This document shows positions 1 through 55,201 of a stretch of DNA of 55,201 nt, one piece after another. The stretch covers positions 1 through 55,201 of the forward strand of contig CAZKFV010000094.1 of the NCBI GenBank assembly GCA_964552295.1. The letters are read 5' to 3'. This DNA is from an uncultured Thermotogae bacterium. GTDB taxonomy: Bacteria > Bipolaricaulota > Bipolaricaulia > UBA7950 > UBA9294. The position numbers and the translations under genes were made by a program. The notes beneath the pieces are model-generated. The model did not search any database, was not told the DNA's origin, and saw only the letters and a list, made by a program, of their open reading frames with translations. Position 1 is the first letter of the stretch; each line of letters opens with the position of its first letter.

Positions 1-27
1 GGACGTATTGCTTGTTGGCTGATGAAT

Positions 28-63
28 GGCGCTCGTCATACACATTAAGCGGGCGCTTTTTTT
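28..63 (+). terminator. Intrinsic terminator-like hairpin at window start
   Basis: GCGCTCG(29-35)...CGGGCGC(50-56) stem with one G-U pair, followed by T7 (57-63). Confidence 0.55.
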
Positions 64-179
64 GTGCGCCTGGTAGGGCACACAACCTTAACGTTGCACT
101 TGCCGGTGAAATACACAAAAAGGCGGCTATATCACAGGGCAGGCAAGGTGCAAGAGTTCGTTGGGTTTGTATATTCGTA

Positions 180-305
180 GAGTCTATTGAGTTCATAGAG
201 TTCTCAGTTCGTGGTTCGTAGTTCAAAGCAATCAGCAGCCAGAAAAAAAAGAAGCCATCAGCAAAGCTGAAAGCCTAATACTGAATGCTGAAAGCTGTAT
301 GCTAT
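180..305. repeat. Degenerate ~7-nt periodic repeats (AGTTCGT/GGTTCGT-like, then ATCAGC/GCTGAAA-like)
   Basis: gagttcatagagttctcagttcgtggttcgtagttc and gccatcagc...gctgaaagc...tgctgaaagctgtatgct; heptameric periodicity visible by eye. Confidence 0.55.
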
Positions 306-328
306 CGAGTCGTCAGTCGAAAGCATAC

Positions 329-372
329 GGGGACAGGCACAACCTCACTATTGCTCGGTCGAGCCAGTCCCC
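329..372 (+). repeat. 44-bp REP-like imperfect palindrome (GGGGACAGGCAC...GAGCCAGTCCCC), copy A
   Basis: Ends GGGGACAGGC / GCCAGTCCCC are near-complementary; an inverted copy lies at 3485-3528. Confidence 0.75.
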
Positions 373-468
373 TGTTCTCCTCTGAGGGAGGATGCTTTCG
401 GTGTCTCTGGTTACCGGTAACTCATTACCCATCACTCACAACCTATCGCTTCTCTGCCAGAAGTAGTA

Positions 469-503
469 TGTTGGGCATAACTACCTTTAACTACCGACTC
501 GAA
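469..503 (+). repeat. 35-bp dispersed motif (AACTACC-TT-Y-AACTACC core), copy A
   Basis: tgttgggcataactacctttaactaccgactcgaa matches the reverse complement of 49151-49185 at 30/35 positions. Confidence 0.65.
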
Positions 504-547
504 GAACCATCTTTGTTGATTCATGCTGGTGGTTGTAGTATCGGTTC

Positions 548-1285
548 ATGAACAAAGCGACCTTTCGCTTCTACGCTGAGCTCAATGACTTTCTAGCCCA
601 GGAGCGCAAGAGAAAATCTTCTGACTACGAATTTCAGGGGACACCAGGGATAAAGGACGCGATCGAGGCCCAGGGTGTACCGCATGTGGAAGTGGATGTG
701 ATCTTGGTCGATGGCAAGTCTGTGGGATTCTCGTATCGTCTGCAGGACGGGGACCGTGTAGCGGTATATCCGGTTTTTGAGAGCTTGGATGTCAGTAGCC
801 TAGTCAAGTTGCGCCCCAGACCATTGAGGCACACTCGGTTTGTTGCTGATGTACACCTGAGAAAGCTCGCCCATTACCTTCGCCTACTTGGCTTCGATAC
901 CTTGCACGGCATTAATTACACAGACGATCAGATAGTGAGCCTGAGCGTGAAGACAGGCCGGATAATACTTACCCGTGATCGGATGCTTCTAAAACAAGGG
1001 CAGTTAACCCATGGTTACTGGGTGCGCTCCACTGATCCGGTCTTGCAGGCCAGGGAGGTTATTGATAGGTTTGATCTGCGTGACCTGGTAAGGATGTTTT
1101 CCCGCTGTCCTGAGTGCAATGGCGAGATGATTAGTGTATCTAAGCAGGAAGTTTATAACCTGATTCCGCCCAAGACTGCCTTGTGGCTTGACGAATACTT
1201 CATGTGTAGCAGTTGTGGCAAGCTCTATTGGAAAGGAACGCATTATCCGCATATTATAGAAAAAATAGAAGCTATTCTTAGCTGA
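548..1285 (+). CDS. Mut7-C RNase (PIN-like) protein with N-terminal ubiquitin-like domain and Zn ribbon
   Basis: FRFYAELNDFL...IKDAIEAQGVPHVEVD N-terminus; FVADVHLRKLAHYLRLLGFD; RIILTRD; RCPECNG and CSSCGKLYWKGTH zinc ligands. Confidence 0.9.
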   Translation: MNKATFRFYAELNDFLAQERKRKSSDYEFQGTPGIKDAIEAQGVPHVEVDVILVDGKSVGFSYRLQDGDRVAVYPVFESLDVSSLVKLRPRPLRHTRFVADVHLRKLAHYLRLLGFDTLHGINYTDDQIVSLSVKTGRIILTRDRMLLKQGQLTHGYWVRSTDPVLQAREVIDRFDLRDLVRMFSRCPECNGEMISVSKQEVYNLIPPKTALWLDEYFMCSSCGKLYWKGTHYPHIIEKIEAILS

Positions 1286-1369
1286 AATTTGGCTAGTCAA
1301 GCATTGCGTGAATGACGGGCGCTTGACCGGATATAGCTTTCTATCTATACTGTTCCTGGTGACCAATCA

Positions 1370-3400
1370 ATGGATAAATATGATTTGAACAGTGGTTTGT
1401 CGGTAGCGAAGGTTGGGCTTTCCGCACAGTTGCCACCCGCCCCAGAATTTGATCCCAAAATGCGCCGGGCTCCTGCTAGGGGATATAACCTATCGCGTGA
1501 GGAAACAGTAACTGCCGTTAAGAACTCGCTTCGGTATGTGCCGATTGAATTGCACGAGAAGCTAGCACCGGAGTTTCTTAACGAGTTGATGACCCGCGGC
1601 AGAATCTATGGCTACCGCTATCGACCCCAGGGGCGCATACATGCCAAGCCCGTGGACGAGTACCAAGGCAACTGCCTGGAGGGGCGGGCATTGCAGGTGA
1701 TGATCGATAATAACCTTGATTTTGCCATCGCACTTTATCCGTATGAGCTGGTCACCTACGGCGAAGGAGGACAGGTATTCCAAAACTGGATGCAGTACCG
1801 CTTGGTGAAGAAGTACCTGGAAACAATGACCGATCATCAGACTTTAGTCATTCAATCTGGGCATCCATTGGGCCTGTTTCCTTCAAAGCCCGATCAGCCA
1901 AGGGTTATCAATACCAACACTTTGATGGTTGGAATGTTCGATGACGATGTGAACTTCCGCAAAGCGGCAGCGATGGGAGTGGCAAATTATGGACAGATGA
2001 CCGCCGGCGGGTGGATGTACATCGGCCCACAGGGGATAGTTCACGGGACCGCTATTACATTGCTAAATGCTGGAAGGCTTTTCTTGGGGGTTCCAGCCAC
2101 CGATGATCTTAGGGGTGTGACGTTTGTTACCTCTGGCTTGGGAGGAATGAGTGGCGCGCAGGCCAAGGCGATCGAGATCGCTGGAGGGGTAGGAATTATC
2201 GCCGAAGTTGACTCATCCAGAATACTGCAGCGCAAGGAACAGGGATGGCTATCCAAGTGGTCGGATAACTTGGATCAGGTGGTTACCTGGATGAAAGAGG
2301 CAGCCATGACGGGCGAGGCTGCATCAATAGGCTACCATGGGAATATCGTTGATCTATGGGAGTACCTCAAAGAGCATGACATACAGGTTGATCTGGCCTC
2401 GGATCAGACATCTTGTCATGCTGTTTACGATGGAGGGTACACTCCGCAGGGAATCTCTTTTGAAGAGGGGCGGGAGTTACTCAATAGAGATCGCGAGGAA
2501 TTTAAGCGACGTGTAGATGCTTCACTAAAGCGTCAGTTTGCCTTGATCAAGGTTATGACGCAGCGGGGGACGCGCTTCTGGGATTATGGAAACTCGTTTA
2601 TGAAGGCCGTCTTTGACGCCGGGCAGAAGGATATCGCCACAAATACGAAGGATACAAGCCAGGGTTTCATTTTCCCTTCTTACGTAGAGGATATCATGGG
2701 GCCATTGAACTTCGACTTCGGTTACGGTCCGTTCCGCTGGGTATGCCTTTCTGGCAGGCATGATGACTTGTTGGCAACTGATCGAGCGGCTATGGCATGC
2801 ATTGATCCTCAGAGAAGGGCTCAGGACAGGGATAACTACGAGTGGATTAAGAATGCAGATAGCAATAATCTGGTGGTTGGTTCACAGGCCCGCATCTTGT
2901 ACGCCGATGCGGAGCTTAGGGTGAAGATTGGTCACCGCTTCAACAAGATGGTACGTGAAGGCGCGATTGGTCCAGTTCTTATTGGTAGGGATCATCATGA
3001 TACGGGATCCGCGGACTCTCCATTCCGAGAGACAGCCGATATCAGCGATGGATCAAGGATTATGGCCGATATGAGCTCACATAACTTTGCTGGCAATGCC
3101 GCGCGTGGCATGAGCCTTGTGGTGATGAGCAATGGCGGCGGAGTGGGCATTGGTAAGGCAATTCATGCTGGGTTCGGGCTGGTGCTGGACGGAAGTGAAC
3201 GTGTTGACTCCATTATCGAATCGGCCCTCACCTGGGATGTAATGGGTGGAGTGGCAAGACGGGCTTGGGCACGTAACAAGAATGCGGTGTCAACGGCAGT
3301 AGAATGGAACATACATCATGAAGATGTCGGAACCATAACGATTCCGTATCTGGCAGAAGAAGGCTTAGTGGAGGATCTGGTTGACCACGAGTTAGGCTGA
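1370..3400 (+). CDS. hutU: Urocanate hydratase (long, 676-aa form)
   Basis: YPYELVTYG, NYGQMTAGGWMYIGPQGIVHGT, TSGLGGMSGAQAKA, SDQTSCH, GRDHHD, NGGGVGIG motifs. Confidence 0.96.
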   Translation: MDKYDLNSGLSVAKVGLSAQLPPAPEFDPKMRRAPARGYNLSREETVTAVKNSLRYVPIELHEKLAPEFLNELMTRGRIYGYRYRPQGRIHAKPVDEYQGNCLEGRALQVMIDNNLDFAIALYPYELVTYGEGGQVFQNWMQYRLVKKYLETMTDHQTLVIQSGHPLGLFPSKPDQPRVINTNTLMVGMFDDDVNFRKAAAMGVANYGQMTAGGWMYIGPQGIVHGTAITLLNAGRLFLGVPATDDLRGVTFVTSGLGGMSGAQAKAIEIAGGVGIIAEVDSSRILQRKEQGWLSKWSDNLDQVVTWMKEAAMTGEAASIGYHGNIVDLWEYLKEHDIQVDLASDQTSCHAVYDGGYTPQGISFEEGRELLNRDREEFKRRVDASLKRQFALIKVMTQRGTRFWDYGNSFMKAVFDAGQKDIATNTKDTSQGFIFPSYVEDIMGPLNFDFGYGPFRWVCLSGRHDDLLATDRAAMACIDPQRRAQDRDNYEWIKNADSNNLVVGSQARILYADAELRVKIGHRFNKMVREGAIGPVLIGRDHHDTGSADSPFRETADISDGSRIMADMSSHNFAGNAARGMSLVVMSNGGGVGIGKAIHAGFGLVLDGSERVDSIIESALTWDVMGGVARRAWARNKNAVSTAVEWNIHHEDVGTITIPYLAEEGLVEDLVDHELG

Positions 3401-3484
3401 CGTATCAGTTTTTTTATCTAGTATTTATTACAAAATCAGGTTTTACAATCTACGTAGGGCTTTGCTTTTTATGTGTTCACCAAG

Positions 3485-3528
3485 GGGGACTGGCTCAGGC
3501 GAGCAAGAACGAGGCTGTGCCTGTCCCA
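3485..3528 (-). repeat. 44-bp REP-like imperfect palindrome, copy B (inverted relative to 329-372)
   Basis: Reverse complement reads GGGACAGGCACAGCCTCGTTCTTGCTCGCCTGAGCCAGTCCCC versus copy A GGGGACAGGCACAACCTCACTATTGCTCGGTCGAGCCAGTCCCC. Confidence 0.75.
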
Positions 3529-3785
3529 GAAGCCCACGCTACAACACTTCATCCCGCATGGGCGCGGAGGCGCAGGGGAAAGCACAAAGCTAACGAGGCA
3601 TAAGCAACGGATCAAGTATTACGGGGTAAGGATTAGGTAAAGTAACGTGGGAGGCAAATCAACGTGGTAGATAAACTACGCACGGTACACCACACGCTAC
3701 AGCGGCAAAAGCATCTCCAAACTTGTCTTGATGTAGCGTTGGAGCTGGTCTCCAACGTTGGGTTTTTGAGAAATCAATCCCAAGC

Positions 3786-3905
3786 GGGCCTGTCTGCATG
3801 CGAAGGACAGGCAGAAGCAGAGATGCAGAGGAGAAGCAAAAAAGAAATAAGTGTGCGAAGCCTTTAAGAAGTGGTTCTCCGCGTCTGGGCTCCTCTGCGG
3901 GAGAA
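3786..3905. repeat. Stacked palindromic repeats (GCCTGTC...GACAGGC; CAGAGATGCAGAGGAG...CTCCGCGTCTG...CTCTGCG)
   Basis: Short hairpin related to the core of the element at 3933, followed by a long imperfect purine-rich/pyrimidine-rich inverted repeat. Confidence 0.5.
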
Positions 3906-3932
3906 AAGCTGTTAAGCATGTAAAGGACTGCA

Positions 3933-4169
3933 TCGCGCAGGGACCTGTCTGCGCCTGCCTGTGCGTGTACGCACGCAGACAGGTCCGAAGGACAGGCAGG
4001 CGCATAGACGCAGGGGGCAGAGGAAAGCAGTAGGGTTTGGAAAGAAGATAGAAGGGGTTTTCCTTGAGCCCTCTCAGCGTCTCGAGCGAGCATAGCGAGC
4101 GGGCGGGAGAAAGGTTTGTGTCAGTTATAATTTGCAATCTTTGTTACGCACTGTAAACAGCGAAGAGCC
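3933..4169 (+). mobile_element. ~237-bp non-coding dispersed composite repeat, copy 1 (MITE/REPIN-like or structured RNA)
   Basis: Colinear high-identity second copy at 49249-49471 in the same orientation; internal 13-bp inverted repeats; no credible ORF. Confidence 0.75.
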
Positions 4170-4464
4170 TTTTTCTTAATCACCAATCACAGATAGCTTC
4201 CACGTCTCTCTTGTAATGTGATCTTTCTTGATAAGTGCCTGGAACTACCCAGTAAAACACAGGGAGGAACCCAATCAATACATGTTTTGGTCGTTTTCGC
4301 CTAGAATAATTTAGCATGCAAGAGCATCCATGATTGTTTACTTTATATTCTAGGGTTTGACTCGTTCATGTTCTATTCTGTCTTTAGGTAGAAAGGCCTA
4401 TATGCTGCCAACTTTACTGGCCGTGATGGACCTTTTTGGTTATCCTTCAACACATGCTAGGCAA

Positions 4465-4490
4465 CTGTGGGAAAGCGCCCGCTTTTTTTG
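4465..4490 (+). terminator. Weak terminator/attenuator-like hairpin immediately upstream of the EamA RBS
   Basis: GTGGG-aaagcg-CCCGC followed by T7, ending a few nt before AAGGAGG (4494-4500). Confidence 0.35.
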
Positions 4491-4506
4491 TTCAAGGAGG
4501 CACATC

Positions 4507-5376
4507 ATAGATGTCTCGATCTTATTAGCCGTATCTAGCGCTGCTTTATGGGGAGGAGGGCAAGTGATTGCCAAGCGCGGACTTGAGGATACGTCCCTTC
4601 CTCTGTTTGGAAGCGTGCGTTCCTTTTCTGCGCTGTTGTTTGTGGTTCCTTTTGGCCTTTTGACCATGGGCTTTCCAATTGGGTCTTTGTCCCTTCTTGG
4701 AGTAGCCGTGCTGGGTGGCGTGCTGGACTCGTTTGTGGGGACGCTTTTATACATGATCGCGCTTCGTACCAGCCCAGCGCATGAGGTGGTTCCTCTGTCC
4801 AACACAGCTCCTTTCTGGGGAGTTGTAGCGGCTGTAGTTCTGATCGGTGAGACGCCCCGAGTTGCCTCCTTTGTTGCAGCAGCTCTGGTGATAGTGGGTG
4901 CTTACTTCTTGTCCTCTCATAGAGGTCGAAGCGATGTTTCCAGCAGTCGGTTTGGTCCCTGGTTTGCACTTGCTGCGGGCGCGGTATGGGGGGTCGCTGA
5001 GATTGCGCCAACAAAGTACTGCCTGTCTAACGGAATGGCCCCAACAACGTATCAGCTTGTGGTAGTTCTAGCTTCTGGACTAGGGTGGGCTTGTTACCTT
5101 TTGCTTAAAGAAAAGGTGCGATCTGTCAGCTGGTCCCGTCAGGGAATTGGGATAGCTATACTTACAGGGTTCACTAACTTGTTTCTAGGGTGGATATTCT
5201 GGCTACTGGCGCTTGATCGCGCCCCAGCAAGCCTTATTTCTCCTATTAGGGGGCTAGTGGTTCTGTTTGGATTCATAGCCAGTGTCGTGTTTCTTAAAGA
5301 GCGTCCATCCAAGCGTGCTGGTCTGGGAGTATTGCTGATAGTTGCTGGCGTTACTTTGGTGTCGTTAGCCTGGTAG
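4507..5376 (+). CDS. EamA/DMT family transporter (probable non-canonical ATA start)
   Basis: Multiple hydrophobic helices in two EamA repeats (LLYMIALRTSPAHEVVPL; WLLALDRAPASLISPI, FLKERPS); perfect SD AAGGAGG 6 nt before ATA at 4507. The ORF-track upstream extension from 4357 looks non-coding. Confidence 0.8.
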   Translation: MDVSILLAVSSAALWGGGQVIAKRGLEDTSLPLFGSVRSFSALLFVVPFGLLTMGFPIGSLSLLGVAVLGGVLDSFVGTLLYMIALRTSPAHEVVPLSNTAPFWGVVAAVVLIGETPRVASFVAAALVIVGAYFLSSHRGRSDVSSSRFGPWFALAAGAVWGVAEIAPTKYCLSNGMAPTTYQLVVVLASGLGWACYLLLKEKVRSVSWSRQGIGIAILTGFTNLFLGWIFWLLALDRAPASLISPIRGLVVLFGFIASVVFLKERPSKRAGLGVLLIVAGVTLVSLAW

Positions 5377-5494
5377 GGTTAATTCTTGGAGCAGTTGGTG
5401 TCAAGCGGGCTAGGAGTGTTGTACAATGTATGGTTTGCTCCAATCAGCGTAGTTGCTTTGGCACAGATTTGTTATTCAAAAGGAGGAGAGGTAG

Positions 5495-5776
5495 ATGTTT
5501 AAGACAAATGAGTATTTTGAGGGGAAGGTAAAGTCGATTTCTTTTCAAGGTGAAGGGGGACCGGCAACGGTAGGGGTTATGGCTGTTGGCGAATACGAGT
5601 TTGGGACATCGACTAAGGAGATCATGACAGTTACCAGCGGGAAGCTGACTGTAAAGCTGCCAGGATCTGATGACTGGAATGATTACGAGCCCTATGACAC
5701 GTTTACCGTGGAGCCAAATCAGAAATTTCAGTTGAAGGTTACGCAGGAATCATCGTATATCTGCCTGTATCGCTAA
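5495..5776 (+). CDS. ppnP: Pyrimidine/purine nucleoside phosphorylase (DUF1255 cupin)
   Basis: [15 protein letters not shown]...[15 protein letters not shown]...EIMTVTSG...YICLY; SD GGAGG. Confidence 0.93.
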
Positions 5777-5905
5777 AGCAGGCTTTTGCTTACATGAAGA
5801 ATCACTACAAGCCTTCTAGTAATTTTGCTTGCAAATAAGGATGGCATATCATTAAGGCGCATAAGCCGCAAATCTCCTGTTTTGCAACTTTTGAGTTGAC
5901 AGCAA

Positions 5906-6781
5906 ATGTATGCCCAAATCGATAGGCGAACCCTGATTGCCTTAGCGTTTGTCCTGGCCTTTTGGTCATCTGCTTTTGCGGCCATTCGGGCTGGGCTTGT
6001 CGCCTATGATGCGGGCGAGTTGGCTTTGCTTCGTTTCTTGACAGCCTCAGCTGTACTAGCTGTTTATGCAATTGCAAGACGCATGCGCCTTCCCAAGCTG
6101 CGCGACGTCCCAGTCATTATCTTACTTGGGTTATTGGGGATAACCCTCTACCACCTCTTGCTGAACGTGGGAGAGGTGACGGTGACAGCTGGATCGGCCA
6201 GCATGCTCATAGCTTCAGCGCCTATCTTTACAGCGCTACTTGCGCACTTCATTCTTGGGGAAAGATTTCGCTTGATTGGATGGGCTGGACTAGCTATTAG
6301 CTTCTTTGGAGTGGTCCTCATTGCTTTTGGCGAAGGTGGTGGAGTAAGGCTTGAAACAGGTGCTCTTCTTATCTTATTGGCCGCTATCTCAACCAGTCTG
6401 TATAGCGTTTTGCAAAAGCGATTCATCAAGCGGTACACGCCACTGGAGTTTACAACCTATGTCATCTGGGCAGGAACACTGCCCATGTTGGTCTTCTTTC
6501 CAAGCCTCATAAGGTCGGTTCAAACAGCGCCCATCTCTGCCACTGCGGCGGTGTTGTATCTAGGGATATTCCCCGCTGCAATAGCTTACGTGCTTTGGGT
6601 GTATGCGCTATCGCGTTCGCCTGCTTCAAACGTAGCTAGCTTGCTTTACCTTAATCCAGTACTTGCTATTCTTATCGCCTGGCTGTGGCTTCGCGAGATA
6701 CCAACAATCTTATCCCTATTGGGCGGCGCTGTTGCGCTTGCGGGGGTTCTGGCAACTAACCTTCATGCCTCATCGAGATAG
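5906..6781 (+). CDS. EamA/DMT family transporter
   Basis: [70 protein letters not shown]. Confidence 0.92.
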
Positions 6782-6863
6782 TGGCCCAGAATGCCAGCTT
6801 TAATTAGTGACAAAAGTGGTTTCACCGGAGGTTGTGCTTGGAAACAAATCTTGAGAACCCAGC

Positions 6864-7559
6864 TTATACTGGCTTTTCGAGTTCTCCAGCCTCTTGCAGG
6901 TAATCAATGATCCCTTGCAGCAGCCCTTGGGCTATCTTGTCCTGGTAGGCTGAATCAAGTAGTTTTTCTCTTTCCTCCGGGGAGCTTAGGAAGCCAACTT
7001 CTGCCGATACGGCGGGAAGCTTGGTGTGCTGCAAATATAGGGACTGTGAGCGCACCCCGCGATCACGTGCCTGCGTAGAATCGATCAGCGAGTGCTGAAC
7101 CAATTCCGCTAACTTCCAGCTCGGGTCATCCTGGGCCCTGGTGTCATCGACGAGGGTTTCAACTCCGTGTACGCCTTCGTCACTGAAGGAGTTTACGTGT
7201 ACCGATAGGAAGATAACAGCTCCGGCCTTTTCTGCCAGTTCAAGCCGGAGTTCATTATCTACGGTGATATCGCTTGTTCGAGTAAGCACCGCCTCTATCT
7301 GGGGCTCCTGCTTAAGTAGCTCCACGAGCCGATTGACAATTTGCAGGTTGAGATCCTTCTCCAGGACTTCGCCGGCGACTCCACCAGGATCTCTTCCGCC
7401 GTGGCCTGGATCAAGGCCGATAGTGACAACGGGCCTCTCCGGCTCTGTAACGACCGGTGGTTCAGCAGGAGGTGCGCTGCGCTTAAATACGCCAGCCAAG
7501 GCGAGAGACCCGATGATCACGGCAATCAATACAAGAAGTGCTATTCCACGCCTAGTCAT
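6864..7559 (-). CDS. N-acetylmuramoyl-L-alanine amidase (Amidase_3), N-terminal anchor
   Basis: IGLDPGHGGRDPG, EKDLNL, LTRTSD, FLSVHVN, AEVGFLS zinc/catalytic motifs. Confidence 0.93.
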   Translation of the reverse strand: MTRRGIALLVLIAVIIGSLALAGVFKRSAPPAEPPVVTEPERPVVTIGLDPGHGGRDPGGVAGEVLEKDLNLQIVNRLVELLKQEPQIEAVLTRTSDITVDNELRLELAEKAGAVIFLSVHVNSFSDEGVHGVETLVDDTRAQDDPSWKLAELVQHSLIDSTQARDRGVRSQSLYLQHTKLPAVSAEVGFLSSPEEREKLLDSAYQDKIAQGLLQGIIDYLQEAGELEKPV

Positions 7560-7746
7560 GATTCTATCTTAGCCACTATCAATATGGCCTTACCCGCTCT
7601 GTGTCCGGTTGATAAGGTCCATTAGTTGCATCGGATTGATTGACTCGTGTCCTATGATAGCAGGGGGCATCGGTTCTTCTAGCGATGATTGGCGAAACTG
7701 TTTGCTATTGACTACAAGTCAACTGATGACCATGATGGGATAGGAG

Positions 7747-9756
7747 GTGGTAAAAACGGCGATTTTACCGTGGAGCAACCTAAAGAAGGTGTTTAGTATC
7801 CTCAAGTCGTCCCTATCGCCAAACCAGATCGCGTTCTCGTTTGCCCTTGGGGTATTTGCTGGTGTTCCTCCAATGGGTCTTCACGTAATCATCCCAGCAA
7901 CCCTTGCTCTTCTTATCCGTGGAAGTTTTCGCGCATTCTTGCTGTCTATGGGTTTGTTCAAGCTAATCTCGATTGGTGTTGCTCCGTTTAGCTACGCTAT
8001 TGGCAGGTTTCTGTTGGATACTAGCCGTGGGCTTGATTCCATGTGGCGTGCGTTAACCCACCTGCCTGTGGCAGCGCCAATGGGCTATAACCGCTACCTG
8101 TTGTTGGGAGCGCTTAGTCTATCGCTTGCGATAGCTATTCCGGTGTTCTTCGCGGTTCGCCTTGTTGTTGTTAAATACCGAAAAAGCTTCACTAATTGGG
8201 TTTCTGGCTTGAGTGTTTCCGCTAATTTACGGAAAAGAAAATGGGCAAGCTTCTTACGTTGGCTTTTTGTAGGCGGAAAGCCGAAGTACGGTACTTACAA
8301 GGCCCCGCGCGGCGTCTTTAGATACATCAGAAAAGGCGGGCTGGTGATTGTTCCCGTTGCCTATTTAGTTTGCTACCTGCTGGCAGCGTTGATTGTTCCG
8401 TTCTTGTCCGGCACAATTGCCACCTCCGCCGCTTCCTACGTCATTGGAGGAGAAGTAGCTGTCAAAAAGAGCTCCTTCAGCCTATTTACAGGAAGGCTAA
8501 ACCTAACAGATCTTTCCATTCAGGACCCCGATAAACCTGAAGAAAACGTGCTAGAAATCCCATTGTTAACACTGGATGCGGGTATGCTGCCGCTGCTTGA
8601 AAAGAGGGTGGTGTTCAATGCTGTAGAAATCAGTGATGCGTACATGCATGTGGTAAGACAGGAGGACGGAACGCTCAATGTGGATGACTTCAGCACAGGC
8701 TGGAACGCAGAAGGCTATATGGAATGGGCAAGAAAACATGCAAATGATGTCGATTGGTGGAGTTTATTGCAGCGATTAATCGAGTATATGGGTCAGCCTC
8801 GCCCACGTGAGCCAAAGGCTGATTTGTCGCAATATGCGGGCGGGCGATCCTTTTCTCCCTATAGTACGGTGTTTGCTGTGGAACAGTTTACCCTGGGGAA
8901 GATTCATGTAAGCCTTGAGGATAGGCGCAATTTTGATCAAGGCTTTCCGCCTTTGACTCTCACGGATGTGGAGATTGAAAACCTAGCGTTTCCTGCAGAG
9001 CTTGCGAGCGATCCTGTCAAAATCAAGATAAACGGTAGAGTGGGACAGGCAGATCAGCAAAATGATGGATACCGACAGGCCTCTTTCCTGTTAACAGTGG
9101 AGTTGGATAATCGCCAAGAGCCGGCAGTGCATGAGTACAATCTTGAGGTGCAGGACATGAACCTGACGCAGATGTCTTGGCTGTACAATACCAGCCTTCC
9201 GTTAGTGATAATCTCTGGGAGAGCAACGCTGAGCGCTTCTGTGACAATCACTGGAGAGCAGGCGGAGGGAGGGGCCTCTCTTGCTTTGCAGGACTTAGTC
9301 ATTGCTCAGTCCCCCGGGGTGCAGTTGTTTGGGCTCTCACAGGAGCTTACGCAGAGGTCAATAGAGGGCATTAACCGGTATTCTCAGGATCTGCCGATCG
9401 TGATTGGTGTTGGAATCGACGGCAGCGCTGATGCGCCGCAGGTTCACTGGCAAGAGCCTTTGTTGGAGATTGCCCGTCAGGGGTTAATGCTGGAGGGAAA
9501 ACGTGAGCTTCAGGGGGCGATTGACCAGCTTGGTGCTAAAATAGGAACCTCTGCCCCAGGGCCTGACGTGACGCTTACCCCTGGTTACCAGCAGTTGCAA
9601 GAACAGGCTGAAGATTATGTGAGAAAGGCTATCGCTGGCGATGCTATCGCTAGCGATGCTATCGCTGGTGATGATGAGCAAAGCACTCCTGAGACGACAG
9701 AATTGTTCAAAAGCATACTTGATAAGCTGTTTCCCCGCGACAAGGAAGGTGAGTAA
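7747..9756 (+). CDS. Membrane protein: TIGR03546/DUF2062-like N-terminus fused to an AsmA/DUF748 (TIGR03545)-like domain
   Basis: SPNQIAFSFALGVFAG hydrophobic N-domain; later SFSLFTGRLNLTDLSIQDPDKPEENVLEI...TLDAGMLPLLEKRVVFNAVEI...VVRQEDGTLNV typical of AsmA-like beta-taco starts. Confidence 0.6.
   Translation: MVKTAILPWSNLKKVFSILKSSLSPNQIAFSFALGVFAGVPPMGLHVIIPATLALLIRGSFRAFLLSMGLFKLISIGVAPFSYAIGRFLLDTSRGLDSMWRALTHLPVAAPMGYNRYLLLGALSLSLAIAIPVFFAVRLVVVKYRKSFTNWVSGLSVSANLRKRKWASFLRWLFVGGKPKYGTYKAPRGVFRYIRKGGLVIVPVAYLVCYLLAALIVPFLSGTIATSAASYVIGGEVAVKKSSFSLFTGRLNLTDLSIQDPDKPEENVLEIPLLTLDAGMLPLLEKRVVFNAVEISDAYMHVVRQEDGTLNVDDFSTGWNAEGYMEWARKHANDVDWWSLLQRLIEYMGQPRPREPKADLSQYAGGRSFSPYSTVFAVEQFTLGKIHVSLEDRRNFDQGFPPLTLTDVEIENLAFPAELASDPVKIKINGRVGQADQQNDGYRQASFLLTVELDNRQEPAVHEYNLEVQDMNLTQMSWLYNTSLPLVIISGRATLSASVTITGEQAEGGASLALQDLVIAQSPGVQLFGLSQELTQRSIEGINRYSQDLPIVIGVGIDGSADAPQVHWQEPLLEIARQGLMLEGKRELQGAIDQLGAKIGTSAPGPDVTLTPGYQQLQEQAEDYVRKAIAGDAIASDAIAGDDEQSTPETTELFKSILDKLFPRDKEGE
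9628..9672 (+). repeat. In-frame 15-bp tandem repeat x3 (AIAGD/AIASD/AIAGD)
   Basis: gctatcgctggcgat gctatcgctagcgat gctatcgctggtgat. Confidence 0.9.
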
Positions 9757-10202
9757 GAGGTCTGTGTGGTAAAGCACGCTGCTCAGATATCACCTTCTTA
9801 GGACAAAGGTCATATGTAAAGGTGCGCGATGTTTGCTTAACGCCGGCCACAGGGTATTGCTGTATTTTGCTTTGGAAGCGTTAATTGGCGTGGGTAATCG
9901 AGATTACATTCGCGCTTAAATGGGTGGTGAAGCGCGAAGTAGTGGTCAGAAGGAGGGATTGCCCTTAACAAAAGGGAGTTGCTAAGGCCTTTGCCTCCTT
10001 GAACCTGCGGCGGAGATGCGATGCCCTCCTGCGTCTCCGCCGTACTCTATAGTGTATGGGCATAATACCAGCGCTGTTTCTTTAACAAGAAGCCATCTTA
10101 CATCACTGACATCAACAGCCTATCTATCGTGAACCAACATATGCCAATTGTTAAGTGATAGGTTTTGGGTTGTACTTACGATAGATAATCATTGGCAAAG
10201 GC

Positions 10203-10245
10203 AAAAAAACAACCTGCCACAACGCAGGGCGGCAATTGTGGCAGG
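10203..10245 (-). terminator. Intrinsic terminator after RHH gene
   Basis: 10-bp stem CCTGCCACAA / TTGTGGCAGG; T-tract on the minus strand (A7 at 10203-10209). Confidence 0.7.
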
Positions 10246-10256
10246 GCAAAGGCGGG

Positions 10257-10430
10257 CTAAGCCTTTTTTTCCTCGCGGTTGAGATACTGCAAAATTGCAT
10301 CAACAACGAGGTAGTTGATTGACCGGTCCCGCTTATCACTAAGCTGGATTAGCCGTTCAACTGGCTTATCTTCCATCTTCTTCTGTGGAATGTAGATGGA
10401 AAGCTTATCAAGGATCTCTTTCTTTGCCAT
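10257..10430 (-). CDS. Small ribbon-helix-helix DNA-binding protein, paralog 1 (57 aa)
   Basis: SD AGGAGG before ATG at 10430; KLSIYIP strand + VERLIQLSDKRDRSINYLVVDAILQYL helices; near-identical paralog at 49478-49648. Confidence 0.8.
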   Translation of the reverse strand: MAKKEILDKLSIYIPQKKMEDKPVERLIQLSDKRDRSINYLVVDAILQYLNREEKKA

Positions 10431-10692
10431 CTTGTTCACCTCCTCATAAATAGAATCGTTTTTCACCGTCTTCTCATTTAATCCCTGTTAACTAATAGGA
10501 TAAGGGTTAGAGAAAAATTTACTATGCCAAAAACAAGAAAAAGACTATGGAAAAAACATGGAAGAAACCATGCAAGTATCCATTGTAGAGCCATTTAGCA
10601 CGAGAAAGAGGGGAGGTATTCAAAACATGTGAGCGATGCGCTATACTACAGAAAGTGTATAAGCAGCAGCATACTGGTTCAGGGAGGGCATT

Positions 10693-11757
10693 ATGAGATC
10701 GATCGGTCGTCTGTTGGGGTTAATGGTGTTGTTGGGTATCCTTGCGGCGGTTGGGGGATGTGGTCCAGGTACTGTAGCTGTGATCGATGCTACTGGGCTA
10801 GAGGGAGTGGTTCCCCTTACCGTGAGCTTTGATGGAAGCGGTTCAAGCTCTCCAAGTGGGATAGGCACATACACGTGGAGTTTTGGAACTTCTGATCCGA
10901 ACGTGTACACGCAACAGGGCGAGTATACATATGAACATGCCGGAACCTATACATTGACGTTGAGGGTACGAGGAGAAGACGGGTCGACGGATACGACGAG
11001 CGTTACAGTAACGGTTGACCCAGCGGTGTGGATCACCGATGCTAATTTAGACACGGTATACAAACTGGATTTAGAAGGTAACTCGATTGATTCCTTTTTG
11101 CTTCCATTTAGTGAGCCACGCGGGATAACCGTTGGAGAGGTTGCAGGTAAGATGTGGCTTTTCGTCGCTTGTTACAACGGTGGTAACCAGCGTATACTCC
11201 GCATTGATCCGGCAACTGGAAATGTGACGCAAAACTACAGCGCGCCAGCGCAATCGCCGCTTAATCTGACATATCAGGCACAACAGCGAAAGCAGATATG
11301 GCACGTTGATGGTCTTAATAGGAAGCTATATCGGCTCAATCCGCCTGATCTGAAAGTGTACGATTCTTACGGGGATAGCTACTTTAAGGCTACTTCTGGA
11401 GAATATGTGGGAAATTTGCCCTTCCTGTGGACTCCTCAAGGGCTAGATTGGACTCCAGAAGCGAACACCTCTGGCCATCTGTGGTACCTGGAGGGTCAAA
11501 ACCGAATGTTGTACAAGATCAAGATCATTCCTGGCTACGATATCATGTCAGACACACAGTTGGAGATTGTCAGTAATCCTATAAATATACCTATCTTCTC
11601 GGCTTCGGCGATCGATATGTATGAGGGCAAGCTGTGGGTGATCGATGTGGATAGCCACTCGATCATCGAGGTTGATCCACAGACTGGGGTGTTGACAGGC
11701 AACAAGATCACAGGCTTTCCTGGCGCATCGCCAGCGGGACTAGAGATTCAACACTGA
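10693..11757 (+). CDS. Lipoprotein with PKD domain and C-terminal beta-propeller-like domain
   Basis: Lipobox-like AAVGGC after a signal peptide; PLTVSFDGSGS..I.TYTWSFG...YEHAGTYTLTLRV PKD signature; repeated W-x-T/V-D blade motifs. Confidence 0.75.
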   Translation: MRSIGRLLGLMVLLGILAAVGGCGPGTVAVIDATGLEGVVPLTVSFDGSGSSSPSGIGTYTWSFGTSDPNVYTQQGEYTYEHAGTYTLTLRVRGEDGSTDTTSVTVTVDPAVWITDANLDTVYKLDLEGNSIDSFLLPFSEPRGITVGEVAGKMWLFVACYNGGNQRILRIDPATGNVTQNYSAPAQSPLNLTYQAQQRKQIWHVDGLNRKLYRLNPPDLKVYDSYGDSYFKATSGEYVGNLPFLWTPQGLDWTPEANTSGHLWYLEGQNRMLYKIKIIPGYDIMSDTQLEIVSNPINIPIFSASAIDMYEGKLWVIDVDSHSIIEVDPQTGVLTGNKITGFPGASPAGLEIQH

Positions 11758-11824
11758 TTTAGAAGTGGGTGTTTGCCAGAAAATGTTTGGTGGCACAAGG
11801 ATGTGTATGGTAATCTAGATTATT

Positions 11825-12811
11825 ATGCGTCTTGGAATAATAACCAGCGGTGGAGATGCTCCCGGGATGAATGCGGCGATTCGTGCTGCCGTACGCTGCG
11901 GAACAGGGTACGGGCAAGAGTTAGTGGGAATCGAACATGGCTACGGGGGATTGATTGCAGGAGACATGATTCCTCTTGATAACCGGGCGGTGGGAGGGAT
12001 TATCGAGCACGGCGGCACCTTCTTGGGGAGTGGTCGATCGGAAGAATTTATGACCAGTCAAGGTCAGCAAAGAGCACTCGATAGCTTAGAATCTGCGAAT
12101 CTCCAGGGCCTGATAGTCATTGGTGGTAACGGATCACTTGCTGGGGCGCGCTGGTTGCAGGAGCAGGGTGTCCCTTGCGTGGGAATACCAGCCTCGATTG
12201 ATAACGACATATATGGCTCGGCCATGGCCATCGGTGTGGATACAGCCTTAAATACAGTTTTACAGTGCTTGGATCGCTTGCGTGACACAGCAATATCGCA
12301 TAATCGTGTTTTCGTTGTGGAGGTCATGGGCCGCGAATCTGGCTACATTGCGCTTATGGGCGGCCTGGCAGGTGGGGCAGAGATTGTTTTGGTACCAGAG
12401 TTCCCGGTCTCTTTAGAGCAGGTATCTGATAATGTCCTTTCCGGGCTTAAGAAAGGGAAGCATCACTCCATAATTGTTATTGCTGAGGGCTTCAAGCCGG
12501 CTGATGGCAAGCAGGAAAAGGACTCTGTTAGCAGGACCATAAGCGAATTTCTTGAGCGCACCTGTAAGGTAGAAGTCCGCTTGAGTATCCTTGGCCACCT
12601 GCAGCGCGGCGGATCGCCTAGCGCGTTTGACCGCATTCTGGGATCTCGTTTAGGAAGCGCTGCTGTACGCATGCTCGCTGATGGTAAGTCGGGAGTGATG
12701 GTGGCGCTAAGGGGGGAAGAGCTGAAGAGCTCCCCTCTTTCTGATATTGATTTACCAGGTGAGAATTTCAACCCGGATATCTACCAACTAGCTTACGAGA
12801 TCGCCAATTAG
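11825..12811 (+). CDS. pfkA: ATP-dependent 6-phosphofructokinase
   Basis: TSGGDAPGMNAAIRA, GGTFLGSGRS, IGGNGS, PASIDND, VEVMGRESG, LGHLQRGG. Confidence 0.95.
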   Translation: MRLGIITSGGDAPGMNAAIRAAVRCGTGYGQELVGIEHGYGGLIAGDMIPLDNRAVGGIIEHGGTFLGSGRSEEFMTSQGQQRALDSLESANLQGLIVIGGNGSLAGARWLQEQGVPCVGIPASIDNDIYGSAMAIGVDTALNTVLQCLDRLRDTAISHNRVFVVEVMGRESGYIALMGGLAGGAEIVLVPEFPVSLEQVSDNVLSGLKKGKHHSIIVIAEGFKPADGKQEKDSVSRTISEFLERTCKVEVRLSILGHLQRGGSPSAFDRILGSRLGSAAVRMLADGKSGVMVALRGEELKSSPLSDIDLPGENFNPDIYQLAYEIAN

Positions 12812-13908
12812 CTGCTTGCTTTATGCGCTAAAACTATCGCTCCATACTCCACTGCCCTCTTGGCAAGTGGAGTGATGCGGACATCAGGCGGGGAGACGTT
12901 AAGGTGCAAGCACATCTCCTTGTGCATCGGGTCAACGATCTCAGGATGGTTCACCGCGATACTACCTCCCAGGGTGATAATAGCAGGATCGTAAGCGTTC
13001 GCTATTGCGGACAGCGCTATTCCGCCGTAGTGTATGAAGTCGTCTAAAACATTCTTTGCTAACTCATCGCCCTCTTGTGCTGCACGGAAGACTAGCTGTG
13101 GGGTAACAAACTCCAGTAGCTGCCACGGGATTGACAGCTGTGGGTTGATCTTAAGTGCCTCTTGTCGGATTAGGTTTGTAAGCGGTGAAGTAAGACGCAA
13201 GCCTTTGTTTACAAGGCGAATGCGTGTGTTTTGCACCATGCCCCGGCCCGAGCAATACGCCTCTGCGCACCCATCGTTACCGCAGCCGCAGCGCAGGCCG
13301 CTTTCTTTTACCAGGATATGACCTACCTCGGCTGCGTTTCCATCCTTTCCCAGCAGTAGATGTCCGCCACTCCACACCCCTGCGCCTAGTCCAGTGCTCA
13401 TAGTGACGTAGACAAGGTGCAGGCTTTCTTTATCTTCTACGCCTTGGCCAACTCCGAAGAAGGCTTCTCCTAAAACGGCTGTGTTGCAGTCATTTTCCAA
13501 TACGACAACTGCTGAGAACGCCTTTTTGAGTGGCTCGATAAGCGGCACGAAGAGAAACGATGATGGCATACCTTGAGGCACACTTACAGCAAAGTTCGGA
13601 GGATTTCTGATGCCTCCAGACTGAAGCGGACCAGCTGATCCTATCCCTATTGCCGCGATGTTGCTTATGCCACTCTCCTTTAGCATGCCTCGTAGCATAT
13701 GTTCAATCTGCGAGGCTGGGCCATACCAGTCGACCCCGGATCTTGTATGCTGTGCTTCTTGGGCTTTCCTGGGGATAAATGAGCCGTTACTTGTATTGAG
13801 CGGTTCTTCGCATCGAGAGATGATTTTCCCTTCGATATTGCTTATCAAAACCGCGACCTTGGATCCTCCAAGGTCTATTGCGGCTAAATATGGCTCATTA
13901 GTTGACAC
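12808..13908 (-). CDS. ROK family sugar kinase (glucokinase-like)
   Basis: IDLGGSK, ENDCNTAVLGE, STGLGAG, GNAAEVGH, CGCGNDGCAEAYCSG; GTG start with SD GGGAGG. Confidence 0.9.
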   Translation of the reverse strand: MSTNEPYLAAIDLGGSKVAVLISNIEGKIISRCEEPLNTSNGSFIPRKAQEAQHTRSGVDWYGPASQIEHMLRGMLKESGISNIAAIGIGSAGPLQSGGIRNPPNFAVSVPQGMPSSFLFVPLIEPLKKAFSAVVVLENDCNTAVLGEAFFGVGQGVEDKESLHLVYVTMSTGLGAGVWSGGHLLLGKDGNAAEVGHILVKESGLRCGCGNDGCAEAYCSGRGMVQNTRIRLVNKGLRLTSPLTNLIRQEALKINPQLSIPWQLLEFVTPQLVFRAAQEGDELAKNVLDDFIHYGGIALSAIANAYDPAIITLGGSIAVNHPEIVDPMHKEMCLHLNVSPPDVRITPLAKRAVEYGAIVLAHKASS

Positions 13909-14373
13909 AATATTCCTCCCATCTTAATTAAAGCTGTTTCTTTGCCCTACCTGGGATGTTACTGGGCTTCTTGCATCTATCAAGTAATCGTAAGACAGCG
14001 ACCACAAAAGCGCAATAAAGCTTGCTGGTAAGTCTGTGAAAGGCAAATTGGCAATTGCGCTACTTGCAAGATAGGCTCAGCTTTGACTTATCTGAGAGTG
14101 GGCTTTCCGATTAGGCAAAAGACACAGGAGCTTCTATGGCGATCAGGCACTAACGTAATCAGGTGAGATGTCTCTTAAGCACTTATCGTATCCTGGTTGA
14201 AAAAAATGATGGCTTACAAACGGCAGCGGTTGGGAAGGGTAGAGCTTTAACAACAGGAAATGGAAAGGGGCCTAGTATTGGCTTGTTTCTTTCAGTGTTG
14301 ATCATTGTCCCTGAGGAGAGTAGGAGTACTGGATCTACGTTATATAACAGTAAGTAAACTATCAACTACCAAT

Positions 14374-15435
14374 TTAGGAGGTTTTCTTTGCCAGGTCTAC
14401 CTTGAACTTTTCTATTAACTCCACCGGAGTTGGGTCCAGCTGGTTTGCTAATGCCAGGTAGTAACTGACATAGTCTGCGAAATAGATCTGTGCCAGGATC
14501 TGTGCCAACTCGGTCTTTCCTTCGGCGACTATATTGCTGTAGGGAACTTTGTGTTCTACGAAAAGGGAAACCATGATCTCCATTCGGGCACGGTTTTCTG
14601 GCAGGTCAGATGAGTTTTTCAAAACGATAATGTGCTGATTTGGCATAAGGTTGCTTTTTACCAAAGCTAAAATCTCATTATGATTTAGCTCAGAAAAGGC
14701 GTTCCAGTAGGCTGGTTGTTTGGCATTTTCGTTTATCTGTGTTTTAAACCGCATCGCGACTAGATCAGTGTTCCCAACTGTTCCGTAAATTACGGGCACA
14801 TGCCCGTAGAGCTCCTGTGCCAATTTCTTGGCTGGATTGCTCTCCAGAGGAACGCTGTACGTGCATTTTCCCTTGATTGTTCCTAGGGCGGCAAAAAGGT
14901 GATCCCATTGGCCTAGTGTCTTACATAGTTTGCTTCTCAATAGTACTGTCAAGAGGGGCAAGGCAAGGTAACCTGTTGCTGCGCGAGGTTGGTATCCGGA
15001 GGGTACTTTTAAGAACGGCAGCGCGTGGTCCTGTGCAATAGATTGCATCTTTCCGCCGCTTGAGATACATAGAATCTGCAGATTAGCCTTGATGCCTTCA
15101 TTAAGACAGGCGAGTGTCTCTGCTGTGTTGCCCGAGTAGCTAATTGCCACAAGCAAAGTATTGCGATTTACAAAGCTAGGCAGGTTATAGCTTCTGTTAA
15201 CTAGGATTGGTATGTTAGCGAAGCGTAGTGCCAAATCTCCAGCCATTGCTGAGCCGCCCATTCCGCATACGAGTACCTTGTCGATTGGCTGTTGTGGGGC
15301 AAAACTAAAGGCTTCACCCGCGTTGATCGCTTTCCTGCACTGCTGGTCAAATGAGTCTATGGTATCGATCATTCCGCTATGATCGTAGCGTTTGTCAAAA
15401 AGGCCTTCGTTTCCCATAAGCATGATACAAAACAT
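14374..15435 (-). CDS. Bifunctional phosphoglucose/phosphomannose isomerase (SIS domains)
   Basis: CGMGGSAMAG, ISYSGNTAET, QPRAA, KTQINENAK, ELNHNEI, DPTPVELIEKFK; exact start uncertain (several Met). Confidence 0.9.
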   Translation of the reverse strand: MFCIMLMGNEGLFDKRYDHSGMIDTIDSFDQQCRKAINAGEAFSFAPQQPIDKVLVCGMGGSAMAGDLALRFANIPILVNRSYNLPSFVNRNTLLVAISYSGNTAETLACLNEGIKANLQILCISSGGKMQSIAQDHALPFLKVPSGYQPRAATGYLALPLLTVLLRSKLCKTLGQWDHLFAALGTIKGKCTYSVPLESNPAKKLAQELYGHVPVIYGTVGNTDLVAMRFKTQINENAKQPAYWNAFSELNHNEILALVKSNLMPNQHIIVLKNSSDLPENRARMEIMVSLFVEHKVPYSNIVAEGKTELAQILAQIYFADYVSYYLALANQLDPTPVELIEKFKVDLAKKTS

Positions 15436-15613
15436 GGTACACCGAATGTTGGCCTCAACGCAAACTGGAAAGAAGATACATTGATCTATCTAATGGTTGA
15501 TAGGTTGCGGCAGACGTTGTAGTTTGATAACAATACCTGGCATCATTGTAGGAAAAGGTAGAAAGGCTAGCAAAGACCTACCAAATGGTCATAAATTGGC
15601 CCCTGGGTGCGTC

Positions 15614-15642
15614 TTGACATGCCCTGTAGGTAGGAGTATACT
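15614..15642 (+). promoter_or_regulatory. Sigma70-type promoter of the 16S gene
   Basis: TTGACA (15614-19) - 17 bp - TATACT (15637-42); boxA-like GGTCATTGAAAA at 15659-15670. Confidence 0.8.
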
Positions 15643-15747
15643 TCTGCTTGTAGTGCCTGGTCATTGAAAAGTGGATAGCGTGGTAAAGAGTTCCTCGTTA
15701 ATGAGGAACCTTGTCAATTTGAGTTTAACATCAGGATCAAAGTCTAA

Positions 15748-17313
<1,566 letters not shown>

Positions 17314-17502
17314 TTAGGGAGTTTACAGACCAGCACACATTTTTGACATGAACCGCGCTATCCCTTTTCTCCCGCATTCCTTTTTTCAAGGTGACAGACG
17401 TTACCTTTTATCACCGGGAACTTTCCCTTTTCAAGCGTGCCTTTTCCTCGTGCATCTTGCTAAATCGAGTTACCCTCGTCGTGCATAACTGAAGGGGGTC
17501 AC

Positions 17503-18165
17503 ATGATGCAATCGGTTCGTGACAGTATGACTATCGGAGATTTGCTGGCGGGTATGGGCGAATCGATTGATGTTGAACGGGGAGAGACTATCTTTCATCC
17601 CGGAAGCCCGAGCAACGCGGTATATCTAGTTGAAGAGGGAAGGATAAAGCTATCCTTTCTTGACGAAAGCGGCAAGACCTTGACCATCGCTATCCTAGAC
17701 CCGGATCAGATCTTTGGGGAAATGTGTTTGGTAGGGGAGAAGGTACGGCGTTATCTGGCTGCTGCCATCGAAGATTCCTACGTGCGGCGAGTAGATAAGA
17801 AGGATTTTGTTGACACGGTAAACGCCAATCCGCTCAACCTGCAGTTGATGCTCAAGCATTTTGCCAGAAGGACGCGCGTACTTGAGGAGACTTTGGAAGA
17901 CTTCGCATTTAAGGACATTCAAGCCCGGTTGTCGCGACAGCTACTCAAACTCTCTGATGAGTATGGTGTTAAGACCAAAGAAGGGATACTGATCGGATTC
18001 CAGTTAACGCACAAGGATCTGGCCGATATGATCGGCTCAGCCAGGGAGAACACTACCCTCGCTCTGAATCGTTTTGCTCGCGAAGGGATACTGGATAAGA
18101 GCCGCTATCGGATCGTCATCAAGAACGAAGAAGGCTTGCGCGATAAGTGTCGTACTCGTGTTTGA
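17503..18165 (+). CDS. CRP/FNR family transcriptional regulator
   Basis: cNMP-binding domain (GETIF..G.PSNAVYLVEEGRIKL...IFGE) + HTH LTHKDLADMIGSARENTTLALNRF. Confidence 0.93.
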   Translation: MMQSVRDSMTIGDLLAGMGESIDVERGETIFHPGSPSNAVYLVEEGRIKLSFLDESGKTLTIAILDPDQIFGEMCLVGEKVRRYLAAAIEDSYVRRVDKKDFVDTVNANPLNLQLMLKHFARRTRVLEETLEDFAFKDIQARLSRQLLKLSDEYGVKTKEGILIGFQLTHKDLADMIGSARENTTLALNRFAREGILDKSRYRIVIKNEEGLRDKCRTRV

Positions 18166-18373
18166 GCTAGAAAGTGCTTGATGTACTTGCATTAGCGTTT
18201 AGCCATCTAAGTCCTTGCATCGATATTCTTGTCAGAGGCTAAAAGGATTAGTTTTCCCAGTTGGCGGATTTGTCTTGGGATAATGCCAGGCAAGAAGTTA
18301 ATAACAGGACTTTCTTACAATGATATCTAGAGATCCAAGCTCTACGTTAACAGGAAGTTCTGGATTGGCTAAC

Positions 18374-18407
18374 AAAAAAAGGGGAGCAAGGTTAGGTGCT
18401 CCCCTTT
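18374..18407. terminator. Bidirectional terminator between the convergent CRP and PFOR genes
   Basis: A7-GGGGAGCA-aggttagg-TGCTCCCC-TTT. Confidence 0.8.
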
Positions 18408-18423
18408 AGTGGATGTATTGAAG

Positions 18424-22014
<3,591 letters not shown>

Positions 22015-22466
22015 TTATCACTCACTCAGATATCAATTGTAACCTTACCTTTTGGCTCGTACAACGGCAGAATCATTGGCGGTCACGTCCCCCACCTCAA
22101 CATAGGACAGAAAGCTTCTAGTAGCTCGTTGTATAACGATCGGCTTCATTATGAGCTCTTAATACAAGTTATACATTACTCCTCAATATACAATGATCAT
22201 ATGAACTCTTTTATCATATTGTCGTGTGCCAAGTAGCCTGGGTGCTGACCTGTAGATGAGTTAGCTCTTGAAAGCCTTTGAGGAGATGCTTGCAGGTTTT
22301 CGAGCAAGTTTGCACCCGTTTCGATTTACGGATATAAACACGCGCATGAATAGGATGAATATCATGAAGGAAATAGTGCAATTCTTCCTTTGCGGTTTTG
22401 GATGTCTAAAACGTGAGATGTCCAGGCATAATAAAGGTAAGATATCTGTTAAAAGGAGGCGCGGCA

Positions 22467-22658
22467 ATGAAACGTTTTGGAAAGCTCTTACTTCTGGTTG
22501 CTGTGATTGCTTCCCTGTTTGTCTCGGTAGTAGCTATAAGCGTATCTGCCGATCCAGTTCATGTTGGCGGAGGACCCCGTTTGACTTCTTCCGGCGGCAC
22601 GCAATTTGGCAGTGGGGCAACAACATTCAGTTCACCAGTTCATGTCGGTGGGGGTTAG
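22467..22658 (+). CDS. 63-aa secreted pre-peptide with duplicated PVHVGGG motif (putative signalling peptide)
   Basis: SD AAGGAGG, then MKRFGKLLLLVAVIASLFVSVVAISVSA|DPVHVGGGPRLTSSGGTQFGSGATTFSSPVHVGGG*; classic Sec signal (VSA cleavage); motif repeated with synonymous codon differences. Confidence 0.8.
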   Translation: MKRFGKLLLLVAVIASLFVSVVAISVSADPVHVGGGPRLTSSGGTQFGSGATTFSSPVHVGGG

Positions 22659-22683
22659 GCAAAGCCTTTAGAAGGGATCCAGC

Positions 22684-23601
22684 GTGGTTGCAGGTCTGAC
22701 AATCGTCCGGAGAGCGGACGAAAAAGTTAGTGTAGGCAAGAAAGCTACTTCGCTGGATCTGCTCGTACAGCAGGAGACGCTCGATGTATCTCGGCAGCGC
22801 GTGATATCAGGGAAGTATTTTTACCTTGACGCAGCCAGTGACTGGGAAGGCTTCGAATTCCTGTACGTTCTAAGTGGAACGATTCGCAGTGTTGATGACG
22901 ATTTGATCCTCAGCGCCGGCGATTATATGTACCATCACGGTCTTCCTAAGCGGGCTCATTTCCGGGTGGAAGATGATATCGAGTTCCTACTTGTTTCATC
23001 TCCGCCTGCCTTTCATCTTATGAGGGGCGAGATCCAAGAAATCATGCAGCTCGCGCGGTCGGTTGAGGAAAAGGACGAGGAGACGGAAGGCCATTGCTAT
23101 CGCCTCGAACGGCTGGCGGTTGCCACAGGGGAAAGGCTGAAACTTACAGCAACTAGTTTGATTACGCTGTCTTATGCGGCGTATCTCCATGATGTTGGCA
23201 AGGTGAAGATTCCAAACGAGATCCTTAACAAGCCCGGTAAACTAAGCGAAGAGGAATGGGTTGAGATGCGCAGACATCCTGAATACGGCGCTCACATGAT
23301 TGAGGGTAAGGCCTTTTTGGGGGACGCAGCGACAATTATACGTGCTCATCACGAGCGCTACGATGGGAAGGGTTATCCCAAAGGGCTTGCCGCCGATGAT
23401 ATTCCAATTGAGGCGCGTATTATCTCGGTTGTTGATGCTTACGATGCTATGGTATCAGATAGACCTTATAGAAGAGCTCTTTCTAAGAGGGAAGCTATCG
23501 ATGAGTTGGTTAGCAATTCCGGAACCCAGTTTGATCCAAAGGTTGTGGATGCTTTCTTAAAGGTAATCGGAGAAATTGGGGAAGCAGGTGGCGCGGCGTA
23601 A
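22684..23601 (+). CDS. HD-GYP cyclic-dinucleotide phosphodiesterase with N-terminal cupin-like domain
   Basis: GFEFLYVLSG...LILSAGDYMY cupin-like; EEKDEETEGHC, YLHDVGK, HPEYG, HHERYDGKGYP, VDAYDAMVSDRPYR. Confidence 0.9.
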   Translation: MVAGLTIVRRADEKVSVGKKATSLDLLVQQETLDVSRQRVISGKYFYLDAASDWEGFEFLYVLSGTIRSVDDDLILSAGDYMYHHGLPKRAHFRVEDDIEFLLVSSPPAFHLMRGEIQEIMQLARSVEEKDEETEGHCYRLERLAVATGERLKLTATSLITLSYAAYLHDVGKVKIPNEILNKPGKLSEEEWVEMRRHPEYGAHMIEGKAFLGDAATIIRAHHERYDGKGYPKGLAADDIPIEARIISVVDAYDAMVSDRPYRRALSKREAIDELVSNSGTQFDPKVVDAFLKVIGEIGEAGGAA

Positions 23602-23764
23602 GGTGCTTTGGAAAAGAGGCAGGCACTTCATCCTGCTTGTACCGATGGGAACGCTTGTTGGGTTAGTAGCAGGGATAATATTTCACGACGTCATATTTGC
23701 GGTCATTGTTGGCGCTGCTTTCGGCGTTACATTGGCCACTTTGTTTACTATCCAGACGCACTAA
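23576..23764 (+). CDS. Small membrane protein (2 predicted TM helices), overlapping the HD-GYP 3' end
   Basis: Basic N-terminus then FILLVPMGTLVGLVAGIIF / VIFAVIVGAAFGVTLATLF with GxxxG-like pattern; start uncertain. Confidence 0.55.
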   Translation: MGKQVARRKVLWKRGRHFILLVPMGTLVGLVAGIIFHDVIFAVIVGAAFGVTLATLFTIQTH

Positions 23765-23812
23765 AATCTTTCTACTAATCCTCTTTAGCAGTCTTAAGGC
23801 ATTAGTCTACAG

Positions 23813-25126
23813 CTAGATCCATAAGTCGGTCAGAAGCGTTTCCAGATTAGGTAGTCCGATCTCCTGAAGGTCGTAGCGCACACGAGTTACTGGAACTTTG
23901 AAGGATACTAACCTTGTTATATCGATTGGGGTTCCAACAACCACGCCTTCGCAATCGACTTGGTCAATAGTCTGTTGAAGATCGTTTATTTGCTGGTCGC
24001 CGTATCCCATCGCCGGAAGGAGGCAGCCGATTTTGGGATATTTGTTGTAGGTGTCTGTTATCGAGGCAACAGTGTAGGGGCGAGGATCGATTATCTCGCT
24101 TGCATTGAACCTCTTTGCGGCTATTGTCCCTGCTCCGTACTTCATTTCACCGTGTGTCAGTGTTGGACCATCCTCTATAACTAGCACACGCTTGCCTCGT
24201 ATAACCGAAGGGTTATCGACTTGGATGGGCGACGCGGCCTCTATAATTTGCGCTTTTGGGTTGGCGTCAATGGCATTCCTTCTTACAAATTGGATGTCAT
24301 CAAAAGATGCTGTGTCAACCTTGTTGATAACAATTATATCAGCGGTTCGTAGGTTGACTCCACTTGGATAATACAAAAGCTCGTGGCCAGCACGGTGAGG
24401 GTCGACAACGGTGATTGATAGATCTGGTTTGTAAAAAGAAAAGTCGTTGTTTCCGCCATCCCAAATAATTATGTCGGCCTCTTCTTCCGCTTTTCGTAGG
24501 ATTTTTTCGTAATCAACACCAGCGTATACGATAGTTCCGTTGTCAATGTGCGGCTCGTATTCCTCTCGTTCTTCTATGGTGCAATCATACCTATCAAGAT
24601 CATCATAAGTCTCGTAGCGCTGCCATTCTTGCTCGACAAGGTTTCCGTAAGGCATTGGATGGCGGATGACGGCAAGCTTTTTTCCGCGTTTCTTTAGGAT
24701 TTCACATACCCTTCTTGTTGTTTGGCTTTTTCCAGAACCAGTGCGCACAGCAGTGATAGAAATAAGGGGCTTCTTCGATTCAACCATGGTTGACTTGGTT
24801 CCCATCAATAAGAAATCAGCGCCGGCCGCGTTGATGAGGGCAGAACGCTCCATGACGTACTGATTTGTTACATCGCTGTAGGCAAACACCACTATATCGA
24901 TATTCCTTTCTGAAATCAGCCTCTCAAGGTCTGCCTCTGCTTCAATTGGAATACCGTTTGGATAAAGCGTGCCAGCGAGTTCGGCAGGGTAAGTTCTTCC
25001 TTCTATATCTGGGATTTGGGCTGCGGTAAAAGCAACAACATTGTATTCTTCGTTGTTGCGGAAATGGACGTTGAAGTTATGGAAGTCACGACCTGCTGCC
25101 CCCATGATGATAACTTGCTTCTTCAT
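23813..25126 (-). CDS. COG2403 GTPase-like / cyclic-2,3-DPG-synthetase-like enzyme; candidate arginine synthetase (ArcE)
   Basis: MKKQVIIMGAAGRDFHNFN, AVRTGSGKSQT, IEEREEYE, WDGGNND, EDGPTLTHG, PAMGY; SD AAGGAG before ATG at 25126. Confidence 0.75.
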   Translation of the reverse strand: MKKQVIIMGAAGRDFHNFNVHFRNNEEYNVVAFTAAQIPDIEGRTYPAELAGTLYPNGIPIEAEADLERLISERNIDIVVFAYSDVTNQYVMERSALINAAGADFLLMGTKSTMVESKKPLISITAVRTGSGKSQTTRRVCEILKKRGKKLAVIRHPMPYGNLVEQEWQRYETYDDLDRYDCTIEEREEYEPHIDNGTIVYAGVDYEKILRKAEEEADIIIWDGGNNDFSFYKPDLSITVVDPHRAGHELLYYPSGVNLRTADIIVINKVDTASFDDIQFVRRNAIDANPKAQIIEAASPIQVDNPSVIRGKRVLVIEDGPTLTHGEMKYGAGTIAAKRFNASEIIDPRPYTVASITDTYNKYPKIGCLLPAMGYGDQQINDLQQTIDQVDCEGVVVGTPIDITRLVSFKVPVTRVRYDLQEIGLPNLETLLTDLWI

Positions 25127-25230
25127 CTTGTCACTCCTTTGCGCGTCTGGTGAAGCATTATACCGACTGGTAGGAATCAACTGCAAGCAGCTTGTGCTTC
25201 GACTATGTTAGATATTAAGATTAGCCTGAC

Positions 25231-25740
25231 ATGTCACTGGCCAACAAAATAACCATAGGGCGGGCAACCTTTATTGTGCCAATAATACTTACCCTCCTGG
25301 TTGGGCTAAGGGAAATAGCCCTTGGGCTTTTCCTGATTGCTAGCGCTGGTGATGTTATGGATGGAGCGATTGCTCGAAGCAGAAATGAAGTGAGCAAACT
25401 GGGTAAGATTCTCGATCCTGCCGTTGACAAGATTCTTTACGCTTCACTTGTTGTTTCCTTATATGTCATGGGGGCAATTCCCTTAGTTTGGCTTATTCTT
25501 TTTTTCGTTCCACAGTTAGGATTAGCGCTAGGGGCTCTTTTTCTTCACTTTTCAGCCGGGAAAGCGCAAGGGGCCCGCATACTGGGAAAGCTTGCCTCTG
25601 TCCTCACGTTTGTTGCTATGAGCCTGTTGATCATCGATGTTGGCCCTGGAGTGATTCTTTTTGCTGTAGCTGTGGGGGTAACTTACGCTGCTGGAGTCGA
25701 TTACTTAGTTGGCGCGATGCGTATTTTGAATCAGCATTGA
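25231..25740 (+). CDS. pgsA: CDP-alcohol phosphatidyltransferase (PgsA-like)
   Basis: ANKITIGR; DVMDGAIARSRNEVSKLGKILDPAVDK CDP-OH motif. Confidence 0.85.
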   Translation: MSLANKITIGRATFIVPIILTLLVGLREIALGLFLIASAGDVMDGAIARSRNEVSKLGKILDPAVDKILYASLVVSLYVMGAIPLVWLILFFVPQLGLALGALFLHFSAGKAQGARILGKLASVLTFVAMSLLIIDVGPGVILFAVAVGVTYAAGVDYLVGAMRILNQH

Positions 25741-26648
25741 AACTTGTCAGCTATTTCAGGCAGCGACACTTCCGCTGAGACAAAGAATTCAGGTGGGAGC
25801 GGGGCTGTGAAAGATGAGCTTTCGTTGCCTTTCGGATGCATAAACTTGAGTCGCCAAGCGTGCAGCATCAGACGGGCCCCTAAGTGCCCGTAAAGAGCAT
25901 CGCCGATTATCGGGTGACCTATGTAGCGCATATGCACTCGTATTTGGTGGGTACGCCCCGTAAGCAGATGCACCATCAGTAAAGTAGAATCTGTGGTTCT
26001 TGCTATAACGCGAAACTCTGTCTGTGCCCTACGACCACGGGGGGTTATGGTCATGCGGCGGGGTCTGAGAGCATCTCTACCTATCGGAGCGTCAATAAAC
26101 CCTTCTTCTTCTTTTATTATTCCTTCCACGTTAACTAGATACAGCTTGCATACCCCGCGCTTCGCAAATTGTGCTTTTAGGGCAGCCATTGCCTCATGCG
26201 TCTTGGCGATTACCATGACCCCACTCGTGTCCTTGTCCAGGCGATGGACAATGCCCGGCCGAGCCGGATCCTCTTCAACTGGCAGGTCTCGATCAACGAG
26301 GAGTCCTTCAACAAGTGTAGTCCCGGTATTTCCGGCTCCAGGATGAACCACCACTCCGGCATGCTTATCAACTACTACAATGAACTCGTCTTCATAAATG
26401 ATACTTAGAGGGATTTCCCTTGGAGTTAGAATTTGCTTACTTGGAATTCTACAGACAATTATCTGCTGCTGCTGAAGCTGATAAGATGGTTTGGTTAACG
26501 TCTTTCCGTTTGACAGGGTAATTCTCCCATCGCGGATTAGTTGCTGGATCGTGTTTCTTGATATGTTTTCCATTCTGCTTGCCAAGTATCGGTCAAGCCT
26601 CATGCCTTCTTCCTCTCTGGTTACTACAAATTCGATCTTGCTCATCAC
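25731..26648 (-). CDS. RluA/RluD family pseudouridine synthase with S4 domain
   Basis: RLDRYLA S4 domain; VVDKHAGVVVHPG, GIVHRLDKDTSG, LTGRTHQIRVH, LHAWRLKF. Confidence 0.93.
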   Translation of the reverse strand: MMSKIEFVVTREEEGMRLDRYLASRMENISRNTIQQLIRDGRITLSNGKTLTKPSYQLQQQQIIVCRIPSKQILTPREIPLSIIYEDEFIVVVDKHAGVVVHPGAGNTGTTLVEGLLVDRDLPVEEDPARPGIVHRLDKDTSGVMVIAKTHEAMAALKAQFAKRGVCKLYLVNVEGIIKEEEGFIDAPIGRDALRPRRMTITPRGRRAQTEFRVIARTTDSTLLMVHLLTGRTHQIRVHMRYIGHPIIGDALYGHLGARLMLHAWRLKFMHPKGNESSSFTAPLPPEFFVSAEVSLPEIADKFQC

Positions 26649-26796
26649 ACCCCGATTTGGTTGTGCCTCTTAGTGTGTCGTATAATACGAGGATCATGTG
26701 AAGAATGGAAGCGCACTGGGATGTAGTTGTAGTAATTACCCCGTGAGTGCTGTTCTTCTTTACAAGGAGAGTGAAGCGAGAGTTTTTCGCAATGAG

Positions 26797-27738
26797 ATGA
26801 ATATTGCTTTTATAGAAGCCTTGGAAGAGATGGCAAAAGAGAAAGGGGTTCCTCGCGAGAACCTTTATGATGCTATCAGACAGGGCTTGGCAGCTGCCTA
26901 CCGTGAAGAGTATCACACTGATGCTGATGCTGAAGTGGAGGTAGAGATCGATCAGCACTCAGGGGATATTTTCATTAATGGCGAAAGAATAGAATTAGCG
27001 AAATTCGGTCGCATCGCTACCAAGAAAGCTGAAGAAGCCATTCGTCAAGCGATAACGCGGAAGAGAAGGGACATCGTATATGATTTGTATGTAAACCGTG
27101 TTGGTGAGATCATCAGTGGCTCTATACATCGTTTTGAGGGAAAGGATGTGTGGGTAAACCTGGGTGAAGCGGAAGCTATTATGCCTAATTCGGAGAGGAT
27201 CCCGGGGGAACGTTATCATGCTGGCGATCGCTTGCGAGCATATCTGGTAAGCGTTGAGAAAACACAGGCTGACCCCAGAATACTACTTTCTCGGGCGCAT
27301 CGGGAGTTCGTTCATCAGCTTTTGCGATTGGAAGTACCCGAGATTGACGAGGGAACACTTGTCGTTCGCAAGATCGCTCGTGAAGCAGGAAGGCGAAGTA
27401 AAGTAGCGGTTGAGTCGCTCGACTTGAATGTGGATGCTGTTGGAACCTGTGTAGGGGCGGGTGGCGCACGAGTGCGAGTGATAACCCGCGAGCTATCAGG
27501 CGAGAAGATCGATCTTGTACGCTGGAGTGATTCGGTGGAGCAGCTCCTGAAAAATAGCCTTGAACCGGCATCGGTTATCTCGGTTGACATCGATGAGAAG
27601 AACCGTCATGCCAAGGTTATTGTTCCTGATGATGAGTTATCCCTAGCGATCGGTAAGGGGGGACAGAACGTTCGCCTAACGGCGAAACTTATCGGGTATG
27701 ACATTGCGGTGACGAGCCCTAGCGAGGAGGACAGCTAG
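26797..27738 (+). CDS. nusA: Transcription termination/antitermination factor NusA
   Basis: FGRIATKKA, S1 domain (GEAEAIMP..E.IPGE), IAREAGRRSKVAV, GTCVGAGGARV, EKIDLVRWS, LAIGKGGQNVRLTAKLIG; start moved to MNIAF. Confidence 0.95.
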   Translation: MNIAFIEALEEMAKEKGVPRENLYDAIRQGLAAAYREEYHTDADAEVEVEIDQHSGDIFINGERIELAKFGRIATKKAEEAIRQAITRKRRDIVYDLYVNRVGEIISGSIHRFEGKDVWVNLGEAEAIMPNSERIPGERYHAGDRLRAYLVSVEKTQADPRILLSRAHREFVHQLLRLEVPEIDEGTLVVRKIAREAGRRSKVAVESLDLNVDAVGTCVGAGGARVRVITRELSGEKIDLVRWSDSVEQLLKNSLEPASVISVDIDEKNRHAKVIVPDDELSLAIGKGGQNVRLTAKLIGYDIAVTSPSEEDS

Positions 27739-27748
27739 GCGGTCGTGT

Positions 27749-30568
27749 ATGGCAAGGATGATATCGGGCAAGAAACGAATTTTTTACCGTATTTTTCGGA
27801 TAAGTCGTCGGTATGCATGGTTAGTACTTATAATATCTATAATCATCTCAGGGGCCGGCGTATATTACGTGCGGGACCTGCCAATAAGGGGATCGTTTCT
27901 TGACCTTCTTCCCCAGAATGATCCACTCATCGATGATTACCGCAAGACGGAAGAGTCGCTGTTGCAGAGCGATTATCTGGCTCTTCTTGTATCGCTTGAT
28001 TCACCAGGAGAGCTTGCCTCGCAGGACGCTACCGATAGGCTTCTTGATGTTGCCAGAAAGATACAGCAGCAGCTTAGCAAAGACCCGGAGTTCATAGAAG
28101 TTAGCTACGAACAAGAGATAGCTCCCGAGATCCCCGACCAGTACCTTGTCCTTTACCGTCTAGACAAGAGTGAACTTGCAAATATAGAGGCGAGTGTAGC
28201 GTCTGCACAGGAGGCAATTTCAGGACCAGGGCGTACCACTCCGCGGTTGACAACAGACCTTTCAACGGCTTATCGGCTAATCAACGAAACGTTCACGCAG
28301 GCTATGTACGGCGGAGACGTTGTAGTGTCAGATGCCGATGTTATGGTAGAAGTGGAGGTTCAATTAGATAGTATCGCATCCCTAAACGAAGGCGTCATAG
28401 CAACCATCGACAACTTGGATAGCTTCTCGGTCGTAACGGCTAGTATTCGCGACATAGAGAAGGTGTTTGCTCCTTCAGACAAGCAGTCCGTGCGTACACC
28501 TGAGCCCTACTTCTCAAGCGATCGTAGTAAGCTTCTAATCAACGTGCGCCCGCGCTTGCCTTCTGAGACCGGTGTTACTTACAGCGGGGAAGTGATGAAA
28601 AGGCTTTACGAGGGCCTAGCAAATGTTGATCTCCAGAAGTACGGGGTGAGCATTGGTGTTACTGGGACGTACGCGTTTAACACCGAGACCAATTCTGTAA
28701 TCAACGCGGACATGCTTAGAAGCACTATCATCTCCTCGATTGGGGTAATAGTGATCATATTTCTGGCCTTTGGATCCCTGTTTTATAGCATGATAGCTCT
28801 TATACCACTCTTGATGAGTGTTGTTCTCACTATGGCTTGGGCTAAGTTGGTGGTTGATGGGTTCAATCTCGTTACTACGTTCCTCCCAGCGCTCGTTCTG
28901 GGGCTAGGTATTGACTACAGTATCCACTTCATTTCTAGATACGCAGAGGAGCGAACTAAGGGGACTTCGTTCAACAGGGCACTACATGTGACCGTGGAGA
29001 AAAAGGGTGAAGCTGCCTTTGTCGCGGCTACGACGACAGGTATTGTGTTCCTAGGCCTACTGCTCTCGCGTTCCCGAGCTCTATTCGAGATGGGGGCGAT
29101 TACGGGAGTAGGGATCCTGCTTTCATTCGTCACCACGCTTCTCATTCTACCATCACTGATTACTCTTTTTCATTTCTTGTTTCGCTTTCACCATCGCGAG
29201 GGGGTTCTTAACTACACAGTGCATCTGACTCGCTTTTTTCAGTTTATCACTGGTCGAGCAAGAGCCATATTCGTTATAGTGCTTATTTTGACCTTCTTTG
29301 TGGCTTTTCAAGCAGCTCAGACGCATTTTGTCTTTTCCAGTAGAGATATGATTCCTGATGTGGAAAGCCAGAAGGTTCTAAGCGAGGTATTGGAAGCATT
29401 CGGCGAGGAGAGCACCGGCATTGGAAATTACTACACTTTCTTTGCAACAGACGAAGATGAAATGACGAATATAGTCAGCCATTTGCGGGATAGTGATTTG
29501 GTAAGCAGCGTTGACTCTGCCCTGAGCCTGTTACCCGTTAATCTTGCTCAGCAAAGAGATGTGCTTGACCAGCTGGATATAGGTCTGTACATAGATCAAC
29601 TTGACATAATTGATATCAGCCTTGACACGCGGGCGTCGGCACAGACCCAGATCAGGGCTCTTTTTGCTCAATTTGGGCTGTTGCAGTATCTTGCTGGAAT
29701 GAACGGCCAGAAGCAGATTTGTTTGGCTGCTGACCTAGTCCAATCCCAGCTAAGGGGGGTTCGGGAAAGGCTCAATGAGATAGATGTTGATGCAGTAAGG
29801 CAAGAAATAGCCATCCTGAAGGAGGAGCTTACCAGGCTTGACAAGAATCTTGCTGAGGTCAAAGAGCTGCCTCCTGCAGAGACGTTGTTGCGTGATATAC
29901 TAATGGCGCTTCCTGAGGGGATTCGTGCCAACTACCTTGCTCCAGACAGTAGCTATATAATACGAGCTAGGATGTTTGGCTCGATCTACCAGGGGGAGAA
30001 CCTCAAGCAGTTCAATTCCTACGCGAGCACGTTTGCTGATAGGTTCTTCGGTATGCCTCTTGTGGCTGGAAAACTGGAGGACTATATGCGTCGCGATTTT
30101 CTTGTATCTACTGCTTTTGCCTTGGGGATGATCATAATTGTACTGTGGCGTAGCATGGGCGGATGGATCAGGGCTCTGATTACCGCCTTCCCTTTGGTTT
30201 TGGGGTACGCATGGATGCTTGGGGGAATGCGCTTGTTAATGATAGACTTCAATTTTGTAAACATCACAATATCCCCTCTTTTGATCGGGGTAGGAGTGGA
30301 CAGCGGGATCCATATTATGCACCGTTACTTGGAAGAGAGGGATACATCCCGTGAGGGGGCGGTAGAAAGAGCGGGGCGGACATCAACGGTGGCAGTGCTG
30401 GTTACTTCATTGACTACCATGTTTGTGTTTGCTAGTTTATTGATCGCGCGAACACCGGGACTTCGTCTACTAGGGGTATCGGCCCTTCTGGGAATTGGTT
30501 TCACCCTGTTATTCAGCGTTGTCTTTCTTACAGCTGTCCTGCAAATCCAAGGAGAAAAGCGGTTATAA
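27749..30568 (+). CDS. MMPL/RND family transporter (HpnN-like architecture) with helical insertions
   Basis: Two TM bundles with LVLGLGIDYSIHFISRYAEER and LLIGVGVDSGIHIMHRYLEER signatures. Confidence 0.85.
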   Translation: MARMISGKKRIFYRIFRISRRYAWLVLIISIIISGAGVYYVRDLPIRGSFLDLLPQNDPLIDDYRKTEESLLQSDYLALLVSLDSPGELASQDATDRLLDVARKIQQQLSKDPEFIEVSYEQEIAPEIPDQYLVLYRLDKSELANIEASVASAQEAISGPGRTTPRLTTDLSTAYRLINETFTQAMYGGDVVVSDADVMVEVEVQLDSIASLNEGVIATIDNLDSFSVVTASIRDIEKVFAPSDKQSVRTPEPYFSSDRSKLLINVRPRLPSETGVTYSGEVMKRLYEGLANVDLQKYGVSIGVTGTYAFNTETNSVINADMLRSTIISSIGVIVIIFLAFGSLFYSMIALIPLLMSVVLTMAWAKLVVDGFNLVTTFLPALVLGLGIDYSIHFISRYAEERTKGTSFNRALHVTVEKKGEAAFVAATTTGIVFLGLLLSRSRALFEMGAITGVGILLSFVTTLLILPSLITLFHFLFRFHHREGVLNYTVHLTRFFQFITGRARAIFVIVLILTFFVAFQAAQTHFVFSSRDMIPDVESQKVLSEVLEAFGEESTGIGNYYTFFATDEDEMTNIVSHLRDSDLVSSVDSALSLLPVNLAQQRDVLDQLDIGLYIDQLDIIDISLDTRASAQTQIRALFAQFGLLQYLAGMNGQKQICLAADLVQSQLRGVRERLNEIDVDAVRQEIAILKEELTRLDKNLAEVKELPPAETLLRDILMALPEGIRANYLAPDSSYIIRARMFGSIYQGENLKQFNSYASTFADRFFGMPLVAGKLEDYMRRDFLVSTAFALGMIIIVLWRSMGGWIRALITAFPLVLGYAWMLGGMRLLMIDFNFVNITISPLLIGVGVDSGIHIMHRYLEERDTSREGAVERAGRTSTVAVLVTSLTTMFVFASLLIARTPGLRLLGVSALLGIGFTLLFSVVFLTAVLQIQGEKRL

Positions 30569-30613
30569 TGTGTATTATTTTGAGGGCAACAAGGGAATAA
30601 AGGACGGATAATC

Positions 30614-32128
30614 ATGGGGCTAATGCTATACATAGGGATCGGGCTGTGCCTTGTTGCTGGCGTTGGGGCTGGTTATCTAATCGGGAGTGTCCCCCGTAGG
30701 CACAAAGAGGAAGAGTATCTAAAACAGGCGCAGGAAGAGATGGAGCGGCTGAAGGTATCTACGCTGCTTGAGGGACAACGTGAGGTTCAGAAGTTACGTG
30801 ACGAGCTGGATGAACGGAACAAGCGTCGAGAAGAAGAGTTCGCGCGTATGGAGGAGCGTATCCTTCACCGTGAGGATAGGCTTGGAAAGAAGTCAAACTA
30901 CCTCGAACAGATAGAGGATTCCTTGCGCGAAGATGAGGAAGAAGTTGAACGGCTGAAGAAGGAAGGCGCTCAACTTCTGGAAGAGGCGAGAACTCAATTG
31001 GAACGTGTTTCTAACTGGAGCCGGGAGGAAGCTCGAGAGCATCTATTGCGGGTAGTGGAAAGCGAATCGCAGCGGTTCTTCTCGCACAAAGTTGAGGAGT
31101 CGGAGCGCAAAGCGAGGGAGGAAGCACAGCAGCGCGCAGCTAAGATCATTGCTACGGCTGTCGAGCGTTACGCTGCCGAGTACGTGGAAGAAAACACCAC
31201 CAGCTCAGTTCCAATACCTTCCGAGGAGTTCAAGGGCAGGATCATCGGGCGTGAAGGAAGGAACATCAAGACCTTTGAGGCTCTTACCGGGGTTGAACTT
31301 CTTGTTGATGATACCCCAGAGATGGTTGTGCTCTCCTGTTTTCATCCCCTAAGGCGTGAGGTGGCGCGTATGGCCCTTACAAGGCTGATTGAGGACGGGC
31401 GCATACACCCTGCGCAAATTGAGGAAAAAGTGCAGCGGGCAAAGGCTCGACTTGCAGAGAAGATAAAAGAGGAAGGGAAAAAGGCCTCTTTCGATTTAGG
31501 TATCGATCTCCACCCCGAGCTTGCCACGCTTCTTGGCCGCCTCAAATACCGTACAAGCTATGGGCAGAACCAACTTGTTCACTCTCTAGAGGTGAGCTCT
31601 ATAGCTAAGATGATTGCTGAGGAACTAGGAATAGACGCGCAAAAGGCAAAGCGTGCTGGATTGTTGCATGACATAGGTAAAGCAGTTGATCATGAGGTTG
31701 ATGGGCCGCACGCGCTGATAGGTGCTGATTTCGCTCGTCGATACGGGGAAGAAGAAGATGTCGTACATGCCATCGCAGCGCATCATGAAGATATCGAACC
31801 CAGCGGTGTGCTGGATGTCCTTATACAGGCTGCGGATACTCTATCCGCTGCTCGCCCAGGAGCTAGACAAGAGACCTTTGAGCGGTACATACAGCGGCTG
31901 CATGATTTAGAGGAGTTATGCCGATCCTTTCCTGGAGTACAGGAGGCGTACGCCTTGCAAGCTGGGCGGGAGGTACGCGTTATGGTACAGCCAGAAAGGG
32001 CTAGCGATGAAGTCTCCGCAAAGCTGGCTTATGATATCGCTCGTGCCATAGAAGGGGAGCTAAGCTATCCAGGTGAAATAAGAGTAAATGTGATCCGGCA
32101 GACGCAATTCACCGAAAGCGCGAAGTAA
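30614..32128 (+). CDS. rny: Ribonuclease Y
   Basis: N-terminal TM, coiled coil, KH (KGRIIGREGRNIKTFE), HD (LLHDIGKA), YALQAGREVRV. Confidence 0.96.
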   Translation: MGLMLYIGIGLCLVAGVGAGYLIGSVPRRHKEEEYLKQAQEEMERLKVSTLLEGQREVQKLRDELDERNKRREEEFARMEERILHREDRLGKKSNYLEQIEDSLREDEEEVERLKKEGAQLLEEARTQLERVSNWSREEAREHLLRVVESESQRFFSHKVEESERKAREEAQQRAAKIIATAVERYAAEYVEENTTSSVPIPSEEFKGRIIGREGRNIKTFEALTGVELLVDDTPEMVVLSCFHPLRREVARMALTRLIEDGRIHPAQIEEKVQRAKARLAEKIKEEGKKASFDLGIDLHPELATLLGRLKYRTSYGQNQLVHSLEVSSIAKMIAEELGIDAQKAKRAGLLHDIGKAVDHEVDGPHALIGADFARRYGEEEDVVHAIAAHHEDIEPSGVLDVLIQAADTLSAARPGARQETFERYIQRLHDLEELCRSFPGVQEAYALQAGREVRVMVQPERASDEVSAKLAYDIARAIEGELSYPGEIRVNVIRQTQFTESAK

Positions 32129-32289
32129 TGGTGATGAGAACGAGAGGGCAGCTGGCGGATTCGCATTGCAGAGCCAAAATAGACCAACTGCGGGACTTAA
32201 GTACTTTTTCTCTTCCTTGTTCGAGGAAGGAGATGTTTGTACCATTCTCTAGAACATGAGTTCTTGCTTAAAGGAGTGAGTGACTAAAG

Positions 32290-34977
32290 ATGTATAAGTT
32301 TTTTGAGCGGCACAAGACAGCGATTATTTGGGCCATTGTAATTGCCTTTTTGATCGGCGGCGTGGGATTGATCGGTCTAAATCAAGCGGGAGTGTTTAGA
32401 AGCCCGTCGAACACTGGTCAAGAGGTTACTAGTGCGGTGACGGTCAATGGATCTAAGATTCTACGCACTGAAGTGGACAACGCGGCTACCAACATCGCTA
32501 ATCAGTATCGGCAGTACTATCAACAGTTAGGGATGGACCCAAGTACCCTATTTGCTGGAGCCAACGGTGCCTATTTCCAACTGTCCCTTGAGGCACAAGC
32601 AGTGCAAGGTCTGATCAGACAAGAGCTATATGAGCAACAGGCCAAGCAGAAGAAAATACAGGTTTCTTCGAAGAATGTAGAGTCAGAGGCTGACAAGCAA
32701 TACAACGATTTGCTGGAAAGCAATAACATTACTGAAGAACAGCTTATAACTTATCTTCAAGGCCAGAATAGGACCCTTGTTGAGTTCAAGAAGGAGATCC
32801 AAAGTAGCGTCGAGGTCCAACTGCGTGACGAAGCATTGCGTAGTGAAGTAGTGGGCGATATCGAGCCTAGTGATGAGGAACTTACAGCATACTTCAAAGA
32901 GCATGAATCAGACTACTCAGAGGATGAACAGGTAAGAGCTTCGCACATTTTGGTTGCTGAACTGGAAACCGCGAATGAGATAGTTCAAGAGTTAAAAAAC
33001 GGCGCTGATTTTGCAGAACTTGCTGCTCAATATTCAACTGACCCGGGTACTAAGGAAGAGGGAGGCGACCTGGGCTGGTTTGGCCGCGGGCAGATGGTTC
33101 CTGAGTTTGAAGATGCTGTTTTTGCTATGGAAGTTGGGCAGATCAGCCAGCCGGTGAAGACCCAATATGGGTACCACATCATCAAGCTCACCGATCGCAA
33201 AGACCCTCACATCCCTGACCTTTCTGAGGTTAAAGACGAAGTGCGTGATGATTACCTTGAGGAGATGAGGGATAAGAAGTTCGATGAATGGTACGCTGGC
33301 ATTTACGAGCAGGCAGATATCTCTATCAAGATGCCTGTAGTCAACGCTTACCTAATCCAGCAGCAGGATCAAGATATGGGATTGGCTGAGTTTGAGCGGG
33401 TGTTTGATGAAGGTCTATCAGACGATCCGTATCTTCCCTATTACATCGGCCGTATCTACGAAGCCAGGATGACAGACGCAGAGGAAGAAAAAGAGGCGCT
33501 GCAAGCCAAGGAAGATCAAACAGATACGGAAAACCAAAGGCTGGAAGAACTTGCTCAACAGATAGAGGATGATAAAGCTAACGCCTTAGATGGTTACTTG
33601 AAAGCGCTTGAGAACGCTGACACGGATGAGAAGTTCTTGGAACGAGTTCTTGCGCTTGCTCCAGACAGCACAACAGCGATTTACCTATACGGTAAGCTCC
33701 TAGCTGAGCGAGGAGATACCATTGGCGCTGATTCAAGATTTCAAGAGGCCATAAGCAAGGACCCAGAATATGTGCCCGCCTACATCGGTTCGGGAGACAT
33801 GGCCATGGCAAACAGCAACTATAATCGTGCTGTGGCTCAGTATAGCGCTGCCCTGGAAAGGCGTGAGGGTGATATAGGCATCATGACCAAGCTGGCTGAG
33901 GCCTATCTTGCTCTTCGGGATACAGATGGGGCACAGAAGGTTTTAGATCAAATTGCTGAGGTAGATCCCGAAAACATAAAACTGGTTGTAGGATTGGGCG
34001 ACTTGGCTTATGAACGGCTGATGGCTGTAAAGGAAGAACGAGATACCCTGGCTGATAAGGGCGATTTTACAGAAGATGAGAAAGCTGAGCTTGAAAGCTT
34101 GAACGCTCAGCTTGCCCAGTATAAAGAGGAGGCTGTTGAGCATTATAAGAAAGCGATCTCGCGCGGTGGTTCGCTTGACCTTTACATAAAGCTGGGCAAT
34201 GCCTACCTTGCTGGTGGATTCCTGGATGAAGCTAGCCAGAGCTTTCGACATGTTATCCTGCGTTCACCATACAAGGCTAGAGCCTATTCTGGCCTAGCGG
34301 CAACGCTGTTGGAGCAGGGTGATGAGGAAGGGGCAATCAGAAACTACAGAACAGCATTTGCGCGCACGTTCGATGATGCAGAGAAGGAGGACATAGGAGA
34401 GATGTTGATTTCTCTCGTCCCCGATGATATGAGCATGCGGTTGCAGCTTGCTAGCGTTTACGCGAGTGAATACAAGTGGAGTGCAGCAATTAAGCAGTAC
34501 GCCATAGTACTTGATGCTGACCCTGCCTCCTTGGAGGCCTCTGCCTCCCTGGAGGCCTATCGAGGGATTTCAGAAGCTTATAAATGGCGGACAGAGTACG
34601 ATACAGCTATTGACTACCTGAAACGTGGCGTGGATAACTGTTCTGATGTCGTAGATAAGATAGATCTATATAGCAGGATAGTTGATATCAACCAAACCCA
34701 GGTCGGGCAGAGTAACCCCCTGGGCGAGGATGGGTTGGATGCTCTATTTCAACTGGCAAACCTTTATCTGGAGCAGGGCGATGAGGAGGCTGCAAAGGAA
34801 AAACTCCAGAGATTAGCTTCAGATGCTCCTGACTACCGTGAACAGGAAGTGGAGGAACTTCTCGTACAGGTGGGGGTAACTCCCGAGCCTGTTCAAACCC
34901 AGAGCGAAACTGCGCAACCAGATGAAAGCGAAAGCGATATGGAGCAACCAACGCCAGGTTCAAGTGACGGACCTTAA
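32290..34977 (+). CDS. SurA/PrsA-like peptidyl-prolyl isomerase (PpiC) fused to TPR repeats, N-terminal membrane anchor
   Basis: QVRASHILV, FAELAAQYSTDPGT..GGDLGWF, VKTQYGYHII; C-terminal TPR-like helices (AYIGSG, LYIKLGNAYL, AYSGLA). Confidence 0.85.
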   Translation: MYKFFERHKTAIIWAIVIAFLIGGVGLIGLNQAGVFRSPSNTGQEVTSAVTVNGSKILRTEVDNAATNIANQYRQYYQQLGMDPSTLFAGANGAYFQLSLEAQAVQGLIRQELYEQQAKQKKIQVSSKNVESEADKQYNDLLESNNITEEQLITYLQGQNRTLVEFKKEIQSSVEVQLRDEALRSEVVGDIEPSDEELTAYFKEHESDYSEDEQVRASHILVAELETANEIVQELKNGADFAELAAQYSTDPGTKEEGGDLGWFGRGQMVPEFEDAVFAMEVGQISQPVKTQYGYHIIKLTDRKDPHIPDLSEVKDEVRDDYLEEMRDKKFDEWYAGIYEQADISIKMPVVNAYLIQQQDQDMGLAEFERVFDEGLSDDPYLPYYIGRIYEARMTDAEEEKEALQAKEDQTDTENQRLEELAQQIEDDKANALDGYLKALENADTDEKFLERVLALAPDSTTAIYLYGKLLAERGDTIGADSRFQEAISKDPEYVPAYIGSGDMAMANSNYNRAVAQYSAALERREGDIGIMTKLAEAYLALRDTDGAQKVLDQIAEVDPENIKLVVGLGDLAYERLMAVKEERDTLADKGDFTEDEKAELESLNAQLAQYKEEAVEHYKKAISRGGSLDLYIKLGNAYLAGGFLDEASQSFRHVILRSPYKARAYSGLAATLLEQGDEEGAIRNYRTAFARTFDDAEKEDIGEMLISLVPDDMSMRLQLASVYASEYKWSAAIKQYAIVLDADPASLEASASLEAYRGISEAYKWRTEYDTAIDYLKRGVDNCSDVVDKIDLYSRIVDINQTQVGQSNPLGEDGLDALFQLANLYLEQGDEEAAKEKLQRLASDAPDYREQEVEELLVQVGVTPEPVQTQSETAQPDESESDMEQPTPGSSDGP
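34525..34560 (+). repeat. In-frame 18-bp tandem duplication (ASLEAS/ASLEAY)
   Basis: gcctccttggaggcctct gcctccctggaggcctat. Confidence 0.85.
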
Positions 34978-35560
34978 CTCTTTTTCCGATTTAGTTAAGA
35001 TCATTGCTAGGCTACGGGCGCCAGACGGGTGCCCGTGGGATAGGGCACAGACCCATGTTAGTCTGCGCCCATATGTGCTGGAGGAAGCTCACGAGGTAAT
35101 TGCGGCCATCGATGCGGGCGAGCCAACGGCGCTGGCCGATGAGCTTGGTGATGTGCTACTGCAAGTTTTGTTGCACAGCCAGATCGCGACTGAAGAGGAT
35201 CAATTTACAATAGACGATGTCATTGACGGGCTTTCAAGAAAGATGATCCGCCGGCATCCGCATGTTTTTGCGGGCACCCCCAGCGATATGGAGTCGGTGC
35301 ATCGTTCCTGGGAAGACATCAAAAGCAAAGAGCGGTCTAGCAAGACAGCGCTTCCCACTCTTCTTGCTGCCAGAAAGCTCATTTCGCGCCTTGGCATGCT
35401 CCCAAATCAGATAACCCAGGCTGAATTCCACGATGAAGAAAGCAGGGCAGGAGGAATAATTCTAGCCTCCATAGCACGGGTGATGAATCAGGGAGTTGAT
35501 CCGGAGATAGCACTACGTAGAAGTATCGATTATTTCGCAAATAACTCAGCGAGGGACTAA
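34964..35560 (+). CDS. mazG: MazG family nucleoside triphosphate pyrophosphohydrolase
   Basis: LRAPDGCPWDRAQTH, EEAHEV, DELGDVLLQV, KMIRRHPHVF; GTG start at 34964 assumed. Confidence 0.88.
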   Translation: MTDLNSFSDLVKIIARLRAPDGCPWDRAQTHVSLRPYVLEEAHEVIAAIDAGEPTALADELGDVLLQVLLHSQIATEEDQFTIDDVIDGLSRKMIRRHPHVFAGTPSDMESVHRSWEDIKSKERSSKTALPTLLAARKLISRLGMLPNQITQAEFHDEESRAGGIILASIARVMNQGVDPEIALRRSIDYFANNSARD

Positions 35561-35808
35561 TGTGCGAGGCTAGTGTTTACTGGGTAAGTGCGACGGAGAG
35601 ACAGATTCATTTTGTGGATGCCATACTTAGCGCCTACGATGGCCTTGCAAACGTACGTCGGGAGTGGCGACTGCAGGATGGTCAGATGTTCTTCAAGATC
35701 TACGTTTCACCAGGAATGGAAGACGAGTTCGAATTGGTTATGGAACGCCTCTCTCGCGAGGCAGGCATTGGCAAGTTTTTCCGCGGAGAGGACAATGAGC
35801 CAGTGTAG
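35560..35808 (+). CDS. Small conserved protein (DUF4911-like)
   Basis: IHFVDAILSAYDGLANVR pattern; start overlaps mazG stop (TAATG). Confidence 0.6.
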   Translation: MCEASVYWVSATERQIHFVDAILSAYDGLANVRREWRLQDGQMFFKIYVSPGMEDEFELVMERLSREAGIGKFFRGEDNEPV

Positions 35809-36214
35809 CCCGCGCGAAAGAGTTCGTTCCATCTTCGATGTGGATTATGATAAGCTTTATGCTCTTGGTAAACGTGCGATTCTCTTTGATCTGGACAACA
35901 CTCTCGGCAAACGACGCCCAGCTCAACTCTCCCCGCAGGTTAGGGAACTGCTGGAAAGGCTGACAACGATGGGTTACCGTGTTGGCATTCTAACAAATCG
36001 CCGGATTGGCACTAAAGATCCAGTGATTTTGGAGCTTGCTGATAAGTACCCTGTCCGGTGCCGGGCTGGGAAACCTAGGCGCAGAGGATTTCGCGAAATC
36101 CTGGACCAAATAGGTGTTTCCCCTAAAAGCGCGGTTATGATTGGTGATCGGGTTTTTACAGACATCCTTGGGGCAAATCGCCTTGGAATTTACTCCATTC
36201 GCATCAAGGATTAG
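35795..36214 (+). CDS. YqeG-like HAD-IIIA phosphatase
   Basis: ILFDLDNTL, GILTN, AGKP, VMIGDRVFTDILGANRLG. Confidence 0.88.
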   Translation: MSQCSPRERVRSIFDVDYDKLYALGKRAILFDLDNTLGKRRPAQLSPQVRELLERLTTMGYRVGILTNRRIGTKDPVILELADKYPVRCRAGKPRRRGFREILDQIGVSPKSAVMIGDRVFTDILGANRLGIYSIRIKD

Positions 36215-36301
36215 TTATTGATTTTTCGGCGCGCAATAATTGGACTGAATCTTGGCTAGTAATGATCTATCGGCTATCATTTATGTGGATCGTTTTTGGG
36301 G

Positions 36302-36335
36302 CGGATACTTAACAGGATTGCCTATTAAGTATCCG
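36302..36335. promoter_or_regulatory. Inverted repeat upstream of the argF-led operon (operator or attenuator hairpin)
   Basis: CGGATACTTAA-caggattgccta-TTAAGTATCCG, 11-bp perfect arms. Confidence 0.45.
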
Positions 36336-36385
36336 TCGTTCGCATCAAACAGCATACAGTACGGCCATAGGGGAGGCAACAACAG

Positions 36386-37297
36386 ATGAAAACAAAGGAC
36401 CTTGTAGCGCTTTCGTATCTCACTGTGGAGGAGATGTATGAGATACTTGAAACAGCACGTAGTCTGAAACTCGAACACCGCGCTGGTGTAAAACACGAGA
36501 TGCTTTCAGGAAAGACACTAGCGATGATATTTGAGAAACCATCGCTAAGAACGCGGGTCTCATTTCAGAATGGCATGTACCAATTGGGCGGACACGCCAT
36601 ATACCTTGGGCCTGATGATATAAAGCTGGGAAAACGGGAGACCACGGAGGATATCGCGATGGTTTTATCCAGGTATGTTGATGGAATCATGGCCCGCGTT
36701 TTCGAGCATCAGACAATCGTTGACTTGGCTAAGTACGCCTCTGTGCCGGTTATCAACGCGCTGTGTGATCGCTATCACCCATGCCAGATCTTGGGAGACC
36801 TGCTTACTATTATGGAAAAAAGGCGGCAGCTTTCCGGTTTGACCCTCGCGTTTATTGGCGATGGCAACAATGTGGCGCACTCACTCATAAACGGTTGTGC
36901 CAAAGTTGGGATGGATTTTCGCATAGCTTGCCCTGAAGGTTATGAGCCTAATGAAGATATAGTACAGGAGGCGCGCTCCATTGGGGGCAAGGTCGAGATA
37001 ATACACGACCCTAACGAGGCAGCTAGAGGAGCTGATGTTTTGTACACGGATGTGTGGGCTAGTATGGGACAGGAAGTTGATTCCGAGCAGAAGAAGAACG
37101 CCTTTGTCGGATTCACCATAGATGAGAATTTGGTCAAGCTTGCCGATCGAGATGCGCTTGTCATGCACTGCCTGCCCGCTCACTACGATGAAGAAATCAC
37201 CTACGCAGCCTCGCGGAGTAAGGGAAGCGCAATCTTCGATCAGGCAGAAAACAGAATGCATGCGCAGAAGGCCGTGCTTGCGCTGGTTATGTCCTAA
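36386..37297 (+). CDS. argF: Ornithine carbamoyltransferase
   Basis: FEKPSLRTRVSF, HPCQ, GDGNNV, TDVWASMGQE, HCLPAH, QAENRMH. Confidence 0.96.
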   Translation: MKTKDLVALSYLTVEEMYEILETARSLKLEHRAGVKHEMLSGKTLAMIFEKPSLRTRVSFQNGMYQLGGHAIYLGPDDIKLGKRETTEDIAMVLSRYVDGIMARVFEHQTIVDLAKYASVPVINALCDRYHPCQILGDLLTIMEKRRQLSGLTLAFIGDGNNVAHSLINGCAKVGMDFRIACPEGYEPNEDIVQEARSIGGKVEIIHDPNEAARGADVLYTDVWASMGQEVDSEQKKNAFVGFTIDENLVKLADRDALVMHCLPAHYDEEITYAASRSKGSAIFDQAENRMHAQKAVLALVMS

Positions 37298-37300
37298 GAG

Positions 37301-38473
37301 GTGACCACGGTGAGCAATCAGCTTGTTCTTGGTTCCACAAACAAAGGTGACTGTACCGTTAGGGTAACAGAGTGTTTGGAACCCAGGATCAACATAGTGA
37401 CGGACAACGATCACCTGTTCGAAATGGGACTGCTTTCAGTGATAGAAGAATCGATGTCCGCATTAGGCACTGATACACTTTGCGTTGACCTGGAAGATCA
37501 TGGCGCTGTTGATTATGTGGTTATGGCAAGGGTTGAGGCGGCTGTGCGAGCAGTATCACCTCAGATAGGTGCGTGGCGGATAGGGACAAAGCAAGATAGC
37601 AGCACTAGGGACCGCCTGCGCAGAACTCGCCTTTACGCGCCTGGGAATAACCCTCACTTGCTGATGGGAGCAGAGCTATATGGTTCCGACTGCGTACTGC
37701 TGGACCTAGAAGATTCTGTTCCCCTATCAGAAAAGAATGTGGCGCGCATTCTGGTCAAGCATCTGCTGGCCGCAGTGGAGTTTCAAGAGGTGTGGGTGCG
37801 GATAGATCCACTTGAAACATGCGGAAGGGAAGATCTGGCAGAGGTGATGCTTGCTTCTCCACACGGTATATGTCTACCAAAGGCAGAGTCATGCAATGAT
37901 GTCTTTAAACTAGAAGAAGAAATGGCGGTTCTTGAAAGCAACCTAGAAATTGACCTCGGATCTACGTTCATAATGCCCATCATTGAGACTGGAAAAGGAG
38001 TGTTGAATGCTTTGGAGATAGCTTCCGCCAGCAAGCGGGTGGTAGTTATGGCCTTTGGTGCCGAGGACTACACGCGCGATGTTGGAGCAAATAGAACGCG
38101 GGAGGCGCTCTTGTATGCGCGCACGAAGATTGTAGCAGCGTGTGCCGCTTCGGGAATTCAGGCCTCAGATACGGTTTATGCGGACGTTGATGATGAAGAG
38201 GGCCTGATTGAGGAGACCAAGCATATTCGCGATCTTGGTTTTGTTGGTAAAGGGGCGATCAATCCTCGGCAGATAATGCCAATTCATGAGGTATTTCGCC
38301 CTACAGACGAACAGATTAAGTACGCTCGTGAAGTTATTGCTGTTGCCGACCAGGCAAAGGCTAAGGGGATTGGCGCAGTTGCACTACGTGGGAAGATGAT
38401 CGATTGGCCTGTTGTGGAAAGGGCCAAGAAACTAGTCGCGCATTTGGAACAGCTCGAGGAAAAATGGAGATAA
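37301..38473 (+). CDS. citE: Fusion of a degenerate citrate-lyase ACP (CitD-like) and a citryl-CoA lyase (CitE/HpcH family)
   Basis: N-domain EDHGAVDYVVMARVEAAV matches the CitD C-terminal motif; C-domain LYAPGNNP, LDLEDSV, IIETGKG, AFGAEDY, GKGAINPRQ. Confidence 0.85.
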   Translation: MTTVSNQLVLGSTNKGDCTVRVTECLEPRINIVTDNDHLFEMGLLSVIEESMSALGTDTLCVDLEDHGAVDYVVMARVEAAVRAVSPQIGAWRIGTKQDSSTRDRLRRTRLYAPGNNPHLLMGAELYGSDCVLLDLEDSVPLSEKNVARILVKHLLAAVEFQEVWVRIDPLETCGREDLAEVMLASPHGICLPKAESCNDVFKLEEEMAVLESNLEIDLGSTFIMPIIETGKGVLNALEIASASKRVVVMAFGAEDYTRDVGANRTREALLYARTKIVAACAASGIQASDTVYADVDDEEGLIEETKHIRDLGFVGKGAINPRQIMPIHEVFRPTDEQIKYAREVIAVADQAKAKGIGAVALRGKMIDWPVVERAKKLVAHLEQLEEKWR

Positions 38474-40017
38474 GAAACGCACTGGGTAGGCAGATCCCCG
38501 AGAAGGTTGGAAACAGGCTACTGCGTCCGTTTGAGGGGGTTTTCGCTACCGTGCCAAGTGGCAGAAAAGCCACTCGCCCTCAAAAAACTGTTAGAAAAGG
38601 CGAGAACAAGGTGCTTTCTTCTATCCAAAAGTCCATAGAAGCAACTGGTCTTGAAAGTGGCATGACGATCTCATTTCACCATTCATTCCGTAATGGTGAC
38701 TACGTGGTTAACATGGTGCTAGATGCCTGTGCTAAGATGGGAATAGAAGATTTACGTCTATTTGCAACAGCGCTTTTTCCGGTGCATGAACCCGTGATTG
38801 AGCATATCAAAAACGGCGTTGTAACACGAATTGAAGGCTCAATGAACGGGCCAATTGGGGCATTCGTATCTCAAGGGGGTCAGCTGAAGAGCCCGCCGGT
38901 GCTTCGTTCGCACGGTGGTCGTTGGAGGGCGGTGGAGGCTGGTGATGTTCATATCGATGTTGCGTTCATCGCTGCTTCCCAGGCGGATCCATACGGAAAT
39001 GCTAATGGCATATATGGCAAGACCCCTTGCGGACCGATCTCGTTTTCCATAGTGGATGCTCAATATGCGGAGAAAACCGTTGTAGTGACCAATGATCTAT
39101 CAAGATATCCAGCATACCCATTTGAGATTCAGCAGGGCTGGACAGATTACGTAGTAGTGGTAGATGAGATTGGAGATCCAAACAGCATTTCATCGGGAAC
39201 CCTTCAAATCACCCGTTCTCCGACTCGTTTAGGGATAGCTCGTCTGGCTGCAGCGGCAGTGAAGGCTTCTGGTTACATGAAGGATGGTTTCAGTTTTCAA
39301 GGAGGAGCTGGGGGTATATCACTAGCTGCTACAAAATTTGTGGGCGAGGAAATGGAACGGTCTGGAATTGTAGGCAGTTTTGCTATGGGTGGAGGAACAA
39401 GCTTGCTTGTAGATATTCTACATCGCGGATTGGTCCGGACTATCCTCGATGGGCAGGTATTCGATCTGGCAGCAGCAGAATCGATGCGAAATGATCCAAA
39501 CCATGTACTCATGGATCCTGGCCACTACGGCAACTATGACTCACGAGGTTGTGCTACGTACATGCTCGACGCGGCTTTCCTTGGGGCCACGGAAGTAGAT
39601 GTTGATTTCAATGTCAATGTAAACACCCACTCTGACGGCCAGCTTCTGCACGGAATTGGCGGTCACCAGGAGGTTGCTGTTGGAGCTAGCCTGACATTGA
39701 TTACCGTTCCTACCCTGAGAGGCAGGCTTCCTGTTATTGTAGATAAAGTGACTACAGTGACCACGCCAGGGGAGGTCATTGATGCTGTTGTAACCGAGCG
39801 TGGTATCGCAGTGAATCCCAGAAGGGGTGATCTGAAAGAGCGTTTCCTGGCTGCAGGTCTTCCGGTTCGTGAGCTTGTAAACATCAAGCGAGAGGCAGAT
39901 CGCTTGGTTCGCCCTCTTCGAAAGCCGATATTTGGCGATGAGGTAATAGCAGTGATTGAGTGGCAGGATGGAAGTGTTATTGATGTTGTGCGAAAAGTAG
40001 TAGGATGGCGCAGTTAG
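38464..40017 (+). CDS. citF: Citrate lyase alpha subunit / citrate CoA-transferase
   Basis: MTISFHHSFRNGD, RSHGGR, SFQGGAGG, LGATEVDVDFNVNV, GIGGHQ, VTTPGEVIDAVVTERGIAVNP. Confidence 0.93.
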   Translation: MEIRNALGRQIPEKVGNRLLRPFEGVFATVPSGRKATRPQKTVRKGENKVLSSIQKSIEATGLESGMTISFHHSFRNGDYVVNMVLDACAKMGIEDLRLFATALFPVHEPVIEHIKNGVVTRIEGSMNGPIGAFVSQGGQLKSPPVLRSHGGRWRAVEAGDVHIDVAFIAASQADPYGNANGIYGKTPCGPISFSIVDAQYAEKTVVVTNDLSRYPAYPFEIQQGWTDYVVVVDEIGDPNSISSGTLQITRSPTRLGIARLAAAAVKASGYMKDGFSFQGGAGGISLAATKFVGEEMERSGIVGSFAMGGGTSLLVDILHRGLVRTILDGQVFDLAAAESMRNDPNHVLMDPGHYGNYDSRGCATYMLDAAFLGATEVDVDFNVNVNTHSDGQLLHGIGGHQEVAVGASLTLITVPTLRGRLPVIVDKVTTVTTPGEVIDAVVTERGIAVNPRRGDLKERFLAAGLPVRELVNIKREADRLVRPLRKPIFGDEVIAVIEWQDGSVIDVVRKVVGWRS

Positions 40018-40156
40018 TTGATAATTCCAGTTACATCTCCTAGAATTACCTCTTTGGTCTTCTGACAAGGTGAACAAGAAGACAGCATAAAAGCGTATTC
40101 AGTCTGGCAAATATAGTGCCTCATATTGAGGTTTGGAATTACTGAAGGAGGGTGTT

Positions 40157-41440
40157 GTGAGACTGTACGAGCATGAGGCAAAGAGGATATTCCAGTCCAA
40201 GGGGATACCTATACCGGAGCAGTATGGAGTAATTCATTCCCCTGAGCAGCTGGCAGAAGTAAAGGTAGAATATCCCGTTATGCTCAAAGCTGTAGTTCTA
40301 ATTGGGGGCAGGGGCAAAGCTGGGGGAATCAAAAGGGCTTCAGATCCAGAAGAGGCCAAGGCTAAGGCAGAGGAGCTGTTCAACCTCAAGATTCGGGGTT
40401 ATCCTGTGGAAAGCGTGCTTCTTGAAAGGGCGGTGGAGGAAATTGGAGCTTGCTACGTTGGGATAACTATGGACCCAGCAAGCTATAATAATGTCGTGAT
40501 TCTGAGCGCATCTGGTGGTGTAGAGATAGAGACGGTAGCTAAGGAGAAGCCAGAGGCAATTCATAGGTTTGAAGTTGTCGGAAATGAGCTGGAGCTGTCC
40601 AAGGAAATATCAGATGATCTGGCAGGCAAGCTTTCAAAAGATCTGGGGGAGCAGGCTGGCAATAAGGAACAGCTTTCACAAATTCTATCTAAGCTCTACG
40701 CAGTTTATCAGGATGTCGATGCAAAGGTCTGTGAGATCAATCCACTTATACTTACACCCGATGGCCCCATAGCAGCTGATGCTAAATTGGTGCTAGATGA
40801 TAACGCCCTTTTCCGGCAGGTGAAATTGCTGGAGCAGTTGGGTATTGCTGGAAAGAGGCATGACGTAGCAGAGTTGACATCTAATGAGAAGCGCGCGCAG
40901 AAAGCAGGCTTTCCGTATGTTGACCTCCTTGCAGAGGATGCTGCAAAGGATCCTAAAAAGCTGTATGTTGGACTTGTTCCTGGTGGCGCTGGTTATGGAA
41001 TCTTCTCCATCGATGAAGTGGCCAATATTGGGGACCGCTTCTTTCAGGGAAAAGTTGTTCCGGTCAACTTCATGGACTCTGGAGGTGGCCCTTCTCAAGG
41101 AAAAGTTGCAGAGATGTTTCATCTGCTCATGGATTATGAAAAGGTTGACATGATTATCACATCACGATTTGGTGGCGTATCAAGTTGTGATACTTTCATC
41201 CGTGGTCTTATCCAAGCCTTGAGAGAACGACATGAGGCTGGAGAAAGGGTAATTCCGGTATATGGGAGAATGGTAGGCACGGATCTTCCCAGCGCCAGGG
41301 CATATCTGGAAAAGGCAAAAGGGAGCCCTGCGGATCCAGCATTGGAGAAGATGACTATCATCGTTGGAAACCAGAAGATCATGGCTGATGTCATTAAAAA
41401 AGGGATTAGTAAGGCATTTGAAAGTAAGGGGTGGAACTGA
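40157..41440 (+). CDS. ATP-grasp acyl-CoA synthetase beta subunit (SucC/citryl-CoA synthetase large-like)
   Basis: LYEHEAK, KAVVLIGGRGKAGGI, SGGVEIE, EINPL, AADAKLVLDDNALFRQ, NFMDSGGG, FGGVSSCD; GTG start after SD AAGGAGG. Confidence 0.85.
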   Translation: MRLYEHEAKRIFQSKGIPIPEQYGVIHSPEQLAEVKVEYPVMLKAVVLIGGRGKAGGIKRASDPEEAKAKAEELFNLKIRGYPVESVLLERAVEEIGACYVGITMDPASYNNVVILSASGGVEIETVAKEKPEAIHRFEVVGNELELSKEISDDLAGKLSKDLGEQAGNKEQLSQILSKLYAVYQDVDAKVCEINPLILTPDGPIAADAKLVLDDNALFRQVKLLEQLGIAGKRHDVAELTSNEKRAQKAGFPYVDLLAEDAAKDPKKLYVGLVPGGAGYGIFSIDEVANIGDRFFQGKVVPVNFMDSGGGPSQGKVAEMFHLLMDYEKVDMIITSRFGGVSSCDTFIRGLIQALRERHEAGERVIPVYGRMVGTDLPSARAYLEKAKGSPADPALEKMTIIVGNQKIMADVIKKGISKAFESKGWN

Positions 41441-43575
41441 TGGAGCGAATATCAGCAGATCATGGAATGCTCTACTATCTTATCAAGCAATCTCATCCAG
41501 AGATAGCGGGGCATATCGAAGAAACCAATGAGATAGATACCATCGTTGTCGGTCTTGGTCGACAGGGAGCGCGGCATGCTGGATTGATGCAAGAGTTTGG
41601 AACTAAGATTACAGCTGGTATAGCTCCAGGCAGAGGTGGAACTCGTGTTCATGAAACCATTCCTGTATATGAAACCGTTAAGGATTGCCTCAAGGATCAC
41701 CCTTACATTGCTGCAGCAAGCATCTGGAAGCACTATTCAACAGCTAGGGATGCTACCATCGAGGTCATAGAAGCTGGTATTCCTGTCGTTGTTCTCATAA
41801 GTGAAGGGATACCCATTCGCGATGTTAGAGATATCTTGGTAGCCGCGAGGATGCATGGAGCGCTTCTGATTGGTGGGAATTCGCCTGGCGTAATATTTCC
41901 CCCCGAAAGGGTAAAAGTAGGCATGCTGCCTGATATTTTCTATCCAGAGGAAACGGGTTCCGGGCAGCTAGGCCCAAATGGAGTCACCATTATATCGCGT
42001 AGCGGTGCTATTCTTTACCATATGTCTGATGCGTTGGCTAGTGTAGGAATAGCTCAAAACGCCGTTATTGGAGTAGGTGGTGACGGCGCAATAGGATCTA
42101 CGTTCTCGGACCTGGTTCCCTTAGCCATGAAATATCCGCATACTGATCTGGTAGTGATTGCTGGAGAGATCGGTGGAATACAGGAGGAAAGGCTAGCCAA
42201 AGACATTGCGGATCACCCTGAGAAATATCCCAAGCCGATTATTGCCGAGATATCTGGGGCTCATGCTCCAGCAGGAAAGACCATGGGGCATGCTGGAGCG
42301 ATAGTCGCTCCAGGACAGTCTTATGGTACATTCGAGTCCAAAAGGTCTGCTTTGGAAAGTGCTGGTGTAACCGTGGTGAATTCGCAGTATGACCTAATCG
42401 TAGAAGTGGAAAAGAGCCTTGGCAAAAAGTATTTTGATACTGATAGGTATTATGAAAAGATGAGGACGATCTGGGAGGCTCCACCCAAGGCTCCAAGTTG
42501 GGCGACCCTGATAACCAAGGTGGAGCCGAACAATCTTATGCTTTCTGGCTATCCCCTTCAGCAGATAGTGGAACGAAAAACACTTCTCGAAACCGCTTGC
42601 TTGTTGGTCAAAGGGGAATTTCCGTCTCCAAAAGCTTTGGAAGAGCAAAGGAAGGTCGCGCTTCAAGCAGTGGCAGAATCCGGGCCAATTGTGAAGCTAG
42701 ATCAGGGTGAGGATGTATCCAAAACGCTGGCTAAAACCCTCCTGCTGGATAAGGCACTGGCCGCGTTCACCACTGTGGGAACTGACGGTGAAGTGCTGAA
42801 AACTAGCTATGCCCTGGGCCGAATAGCAAACTACTTGGGCACTATCTTGGGCACATCTTCTGCCTTGAAAGGATTGCCCGATGATATTAGCTTTGCTGAC
42901 GTAATCGGAAGGATTATTACCGGCAAAGCAGAATGTGGGAAGGATGTCTCCAAGATGCTGGAGAAAATGATTATAGCTTCCGTTGACCACGGGGTAACTC
43001 CTCCTTCTGCTCAAGCCACCTTAATTGCGGCTTCTACCAGGACGCCCTATGAGGTGGCTGTAGCTCATGGAGTGGGCGTAATCACCGACGTCCATGGTGG
43101 TGCTGGGGCAAAGGCAGCCGAGTTTTTCTCGCAATGTGTGTCTAGGGCGACTGCTAAAAACATAGATCTTGAGGGCGCCACCAGAGAAGTTATGAGCGAA
43201 TACATAAGGGATGGGCGTAGGATAGAAGGTATGGGACACAGGGTTCATACCAAGGATCCCCGACGTGACGTCCTGTGGAGTCTGGCAGATGAAGCAGGGA
43301 TTGCTGGAGACAACGTAGAGGTTTCAAAAATAGTTGCCGGCGTATTTAAGCAAGTGCGAGGGATGGATCTTCCCATAAATGTGGACGGCGTGATTGGTGC
43401 GATCGTCGCAGATATGAAACTTGATCCTTGGCTAGCCAAGGTGCTTTTCATTTGGGGCCGTGTCGCAGGTCTTTCTGCTCATTACTTCGAGGAGGTAGCT
43501 TCTCAACCTCAAATGAGAAGAATAAACTTCGGTGAAGTTGTCTATAAAGGAAAACCTTACCGAGACGTGCCATAA
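41440..43575 (+). CDS. Acyl-CoA synthetase alpha subunit (SucD-like) fused to a citryl-CoA lyase (citrate-synthase-fold) domain; AclA-like architecture
   Basis: GIAPGRGG, ISEGIP, IGGNSPG, SRSGAI, GEIGG, phospho-His motif GKTMGHAGA; C-terminal WATLITKVEPN, VDHGVTPPS, VHGGAG, GMGHRVHTKDPR, PINVDG. Confidence 0.88.
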   Translation: MERISADHGMLYYLIKQSHPEIAGHIEETNEIDTIVVGLGRQGARHAGLMQEFGTKITAGIAPGRGGTRVHETIPVYETVKDCLKDHPYIAAASIWKHYSTARDATIEVIEAGIPVVVLISEGIPIRDVRDILVAARMHGALLIGGNSPGVIFPPERVKVGMLPDIFYPEETGSGQLGPNGVTIISRSGAILYHMSDALASVGIAQNAVIGVGGDGAIGSTFSDLVPLAMKYPHTDLVVIAGEIGGIQEERLAKDIADHPEKYPKPIIAEISGAHAPAGKTMGHAGAIVAPGQSYGTFESKRSALESAGVTVVNSQYDLIVEVEKSLGKKYFDTDRYYEKMRTIWEAPPKAPSWATLITKVEPNNLMLSGYPLQQIVERKTLLETACLLVKGEFPSPKALEEQRKVALQAVAESGPIVKLDQGEDVSKTLAKTLLLDKALAAFTTVGTDGEVLKTSYALGRIANYLGTILGTSSALKGLPDDISFADVIGRIITGKAECGKDVSKMLEKMIIASVDHGVTPPSAQATLIAASTRTPYEVAVAHGVGVITDVHGGAGAKAAEFFSQCVSRATAKNIDLEGATREVMSEYIRDGRRIEGMGHRVHTKDPRRDVLWSLADEAGIAGDNVEVSKIVAGVFKQVRGMDLPINVDGVIGAIVADMKLDPWLAKVLFIWGRVAGLSAHYFEEVASQPQMRRINFGEVVYKGKPYRDVP

Positions 43576-43665
43576 TCTACTGAAGAGAAGAATATCAAAG
43601 TGTAGGCATAGAATGAGCAGCAAGTCTAATTTAAGCATATTGGACGCCGTAAGGAGGATAAAAGC

Positions 43666-44202
43666 ATGACAATGAGAGAAGATATCCTGCGGATTCTGCC
43701 TGAGATTGAGCTAATTGAAGACGAATCGTTACGCCAAATGGTGACAAAAACCTGGGAAGACGCGCTGGTTCGTGGCAAATGGGAGGCCTCTGATATCCAG
43801 AGTATGCCGTTTACCTTGGCCAAGAAAGTGGATATCAGCTTCGCCCAACATGTGCGAAGCGTAACCAAAATATCCCTTGCTGCGGTTGAGATATTCGATG
43901 AAATTTATAAGGGCAAGTTAACACTAAATCGCGACTTAGTTCTTGCTGGAGCACTGCTGCACGATGTGGGAAAGCTCCTGGAGATGGAGAAAGTTGACGG
44001 CGTATTTCGCAAGAGCCATGAGGGGAAACTTGTACGACATCCCTTCTCTGGGGTTGCACTTGCAGATGCAAACGGCGCTCCTCCGGAAGTGCAGCATATA
44101 ATCGGGACTCACTCCAAGGAGGGAGATCCGTACAAGCGCACGCCGGAGTCAGTTATCGTGCACTTGGCTGACTTTATGAACTTCGATACAGTGGAGGGTT
44201 GA
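43666..44202 (+). CDS. HD-domain (HDIG) metal-dependent phosphohydrolase
   Basis: QHVRSV, GALLHDVGKL, RHPFSG, IIGTHS, IVHLADF. Confidence 0.85.
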   Translation: MTMREDILRILPEIELIEDESLRQMVTKTWEDALVRGKWEASDIQSMPFTLAKKVDISFAQHVRSVTKISLAAVEIFDEIYKGKLTLNRDLVLAGALLHDVGKLLEMEKVDGVFRKSHEGKLVRHPFSGVALADANGAPPEVQHIIGTHSKEGDPYKRTPESVIVHLADFMNFDTVEG

Positions 44203-45479
44203 CAGAGATGGGAATGACGTTTGCCCAAAAGATCCTTTCCCAGAAAGCCGGCCTTGATCATGTTGAGGTAGGCCAGATAGTAGAGATCACGCCTGATTAC
44301 TGTATGTCTCACGACAACACAGCGGCTATTAGCAAGACCTTTGCTAGCATTGGAGTCGATCGCGTGAAGGACCCGGAGAAGTTTGTAATCATTCTCGATC
44401 ACACGGTTCCTGCGTCGACGGAGAAGTATGCTCTTGGACACAAGGAGATCCGCGAGTTTGTGGCGGCTCAGGGGATAGAAAACTTCTATGACGGCGGCGT
44501 TGGGATATGTCATCAAGTGTTGCCTGAGAGGGGGTTCGCTCTGCCTGGTACGCTGATCCTTGGTTCGGATTCCCATACCACAACTTACGGGGCATTCGGT
44601 GCTTTTTCTGCTGGTATTGGCCGTTCGGAAATGGCTGTTCTATATGCTACATCGAAGATATGGCTGAAGACCCCGGAGACTTTCAAGATAGTGATTAACG
44701 GTCAGTTGCGTGAACCTGTTACCTCAAAGGACCTCATGCTGAAAATAATCGGGGATATCGGTGCTGACGGAGCTCTCTATCGTTCCATCGAGTTTTCAGG
44801 TGAGGCAATTTCACAGATGAGCTTGGCATCGCGTATGGTGCTCTCCAACATGGCAATAGAGTGTGGAGCCAAGAATGGATACATAGCTCCTGACGAGAAT
44901 ACTTTCCGCTTTCTCGAGGGACGGGCGGTAAGGGACTATTACCCGTTATATCCTGATAGCGATGCTCAATATGAGAAAGAGCTTGAACTAGATGCCGCGC
45001 AGCTTGGTCCACAGGTAGCAAAACCACACACTGTGGATAATGTCTCGCCAGTGGAGCAGGTAGAAGGCACCAAGATTGATCAGGTCCTGCTGGGTACTTG
45101 TACCAACGGACGACTGGAAGATCTACGATTGGCAGCGAGGATTCTTTCTGGAAAGAAAATTGCCAAAGGTGTGCGAATGCTGATCCTTCCGGCATCGCAG
45201 GAGGTTCTTCTCGATGCTCTATCGGAGGGGTTGATCAGCATTTTTGTACGTGCGGGAGCTATTATGTTGAACCCGGGCTGCGGCCCTTGTTTAGGGGCGC
45301 ACCAAGGGGTGTTAGCTCCAGGCGAGGTTTGCTTGTCCACTGCTAACCGCAACTTCAAGGGTAGGATGGGGTCATCAGAGGCAGAGATCTACCTCGCATC
45401 CCCAGCCACAGTCGCTGCGTCGGCCCTTACCGGAGCAATCACTGATCCTCGCGATGTATTCCAAGGAGGTGTCAGATGA
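44199..45479 (+). CDS. leuC: 3-isopropylmalate dehydratase/homoaconitase-family large subunit (short LeuC/HacA type)
   Basis: MSHDNT, GICHQV, GSDSHTTTYGAFG, GTCTNGR and GCGPC [4Fe-4S] cysteines, STANRNFKGRMG. Confidence 0.88.
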   Translation: MTEMGMTFAQKILSQKAGLDHVEVGQIVEITPDYCMSHDNTAAISKTFASIGVDRVKDPEKFVIILDHTVPASTEKYALGHKEIREFVAAQGIENFYDGGVGICHQVLPERGFALPGTLILGSDSHTTTYGAFGAFSAGIGRSEMAVLYATSKIWLKTPETFKIVINGQLREPVTSKDLMLKIIGDIGADGALYRSIEFSGEAISQMSLASRMVLSNMAIECGAKNGYIAPDENTFRFLEGRAVRDYYPLYPDSDAQYEKELELDAAQLGPQVAKPHTVDNVSPVEQVEGTKIDQVLLGTCTNGRLEDLRLAARILSGKKIAKGVRMLILPASQEVLLDALSEGLISIFVRAGAIMLNPGCGPCLGAHQGVLAPGEVCLSTANRNFKGRMGSSEAEIYLASPATVAASALTGAITDPRDVFQGGVR

Positions 45480-45967
45480 GCAAGGGCAACGTGTGGAAAT
45501 ATGGAGACGATATCAACACAGACGTCATATTTCCCGGCAAGTACACGTATCAACCGTTAACCCCAGGAGAAATGGCGACCCACGCGATGGAGGATCTTGA
45601 CCCCGATTTTGCAACTAACGTCAAGCAGGGGGATGTTGTAGTAGCTGGGGCTAACTTTGGCTGCGGCTCGTCACGCGAGCAAGCAGCCACATGCCTGAAA
45701 GCTGCAGGAGTGGCGGCGGTAATTGCTAAGTCCTTCTCGCGCATCTTCTTTAGAAATGCCATCAATAGTGGTCTTCCCGTAATTGAGTTGAAGCGTGGAA
45801 TCGAGAGTATAAAAAAGCAAGACACAGTTGAGATTGACTTTGAAAATGGGATTGTGATACACGAAGGTAATGAATATCACTTTCCCGCCCTGCCAAAGGA
45901 AGTGCTGGCAATTCTCGAAGATGGCGGTCTTATTGCGCATGTAAGAAAGGAGTTAGGAAAAGTATAA
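45476..45967 (+). CDS. leuD: 3-isopropylmalate dehydratase/homoaconitase-family small subunit
   Basis: DINTDVIFPGKY, NFGCGSSREQA, AKSFSRIFFRNAINSGLP, ILEDGGLI. Confidence 0.88.
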   Translation: MSKGNVWKYGDDINTDVIFPGKYTYQPLTPGEMATHAMEDLDPDFATNVKQGDVVVAGANFGCGSSREQAATCLKAAGVAAVIAKSFSRIFFRNAINSGLPVIELKRGIESIKKQDTVEIDFENGIVIHEGNEYHFPALPKEVLAILEDGGLIAHVRKELGKV

Positions 45968-46139
45968 ATGTTTTGTTGTAAGATACCGTGTCTTTGCTAA
46001 GTGAATGGGAATGGAATAGGCACGCTTTATACAAATCCGGTATACCAAGCATGCGACAGCAACTTTGACAGACCGAAAAATCGCAAAAGAAACGGTGAAG
46101 CAGTTGTTTAACAACCAGCAGCAAGTCATAAAAGGAGAA

Positions 46140-46287
46140 AAACAAAGAGATTGTTCAAGGTGTCTTGAGCCATGCCGATGAAGAACTTCTCCTGTGGGTG
46201 GTATATCTTGAGACGAAAGGGATAATAAGGGGGATAACAGCTTATTGGATTTCAAAGCTCGATAGATATTTAGAGGGAAAACGATGA
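46140..46287 (+). pseudogene. Frameshifted C-terminal remnant of a DUF4258-like (RelE-fold) toxin
   Basis: LLLWVVYLETKG then, after a frameshift, ITAYWISKLDRYLEGKR*; stop overlaps the DUF2283 ATG (ATGA); 5' boundary approximate. Confidence 0.5.
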
Positions 46288-46514
46288 GAGTCAGATATGA
46301 TGAAGAAGCTGATGCGTTCTACATCAAGCTTCGGTAACGGGAGCATCACGAAAGCGACTAGGTCAAAGATGGGTTCATCTTTGACTATGATGTGAATGGG
46401 AATACCACTGGCATTAAAATCTTGAACGCTTCGGCTCATTTTGCCCCTGCTGAGCTCTCCACCGTTAATTTCGAGATTACTCGACCACTGATGAGAGCGG
46501 GAGAGAAGAGCTAA
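46284..46514 (+). pseudogene. DUF2283-family antitoxin pseudogene with two in-frame stops
   Basis: MRVRYDEEADAFYIKLR*REHHESD*VKDGFIFDYDVNGNTTGIKILNAS...; YD..AD..YI.L and D.D..G...GI.IL.AS are DUF2283 hallmarks. Confidence 0.8.
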
Positions 46515-46521
46515 GGCACAG

Positions 46522-46650
46522 TTTGAGAACAGTGTAGTGACCTGCGAACGTAACGAATATCACTTTCCCTCCCTGCCCGTGGAAGTCCTCGCCATCCTCC
46601 AAGACGGCGGCCTGATCCCGCTTGTAAGGAAGCAGTTAAAAGGCAGATGA
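46522..46650 (+). pseudogene. Orphan diverged duplicate of the leuD 3' end (43 codons)
   Basis: FENSVVTCERNEYHFPSLPVEVLAILQDGGLIPLVRKQLKGR* versus leuD 45839-45967; 28/42 aa identical, same length. Confidence 0.85.
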
Positions 46651-46771
46651 ATGTTTGGGTTAAGGCTTTTTTACTTCGTTTGATAACAGATCTTCCTTAG
46701 TGTAGCGCGGACTGTGCATAGCTGGTAAGCTATTGCAAAACGAAGAACCTGGCTATTTGAGGAGGTTTTAG

Positions 46772-47764
46772 ATGGATTACAGGCCTATTCAACTACCCCG
46801 TGATCTGGCTGGCTTAGGAGAGATGATCTATGATGCTTTTCAATACCCGGAAAACCCGCAATGGAGTATACAAGCAGACGAGAAAGAAGATATCTATCAT
46901 ACAATTGCTAGCTTCAGACATCTCTGGCCCCTTGTACGTATAGCGCAGTTTCTTTCCCCGCCAATGCGTGACATGTTCAAGGGCTACGTGGCTGTGGAGG
47001 ACGGAAAGATTGCCGCTGTAACAATCATCCAGCGCAGCGGAACCACTAGTACTTGGGTAGTTGGAGTAGTTGGTGTTCTTCCCCAATACCGGCGTTTGGG
47101 AGTGGCACGCAACTTATTGGGCTTGTCTCTTGAAATGATGAAGGAGCGTGGATCTGAAAGAACGTGGCTGGGGGTGATCAATGGAAATATACCTGCCCAG
47201 AGGTTATACGAAAGCCTTGGATTTAGGGTTTTTGATGCAATGACTGAGTACTCTTTAAGTAAGCCCGTTGTTTCATCCATAGCCCCTTTGCCTGTGGGAT
47301 ACAGTATCTCACGCCTACCTCGTTCAGACTGGAAGACAAGGCTTTCTTTCGAAAGGCGTATCACGCCAGAAGAAGCTAGCCTGTATCAGCCCGTTGTAAC
47401 AGGGCGCTTCCGGCAGGGCCCGGTGGCCCTTGCCTTAAGTCCCATTGTTAACGCGATTCAACGCAAGAAGGAGAAAGCATTTGTTGTGCGGCAGAAAGGC
47501 GATGGCGAAGCTGTGGCCCGCTGCTCTTACTCTGCCTCAATGAGAGGCAAAGGAGTAAACTCAATCTCTGTACGTATTGATCCCAAGCATCCAAAGTTGG
47601 CTTCTGCCCTGGTTGGATTGATGTTACAAAGGGTAGTCTCGCAGAGCCCTAGACTAAGGGTGGAAATTGCAACACCGAAGTGGATGCCGGCAGTTGCTGA
47701 GGCTGCTGAGGGTTTTGGATTCAAGAAAAGGGTTGAGTATCTAAAGATGGGCTTGTCATGGTGA
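46772..47764 (+). CDS. GNAT family N-acetyltransferase (tandem-GNAT length)
   Basis: VGVLPQYRRLGVARNLL, GNIPAQRLYESLGF; second degenerate GNAT-like half. Confidence 0.85.
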   Translation: MDYRPIQLPRDLAGLGEMIYDAFQYPENPQWSIQADEKEDIYHTIASFRHLWPLVRIAQFLSPPMRDMFKGYVAVEDGKIAAVTIIQRSGTTSTWVVGVVGVLPQYRRLGVARNLLGLSLEMMKERGSERTWLGVINGNIPAQRLYESLGFRVFDAMTEYSLSKPVVSSIAPLPVGYSISRLPRSDWKTRLSFERRITPEEASLYQPVVTGRFRQGPVALALSPIVNAIQRKKEKAFVVRQKGDGEAVARCSYSASMRGKGVNSISVRIDPKHPKLASALVGLMLQRVVSQSPRLRVEIATPKWMPAVAEAAEGFGFKKRVEYLKMGLSW

Positions 47765-47908
47765 TTTCCTGTCTAGCTCTTTTTGTGAGCTAGTGTAAAC
47801 GCGGGTAGGCAGGGAAGAATGCATCAGTATAAGGTATAGAAAGTATTTTGGATTTCTGAGTGCAAGGTGTACTATGTTACCTCTTGTATGTGATTTTGGA
47901 GGTAGACT

Positions 47909-48892
47909 TTGAAGGTGTTAGTAACCGGAGCTACCGGATTCATCGGCTCTAATGTCGCTCGTGCACTTCTGCAACGTGGGTATAAGGTGAAGGCACTCGT
48001 TCGAGAGGGATCCGACAGACGTAACTTGAGCAACCTTGATGTAGAGCTTGCCAAAGGCGATATTCGAGATCTTGATGCTCTGAAGAAGGCTGTAGCTGGT
48101 TGCAAGATAGTCTTTCATGCAGCTGCGCTGTATTCGTTCTGGGTTCAACCTCGTGATCTCATCTATGATGTAAACGTAGGGGGTACTCGCAACGTCCTTG
48201 AAGCTTGCCTGCAAATGGGTATTGAAAGGGTAGTTTACACAAGCTCGGTTGCTGCTCTTGCCTTGCCTAAGGATGATGAACCGGTAGATGAGTCTACGCC
48301 AGTACACCCTGAGCAAATCATCGGGGATTACAAGAAGAGCAAGTACTTGGCAGAACAGGTTGCACTGGAGTTTTCAAAGAAAATGCCGGTGGTGATAGTT
48401 AATCCGAGCTTTCCTGTAGGCCCCGGTGACCTCAAACCTACACCTACAGGCCAAGTAATACTCGATTTTTTGAAGCGAAAGATGCCCGCCTACGTTGAGA
48501 CGGGAATGAATGTGGTTGATGTAGAGGACGTTGCTGTGGGCCATATTCTTGCTGCAGATAAAGGTCGAGTTGGACAGCGCTATATTCTTGGTAACACGAA
48601 TATGACGATGGGAGAACTTCTTAACCTGTTAGAGCAGATAACCTCCATTCCTGCGCCAAAGGTTAAACTTCCCTACTATCCTTTACTTAGCCTGTCCTAT
48701 TTGAACGCTTTTATGTGTAAGATTACGCGCACTGCGCCGCGGATGACGCCGGAGACCATTCGTATGTCGGGACATTACATGTACTTTGACCCAAGCAAAG
48801 CAATTAATGAGCTTGGTCTACCTCAAAGTCCACCCAGCCAGGCACTGCGTAAGGCGGTGAAATGGTTTAAAGACAACAATTACGTCAAGTAA
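47909..48892 (+). CDS. NAD-dependent epimerase/dehydratase, HpnA/dihydroflavonol-reductase-like
   Basis: LVTGATGFIGS, FHAAA, YTSSVA, YKKSK, VNPSFPVGPGDLKPTPTG. Confidence 0.9.
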   Translation: MKVLVTGATGFIGSNVARALLQRGYKVKALVREGSDRRNLSNLDVELAKGDIRDLDALKKAVAGCKIVFHAAALYSFWVQPRDLIYDVNVGGTRNVLEACLQMGIERVVYTSSVAALALPKDDEPVDESTPVHPEQIIGDYKKSKYLAEQVALEFSKKMPVVIVNPSFPVGPGDLKPTPTGQVILDFLKRKMPAYVETGMNVVDVEDVAVGHILAADKGRVGQRYILGNTNMTMGELLNLLEQITSIPAPKVKLPYYPLLSLSYLNAFMCKITRTAPRMTPETIRMSGHYMYFDPSKAINELGLPQSPPSQALRKAVKWFKDNNYVK

Positions 48893-49150
48893 ATACCTTT
48901 CTCTTCCGACAGCTTAGCCTCCTGTTGGTACTGAAATCTGGGATCACCCGCCCCGGTCCTTTAAGGATCAAATGCAACGGAGTTAACTCTCAAGCGAACC
49001 TGTTTTAGTGGTTCAAGCTTATCGGCTCTCTGGAAACGACAATAACCTAGAGCCGATGATACGCCACATCTGTATAGGTCAGTTTGATCTGGACGCTTTA
49101 TCTAAGCAGAGGCGAGAGCAATCATGTGAATAATATTGGTTCTCCGCTGT

Positions 49151-49185
49151 TTCGAGTGGGTAGTTGAAGGTAGTTGTGCTAAACA
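49151..49185 (-). repeat. 35-bp dispersed motif, copy B (inverted relative to 469-503)
   Basis: Reverse complement tgtttagcacaactaccttcaactacccactcgaa. Confidence 0.65.
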
Positions 49186-49248
49186 GGGCGGCTTTCAAAA
49201 GAGACGTAATACAGTGATGCTTATCAGTAAGAAAGACCAAAAATATAC

Positions 49249-49471
49249 TCGCGCAGGGACCTGTCTGCGTCTGCCTGTGCGTGTACGCACGCAGACAGGT
49301 CCGAAGGACAGGCAGGCGCATAGTGGCTGGGGCCAGAGGAAAGCAGTAGGGTTTGGAAAAGAAGATAGAAGGGGTTTTCTTGAGCGCTCTCACGTCTCGA
49401 GCGGGCGAGAGAAAGGTTTTTGTCAGTTATAATTTGCAATCTTTGTTATCCACTGTAAACAGCGAAGAGCC
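49249..49471 (+). mobile_element. ~223-bp non-coding dispersed composite repeat, copy 2
   Basis: Begins TCGCGCAGGGACCTGTCTGCG and ends CACTGTAAACAGCGAAGAGCC, as copy 1 (3933-4169). Confidence 0.75.
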
Positions 49472-49477
49472 ATAATG

Positions 49478-49648
49478 TCACTTCTTTTCCTCCCTGTCTA
49501 GGTATCGGAGGATAGCATCCACCACCAGATAGTTGATGGAGCGGTCACGCGTATCGCTCAGCTTGATCAAACGCTCTACAGGTCTTTCGTCCATCTTCTT
49601 TTGTGGAATGTAGATGGAGAGTTTGTCGAGGATCTCTTTCTTGGCCAT
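49478..49648 (-). CDS. Small ribbon-helix-helix DNA-binding protein, paralog 2 (56 aa); absent from the ORF track (<60 aa)
   Basis: MAKKEILDKLSIYIPQKKMDERPVERLIKLSDTRDRSINYLVVDAILRYLDREEKK*; SD-like GAGGGGG upstream. Confidence 0.85.
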   Translation of the reverse strand: MAKKEILDKLSIYIPQKKMDERPVERLIKLSDTRDRSINYLVVDAILRYLDREEKK

Positions 49649-49952
49649 AAAATACCCCCTCTGTCTTTTGGATACTTCATGTTACAGTTTTTTATTGGTG
49701 TTGACAAGAGTTTCCTGCATATAAGGGGCATAAGCCCCATCGATTGAATTGGAGCCCAGTTATTTGTAATTTGTTGCATAGGCTGTATCTGTAAGGAGAG
49801 AAGCATTGGAAAAGCGGCCTCTCCGGTCAATAAGCAGCGCATTATTTTCAGTTATGAGTGGTTATAGACTTAACGCAGCTGTCTATTGGCGTCAATATTC
49901 ATGGTTGCGTGCTGCGAAAAGAAGTGTATTGAATCAGGAGATCCTGGCTACG

Positions 49953-50744
49953 TCAAGTCGAGAACAGGGCATTGAAAACCATAAAAAGAGCTGCGGCGAG
50001 AGTTGTGTAAGCAAATATATTCTTCAGTTTGGCAGGCTTTATTCTTATTGCAAATTTTCCGCCTGTTAACCCACCTAGTACGGCCATAAATGCAACCGGA
50101 ATAACAAATTGAGGATCAAAGTGGCCTTGTACTGCATGTCCTATAAAGCCCATAATAGCTGTTGCGGCGACCATTGCAGAAGATGTGCCAATTGCCACGT
50201 TCATGGGCACGCCGCAGAGCAAAACCATCAAAGGCACCTTAAATGACCCGCATGATACTCCAACCGCTCCAGCTGCTAAACCTGCAAGTGCAGTGATCGG
50301 GATAGTAAGCCAAAGGTTGACGACATATTGTTGTCCTTGGAAATCGCGGTGCCAGTAGCCAAATCTTCTAATGTGGTTAGTCGGTCTGTCTTTTACATTC
50401 ATGAGCATGAGAAACCCTGCCATCACAAGAAGTCCGGCCAATAGCAGTTTTAAGGATACGCCGCTTGCATAATCTGAATAGTATCCGCCAACTAACGCCA
50501 TGATATCCGTTGGCGGGTCGATGATAAGCGCCAGTTTCCAATCCACCAGCTTGTTCTTATGAAAGATCAACATGCCAGCCAAGGCAGTCAACATAAGAAT
50601 AAATTGCGCTGATGTCGCTGCTTGGTGCATGGCTTGACCAGCCAATACCAGAACAAGAACATAGAAATTTCCGCCGCCACGGCCTGTCATGGTCATCAAC
50701 ACGGCAATAGCGAAAACAATGATGCCAACTAAAATGAAGTCCAT
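49953..50744 (-). CDS. TauE/SafE (TSUP) family sulfite exporter
   Basis: TMTGRGGGNFYVLVL, AVGVSCGSFKVP, AIGTSSAMVA; multiple TM helices. Confidence 0.88.
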   Translation of the reverse strand: MDFILVGIIVFAIAVLMTMTGRGGGNFYVLVLVLAGQAMHQAATSAQFILMLTALAGMLIFHKNKLVDWKLALIIDPPTDIMALVGGYYSDYASGVSLKLLLAGLLVMAGFLMLMNVKDRPTNHIRRFGYWHRDFQGQQYVVNLWLTIPITALAGLAAGAVGVSCGSFKVPLMVLLCGVPMNVAIGTSSAMVAATAIMGFIGHAVQGHFDPQFVIPVAFMAVLGGLTGGKFAIRIKPAKLKNIFAYTTLAAALFMVFNALFST

Positions 50745-51085
50745 GTTAGTTCTGTCCTTTTAAGAGATGCTTAGGCAAGTGTCAGTTACACTATCAAGCC
50801 TTGCTCAAAGGTGACTGAGGTTTCGCCCGCTATGCGAAGGGAACGATTTCTACGGGCGATTTCTATTACGCATAGCTGCCATCTATCCCGTTATACAAAA
50901 ACGGTATTTGTCTCACAATCGTCTCGTTCACTGGCTTCAGGGATGAAGGAAGTTGATCAGGTTTGGAGTGGTTGCCTTGCAATAAGGATATACCCAGGTG
51001 TGGTTATTGACATGGCTTAATTCCAGGTTGTATCACCATAAGTTGGCTAAAAGCACTAAGAATAACGGTTTGCAACCATCCCCGG

Positions 51086-51316
51086 TTATAAGAGCCAGTT
51101 CTTTATCTCCTCCACTGTTGGTATTCTGCCCGTACTCTTGACCTCGCCGTCAATTGACAATGCCGGCGTCAACATGACACCCCGAGCCGCGATCTCGCTA
51201 AGGTCCTCAACCTTCTGTATCTCTGCCTGAACCCCCGTCTCCAGCGTTGCCTTCTCAACGTTCGCTAATGTTGCCTTGCACTTTGGGCACCCTGTGCCCA
51301 TGATCTCAATCCTCAT
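51086..51316 (-). CDS. Small redox-active disulfide protein (thioredoxin_3, MTH895/TM0996-like)
   Basis: IEIMGTGCPKCK CxxC; GVMLTPALSIDGEVKSTGRIP; SD AAGGAGG. Confidence 0.9.
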   Translation of the reverse strand: MRIEIMGTGCPKCKATLANVEKATLETGVQAEIQKVEDLSEIAARGVMLTPALSIDGEVKSTGRIPTVEEIKNWLL

Positions 51317-51333
51317 TTCTTCCTCCTTACTAG

Positions 51334-52641
51334 TCAACCAACAGCGGTTCCAAATATCTTACCTGTTATCATGGCTGTAATGACGACAAGCAGCACATAG
51401 GCAAGCGTCTTCTTCGTCCCGAGGATCTTACGTATGACCAGCATGTTTGGTAGCGACAGCGCCGGACCGGCAAGCAGTAGTGCGAGAGCGGGACCATCTC
51501 CCATGCCTGAGCCCAACAAGCCTTGAAGAATGGGAAGCTCCGTGAGTGTGGCAAAGTACATTAGTGCCCCTGCGAAGCTGGCTACAAGATTGGACAGCCA
51601 GCTGTTCCCACCAACGGCGTTCGCGATCCACTCCTGGGGAATCAATGCTGTTTGTCCTGGTCGTCCTAGCAGGAATCCGGCAATCAGCACACCCCCGAAC
51701 AGGTACGGGAGAATCAGCTTTGCGTACGACCACGTCGATGAGCCCCACGCCTTGTTCTCGTCCTTCTTGTACCACAAGCTCATCAAAATGATCAGGAGGA
51801 TGAGGAAGGCACCAGTGATGTAGAACCGCGATTGGTAGATCGAGGTGTAGGGCGAAGGTGCGTAGCGTATCGATTCAATCTCGCTCTTTGCCACGCCAGT
51901 CAAATCGTCCGAGCCGGGCAGCTTGACGAGCACTTTGTCCGATGTCTCTCCGGCGCGCGTTGCAGCGATCTTTTCTCCAGCAGTTGTTTCAATCGACAGA
52001 TCCCCAGGCTTGCCCCAGTTCGCGAAGACCAGTATCAGGATCATCAGCGCCACAGGGATCGCCGTCTTCCAGATTGGCTTGCCGCCCTCGGGAACCGGAG
52101 TCGCCATCGCAGCCTCTTCTTTCTCTACCTCTTCCTTGCGGAACAGGAACTGCATGGTCAGGCCGATGACAACTGAGAAGACCACAGCACCAATGGCCCG
52201 CGCAAGCCCAAACCGAAGCCCGAGAATCCGCCCAGTCAGGATAATAGCCAAGATGTTGATTGCGGGCCCGGAGTACAGGAAAGCGATCGCCGGGCCCAAT
52301 CCGGCGCCCCGTTTGTAGATCCCTGCGAAGAGTGGCAACACGGTGCACGAGCAGACAGCTAGGATAGCTCCGGAGACAGCCCCCACTCCGTAAGCAACGA
52401 CCTTCTTTGCCTTCCCTCCGAGGTACTTGATGACGCTTCCTTGTGAGATGAAAACGGCAATTGCCCCTGCAATGAAGAAGGCTGGTACGAGACAAAGCAG
52501 GACATGATCGCGTGCATACTCCTGAAGCATGAAGAACGCTTCCATGATTGCGCTTCGGACTGTCTCGCTTGACAGCGGAATCAGATACGCGACCAGGAAG
52601 ACACCCGCAATAATAGCGAAGATTCGTATCTCTCGTTTCAT
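51334..52641 (-). CDS. DUF318/ArsP-type predicted permease
   Basis: AVCSCTVLPLFAGIYKRGAGLGPAIAFLYSGPAIN; MYFATLTELPI; LLAGPALSLP. Confidence 0.88.
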   Translation of the reverse strand: MKREIRIFAIIAGVFLVAYLIPLSSETVRSAIMEAFFMLQEYARDHVLLCLVPAFFIAGAIAVFISQGSVIKYLGGKAKKVVAYGVGAVSGAILAVCSCTVLPLFAGIYKRGAGLGPAIAFLYSGPAINILAIILTGRILGLRFGLARAIGAVVFSVVIGLTMQFLFRKEEVEKEEAAMATPVPEGGKPIWKTAIPVALMILILVFANWGKPGDLSIETTAGEKIAATRAGETSDKVLVKLPGSDDLTGVAKSEIESIRYAPSPYTSIYQSRFYITGAFLILLIILMSLWYKKDENKAWGSSTWSYAKLILPYLFGGVLIAGFLLGRPGQTALIPQEWIANAVGGNSWLSNLVASFAGALMYFATLTELPILQGLLGSGMGDGPALALLLAGPALSLPNMLVIRKILGTKKTLAYVLLVVITAMITGKIFGTAVG

Positions 52642-52929
52642 CTACGTCATTTTCTCCCCTGTTAATCGGGCCAGTTTTTCAAGCTCGTCTAGGATCTCTG
52701 GATCGGCCAGCGACCACATCACTCGAACCCCTTCACGCCGTGATGTCACAAGGCCCGCTCGTTCGAGGACCGAGAGATAGCGCGATACAATAGACGGATC
52801 AACGCCCAGTTCTGGTGCAAACTCGCACCCGCATCTCTCCCCATCCGCCAGTAGCCAAAGCATTCGCTCGCGTAGTGGATGCGACAATGCCTTTCCAATC
52901 AGCGTTAGCGGAGTAGTACTTCGCATCAT
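52642..52929 (-). CDS. ArsR/SmtB family transcriptional regulator
   Basis: KALSHPLRERML.LL..GERCGCE...PSIVSRYLSVLERAGLVTSRREG; SD AAAGGAG; start 52929 or 52926. Confidence 0.9.
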   Translation of the reverse strand: MMRSTTPLTLIGKALSHPLRERMLWLLADGERCGCEFAPELGVDPSIVSRYLSVLERAGLVTSRREGVRVMWSLADPEILDELEKLARLTGEKMT

Positions 52930-53626
52930 GACTCCTTTGGTACATTGCTTATTATTGCAATAATATCTTGCCATGGAGCTTTTGTCGACAACAGTGGGCC
53001 AAAGCAGGTTTTCCTCGCTCTGTTCCTGCGGGCGAGTTTGCTTGCGCCTCCAGCCGAGGTGGTAAATACGATCAATGCTCAGGCAGTCTATTCAGGTTCA
53101 GATGATGCGAATGGTTGGGTTAGGAGCATGACCTTTAGTATCACGCGGTGGATTAATGATAAGGGTTAATCTGCGCAGTAATAGGTGCAGAGCCATCGGG
53201 ATGGTTAAACGACTGACTCTTTGATGATTGTCAGGTAGCATCAATTGACATCTATGCCCGCGACGGATCGACGAGGGGCCTTTAATGGCCTTGGTAAGAC
53301 TTGTAGGTCGTCTACTTTGATCTTGCTATGCCAACCATTTAAGGCGCGGCAAATGGATGGTCTCATGGTTGCGCTCATCGTTGATGAAACGTTGTGTACT
53401 CAATGCCAAGTTACCGGTTCCATAAGGAACTAGGCAGGTAGGGTTAACACGACCCATGTTTGCTCTTTTGCCAAACTTCTGTGATTTGCTGCCGAGATAT
53501 TGACTTAGTGGGCATATTCGCTGTATTGTAGGTAGGGGGATACAGTGGAATTAGCCAGCGGCTATTTAGTAGGGTTATAGATCTGGGCGGTGGAGAAAGC
53601 TGCGGCTTTTAGGAGGTGTTTTTGCA

Positions 53627-54673
53627 GTGAACGATGACTCGACATGGTTGGTACTGGTTGCCCTTGTAGGTGTAGCGCTAGGGGTGCTACTTCTTTCTAC
53701 CGCGACGCCCGTTGATACCGCTTCGGCAACTACAGATGCTGTTTCTGTTTCCCAAACACAAGTGGACAGCGACGATAAGGCTGCCGTATACACGGAAAAG
53801 TACAGCGTTCCTGTTGTTGAAGCTGGGGAAAATCTCACCTTGAGGGAACGAGAGAGGGTGCTGCTGCAGGGCCACGCTGAGAACGTGGGCCAGGGCGCTG
53901 TATCATACTATTGGAGCGCCGAGGGAAGGAGAGGATACTTCGACAACGCTTTTCAGAAAAACGTGGTCTACACAGCGCCTTCGGTATGCGGTTACGAAGA
54001 GTGCATAACCATTACGCTTACTGTAACTGACGCTAAAGGAACAAGGGCTAGTGATCAGCTGTGTGTCCGAGTGCTAGGAGATCCGCTGAACTGCGGATCT
54101 GTAGTATCTGGAAGATTGTGCCAGGCAACTACTAAATGGTGTGCGGCTCCACCTTCTCCATGCAGGGTTTATGAGTGTCCATCAGCTACCGCACCTTGTG
54201 AGTCTCCATGTGTACCCCATGTTTCAGCTATTTCTACTTGCAGTAAGGAGCCAGTGCCGTGTTGCGCTTACTCACAGGGATGTTGCGCATCTTATCCAAC
54301 TTCGTTTAGATTTGAGGGAGTAGTCTCAAAAGAAAGGGTCAGCCCCCTAATATTGCGGCGCTATCCTGACGACATGGATGAAGGAGCAGCACTAGAGCTT
54401 CATGGTACATTGAGCAATCCGGCTTGTGCCTCGGTCTGTTTCTGCTGGAAGGCAGATAAGGGCCGGTTTGAGGATGCCGATACTCTAACCCCCATCTATC
54501 ACGCGCCCATGTCAGATCGATATGGCGGGGAGGATACAACGATCACATTGGCGATTTATGATGAAGCTGGCGGGTATGCTTACGATCAAATACGTATTCA
54601 TATCAATAACCTAGACTATTGTTGCTCACCTGAGGCGAGCAGCTCCAACAACTGGCTTATGCAAAGGCCATAG
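53627..54673 (+). CDS. Exported/anchored Cys-rich protein with two related Ig/PKD-like repeats
   Basis: N-terminal hydrophobic segment; repeat W.A..G.F..A....Y.AP......ITITL...D..G..A.DQ....V/I occurs twice, separated by a Cys/Pro-rich linker; SD AGGAGG. Confidence 0.6.
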   Translation: MNDDSTWLVLVALVGVALGVLLLSTATPVDTASATTDAVSVSQTQVDSDDKAAVYTEKYSVPVVEAGENLTLRERERVLLQGHAENVGQGAVSYYWSAEGRRGYFDNAFQKNVVYTAPSVCGYEECITITLTVTDAKGTRASDQLCVRVLGDPLNCGSVVSGRLCQATTKWCAAPPSPCRVYECPSATAPCESPCVPHVSAISTCSKEPVPCCAYSQGCCASYPTSFRFEGVVSKERVSPLILRRYPDDMDEGAALELHGTLSNPACASVCFCWKADKGRFEDADTLTPIYHAPMSDRYGGEDTTITLAIYDEAGGYAYDQIRIHINNLDYCCSPEASSSNNWLMQRP

Positions 54674-54886
54674 ATTGATGCTTGTGATGCTTGCTCGTAG
54701 GTTGGGCTATGCTGGCAGTCCTAAGTTTTTGTTGCCAACTAGTGCGTAGGAAATAAACAGGATCGTGCGTGTGTTGCGGATCGTGGGTTTGTAAAGGACG
54801 GTCGCGGTATTTATGTCTGGGAGGACGTGTTCTGGTATTCGTTAAATGGGTTGAGGACACGATCAAGAGTTTCCGGGGTCAGAGCT

Positions 54887-55201
54887 TTATTTTCGACTCC
54901 CAGCAGCCTGTCGCTTGGCGATCGCGCTGATCGTGGAGAAGTGAAGCCCGAGGTGGTCGCCAACAGGTGTATCGAGCAGAAGTGGCCTCATCCGTTCCAC
55001 AAAGCTCTCGCTTCCTAAGAGGCTCCCTGCTCGCAATTCATCCCAGATATCTATGCCTCTCCCCTGCCTAACAAATCGTCTGTATGCACGTACTGCACGA
55101 TCCCTCCTTGAGTCAAACTGAGAGAGGATCCAGTCAACGTGTAGGAACTCAGGCACATCGCTCTGTCCAGAGGTAGCACGATAGCTGCTCCAAGGCCAAC
55201 C
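54887..55201 (-). pseudogene. C-terminal part of a REP-associated (Y1/IS200-like) tyrosine transposase with internal deletion; runs off the window
   Basis: Open from the window edge: GWPWSSYRATSG...PEFLHVDWILSQF...AVRAYRRFV...LLGSESFVE, then abruptly VGDHLGLHFSTISAIAKR (HTH tail); followed by CTCTGACCCC end motif. Confidence 0.7.

Follow-up and report, generated by a model that had tools for sequence, protein, structure and literature searches.

Why should one operon join two different CoA-dependent lyase systems to an HD hydrolase and a LeuCD-type hydro-lyase? The genes lie in a 55,201-nucleotide stretch of DNA, here called the window, from an uncultured Bipolaricaulota bacterium. A sequence-only reading had proposed an undescribed pathway for hydroxy-di/tricarboxylates or, alternatively, a substitute for citrate synthase and aconitase. 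That interpretation is partly supported by the analysis of the operon, the rest of the genome and related genomes.

Organization and distribution of the operon

Eight genes on the forward strand follow one another in the order argF, citD*-citE, citF, ccsB, ccsA-CCL, HD, leuC and leuD, with successive junctions of 3, −10, 139, −10, 90, −4 and −4 nt. Open reading frames and profile searches agree with the co-directional operon and the family assignments of the sequence-only reading. No terminator-like sites were found in the 139-nt and 90-nt gaps. The 139-nt gap between citF and ccsB (40018..40156) begins with the best sigma-70-like match of the region (TTGATA-17-TAGAAT, 10/12, at 40018-40046), matches of this kind being no more frequent there than in shuffled sequences, which is the chance level. 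Neither leuA nor leuB was found near the operon.

The same eight-gene order occurs in another species of this genus (L001/L038) with 68-87% amino acid identity, and a six-gene core, argF-citDE-citF-HD-leuC-leuD, is family-wide and was found in more than 20 related genomes. Given this recurrence the arrangement is not due to chance, and the co-conservation on which the sequence-only reading depended is present. The ccsB/ccsA-CCL pair was found in just 2 of 41 related genomes, ccsB always being paired with the fusion gene. In relatives without the pair citF and HD abut or overlap; citF itself is present in 26 of the 41 and, where coordinates are listed for both genes, always adjoins HD. The operon is a composite of an older citDE-citF-HD-leuCD set and a recent, genus-level insertion of ccsB/ccsA-CCL between citF and HD, with the 139-nt gap as its 5′ edge. 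Two lyase systems are indeed joined, as had been noted, but as a recent acquisition and not as an ancient design. Among outside genomes, the acquired pair is most similar (60-71% identity) to proteins of other Acetothermia, Asgard archaea, Thermoplasmatota and Chloroflexota.

The operon represents, in this lineage, a widespread HD-linked module of anaerobic bacteria and archaea. No description of such a module was found in the literature searched, consistent with the claim that the pathway is undescribed. Part of the pathway lies outside the window, as an Icd-like dehydrogenase ("SPIV") and a PrpD-like dehydratase that belong to it are encoded on another contig (C72). Both are in the same operon as the module genes in the complete related genome G035, where citDE-citF-HD-leuC-leuD-DH-PrpD lie on one strand, an arrangement that favors citrate as the substrate.

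Two putative routes to citryl-CoA

The explanation that we prefer, and to which we give an even chance, is that the module sits at the citrate/citryl-CoA node and provides two routes to one thioester. In the first, CitF would transfer CoA from free acetyl-CoA onto citrate and the CitE domain would cleave the citryl-CoA to acetyl-CoA and oxaloacetate, the net reaction being citrate to acetate and oxaloacetate. In the second, CcsB/CcsA-CCL would use ATP and CoA to form that thioester and then cleave it on the fused domain. The pairing of an ATP-dependent with a CoA-transfer system in the sequence-only reading is supported, the former being of SCS type and each having its own lyase. To our knowledge, citryl-CoA is the sole substrate common to the CitE and citrate synthase/CCL lyase families, CitF and citryl-CoA synthetase, which argues for citrate.

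The CitD*-CitE fusion (37301..38473) matches the Pfam ACP, HpcH_HpaI and C-C_Bond_Lyase models. Residues about 7-86 form a degenerate ACP domain of citrate-lyase type, and residues about 105-380 an acyl-CoA lyase of CitE type that scores 278 bits with TIGR01588 citE, below the cut-off of 443. In alignment the ESGD motif of E. coli CitD, whose serine we take to be Ser-14, the prosthetic-group attachment site, is replaced by NKGD, which counts in favor of citrate; the position is Lys or Arg in many HD-linked relatives. CitX, CitG and CitC were each found in 0 of the 41 related genomes, control genomes giving hits. The Lys-for-Ser replacement and the lack of these three proteins in the relatives imply that free CoA thioesters are used. 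The citF frame opens at a TTG codon at 38404, but the likely start is the ATG at 38464, behind a GAGGAA motif, giving a gene of 38464..40017 and a protein of 517 amino acids, as in homologues. With 44% identity to E. coli CitF and 557.5 bits with TIGR01584 (NCBI, citrate lyase alpha; equivalog cut-off 501.45), the protein is assigned by its sequence as a citrate-lyase alpha-type citrate:acetyl-CoA CoA-transferase, again in support of citrate.

CcsB (40157..41440) probably starts at the GTG at 40157, behind a GGAGG motif, giving 427 amino acids as in homologues. This citryl-CoA synthetase-like, SCS-beta-type subunit has ATP-grasp_2 and Ligase_CoA domains and, unlike the true AclB of the genome, no Citrate_bind domain; it scores below cut-off with both Citrate_synth_N (47.5 bits, cut-off 83) and SucC models (241 bits, cut-off 370). 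The ccsA-CCL fusion (41431..43575) encodes a SucD/SCS-alpha part (residues about 35-327; CoA_binding and Ligase_CoA) and a full-length citrate-synthase-like part (residues about 358-714; Citrate_synt, profile positions 9-352 of 357). The CcsA part is closer to SCS alpha (208 bits) than to Hydrogenobacter CcsB (106 bits) or AclA (114 bits), and the C-terminal part matches the CCL structure 6HXP (108 bits). All eight active-site residues of E. coli citrate synthase (H229, H264, H305, R314, D362, F383, R387 and R407; PMC13147460) are conserved in the fusion, and sister clusters contain stand-alone CCLs above the citryl-CoA-lyase cut-offs; both findings speak for citrate. These active-site residues do not separate an acetyl-CoA from a propionyl-CoA partner, an observation on the other side. 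The standard free energy of the ATP-citrate lyase reaction, about −8 kJ/mol (PMC13147460), is compatible with citrate. Being near equilibrium, the CcsB/CcsA-CCL reaction could also reverse, yielding ATP.

Hydro-lyase, direction of flux and HD protein

The genome contains, on contig C28, a full ilvBNC-leuA-leuC-leuD-ilvE-cimA-leuB-ilvD operon with its own LeuCD. The LeuCD of the window ("type A") is therefore an extra paralogue, so that its placement outside a leu context holds and it is not the partner of a leuAB pair located elsewhere. The LeuC-type subunit (44199..45479; 48% identical to the true LeuC) passes the subfamily model PRK00402 (581 bits) and fails all equivalog models (LEU2, 509 against 611; HacA, 522 against 550; aconitase, 333 against 612). 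Its nearest solved structures are the isopropylmalate/citramalate isomerase (442 bits) and homoaconitase (414 bits) of M. jannaschii. The LeuD-type subunit (45476..45967) scores 198 bits with LEUD_arch and 186 bits with the leud equivalog (cut-off 246). Its specificity loop, PGKYTYQP, differs from YLVY of MJ1277, YLRT of MJ1271 and LRSN of aconitase. Citrate is disfavored both by the loop, which has no arginine and no LRSN motif, and by the closer relation of the two subunits to isopropylmalate/citramalate isomerase and homoaconitase than to aconitase. If citrate is nevertheless the substrate, the type-A LeuCD, the unlinked PrpD-like dehydratase and the Icd-like dehydrogenase would link it with 2-oxoglutarate.

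The main alternative keeps this architecture for a citrate analogue, either homocitrate (interconverting 2-oxoglutarate and 2-oxoadipate) or some other hydroxy-acid with an alkyl or carboxyalkyl substituent; we regard it as possible but unlikely. Modeled on the two-enzyme homocitrate and methylcitrate routes, it would have the PrpD-like enzyme dehydrate the tertiary alcohol, LeuCD only hydrate the alkene and the dehydrogenase oxidize the product. Two dehydratase-type enzymes are typical of methylcitrate and homocitrate chemistry and not of citrate, and the PrpD-like gene is inside the operon in both G035 and L033. The module dehydrogenase has Ile at the position of Asn115 of isocitrate dehydrogenase and a private insertion; its motif and the LeuD loop are neither ICDH- nor aconitase-like. 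Its nearest solved relative is the homoisocitrate dehydrogenase of Thermus, and module dehydrogenases best match the AksF homoisocitrate-dehydrogenase models, although below cut-off. Contig C80 carries bona fide ATP-citrate lyase AclAB, aconitase and NADP-ICDH, clustered with an IclR-type regulator. With the canonical citrate set complete there and the isopropylmalate/citramalate set (LeuA, CimA, LeuCD and LeuB) complete on C28, the genes of the window and C72 form a third parallel set, and this co-existence is family-wide. Against an analogue, all oxaloacetate- and acetyl-CoA-contacting residues of citrate synthase are conserved, CitF exceeds the citrate-lyase-alpha cut-off and citrate-type transporters are among the HD neighbors. 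The dehydrogenase has Val at the position of Arg85, the specificity residue of the Thermus enzyme, and the LeuD loop is not that of methanogen homoaconitase. LysX was not found in the genome and its LysW-like zinc ribbons are all sub-threshold, so that 2-oxoadipate would have no lysine synthesis through aminoadipate to enter; 2-methylisocitrate, as a tertiary alcohol, is chemically not a possible dehydrogenase substrate. We know of no citrate synthase-fold enzyme with 2-oxoglutarate or pyruvate as substrate.

Quite unlikely, in our estimate, is citrate chemistry run for biosynthesis, with the module doing the work of citrate synthase and aconitase in the synthesis of 2-oxoglutarate, glutamate and arginine and CcsBA-CCL conserving thioester energy as ATP. 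No gltA-type citrate synthase was found in the genome (88.7% complete, several gene absences being based on tblastn alone), both the CCS/CCL and the ACL reaction run close to equilibrium, and canonical aconitase is missing from 14 of 24 module-bearing genomes, the last also favoring citrate in general. The operon opens with argF (36386..37297), an ornithine carbamoyltransferase gene by both NF001986 (427.7 bits, cut-off 306) and TIGR00658 (402.5 bits, cut-off 280.85), which lies 3 nt 5′ of citDE and is immediately 5′ of it in relatives L028-L031, L038 and L039. However, tblastn did not find argB, and for argC there was no more than a weak match (25% identity), so that argF, with argH present, is outside any full glutamate-to-arginine route here. 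Most relatives have only the CitF/CitE form, and formation of citrate from acetate and oxaloacetate has no driving force at physiological concentrations, as estimated from standard energies. The module is not simply the stand-in for citrate synthase and aconitase that had been suggested: gltA was not found, but ATP-citrate lyase, aconitase and NADP-ICDH are already there. Their presence in the genome and most of the family makes any citrate role redundant, doubly so for the acquired ATP-dependent pair, and counts against citrate.

Under the preferred placement at the citrate/citryl-CoA node, we infer, with less confidence, that flux through the CitDEF form is mainly toward cleavage. Amino-acid-derived 2-oxoglutarate (argF, GDH and PEPCK being present) would be reductively carboxylated, isomerized to citrate and split, leaving the main cycle to the ACL-aconitase-ICDH cluster on C80. 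The presence of GDH, PEPCK, malic enzyme and 2-oxoacid:ferredoxin oxidoreductases in the genome is favorable to citrate. A search for the methylaspartate pathway, which the sequence-only reading had raised, was negative for its marker: glutamate mutase is absent from the genome and its family and occurs only in a sister family that itself lacks the module, which also favors citrate.

The HD protein (43666..44202; 178 amino acids, PF01966) has a dimetal-type ligand set; H62, H99-D100, K103, H125, H149 and D169 are invariant in 12 close and mid-distance relatives and kept in at least 90% across 93 sequences. The closest fold to its AF2 model (pLDDT 97.8) is the HD domain of YhaM (TM 0.67). Citrate-lyase, CCS/CCL, aconitase-family or Icd-like genes were found within 8 kb of the HD gene at 36 of 47 HD-family loci from many phyla, compared with 1 of 33 control loci, and HD genes adjoin tricarboxylate transporter genes (TctC/TctA) and CitT-like genes; both results favor citrate. 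Within the module the HD protein is what stays constant; it is a phosphoesterase-fold protein of the dimetal type whose gene is tied to those for the thioester lyases. As a best guess, its target is a CoA-type nucleotide cofactor, or else it serves as a regulatory phosphoesterase. That the neighbors are functionally unrelated and HD a housekeeping nucleotide hydrolase there by accident is disfavored and very improbable. In favor of this view, the phosphoesterase fold is a generic one, with the RNase YhaM as its nearest match, and 11 of the 47 loci lack a nearby module gene. Against it, 10 of these 11 are on contigs of less than 10 kb, adjacent coding regions share 4-10 nt, and the association spans many phyla, several gene orders and interchangeable lyase systems.

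Comparison with known systems

The HD protein resembles the HD domain of the 3′-5′ exoribonuclease YhaM/Cbf1 (PDB 9H3F; profile E-value 1e-7), but it stands alone, and of the 321 residues of YhaM the match takes in only about 154-284, the HD part. The gene context is wholly different, and no nuclease role is implied. The hydro-lyase shares the two-subunit Fe-S architecture of its nearest solved relatives, the archaeal-type isopropylmalate/citramalate isomerase (MJ0499/MJ1277) and homoaconitase (MJ1003/MJ1271), but differs in its YTYQP loop, in failing all equivalog cut-offs and in a context of citrate-lyase instead of leu or aks genes.

Citrate lyase CitDEF with CitC/CitX/CitG (EC 4.1.3.6; Klebsiella, E. 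coli and lactic acid bacteria) has in common with the window the alpha subunit, a CitE-type beta subunit, a CitD-like gamma subunit, the order D-E-F and the expected partial reactions (EC 2.8.3.10 and EC 4.1.3.34). In the window, by contrast, gamma is fused to beta and has Lys for the prosthetic-group Ser, the module class lacks the three accessory proteins, an HD gene comes after citF, and the cluster has links to genes of LeuCD type and to Icd-like and PrpD-like ones.

The acquired pair resembles CcsAB and Ccl of Hydrogenobacter thermophilus (PDB 6HXQ and 6HXP) in combining a two-subunit SCS-family ligase with a citrate synthase-fold lyase, for predicted ATP-dependent formation of citryl-CoA followed by cleavage. 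It differs in the fusion of the small subunit, nearer SCS alpha, to the lyase, and in the full-length citrate-synthase-like form of that lyase (about 357 against about 260 amino acids). Compared with Chlorobium-type AclAB, including the genome's own copy, the window beta subunit lacks Citrate_bind and fails the ACL ATP-grasp model, the citrate-synthase-like domain retains His264 where AclA has Phe, and the 26% identity is confined to the CCL region (tblastn), placing the two in separate lineages. Both nevertheless consist of two genes, for an ATP-grasp subunit and then a CoA-binding and citrate-synthase-like subunit, with the same predicted net reaction.

Layout and composite origin of the operon

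All eight genes listed by the sequence-only reading were borne out by open reading frames and profile matches on the plus strand of the window. The first, argF (36386–37297), encodes an ornithine carbamoyltransferase that exceeds the NCBIfam cut-offs of both NF001986 and TIGR00658. It is followed by a citD-citE fusion (37301–38473; ACP and HpcH_HpaI domains), citF (38464–40017), the gene for a succinyl-CoA synthetase (SCS) beta-like subunit, ccsB (40157–41440; ATP-grasp_2 and Ligase_CoA), and ccsA-CCL, which joins a SucD part to a citrate synthase-like part (41431–43575; CoA_binding, Ligase_CoA, and Citrate_synt). The HD gene (43666–44202; PF01966), a leuC-type gene whose product passes subfamily models (44199–45479), and a leuD-type gene (45476–45967; LEUD_arch) complete the operon. 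Two starts were revised using sequence and homolog lengths: citF most likely begins at the ATG at 38464, with GAGGAA upstream, and ccsB most likely at the GTG at 40157, with GGAGG upstream. With these starts the successive junctions are 3, -10, 139, -10, 90, -4, and -4 nt. A sequence scan of the two intergenic gaps found no terminator-like sites. A promoter-like match (10/12) lies at 40018–40046, and the frequency of such matches here is not above that in shuffled sequence.

About 530 nt downstream of leuD, positions 46495–46638 hold a diverged duplicate of its last ~48 codons (58% amino acid identity), and a congener locus carries a similar additional leuD fragment (L001, 15377–15676). Upstream of argF the window has SurA-like, MazG, and HAD genes; at two related loci lacking ccsBA (L028 and L031) this position is taken by an ABC transporter of the oligopeptide type (SBP_bac_5, two permeases, and an ATPase), which is oriented divergently to argF.

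The source assembly is an 88.7% complete metagenome-assembled genome (MAG) of 1.70 Mb in 129 contigs, and the loci homologous to the window are labeled Candidatus Bipolaricaulota or Acetothermia. Across 41 genomes of the same class, CitF was found in 26 and HD in 23, and CitF adjoins HD in every genome for which both coordinates are listed. At loci L028–L031 the order is argF-citDE-citF-HD-leuC-leuD, with citF and HD overlapping. Because citF and HD are contiguous in relatives without the pair, and because the ccsA-CCL fusion occurs in only 2/41 genomes (the source genome and one congener), the ccsB/ccsA-CCL pair is a genus-level insertion that separated citF from HD. The insertion is evident from this phyletic pattern but left no trace in base composition or GC3. 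The closest ccsBA sequences outside the genus are in other Acetothermia (69–71% identity), in the order HD-ccsB-ccsA, followed by those of Asgard archaea, Thermoplasmatota, and Chloroflexota (60–68%). The HD proteins of those Acetothermia loci are merely 47–49% identical to that of the window; the resident HD was retained at the insertion.

The citrate lyase part and the acquired pair

CitF scores 557.5 bits against the citrate lyase alpha model TIGR01584, exceeding the cut-off of 501.45. The CitE domain contains HpcH_HpaI and reaches 278 bits against TIGR01588 (cut-off 443) and 169 bits against RipC/Ccl (cut-off 375). In the CitD domain, NKGD aligns to ESGD of the E. coli protein, the Ser of which is the attachment site of the prosthetic group, 2'-(5''-phosphoribosyl)-3'-dephospho-CoA. 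This Ser is replaced by Lys or Arg at seven homologous loci (L028, L031, L038, L056, L066, L072, and L080) and is missing in many HD-linked relatives; the Synergistales copies retain it. Profiles for citC, citX, and citG (PF08218, PF03802, and PF01874) each matched 0/41 genomes of the class, with positive controls giving matches, and tblastn of the source genome with the E. coli CitC, CitX, and CitG proteins returned nothing. The loss of the Ser together with the absence of CitC, CitX, and CitG rules out a classical holo-citrate lyase, and from the same two observations we infer that the CoA-transferase and the lyase would work on free thioesters.

The acquired pair is not a bona fide ATP-citrate lyase (ACL), as judged from the AclB domains and the affinity of the alpha part. 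The window ccsB product scores 47.5 bits against the ACL-type ATP-grasp profile PF24948 (cut-off 83) and does not match the citrate-binding profile PF16114. In contrast, the genome's own AclB, encoded with AclA on contig C80, scores 259 bits against the former (Citrate_synth_N) and 285 bits against the latter (Citrate_bind). The alpha part of the fusion is closer to SCS alpha (208 bits) than to AclA (114 bits) or CcsB (106 bits). Its C-terminal domain covers the entire citrate synthase profile, and residues 480–714 match the citryl-CoA lyase (CCL) structure 6HXP, although the NCBIfam CCL models give 196 bits and their cut-off of 245 is not reached. The alignment shows that all eight listed active site residues of citrate synthase (H229, H264, H305, R314, D362, F383, R387, and R407; PMC13147460) are retained in the fusion, whereas AclA of the same genome has Phe at position 264. 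Retention of these residues points to a chemistry of oxaloacetate plus acetyl-CoA (or propionyl-CoA) for the fusion.

The HD family and its wider module

The HD protein matches PF01966 and carries the six-ligand signature of the dimetal type. Its ligands (H62, H99-D100, H125, H149, and D169) are invariant in 12 relatives and kept in at least 90% of 93 sequences. An AlphaFold model built with the 93-sequence alignment has a pLDDT of 97.8, compared with 38 from the single sequence. The predicted fold matches HD proteins, the nearest being the YhaM HD domain and cyclic-dinucleotide phosphodiesterases, and by this fold the protein is a putative phosphoesterase. The family is distinct, with ~183 clusters at 50% identity (E < 1e-30). 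The only domain fusion found in it joins a GNAT acetyltransferase domain to HD (P0354, a 333-residue protein of the representative library). The window itself has a GNAT gene at 46772–47764, 804 nt downstream of leuD, and the two together may hint at a link to acetyl-CoA.

The neighborhood comparison proposed by the sequence-only reading ties the HD family to the rest of the operon. Within 8 kb of HD, at 47 family loci from different species, at least one gene of the module (from a lyase system, of the aconitase family, or Icd-like) was found at 36/47, as against 1/33 control loci with only distant HD domains. A lyase system was present at 24 of the 47, an aconitase-family gene also at 24, and an Icd-like gene at 21. 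Of the 11 family loci lacking any module gene, 10 are on contigs of less than 10 kb. The HD gene directly follows tricarboxylate transporter genes in two Deltaproteobacteria-type loci, TctC/TctA and TctA-TctB, from a Syntrophobacterales MAG (L047, 2919–7072) and a Desulfovibrionaceae MAG (L071, 106–2824); no lyase genes were seen on these short contigs. At a Pelosinus locus, HD adjoins RraA-like aldolase and oxidoreductase genes.

Comparison of loci shows that the lyase system swaps between lineages, with HD constant. Anaerolineae and Aminicenantes have unfused large and small citryl-CoA synthetase (CCS) subunits with a stand-alone CCL; Synergistales, Veillonellaceae, and Cloacimonadales have CitD/E/F; Thermoplasmatota, Chloroflexota, and Heimdallarchaeia have the ccsB/ccsA-CCL fusion form; and Thermoplasmata and other Asgard loci combine CitF with CCL. 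The isomerase part usually comprises two enzymes, one of which is a type A LeuCD, 55–65% identical to that of the window, and the other a further LeuCD, a fused ~600-residue enzyme, or a PrpD-like protein. The complete genome G035 has citDE-citF-HD-leuC-leuD-dehydrogenase-PrpD-like on one strand. In the source genome the dehydrogenase and PrpD-like pair lies outside the window, on contig C72, and the dehydrogenase and HD co-occur throughout the family.

The window LeuC and LeuD fall below the cut-offs of the characterized classes: 509 (611) and 186 (246) bits against LEU2 and leud, and 522 (550) and 181 (230) bits against HacA and HacB2, respectively. Against the aconitase model NF005558, LeuC scores 333 bits (cut-off 612), whereas the real aconitase of the genome scores 789. 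The specificity loop of LeuD reads PGKYTYQP; its YTYQP differs from the YLVY of isopropylmalate/citramalate isomerases and the YLRT of homoaconitase HacAB, and the LRSN-type swivel-domain motif of aconitase is absent. The Icd-like module dehydrogenases, here called SPIV, share an SSPIVxLRQ motif in place of IRSLNVxLR in isocitrate dehydrogenases (ICDHs) and GAIRYLRR in the Thermus homoisocitrate dehydrogenase, and an insertion, SKPK...KG, found in no solved structure. The reference set for these specificity-residue comparisons is a few characterized enzymes. At another locus (L033, 6644–7156) a ccsBA-linked LeuD-type small subunit has an aconitase-like LRSN instead of the PGKYTY loop, and therefore the isomerase part is not uniform across lineages.

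Metabolic setting, substrate and role

As the sequence-only reading had supposed, the window LeuCD stands apart from leucine biosynthesis. Contig C28 carries ilvB-ilvN-ilvC-leuA-leuC-leuD-ilvE-cimA-leuB-ilvD, eight of them above their cut-offs, with leuD at 242 bits against 245.85 and ilvD, an ORF reaching the contig end, likewise just under. Because this contig holds the full ilv-leu set with its own LeuCD (LeuC, 691 bits; 48% identical to that of the window), a leucine role is ruled out and the window LeuCD is an extra paralog. A gltA-type citrate synthase was not found in the 88.7% complete genome; C80 encodes, besides ACL, an aconitase (NF005558, 789 > 612 bits) and an NADP-ICDH (TIGR00183, 625 > 567 bits), with an ORF that reads as IclR-like. 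Contig C121 has a cluster of SucCD, 2-oxoacid:ferredoxin oxidoreductase, an SdhA-like gene, and malic enzyme; glutamate dehydrogenase and PEPCK are also present. The methylaspartate pathway, for which that reading had suggested looking, is rejected for the source organism on the basis of its marker, glutamate mutase, which is absent from the genome and family and occurs only in the sister family of the same order (G025–G028), which lacks HD, CitF, ACL, and the module dehydrogenase.

That the module works at the citrate/citryl-CoA node is the leading reading, at about even odds in our assessment. In its favor, CitF exceeds an equivalog cut-off, the citrate synthase site is intact in the fusion, tricarboxylate transporters occur among the HD neighbors, and canonical aconitase was not seen in 14 of the 24 module genomes. 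Moreover, citryl-CoA is, to our knowledge, the sole known substrate common to all four enzyme types (CitE-type lyases, citrate synthase-fold lyases, CitF, and CCS). Canonical aconitase was likewise not seen in two Heimdallarchaeia with ccsBA beside module isomerases (L074 and L075), and it is encoded elsewhere in the genome in two without such isomerases beside ccsBA (L007 and L009), which suggests that the module isomerases may substitute for aconitase in this group. For the CitDEF form we tentatively favor flux toward cleavage. Against the citrate node, the module stably accompanies ACL, aconitase, and ICDH in the source family, the acquired ATP-dependent pair would duplicate ACL, the LeuD and dehydrogenase motifs are unlike those of aconitase or ICDH, and two enzymes are provided for the dehydratase step.

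A citrate analog such as homocitrate is a possible but rather unlikely substrate. dapA, dapB, lysA, and argB gave no tblastn match with E. coli queries across contigs C1–C129, and the argC match was weak; argH and argF were detected. These gaps could mean that lysine and ornithine are not made by this organism, or are made by unrecognized routes; the genes could also lie in the 11% of the genome that the assembly lacks. Despite the missing dapA, dapB, and lysA, an aminoadipate-lysine sink for homocitrate is not supported, as LysX was not found in the source genome and LysW-like matches are subthreshold. The latter are a pair of short ORFs with a CxxC...CxxC zinc ribbon and an acidic tail (C72, 8684–9200, minus strand; 25 and 19 bits), which follow a MutT/Nudix-like ORF downstream of the genes for the dehydrogenase and the PrpD-like protein; their C-terminal ends appear unlike that of LysW. 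Two more carbamoyltransferase paralogs, 31–33% identical to the window ArgF, lie in tandem beside an ArgE/M20-like gene (C25, 28557–32704). Methylcitrate is rejected as substrate: its product would be a tertiary alcohol, incompatible with the conserved dehydrogenase.

Returning to citrate, the restriction of glutamate mutase to the module-less sister family is a hint of a catabolic role, and a weak one because it comes from a single lineage; the module and glutamate mutase may represent alternative routes of glutamate fermentation. We regard as improbable, yet worth stating, a fuller scheme in which HD would be a required part of carrier-free citrate cleavage in many anaerobic bacteria and archaea, including Asgard. 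HD might process a CoA-type nucleotide, for example a dephospho-CoA form, letting CitF/CitE or CCS/CCL use a free cofactor. With the type A LeuCD, the PrpD-like dehydratase, and the SPIV dehydrogenase, this would form a third route of glutamate/arginine fermentation, from 2-oxoglutarate via isocitrate and citrate to acetate and oxaloacetate, replacing the methylaspartate pathway of the sister family.

Surveys have mentioned homologs of ACL or CCS, with Asgard archaea among the uncultured groups concerned (bioRxiv 10.1101/2022.10.25.513756; PMC9802188). Our literature search found no paper on the HD partner, the Ser-less CitDE fusion, the fusion of an SCS-derived synthetase to a full-length citrate synthase, or the linked LeuCD, dehydrogenase, and PrpD set. 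The source databases give these proteins generic names alone, and annotations such as "succinyl-CoA synthetase alpha," "citrate/2-methylcitrate synthase," and "HD domain-containing protein" conceal the module, whichever its substrate. Citrate cleavage and formation hold a key place in central carbon metabolism and serve metagenome surveys as the marker for the reductive TCA cycle. Such surveys would misread a citrate lyase without covalent cofactor arm or maturation genes, a synthetase-lyase fusion with 60–70% identity between bacteria and Asgard or Thermoplasmatota archaea, and a small HD protein that tracks these lyase systems across phyla. Should the substrate be citrate, the module would give a textbook step a new enzymatic form and abundant uncultured anaerobes a candidate route of amino acid fermentation; with an analog as substrate, it would be a new 2-oxoacid pathway. 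Unlike the CCS/CCL system of Hydrogenobacter, in which CcsA, CcsB, and Ccl are separate, the window has the small subunit and the lyase fused, and this SCS-derived synthetase-lyase fusion arose independently of ATP-citrate lyase.

Follow-up and report, generated by a model that had tools for sequence, protein, structure and literature searches.

A CitD-like domain without its cofactor-anchoring serine, fused to CitE and paired with CitF in a Bipolaricaulota genome and its relatives: a putative arm-free CoA-transferase and acyl-CoA lyase

Introduction

Citrate lyase as described in textbooks has two hallmarks, a CoA arm tethered to the protein and a set of three dedicated helper enzymes. In the canonical enzyme, Ser14 of CitD bears 2'-(5''-phosphoribosyl)-3'-dephospho-CoA; CitG and CitX install this arm, and CitC is the acetate:SH-citrate lyase ligase. 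With free CoA esters, canonical subunits perform poorly, so an efficient arm-free enzyme would need adaptations. Dimroth & Eggerer (in 1975) and Heider (in 2001) are said to have reported that the alpha and beta subunits, once isolated, work with acetyl-CoA and citryl-CoA instead of the corresponding ACP thioesters. The classical CitDEF system with CitC, CitX and CitG (EC 4.1.3.6; canonical scheme in PMC3832036) is represented by E. coli citCDEFXG, Klebsiella and lactic acid bacteria.

A fused architecture adjoining CitF, the same as the one described here, was noted in Ignavibacterium album (CitE-CitD fusion and CitF, IALB_1147/1146), for which ATP-independent citrate cleavage in the reverse TCA cycle was speculated (PMC3362086). 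The missing serine and the missing accessory genes went unremarked in that paper, which is the single mention of the fusion that we found in the literature, and our search found no description of serine loss or of an arm-free citrate lyase. The Ignavibacteria loci covered by our locus survey carry arginine at the serine position.

Stand-alone CitE-like lyases (human CLYBL, Yersinia RipC/(S)-citramalyl-CoA lyase, malyl-CoA lyase, M. tuberculosis CitE) share the TIM barrel and the Mg/substrate motifs of the CitE domain studied here, but lack a carrier-like domain and a CitF-type (family II) transferase, and their identity to it is ~30%. These lyases provide a precedent for the use of diffusible CoA esters and are often paired with a CoA-transferase.

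Compared with classical CitDEF, the present locus has homologous alpha, beta and gamma components in the same gene order, but the gamma and beta parts form one protein, lysine takes the place of Ser14 (lysine or arginine family-wide), CitG, CitX and CitC are missing, the CitE and CitD parts score below their equivalog cut-offs, and CitE belongs to a separate clade. Classical operons neighbor a citrate transporter and oxaloacetate decarboxylase, whereas here the associated genes encode HD, LeuCD-type, homoisocitrate-dehydrogenase-like and PrpD-like proteins.

Results and Discussion

Architecture of the fusion gene

The genes lie in a window (the whole analysed stretch of DNA, 55,201 nucleotides) that belongs to a metagenome-assembled genome (MAG) of 1.70 Mb in 129 contigs, 88.7% complete. 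The fusion and its partner comprise the following features:

37310..38473, + strand: fusion of a carrier-like domain and CitE (gamma-beta), 387 aa (PF06857 + PF03328)
37310..37555, + strand: CitD-like carrier domain, aa 1-82, without the cofactor-anchoring serine
37343..37345, + strand: Lys12 codon AAA, at the position of CitD Ser14 (BLASTP and MAFFT to E. coli CitD)
37622..38473, + strand: CitE domain (acyl-CoA lyase, TIM-barrel), aa 105-387 (PF03328, 174 bits)
38464..40017, + strand: CitF, citrate-lyase alpha-type CoA-transferase (TIGR01584, PF04223)

The reading frame was listed as 37301-38473, and we re-set its start to GTG 37310, which is most likely the true one: it is preceded by GAGGTGA, and the resulting 387 aa match the length of homologues. 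Pfam assigns residues 7-84 to PF06857, the citrate lyase/malonate decarboxylase ACP family (45.4 bits, cut-off 25.1; 48.4 bits in the genome scan), and residues 108-322 to PF03328, HpcH/HpaI (CitE). The same fused architecture was found in more than 120 homologues with 54-99% identity. AlphaFold2 modeled the fusion with a pLDDT of 92 and a pTM of 0.89, predicting a beta-beta-beta-alpha-beta-alpha carrier domain (pLDDT 86-96) joined to CitE by a linker of ~20 residues. A PDB sequence search with the carrier domain matched no entry, and the best 50 Foldseek matches of the fusion model align over ~240-334 columns, which is the size of the CitE barrel.

Anchor position and conservation of the carrier-like domain

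A preliminary description, made from the sequence of this DNA, had proposed that the N-terminal part is CitD-like and has lost the prosthetic-group serine. Both proposals hold: besides the Pfam assignment, BLASTP against E. coli CitD pairs VLGSTNKGDCTVRV of the fusion with VAGTLESGDVMIRI, placing Lys12 on Ser14, a second stretch pairs EDHGAVDYVVMARVEA of the fusion with DDKGALDCILRARLEA, and MAFFT gives the same Lys12/Ser14 register. The domain also scores below the level of the Ser14-bearing gamma subunit (TIGR01608, 37.5 bits, cut-off 63.5).

The replacement is a property of the family. Lysine occupies the anchor position in 32 of 36 aligned relatives, and 48 of 54 fused cluster representatives (MAFFT) as well as 51 of 52 fused loci of the locus survey have lysine or arginine there; roughly half of the family has arginine in place of lysine, and some archaeal members have E, A or P. 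Nine carrier columns are invariant among the 36 relatives (G8, D14, C15, L36, G40, G65, D68, R74, E76), and the motif GALDYV..AR.EAA..R is conserved, retaining the GALD..(I/V).AR.EA motif of CitD. No Ser/Thr is invariant in the domain in the same 36 relatives, which removes a neighboring modified hydroxyl residue as a substitute anchor.

Evolution has been faster in the N-domain than in CitE, as pairwise identities show (mean 0.46 vs 0.68). Even so, the earlier suggestion that the ACP is kept as a structural relic is contradicted by clear purifying selection and by an anchor position that is nearly always Lys or Arg; together these point to a carrier domain with a retained but altered function. 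The K/R-x-D-C loop around the anchor is highly conserved, which could instead reflect an unknown modification or another role.

Several alternative attachment sites were considered. Lys12 as the site of lipoate, biotin or another lysine-linked arm was rejected, given that roughly half of the family has arginine and some archaeal members E, A or P. Cys15 as a direct thioester carrier is weakened: it is invariant in the close relatives (36/36), but at this +3 position many family members have V, L, I, A or G, and the cysteine is also present in Ser-type CitDs. A shifted anchor at the serine preceding (-1) the basic residue in the widespread RSDC motif does not apply to the window's own family, which has Gly, Arg or Ala there. 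This serine is frequent in canonical CitDs, where it is unused (E. coli CitD has Gly), and 42 of 43 genomes with RSDC-motif carriers lack CitG, which counts against it.

Search for CitG, CitX and CitC

Profile searches of the whole source genome for CitG (PF01874), CitX (PF03802) and CitC (PF08218) returned no match, and the only PF06857 domain in the genome is that of the fusion. None of the 48 genomes examined that have a serine-less carrier contained CitX or CitG, while the same searches found both in a canonical control genome. In a second, multi-phylum set, CitG was detected in 1 of 43 genomes with Lys/Arg-type carriers vs 7 of 7 with Ser-type carriers; the two sets together give 1/91 vs 8/8 (p = 5e-11). 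At the level of gene neighborhoods, CitC, CitX or CitG occurred within 8 kb of 0/56 Lys/Arg loci vs 10/20 Ser loci (p = 2e-7), and the neighborhoods (8-10 kb) of the Lys/Arg-type loci contained no CitC. Since the absence recurs across Lys/Arg-type genomes, it is a family trait and not an assembly gap. The lack of citC, citG and citX, previously noted for the operon, thus extends to the genome and the family, and no intact citCDXG set lies elsewhere in this genome.

The CitE domain and CitF

The CitE domain retains the HpcH/HpaI TIM barrel with its Mg- and substrate-binding motifs (PF03328, motif columns), and DLEDS, R164, E226 and GAED are invariant among relatives. It does not reach the CitE equivalog level (TIGR01588, 278 bits, cut-off 443.4). 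The structures closest to it in Foldseek are CLYBL, malyl-CoA lyase and citramalyl-CoA lyase (TM 0.84-0.87), and each of the nearest solved structures is of a protein that binds free CoA or a CoA ester. The protein is not itself a stand-alone lyase, being fused to a CitD-fold domain and accompanied by CitF in 50 of 50 genomes tested.

CitF exceeds its equivalog cut-off (TIGR01584, 557.5 bits vs 501.45; PF04223, 506 bits) and matches PDB entry 2hj0 (E 8e-146). Its start overlaps the end of the fusion gene by 10 nt, and the two genes are translationally coupled.

In the CitE tree, a 67-row clade (SH-aLRT 97) contains 48 of the 54 Lys/Arg-fused rows and stands apart from E. coli CitE and three Ser/Thr-keeping fusions that group with it (P0196, P0133, P0166). 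The fusion is kept across more than 10 phyla and both domains of life, and the Lys/Arg-type clade includes Bipolaricaulota, Thermoplasmata, Bathyarchaeia, Bacteroidota, Ignavibacteria, Planctomycetota, Cloacimonadota and Acidobacteriota, among others.

Proposed mechanism

We propose, with a probability of roughly 70%, that the fusion and CitF form a cofactor-arm-free pair of CoA-transferase and acyl-CoA lyase primed by free acetyl-CoA. Because the anchor residue is lysine, no hydroxyl residue is conserved and the genome lacks CitG, CitX and CitC, the carrier presumably cannot be loaded; the thioester chemistry would then have to run on diffusible CoA esters. This use of free CoA thioesters would be a logical consequence that fits the known chemistry of CitF and CitE.

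In the proposed cycle, CitF would move CoA from acetyl-CoA onto a hydroxy-tricarboxylate substrate with release of acetate, and the CitE domain would split the acyl-CoA so formed, yielding a 2-oxoacid together with acetyl-CoA for the next round. Acetyl-CoA, being regenerated, would act as a catalytic primer and make a re-acetylating ligase unnecessary. The carrier-like domain would most likely dock CitE onto CitF, and the conserved basic residue in place of the serine may hold the phosphates of free CoA. We infer the use of free acetyl-CoA, this role of Lys/Arg, the direction of the reaction and the substrate, which would be citrate or a close homologue.

If this reading is right, a large and ancient sister clade does without the tethered arm and the helper enzymes that define citrate lyase. 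Thousands of "citrate lyase beta subunit" annotations then probably imply the wrong mechanism and perhaps the wrong substrate, and the same holds for the reverse-TCA and citrate-fermentation inferences drawn from them. The Lys/Arg clade would also be a naturally occurring test case for asking why a covalent swinging arm arose or vanished and what a carrier fold is used for without its cargo.

Gene neighborhood and possible substrates

The genes surrounding the fusion and CitF in the window are as follows:

36386..37297, + strand: ornithine carbamoyltransferase (OTC), first gene of the conserved cluster (TIGR00658, 402 bits, cut-off 281)
40133..41440, + strand: SucC-like ATP-grasp subunit of a pair resembling ATP-citrate lyase (ACL) or citryl-CoA synthetase
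41431..43575, + strand: SucD-like subunit fused to a citryl-CoA-lyase/citrate-synthase-fold domain (PF02629, PF00549, PF00285)
43666..44202, + strand: small HD-domain metal hydrolase (PF01966)
44199..45479, + strand: LeuC-type (aconitase family) hydro-lyase large subunit (TIGR01343 hacA_fam, 567 bits)
45476..45967, + strand: LeuD-type small subunit with the specificity loop FPGKYTYQPL

The OTC gene stops 12 nt upstream of the fusion gene and is immediately upstream of it in most of the ~60 Bipolaricaulota loci. In Bipolaricaulota and Thermoplasmata, the HD gene and the fusion are linked; elsewhere, the HD gene was found near 15/51 Lys/Arg loci vs 0/20 Ser-type loci. A further part of the module, on contig C72, encodes a homoisocitrate-dehydrogenase-like enzyme and a PrpD-like dehydratase. 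These genes flag a conserved module of 6-7 genes carried by uncultured anaerobes, a dominant group in sediments and digesters.

The same arm-free mechanism may act on a homologous hydroxy-tricarboxylate such as homocitrate, interconverting 2-oxoadipate-type and 2-oxoglutarate-type acids plus acetate, which we regard as possible though not probable. The genome has its own AclBA-IDH-aconitase cluster on contig C80, distinct from the module, and a leu operon on contig C28, making the module a third paralogous set; the window's LeuC is likewise the third paralogue in the genome, after those of the leu operon and of the C80 aconitase. The GKYTY loop of the window's LeuD is shared with "homoaconitase"-type proteins clustered with Lys/Arg-type CitEF in other phyla, where the partner hydro-lyase reaches 844-855 bits with TIGR00139, the homoaconitase equivalog model (cut-off 530); the leu-operon LeuD carries PARYLNL in place of this loop. 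The best model for the partner dehydrogenase is homoisocitrate dehydrogenase, although below its cut-off, and 31 of 35 Bipolaricaulota genomes carry the PrpD-like gene. On the other side, CitF lies above the citrate-lyase alpha cut-off, a citryl-CoA-related pair is inserted in the same operon, neither the dehydrogenase nor the PrpD-like protein reaches any family cut-off, and the Thermoplasmata HD-fusion-CitF set has no PrpD-like gene. LysW, LysA, DapB and ArgB were not found in the genome, leaving no obvious lysine context for the module; we had considered it as the first half of aminoadipate lysine biosynthesis and rejected this, as no LysW-like ORF, LysX, LysA, DapB or ArgB is present.

The preliminary description had suggested a substrate other than citrate, possibly citramalate. 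The gene module and the separate ACL, aconitase and IDH lend indirect support to the first part, while citramalate specifically is unsupported. Given these hints of a non-citrate substrate and the sub-threshold CitE score, "citrate lyase" may be the wrong name.

A wider and more doubtful suggestion is that anaerobes of more than 10 phyla share an undescribed pathway, with the fusion and CitF as the step that cleaves (or forms) the C-C bond, alongside the HD hydrolase, a Lys4-like hydro-lyase, the PrpD-like dehydratase and the homoisocitrate-dehydrogenase-like enzyme. Such a pathway might lengthen or shorten 2-oxo-dicarboxylic acids by an acetate unit, as in 2-oxoadipate <-> 2-oxoglutarate + acetate with a homocitrate stereoisomer as intermediate; by analogy with 2-methylcitrate, this stereoisomer would need the PrpD-type dehydratase. 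Free CoA esters would be used throughout, with CoA held non-covalently by the basic residue of the carrier.

We also considered, and rejected, Lys/Arg-type CitEF as a substitute for citrate synthase. Of 50 Bipolaricaulota/Thermoplasmata genomes, 48 lack a true citrate synthase, but there is no general anticorrelation across phyla: in the others, PF00285 was found in 25 of 43 Lys/Arg-type genomes, 24 of these being full-length citrate synthase.

Alternative explanations

An unlikely alternative to the arm-free pair is that a covalent swinging arm persists on another residue, such as Cys15 or the basic residue, installed by an unrecognised enzyme, possibly the HD protein. The conserved K/R-x-D-C loop with its invariant cysteine and the restriction of the HD protein to Lys/Arg-type systems would suit such an arm. 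Yet no single chemistry fits an anchor that alternates between Lys and Arg and becomes E, A or P in archaeal members, and the cysteine varies across the family and also occurs in Ser-type CitDs, as noted above. The HD protein keeps its metal ligands invariant (H62, H99-D100, H125, H149, D169), but PDB sequence, NCBIfam and AlphaFold + Foldseek searches for a specific function gave only generic HD-fold matches, the best being the YhaM HD domain (TM 0.65), and 36 of 51 Lys/Arg loci have no HD gene nearby. HD enzymes catalyze phosphoester hydrolysis and are not known to act as transferases.

It is very unlikely that the carrier domain persists as a neutral leftover, or that the whole pair is decaying or a regulatory pseudo-enzyme. 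The lower identity of the N-domain would suit such a reading, but it is set against nine invariant residues, the retained GALDYV..AR.EAA..R motif, a confidently predicted fold and the maintenance of the fusion across phyla in both domains of life, as well as intact CitE catalytic motifs, an ever-present CitF and translational coupling. A carrier fold under selection without a prosthetic group is also found in plant BADC proteins (biotin-less BCCP homologues); these regulate a complex that contains a loaded carrier, whereas no loaded carrier exists here.

An ordinary CitDEF citrate lyase whose accessory genes and separate intact CitD were lost through incomplete assembly would suit a fragmented, incomplete MAG, but is refuted by the genome and multi-genome searches for CitG, CitX, CitC and PF06857, with the serine missing from the encoded protein itself, a single ACP domain in the genome, CitG absent from 90 of 91 Lys/Arg-type and present in all eight Ser-type genomes, and CitX absent from all 48 examined.

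The ACL-like pair

Among the ~60 loci, the ACL-like pair is inserted in the operon only in the window and in one other locus (L011). A promoter-like site at 40018-40046 lies ahead of the SucC-like gene, and the SucD-like fusion scores 196 bits on the citryl-CoA lyase model NF004866, below its cut-off of 245. The pair is related to ATP-citrate lyase (AclBA) and citryl-CoA synthetase/lyase (CcsAB + Ccl), true AclBA being encoded on contig C80. Those enzymes resemble the proposed pair of the CitE fusion and CitF in cleaving citrate via free citryl-CoA, but they have unrelated folds, depend on ATP and yield acetyl-CoA rather than acetate.

Fusion Gene and CitF

The fused gene, listed as an open reading frame at 37301–38473, most probably starts at GTG 37310, 7 bases past a GAGGTGA ribosome-binding motif; this start yields a 387-aa protein, which matches almost every homologue in length. 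The carrier and lyase parts and the neighbouring CitF gene were assigned as follows:

aa 7–84 of the fusion: ACP family of citrate lyase and malonate decarboxylase, PF06857 (Pfam, 45 bits against a cut-off of 25)
aa 108–322 of the fusion, after the ACP part: HpcH/HpaI (CitE) domain (Pfam, 174 bits)
38464–40017: CitF, overlapping the fusion gene by 10 nt and preceded by its own GAGG motif

CitF scored 557 bits against the curated citrate-lyase alpha model TIGR01584, above its cut-off of 501. The CitE and CitD parts of the fusion fell under their equivalog cut-offs (278 vs 443 and 37.5 vs 63.5 bits, respectively).

With E. coli CitD from an annotated citCDEFXG locus as the reference, BLASTP paired VLGSTNKGDCTVRV of the fusion with VAGTLESGDVMIRI, which places Lys12 (AAA, 37343–37345) on Ser14 of CitD, the residue that bears the phosphoribosyl-dephospho-CoA arm. 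MAFFT gave the same register, and the C-terminal motif GA(V/L)D..(V/I).AR.EA was also aligned by BLASTP. The preliminary description of an ACP–CitE fusion with Lys at the Ser14 position was thus correct in every detail.

Accessory Genes CitG, CitX, and CitC

Profile searches of the window's genome (a 1.70-Mb MAG, 88.7% complete, in which the window is contig C94) returned no matches to CitG, CitX, or CitC, and its only ACP domain is the one in the fusion. Because a MAG can miss genes, relatives were tested as well. An alignment-based scan with one genome per species recovered ~60 Bipolaricaulota and ~19 archaeal Thermoplasmata loci with the same fusion; CitX and CitG were each found in 0/48 genomes from these loci. 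Both were detected in the one canonical control examined with them, in which a Ser-type CitD stands as a separate protein beside CitE, CitF, and a CitXG fusion.

Using distant fused proteins as seeds, a second scan yielded 80 loci distributed over WOR-3, Cloacimonadota, Bacteroidota, Ignavibacteria, Planctomycetota, Acidobacteriota, KSB1, Marinimicrobia, Bathyarchaeia, Firmicutes, and other groups. Of the 56 loci whose Ser14 column is Lys or Arg (Lys/Arg-type), none had CitC, CitX, or CitG within 8 kb, against 10/20 Ser-type loci that did (p = 2e-7). At the level of whole genomes, CitG was present in 1/43 Lys/Arg-type genomes of this second set and in all seven Ser-type genomes with no CitC, CitX, or CitG in the neighbourhood. 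Pooled counts were 1/91 Lys/Arg-type vs 8/8 Ser-type genomes (p = 5e-11). In the single exception, the Arg-type genome G214 (locus L114), CitG may serve either a second system or malonate decarboxylase.

The reported absence of citC/citG/citX therefore holds genome-wide and across the family, and these searches, together with the CitG and CitX counts in relatives, exclude an intact citCDXG set elsewhere. The loss of both the anchor and the arm machinery is solid and family-wide.

Distribution and Phylogeny of the Lys/Arg Type

In the second scan, the Ser14 column was Lys or Arg in 51/52 fused proteins (consensus G..(V/I)RSDC(W/Y)); among separate CitDs, those of 20 loci had Ser and those of 4 had Lys. 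A full HMMER scan covered 1.84 billion cluster representatives, and among the best 150, which were examined, 54 were fused, with this column being K in 25, R in 23, S in 3, and T, V, and Q in one each.

On a quick maximum-likelihood tree of CitE domains, 48/54 Lys/Arg-fused rows fell into one 67-row clade (SH-aLRT 97) that also takes in the window's protein, Thermoplasmata, and one CitD/CitE pair that is Arg-type but not fused. E. coli CitE groups with the canonical control and the fused Ser/Thr representatives P0196, P0133, and P0166. A fourth fused Ser form, P0144, sits inside the Lys/Arg clade and again has Ser in the anchor position (SSSDC). As the tree is a quick one of unknown root, we make no claim about the ancestral type.

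The fusion occurs in 78/151 sampled genomes of the window's phylum and in 51/55 genomes of the window's own family. CitF accompanies it in 50/50 genomes, in archaea even where the two are unlinked. Unfused CitDs with Lys or Arg at this column adjoin CitE and CitF in five loci (L076, L149, L155, L160, and L167); for example, Faecousia/Oscillospiraceae bins read AGTDEKSDAV and a DHVE2 archaeon reads AGTLEKGDVM. CitG was not found in the genomes of these five loci, so serine loss is not tied to fusion. The Lys/Arg type is widespread and open to experimental testing.

The Carrier-like Domain

Across 36 aligned relatives, the invariant carrier residues are G8, D14, C15, L36, G40, G65, D68, R74, and E76. 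None bears a hydroxyl side chain (at Ser9, other relatives have Thr, Ala, or Gly), which makes modification of a neighbouring Ser or Thr very unlikely. Mean pairwise identity is lower in the carrier domain than in CitE (0.46 vs 0.68), yet the nine residues and a GALDYV..AR.EAA..R motif are kept. AlphaFold2 predicted a compact beta-beta-beta-alpha-beta-alpha fold (pLDDT 86–96), and the overall pTM of 0.89 points to a fixed arrangement of this fold on the CitE barrel. The term "structural relic" used earlier hence understates the case: the domain is conserved and remodelled.

Canonical CitD differs consistently in one respect only, its (E)-S being x-(K/R) here, and where archaeal variants have E, A, or P instead, Arg is the next residue; a positive charge is thus selected at the former phosphodiester site. 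Such a basic residue would be compatible with a salt bridge to a phosphate of free CoA or to CitF. A Lys-linked cofactor on Lys12 is disfavoured, since Arg at the same column cannot carry one.

Proposed Mechanism

In the canonical scheme, CitF makes citryl-S-ACP from citrate and acetyl-S-ACP, and CitE splits it into oxaloacetate and acetyl-S-ACP (PMC3832036). The nearest solved structures of the CitE domain are CLYBL, malyl-CoA lyase, (S)-citramalyl-CoA lyase, and M. tuberculosis CitE (TM 0.84–0.87), all of which were crystallised with free CoA or CoA esters. In classical enzymology (Dimroth and Eggerer; Heider, on family II CoA-transferases), isolated alpha and beta subunits reportedly take acetyl-CoA and citryl-CoA in place of the ACP-bound thioesters.

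As the pair has no arm and the genome no machinery for making it, a cycle is the simplest working model, one that would be primed by catalytic amounts of free acetyl-CoA; CitC would be unnecessary, as the cellular acetyl-CoA pool stands in for re-acetylation. We assign a probability of about 0.7 to this acetyl-CoA-primed cycle. The ACP-independent CitEF initially proposed is supported in part: the loss of anchor and machinery stands, the use of free CoA is our best interpretation, and the label "relic" is not supported. Our literature search found no paper describing an acetyl-CoA-primed, arm-free citrate lyase; the I. album genome paper noted a CitE–CitD fusion but not the missing serine (PMC3362086).

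Gene Neighbourhood and Substrate

The order OTCase–fusion–CitF–HD–LeuC–LeuD, with overlapping or near-abutting genes, recurs in ~60 Bipolaricaulota loci; in Thermoplasmata it is HD–fusion–(CitF), translationally coupled. Operons of other phyla with the same HD family read IsoDH–HD–fused LeuCD-type hydro-lyase–MmgE/PrpD-like–fusion–CitF. The following features are relevant here:

40133–43575: SucC-like ATP-grasp gene and SucD-like gene fused to a citryl-CoA-lyase domain, between CitF and HD
43666–44202: small HD-domain hydrolase, whose linked family is also present in loci L003–L086 and L098–L165
C72:9963–12595, minus strand: homoisocitrate-dehydrogenase-like and MmgE/PrpD-like genes, orthologous to those of the other-phylum operons
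C80:1707–9016, same genome: aconitase (633 aa), IclR-type regulator, IDH, AclB, and AclA
C28, same genome: leuCD–leuB set

The HD metal ligands are all invariant and the predicted model is confident (pLDDT 95); sequence and fold searches gave generic HD matches only. HD lies near 15/51 Lys/Arg-type vs 0/20 Ser-type loci (p = 0.007), the linked systems spanning bacteria and archaea (Bipolaricaulota, Thermoplasmata, Bacteroidota, Ignavibacteria, Planctomycetota, Cloacimonadota, and others).

The C72 dehydrogenase and PrpD-like protein are 55–64% and 45–52% identical to their other-phylum counterparts, so the module is split over two contigs in the window's genome; all seven genes are contiguous in locus L037. 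The PrpD-like protein is only distantly related to true PrpD (93 bits vs 575), and its gene occurs in 31/35 Bipolaricaulota fusion genomes and in none of the Thermoplasmata. Given the separate C80 and C28 sets, the fusion module is a third paralogous set. No GltA-type citrate synthase was found in the window's genome, a true one being present in 2/50 Bipolaricaulota/Thermoplasmata genomes.

Citrate itself is the substrate with roughly even odds. The module context makes another substrate plausible: the other-phylum hydro-lyase, at 844–855 bits, clears the 530-bit cut-off of the homoaconitase equivalog TIGR00139 and shares the specificity loop PGKYTY with the window's LeuD (FPGKYTYQPL), in place of which the leu-operon LeuD of the same genome has PARYLNL, and the best model for the C72 dehydrogenase is homoisocitrate dehydrogenase, although at 344 bits it is under the cut-off of 540. 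A homologue of citrate, with a homocitrate-like compound as the obvious candidate, is nevertheless less likely than citrate: CitF passes the citrate-lyase alpha cut-off, the operon has taken up a citryl-CoA-type pair, and no lysine-pathway context was found in the window's genome (no LysW-like ORF, and no LysA, DapB, or ArgB homologue with E. coli queries). Citramalate, the example named in the preliminary description, receives no specific support.

The recruited ACL-like pair resembles a fused citryl-CoA synthetase/lyase ("type II ACL"), and its lyase domain has a nearly full-length citrate-synthase fold. It occurs only in the window and L011 among ~60 related loci, is set off from its neighbours by 115 nt on one side and 90 nt on the other, has a promoter-like site at 40018–40046, and coexists with true AclBA on C80.

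The organism may be auxotrophic for lysine. Its genome has just one, weak ArgC match, which resembles aspartate-semialdehyde dehydrogenase; it does encode ArgH and OTCase, and OTCase may be used catabolically or on imported ornithine or citrulline. In a Thermoplasmatales MAG (L081:5278–8889), the HD–fusion pair adjoins urocanase and histidine ammonia-lyase genes, which hints at an amino-acid-catabolic setting.

Follow-up and report, generated by a model that had tools for sequence, protein, structure and literature searches.

A SucC-like subunit and a SucD–lyase fusion as a candidate ATP-citrate-lyase-type enzyme apart from canonical AclB/AclA

Described enzymes and the gene pair

Type I ATP-citrate lyase (ACL; AclB/AclA of Chlorobium limicola and Methanothrix, and human ACLY; PDB 6hxj, 6hxi, 6hxh) is encoded by two genes that overlap, the first of them for the ATP-grasp subunit, and in its second subunit a SucD-like phosphohistidine module is joined to a short (~260-aa) lyase module of the citrate-synthase fold, covering roughly positions 160-355 of the corresponding profile. 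In Hydrogenobacter thermophilus, separate ccsA, ccsB and ccl genes code for CcsAB, a ligase resembling succinyl-CoA synthetase (SCS), and for Ccl, a lyase of ~260 aa with a DHG-PPSA motif (PDB 6hxq, 6hxp). In-silico candidates have also been put forward: a putative type II ACL for ATP-dependent citrate cleavage (Hugler and Sievert 2011, via PMC3522073 and PMC6315080), which, as far as these secondary accounts go, is described from Gammaproteobacteria rTCA gene clusters and not beside HD genes, and Planctomycete SCS-like and citrate-synthase-like genes for citrate cleavage (Thiel et al. 2017, PMC5459899). ACL and CCS/CCL serve as rTCA marker genes in metagenome surveys (PMC9802188, PMC9586279, PMC11287216). 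When a pipeline labels the family described here SCS, citrate synthase, CcsAB or ACL, inferences about carbon fixation and the TCA cycle can err either way, and the lineages open to such mis-inference are Bipolaricaulota, Thermoplasmatota, Aminicenantes and Asgard archaea.

The family is represented in the window, by which we mean the whole stretch of 55,201 nucleotides that was analysed, by the following gene pair:

40157..41440, + strand: beta subunit gene, SucC-like (427 aa), with an ATP-grasp domain and, at the C-terminus, a CoA-ligase domain
41440..43575, + strand: alpha subunit gene, 711 aa, in which a CoA-binding/ligase module resembling SucD is joined to a full-length lyase domain of the citrate-synthase fold
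41440..42465, + strand: SucD-like module of alpha, comprising a CoA-binding domain of the Rossmann type, the glutamate of GEIGG and the GKTMGHAGA loop with the phosphohistidine
42487..43575, + strand: citrate-synthase-fold lyase domain of alpha, ~360 aa, with a CCL-type DHGVTPPSA motif

The beta gene starts with a GTG at 40157, with an AAGGAGG six bases upstream, and its stop at 41440 overlaps by one base, within a TGATG, the ATG of alpha at 41440; the alpha stop lies at 43575. The stretch named in the original prediction thus coincides with the two genes. Beta matches the ATP-grasp_2 (1e-44) and Ligase_CoA profiles, and alpha those of CoA_binding, Ligase_CoA and Citrate_synt (6e-34, profile positions 9-352 of 357). 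Together with the motif positions, these matches agree with the AclA-like layout of CoA-binding domain, GHAGA phosphohistidine and citrate-synthase-fold lyase that the original prediction, made from the DNA letters, had read in alpha.

We propose, at a probability of roughly 0.65, that the two genes code for a heteromeric enzyme with ATP-citrate-lyase-type chemistry, and that this enzyme belongs to another lineage than canonical AclB/AclA. Going by its homology to SCS and ACL, the enzyme would pass through four steps, identical to those predicted for type I ACL: the ATP-grasp domain of beta, using ATP-Mg, would transfer a phosphate to the histidine in alpha's mobile GKTMGHAGA loop; the phosphohistidine would swing to a site between alpha and the C-terminal domain of beta, where an acid, most probably citrate, held by the GGAGYG and FGG(V/I)SSCD loops, would become an acyl phosphate; CoA on the Rossmann domain of alpha would displace the phosphate to give citryl-CoA; and the fused domain, with its His, His, Asp and oxaloacetate-binding arginines, would cleave citryl-CoA to acetyl-CoA and oxaloacetate. 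Chemically, each of the four steps can also run backwards, so that citrate formation with a gain of ATP would be equally possible. Such an enzyme would add a third architecture to those that couple citrate cleavage or synthesis to ATP, with an HD partner.

Domain relationships and active-site residues

The genome carries its own canonical acn-icd-aclB-aclA (contig C80) and its own sucCD (contig C121), which speaks against taking the pair for either canonical ACL or SCS. Between alpha and the genome's AclA the identity is only 25-27%, and BLAST finds no match between beta and the genome's AclB. Beta also has no match to PF16114 (Citrate_bind), on which two canonical AclB yardsticks, L088 and L087 (the latter sharing 85% identity with the genome's own AclB), score ~300 bits; on PF24948, the ACL-type ATP-grasp model, it reaches 47 bits against a cut-off of 83 and yardstick scores of 250-307 bits. 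The NCBIfam scores all fall below the SCS, CS and CCL cut-offs: the SucC equivalog gives 241 bits (cut-off 370), SucD 210 bits (cut-off 336) and the top citrate-synthase model 70 bits (cut-off 421), the last for a domain that is fused to a ligase module rather than standing alone. Thus, the earlier warning that labels of rTCA ACL or succinyl-CoA synthetase could both be wrong is borne out, and the same comparisons favour the predicted separate kind of ATP-dependent activate-and-cleave enzyme.

Both ligase parts have their closest sequence and structure relative in SucCD (37-40% identity), scoring 208 and 187 bits against SCS compared with 106 and 77 bits against CcsB/CcsA, and the model of the SucD-like module superposes on SCS alpha chains with TM 0.88-0.91 and rmsd 2.4-2.7 A. 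Unlike in SucCD, the succinate-site motifs are replaced and alpha carries a fused lyase; unlike in CCS/CCL, the small ligase subunit and the lyase form one 711-aa chain; and unlike in type I ACL, beta has a SucC-type C-terminal domain and the pair is accompanied by an HD gene. In phylogenetic trees of the separate domains, both ligase parts are placed, with a long stem, within the SucD/SucC radiation and well away from AclA/AclB, and the lyase falls in a "long" clade apart from 6hxp; however, AU tests leave a joint clade of the ligase parts with canonical ACL unrejected (p 0.24 and 0.06). The trees suggest an origin from SCS independent of canonical ACL, short of statistical support, and the earlier claim of an independently assembled enzyme is not established.

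The GKTMGHAGA loop (GHAGA at 42286, phosphohistidine codon 42289-42291) is invariant in 16 family members, and two glutamates, that of GEIGG (codon 42166-42168) and that of EINPL, are likewise present and invariant. The C-terminal part of SucC beta has the motifs NGAGL..T(M/L)D and FGGI(T/V)R(C/G/A)D, which we take to form the succinate site. Here the acid-binding loops fit neither the SCS (NGAGL, GGI[TV]R) nor the ACL (GGGAS, GGIANFT) versions, and beta has family-specific acid-pocket motifs, GGAGYGIFSID (40982-41014), MDSGGGP (41072-41092) and FGGVSSCD (41168-41191), the first and last of which had been singled out correctly, along with the missing AclB citrate loop, in the original prediction. 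An alignment with eight SucC sequences has GGAGYGIFSID and FGG(V/I)SSCD in all nine family betas; this invariance argues against decay, and the unlikeness to both SCS and ACL makes the pocket unreadable by analogy. The beta/alpha pair is under strong purifying selection.

The lyase domain covers positions 9-352 of the 357 in the citrate-synthase profile, compared with 162-355 for the genome's own AclA, and aligns along the whole of the Pyrococcus citrate synthase 1aj8 (residues 24-351), with catalytic His/His/Asp and oxaloacetate-binding His/Arg motifs that match those of the synthase. Its conserved residues are (first codon base) His 42988, His 43093, His 43237, Arg 43264, Asp 43384, Arg 43459 and Arg 43516; His 43093 and Arg 43264 we take, from the pig citrate synthase literature, to be the holders of the distal carboxylate. 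The closest solved structure is the Hydrogenobacter citryl-CoA lyase 6hxp (109 bits), to which it aligns with the CCL-type active-site motifs DHG..PPSA, GHR and NVDG in invariant family columns, and the closest full-length fold to the alpha model is the Chlorobium AclA 6hxj_B (E 4e-22). Stand-alone homologues of ~367 aa indeed start at the WATLITKVEPN position of alpha (42499-42531), as the likeness drawn earlier to stand-alone Ccl would have it, but the domain is a complete citrate-synthase fold of ~360 aa and not of the short Ccl type, from which it differs by ~110-135 added N-terminal residues that align with citrate synthase. This full fold is relevant to the proposal that citrate synthase arose from citryl-CoA lyase.

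A movable insert and its gene company

The pair lies in a run of genes on the same strand:

37301-38473, + strand: CitD-CitE fusion, a citrate-lyase-type gene of the host operon
38464 (probable start) to 40017, + strand: CitF, the citrate-lyase-type transferase of the host operon
40010..43640, + strand: the 3.6-kb beta/alpha cassette, held by the source genome and one relative
40018..40046, + strand: sigma-70-like match TTGATA-17-TAGAAT, the region's best, at the 5' cassette edge
43666..44202, + strand: HD-domain protein, 178 aa, the most constant neighbour, with the di-metal ligand pattern H-HD-H-H-D
44199-45479, + strand: LeuC-like part of an aconitase-family hydro-lyase
45476-45967, + strand: LeuD-like part of an aconitase-family hydro-lyase

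In eight of ten genomes of the same genus exactly beta and alpha are missing, and citF and the HD gene overlap each other directly, which identifies the pair as a 3.6-kb cassette within a citDE-citF-HD-leuCD operon. The pair is thus a movable two-gene insert beside citF that behaves as a transferable cassette, a finding that is new here, and its presence or absence in one genus, with the operon otherwise identical, offers a natural comparison of what the enzyme adds. The TTGATA-17-TAGAAT match may be the cassette's own promoter, a candidate to be read against a count of sigma-70-like sites in the region that is not above that of shuffles. The LeuC/LeuD-like neighbours were rejected as the leucine enzyme, a leu/ilv cluster being found elsewhere (contig C28). 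The model of the HD protein (pLDDT 93.7) has generic HD phosphohydrolase matches only, YhaM (TM 0.66) and then PgpH, and a function could not be drawn from the fold.

The family is highly conserved (58-85% identity) and scattered across Bipolaricaulota, Aminicenantales, Chloroflexota, Thermoplasmatota and Asgard archaea. We counted its neighbours at 16 loci that span six phyla or more: the cluster includes an HD gene in 14 of these, an aconitase-family gene in 10, an Iso_dh gene in five, a PrpD-like gene in four and citF in three. The partner hydro-lyases are non-orthologous between loci, and most are without the aconitase-type arginine in the LeuD recognition loop; reading the substrate from that loop was abandoned, for the partners have at least three unrelated loop types and are uninformative in this regard. 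The Iso_dh and PrpD-like partners score far under every equivalog cut-off (~80-100 bits versus 458-950 for the PrpD-like ones). In the genus g29 of the same phylum (G025, 92% complete; G042, 91%; G140, 73%) the fusion is the sole Citrate_synt-family gene, and thus occupies there the place that citrate synthase or ACL takes in relatives; it is likewise the sole citrate-synthase-family gene in G002 and G006.

Substrate, direction and alternative readings

The citrate-synthase residues that bind oxaloacetate or citrate are all unchanged throughout the 16 family members, and on the strength of these and the catalytic residues we read the enzyme as a citryl-CoA synthetase/lyase, reversible and ATP-dependent, that acts on citrate. 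By homology and gene context citrate is most probably the substrate: the neighbours include aconitase-family, IDH-family and CitF genes, and one lineage has the fusion as its sole Citrate_synt gene, all of which speaks against the non-citrate specificity that had been entertained in the original prediction. Cleavage seems the likelier direction in the CitDE/CitF operon, since the pair adjoins citrate-lyase-type genes. What counts against the proposed enzyme is that the canonical Acn-IDH-ACL and CitDE/CitF of the genome make a third citrate-cleaving enzyme look redundant. Also against it are the acid pocket of beta, which is unlike those of SCS and ACL, the non-orthology of the partner hydro-lyases and the low Iso_dh/PrpD-like scores.

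A possible but doubtful alternative is that the physiological role is that of a citrate synthase, acetyl-CoA + oxaloacetate + ADP + Pi yielding citrate + CoA + ATP, with the citrate feeding the aconitase-like and IDH-like partners towards 2-oxoglutarate in energy-limited anaerobes. The ACL reaction is near equilibrium, its cleavage free energy being tabulated at -8 kJ/mol (PMC13147460). The genomes of g29, G002 and G006 still need 2-oxoglutarate with the fusion as their sole gene of this kind, the ligase parts are like SCS, which normally goes towards ATP, and a PEPCK gene adjoins one cluster. Desulfobacter postgatei, too, is said (in work by Moller et al. from 1987) to use ACL in the synthase direction. 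However, the pair is inserted here beside the catabolic, citrate-lyase-type CitDE/CitF, which most of the genus has without the pair, suggesting a shared cleavage role, and an ATP-coupled synthase would be thermodynamically demanding at low cellular oxaloacetate. More speculative still, and in our estimate unlikely as a whole, is a conception in which the HD protein, beta and alpha form a module of three components, mobile by horizontal transfer, at the citrate node of energy-limited anaerobes. Here, the enzyme would be a reversible ATP-conserving replacement for citrate synthase, in which the step that forms citrate yields ATP by substrate-level phosphorylation; the HD protein would be an obligatory partner, for instance hydrolysing a phospho-intermediate or a regulatory nucleotide; and the full-length citrate-synthase-like domain, with its citryl-CoA-lyase motifs, would be a surviving intermediate on the path from lyase to synthase that has been proposed for the evolution of the Krebs-cycle enzyme.

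It is rather improbable that the acid activated and cleaved is a citrate analogue, such as 2-methylcitrate, homocitrate, citramalate or similar, as might be imagined from the altered pocket of beta, the canonical ACL, aconitase and IDH already in the genome, the homoaconitase and homoisocitrate-dehydrogenase top models of the neighbours, the PrpD-like genes nearby and the lack of DapB and DapF in most carrier genomes. The invariant oxaloacetate-binding residues, including the presumed distal-carboxylate pair, argue against pyruvate-derived substrates, and citramalyl-CoA was rejected on this ground. The methylcitrate cycle was set aside because 2-methylisocitrate, a tertiary alcohol, should on chemical reasoning be no substrate for the co-occurring Iso_dh-type dehydrogenase, and because of the low PrpD-like scores. 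Despite the absence of DapB/DapF, homocitrate was also rejected: the carrier genomes have no LysX and one sub-threshold LysW-like match, so that the alpha-aminoadipate pathway is not encoded, and the oxaloacetate-binding residues are intact. Moreover, CitF of the operon passes the citrate-lyase equivalog cut-off (557 versus 501 bits).

We consider it quite unlikely that the pair works in a carrier cycle, with CitF converting acetyl-CoA and citrate to acetate and citryl-CoA and beta/alpha then making citrate, CoA and ATP from citryl-CoA, ADP and Pi, for a net gain of ATP from acetyl-CoA as in the acetate:succinate CoA-transferase/SCS cycle. This is a purely inferential scheme; beta/alpha have citF immediately upstream in two lineages that are far apart, the Bipolaricaulota genus and a Hodarchaeales contig without citE, but citF is missing at 13 of the 16 loci, and the strictly conserved lyase domain would be left without a role. 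The CitD-like domain has GSTNKGD where E. coli and Klebsiella CitD have GTLESGD, presumably their prosthetic-group serine motif, and this suggests that the system uses free CoA thioesters. Finally, a divergent canonical ACL or SCS, as the source annotations ("succinyl-CoA synthetase alpha subunit" or "citrate/2-methylcitrate synthase") and the top full-length fold match to AclA might imply, is highly improbable given the bona fide aclBA and sucCD of the genome, the lack of Citrate_bind, the sub-cut-off ACL ATP-grasp and SCS scores, the changed succinate-site motifs and the 360-aa citrate-synthase domain of alpha.

Returning to the proposed citrate-active enzyme, its family shares with type II ACL and the genes of Thiel et al. 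2017 the annotation as SCS subunits and citrate synthase, with both split and fused forms. In a comparison with type II ACL (the Magnetococcus/Endoriftia/Thioflavicoccus group) by primers and description alone, the published primer peptides VAKEEWF and NGFEAIA (PMC3522073) were absent from the family sequences at <=2 mismatches, and this route to a link was dropped. A stand-alone 367-aa relative, P0124, considered as a possible bridge in split form to the genes of Thiel et al. 2017, lies after LeuCD and before a different ATP-grasp gene and belongs to another subfamily than the beta/alpha pair; the split-alpha relative P0122 is 361 aa long.

Architecture of the pair and its relation to the ACL and SCS of the same genome

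The two genes lie on the same strand across positions 40157-43575, with the stop codon of the first and the start codon of the second overlapping by a single base:

40157-41440, + strand: beta, a SucC-like protein; GTG start at 40157, 6 bases past an AAGGAGG
41440-43575, + strand: alpha, a SucD-like module fused to a citrate-synthase-fold lyase domain; ATG start at 41440 within TGATG

In Pfam searches, beta displays ATP-grasp_2 (3e-44) and Ligase_CoA domains, and alpha displays CoA_binding, Ligase_CoA and Citrate_synt domains, the last spanning profile positions 9-352 of 357. The motifs quoted for both chains in the original prediction were all recovered where expected. The top NCBIfam matches, namely SucC (241 bits, cut-off 370), SucD (210 bits, cut-off 336) and citryl-CoA lyase (196 bits, cut-off 245), all fall under their cut-offs. 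Among solved structures, beta scores 187 bits against the SCS beta chain, 77 against CcsA and 56 against AclB, and the SucD-like part of alpha scores 208 bits against SCS alpha and 106 against CcsB; the lyase part matches the Hydrogenobacter Ccl with 109 bits, citrate synthases with about 50 and the ACL lyase module with 45, and Chlorobium AclA matches the whole alpha chain with 114 bits. Modelled with AlphaFold (mean pLDDT 79), alpha comprises two modules, with the phosphohistidine loop, the linker and some of the C-terminal tail among the low-confidence parts; Chlorobium AclA ranks first among the full-length fold matches of the model (E 4e-22), and its N-terminal module superimposes on SCS alpha chains with an rmsd of 2.4-2.7 A.

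The window genome (1.7 Mb, 129 contigs, 89% complete) codes for both canonical enzymes elsewhere: its second Citrate_synt match is on contig C80, in the order aconitase, iclR, icd, aclB, aclA (AclA 615 aa, AclB 426 aa), and an ordinary sucC/sucD pair is on contig C121. Alpha is just 25-27% identical to this AclA, which, unlike alpha, spans Citrate_synt positions 162-355 only, and a BLAST search with beta returned no match to the genome's own AclB. The yardsticks were two AclB proteins of the canonical kind, both from relatives and one of them 85% identical to that of the window genome: these score about 300 bits with the Citrate_bind profile (PF16114) and 250-307 bits with the ACL ATP-grasp model, whereas profile searches of three betas of the family gave no PF16114 match and only 40-47 bits with the latter (cut-off 83). 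The pair is neither a canonical ACL nor an SCS.

Members and affinities of the family

A word-indexed search recovered 581 relatives, the best 120 of which are all 703-726 aa long and 65-100% identical; the source names among the relatives include Bipolaricaulia, Acetothermia, Euryarchaeota, Thermoplasmatota, Chloroflexota, Odinarchaeota and Hodarchaeales. The full fusion is also present in named genome records, including a Bipolaricaulota MAG (77%), Borrarchaeum, a Heimdallarchaeote, a Euryarchaeote and an “Eubacteriales” MAG. Once clustered at 50%, the full-length family is left with only a handful of representatives, including one from Aminicenantales. The same search yielded two other arrangements: SucD-lyase fusions that are shorter or less closely related (P0139, P0143 and P0145), and “long” citrate-synthase-like proteins, stand-alone and about 367 aa in length, that begin at the position of WATLITKVEPN.

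Sixteen members were aligned, with a mean column identity of 75%; the phospho-His loop, the glutamate of GEIGG, and the motifs DHG, HGG, GHR, DPRR, NVDG, GR and MR are among the columns without variation. The lyase motifs align with matching motifs of the Pyrococcus citrate synthase (residues 24-351), which carry the catalytic His/His/Asp and the oxaloacetate- and citrate-binding residues. In the nine family betas aligned, the motifs GGAGYGIFSID, MDSGGGP, FGG(V/I)SSCD and GRMVGT show no variation; both SucC and AclB differ from them at these motifs.

In quick maximum-likelihood trees, the SucD-like part and beta each form one tight clade on a long stem rooted within the SucD and SucC radiations, respectively, distant from canonical AclA and AclB. 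The family lyase groups with the “long” stand-alone forms, apart from another clade that unites the Hydrogenobacter Ccl, the other fusions and the ACL lyase module. The proposal that the enzyme was independently assembled thus finds backing in the placement of its ligase parts within the SCS radiation; however, trees constrained to unite the family with canonical ACL are not rejected by AU tests (alpha module, p 0.24; beta, p 0.06). Hence, independent assembly would be a plausible, rather than a demonstrated, origin.

An in silico proposal of a “type II ACL” concerns Magnetococcus and tubeworm symbionts (Hugler and Sievert 2011, as cited in PMC3522073 and PMC6315080). Thiel et al. 2017 (PMC5459899) reported that “SCS alpha/beta plus citrate synthase” genes occur in Planctomycetes in both split and fused form and took these as intermediates between CCS/CCL and ACL. 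The present family is not singled out in rTCA-marker surveys or in an archaeal gene-fusion study, and our literature search found no biochemical characterization of it.

A two-gene cassette with a sporadic distribution

In a Citrate_synt profile survey of 151 genomes of the phylum, 48 have an AclA-type match, 29 a true citrate synthase and four the fusion; two types co-occur in three genomes, and 73 have no match. The four fusion-type genomes are the window genome and three of another genus, g29, in which the fusion is the sole Citrate_synt-family member and stands in an operon of the order Iso_dh-HD-beta-alpha-PrpD. Of six other carrier genomes, two again lack any further gene of the citrate-synthase family; a canonical AclA accompanies the fusion in two, a true citrate synthase in one and a short Ccl in one.

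We also compared positions 32000-50000 at the DNA level with ten genomes of the window's genus. The whole region is present in one (G158), and one is uninformative; in the other eight the match breaks off at about 40009, where citF ends, and picks up again at about 43640-43650, on the same contig and with no gap between. In genome G123, the citF stop falls within codons 2-3 of the HD-domain gene. Upstream of the HD start, the window has the final ~20 bases of citF a second time, complete with AAGGAGG, which suggests a short duplication that flanks an insertion. Beta and alpha, exactly missing from eight same-genus genomes, thus constitute a 3.6-kb two-gene cassette within a citDE-citF-HD-leuCD operon. 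The top promoter-like match of the region, in itself weak evidence, is at the 5' edge of the insert.

Two kinds of repeats were also noted in the window. An element of about 340 bp (49130-49472 and 3933-4169) has 85-97% matches on more than 20 other contigs of the genome, often at contig ends, and one genome of the same genus has short cores of it. Its appearance is that of a MITE-like repeat present in many copies, at which the assembly breaks up. A ~170-nt segment from paralogues of a small RHH protein (49482-49649 and 10263-10430) is found in several copies, 72-80% conserved, in every same-genus genome.

Gene company and the probable reaction

Across 16 loci, the cluster includes an HD-domain gene in 14, an aconitase-family gene (split and LeuCD-like, or fused, ~600 aa) in 10, an Iso_dh-family gene in five, a PrpD-like gene in four and citF in three. 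The Iso_dh and PrpD-like neighbors fall under every equivalog cut-off. The partner hydro-lyases show at least three types of LeuD-type recognition loop, and among those examined only that of locus L001 has the aconitase-like arginine. As the window genome has its true leu/ilv cluster (leuA, cimA, leuCD, leuB) on contig C28, the LeuCD-like genes of the window are not leucine enzymes. The HD protein has the ligand pattern H-HD-H-H-D and a confident model (pLDDT 93.7), whose fold resembles generic HD phosphohydrolases only. On contig C72, the window genome has an adjoining Iso_dh-like/PrpD-like pair, 51% and 67% identical to the genes flanking the fusion at L001.

Several lines of evidence converge: the ligase and lyase sites are intact, the oxaloacetate-binding set is invariant, the pair keeps company with aconitase, IDH and CitF, and in g29 the fusion stands in for citrate synthase or ACL. 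Most likely, the enzyme interconverts citrate with acetyl-CoA and oxaloacetate in an ATP-coupled reaction via citryl-CoA. In the window genome such an activity would be redundant with canonical ACL, and the beta pocket is unusual. As the cassette adjoins catabolic citrate-lyase-type genes, its setting in the window favors the direction of cleavage; in lineages with the fusion as the sole citrate-node enzyme, it may act as an ATP-yielding synthase. The original prediction had raised a possibly non-citrate specificity, which is disfavored by the conserved residues, the Iso_dh partner and the absence of an alpha-aminoadipate pathway. That absence speaks against a homocitrate-type substrate, and methylcitrate is incompatible with the Iso_dh partner. 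A pyruvate-derived substrate is at odds with the conserved lyase residues that presumably bind the distal carboxylate.

Within C72:8681-12595, the Iso_dh-like/PrpD-like pair precedes a NUDIX gene and a tandem of two small zinc-ribbon ORFs, one a weak LysW-like match (25 bits); DapB, DapF and LysX are not recognizable in the window genome, and hence no lysine pathway was found in it. In the CitD-like acyl-carrier domain of the CitD-CitE fusion (37301-37560; N-terminal), the motif reads LGSTNKGD; canonical CitD has GTLESGD, so that the prosthetic-group serine would be replaced by lysine here, and so the window transferase and lyase (CitD-CitE/CitF) may use free CoA thioesters. In a lake-sediment MAG (L008:4675-6417), an ordinary sucC/sucD pair lies immediately downstream of beta and alpha. 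On a Hodarchaeales contig (L093:3530-10139), a split class-I fumarase-type hydro-lyase and citF precede them, with neither citE nor an HD gene nearby; the enzyme is the same, but its partners differ. Finally, in locus L095 (53-3563) a stand-alone, “long” citrate-synthase-like gene (367 aa) is flanked on one side by LeuCD-like genes and on the other by an ATP-grasp gene of a different kind that is nearer to AclB (29% identity). This order suggests that the citrate node has yet more architectures to be explored.
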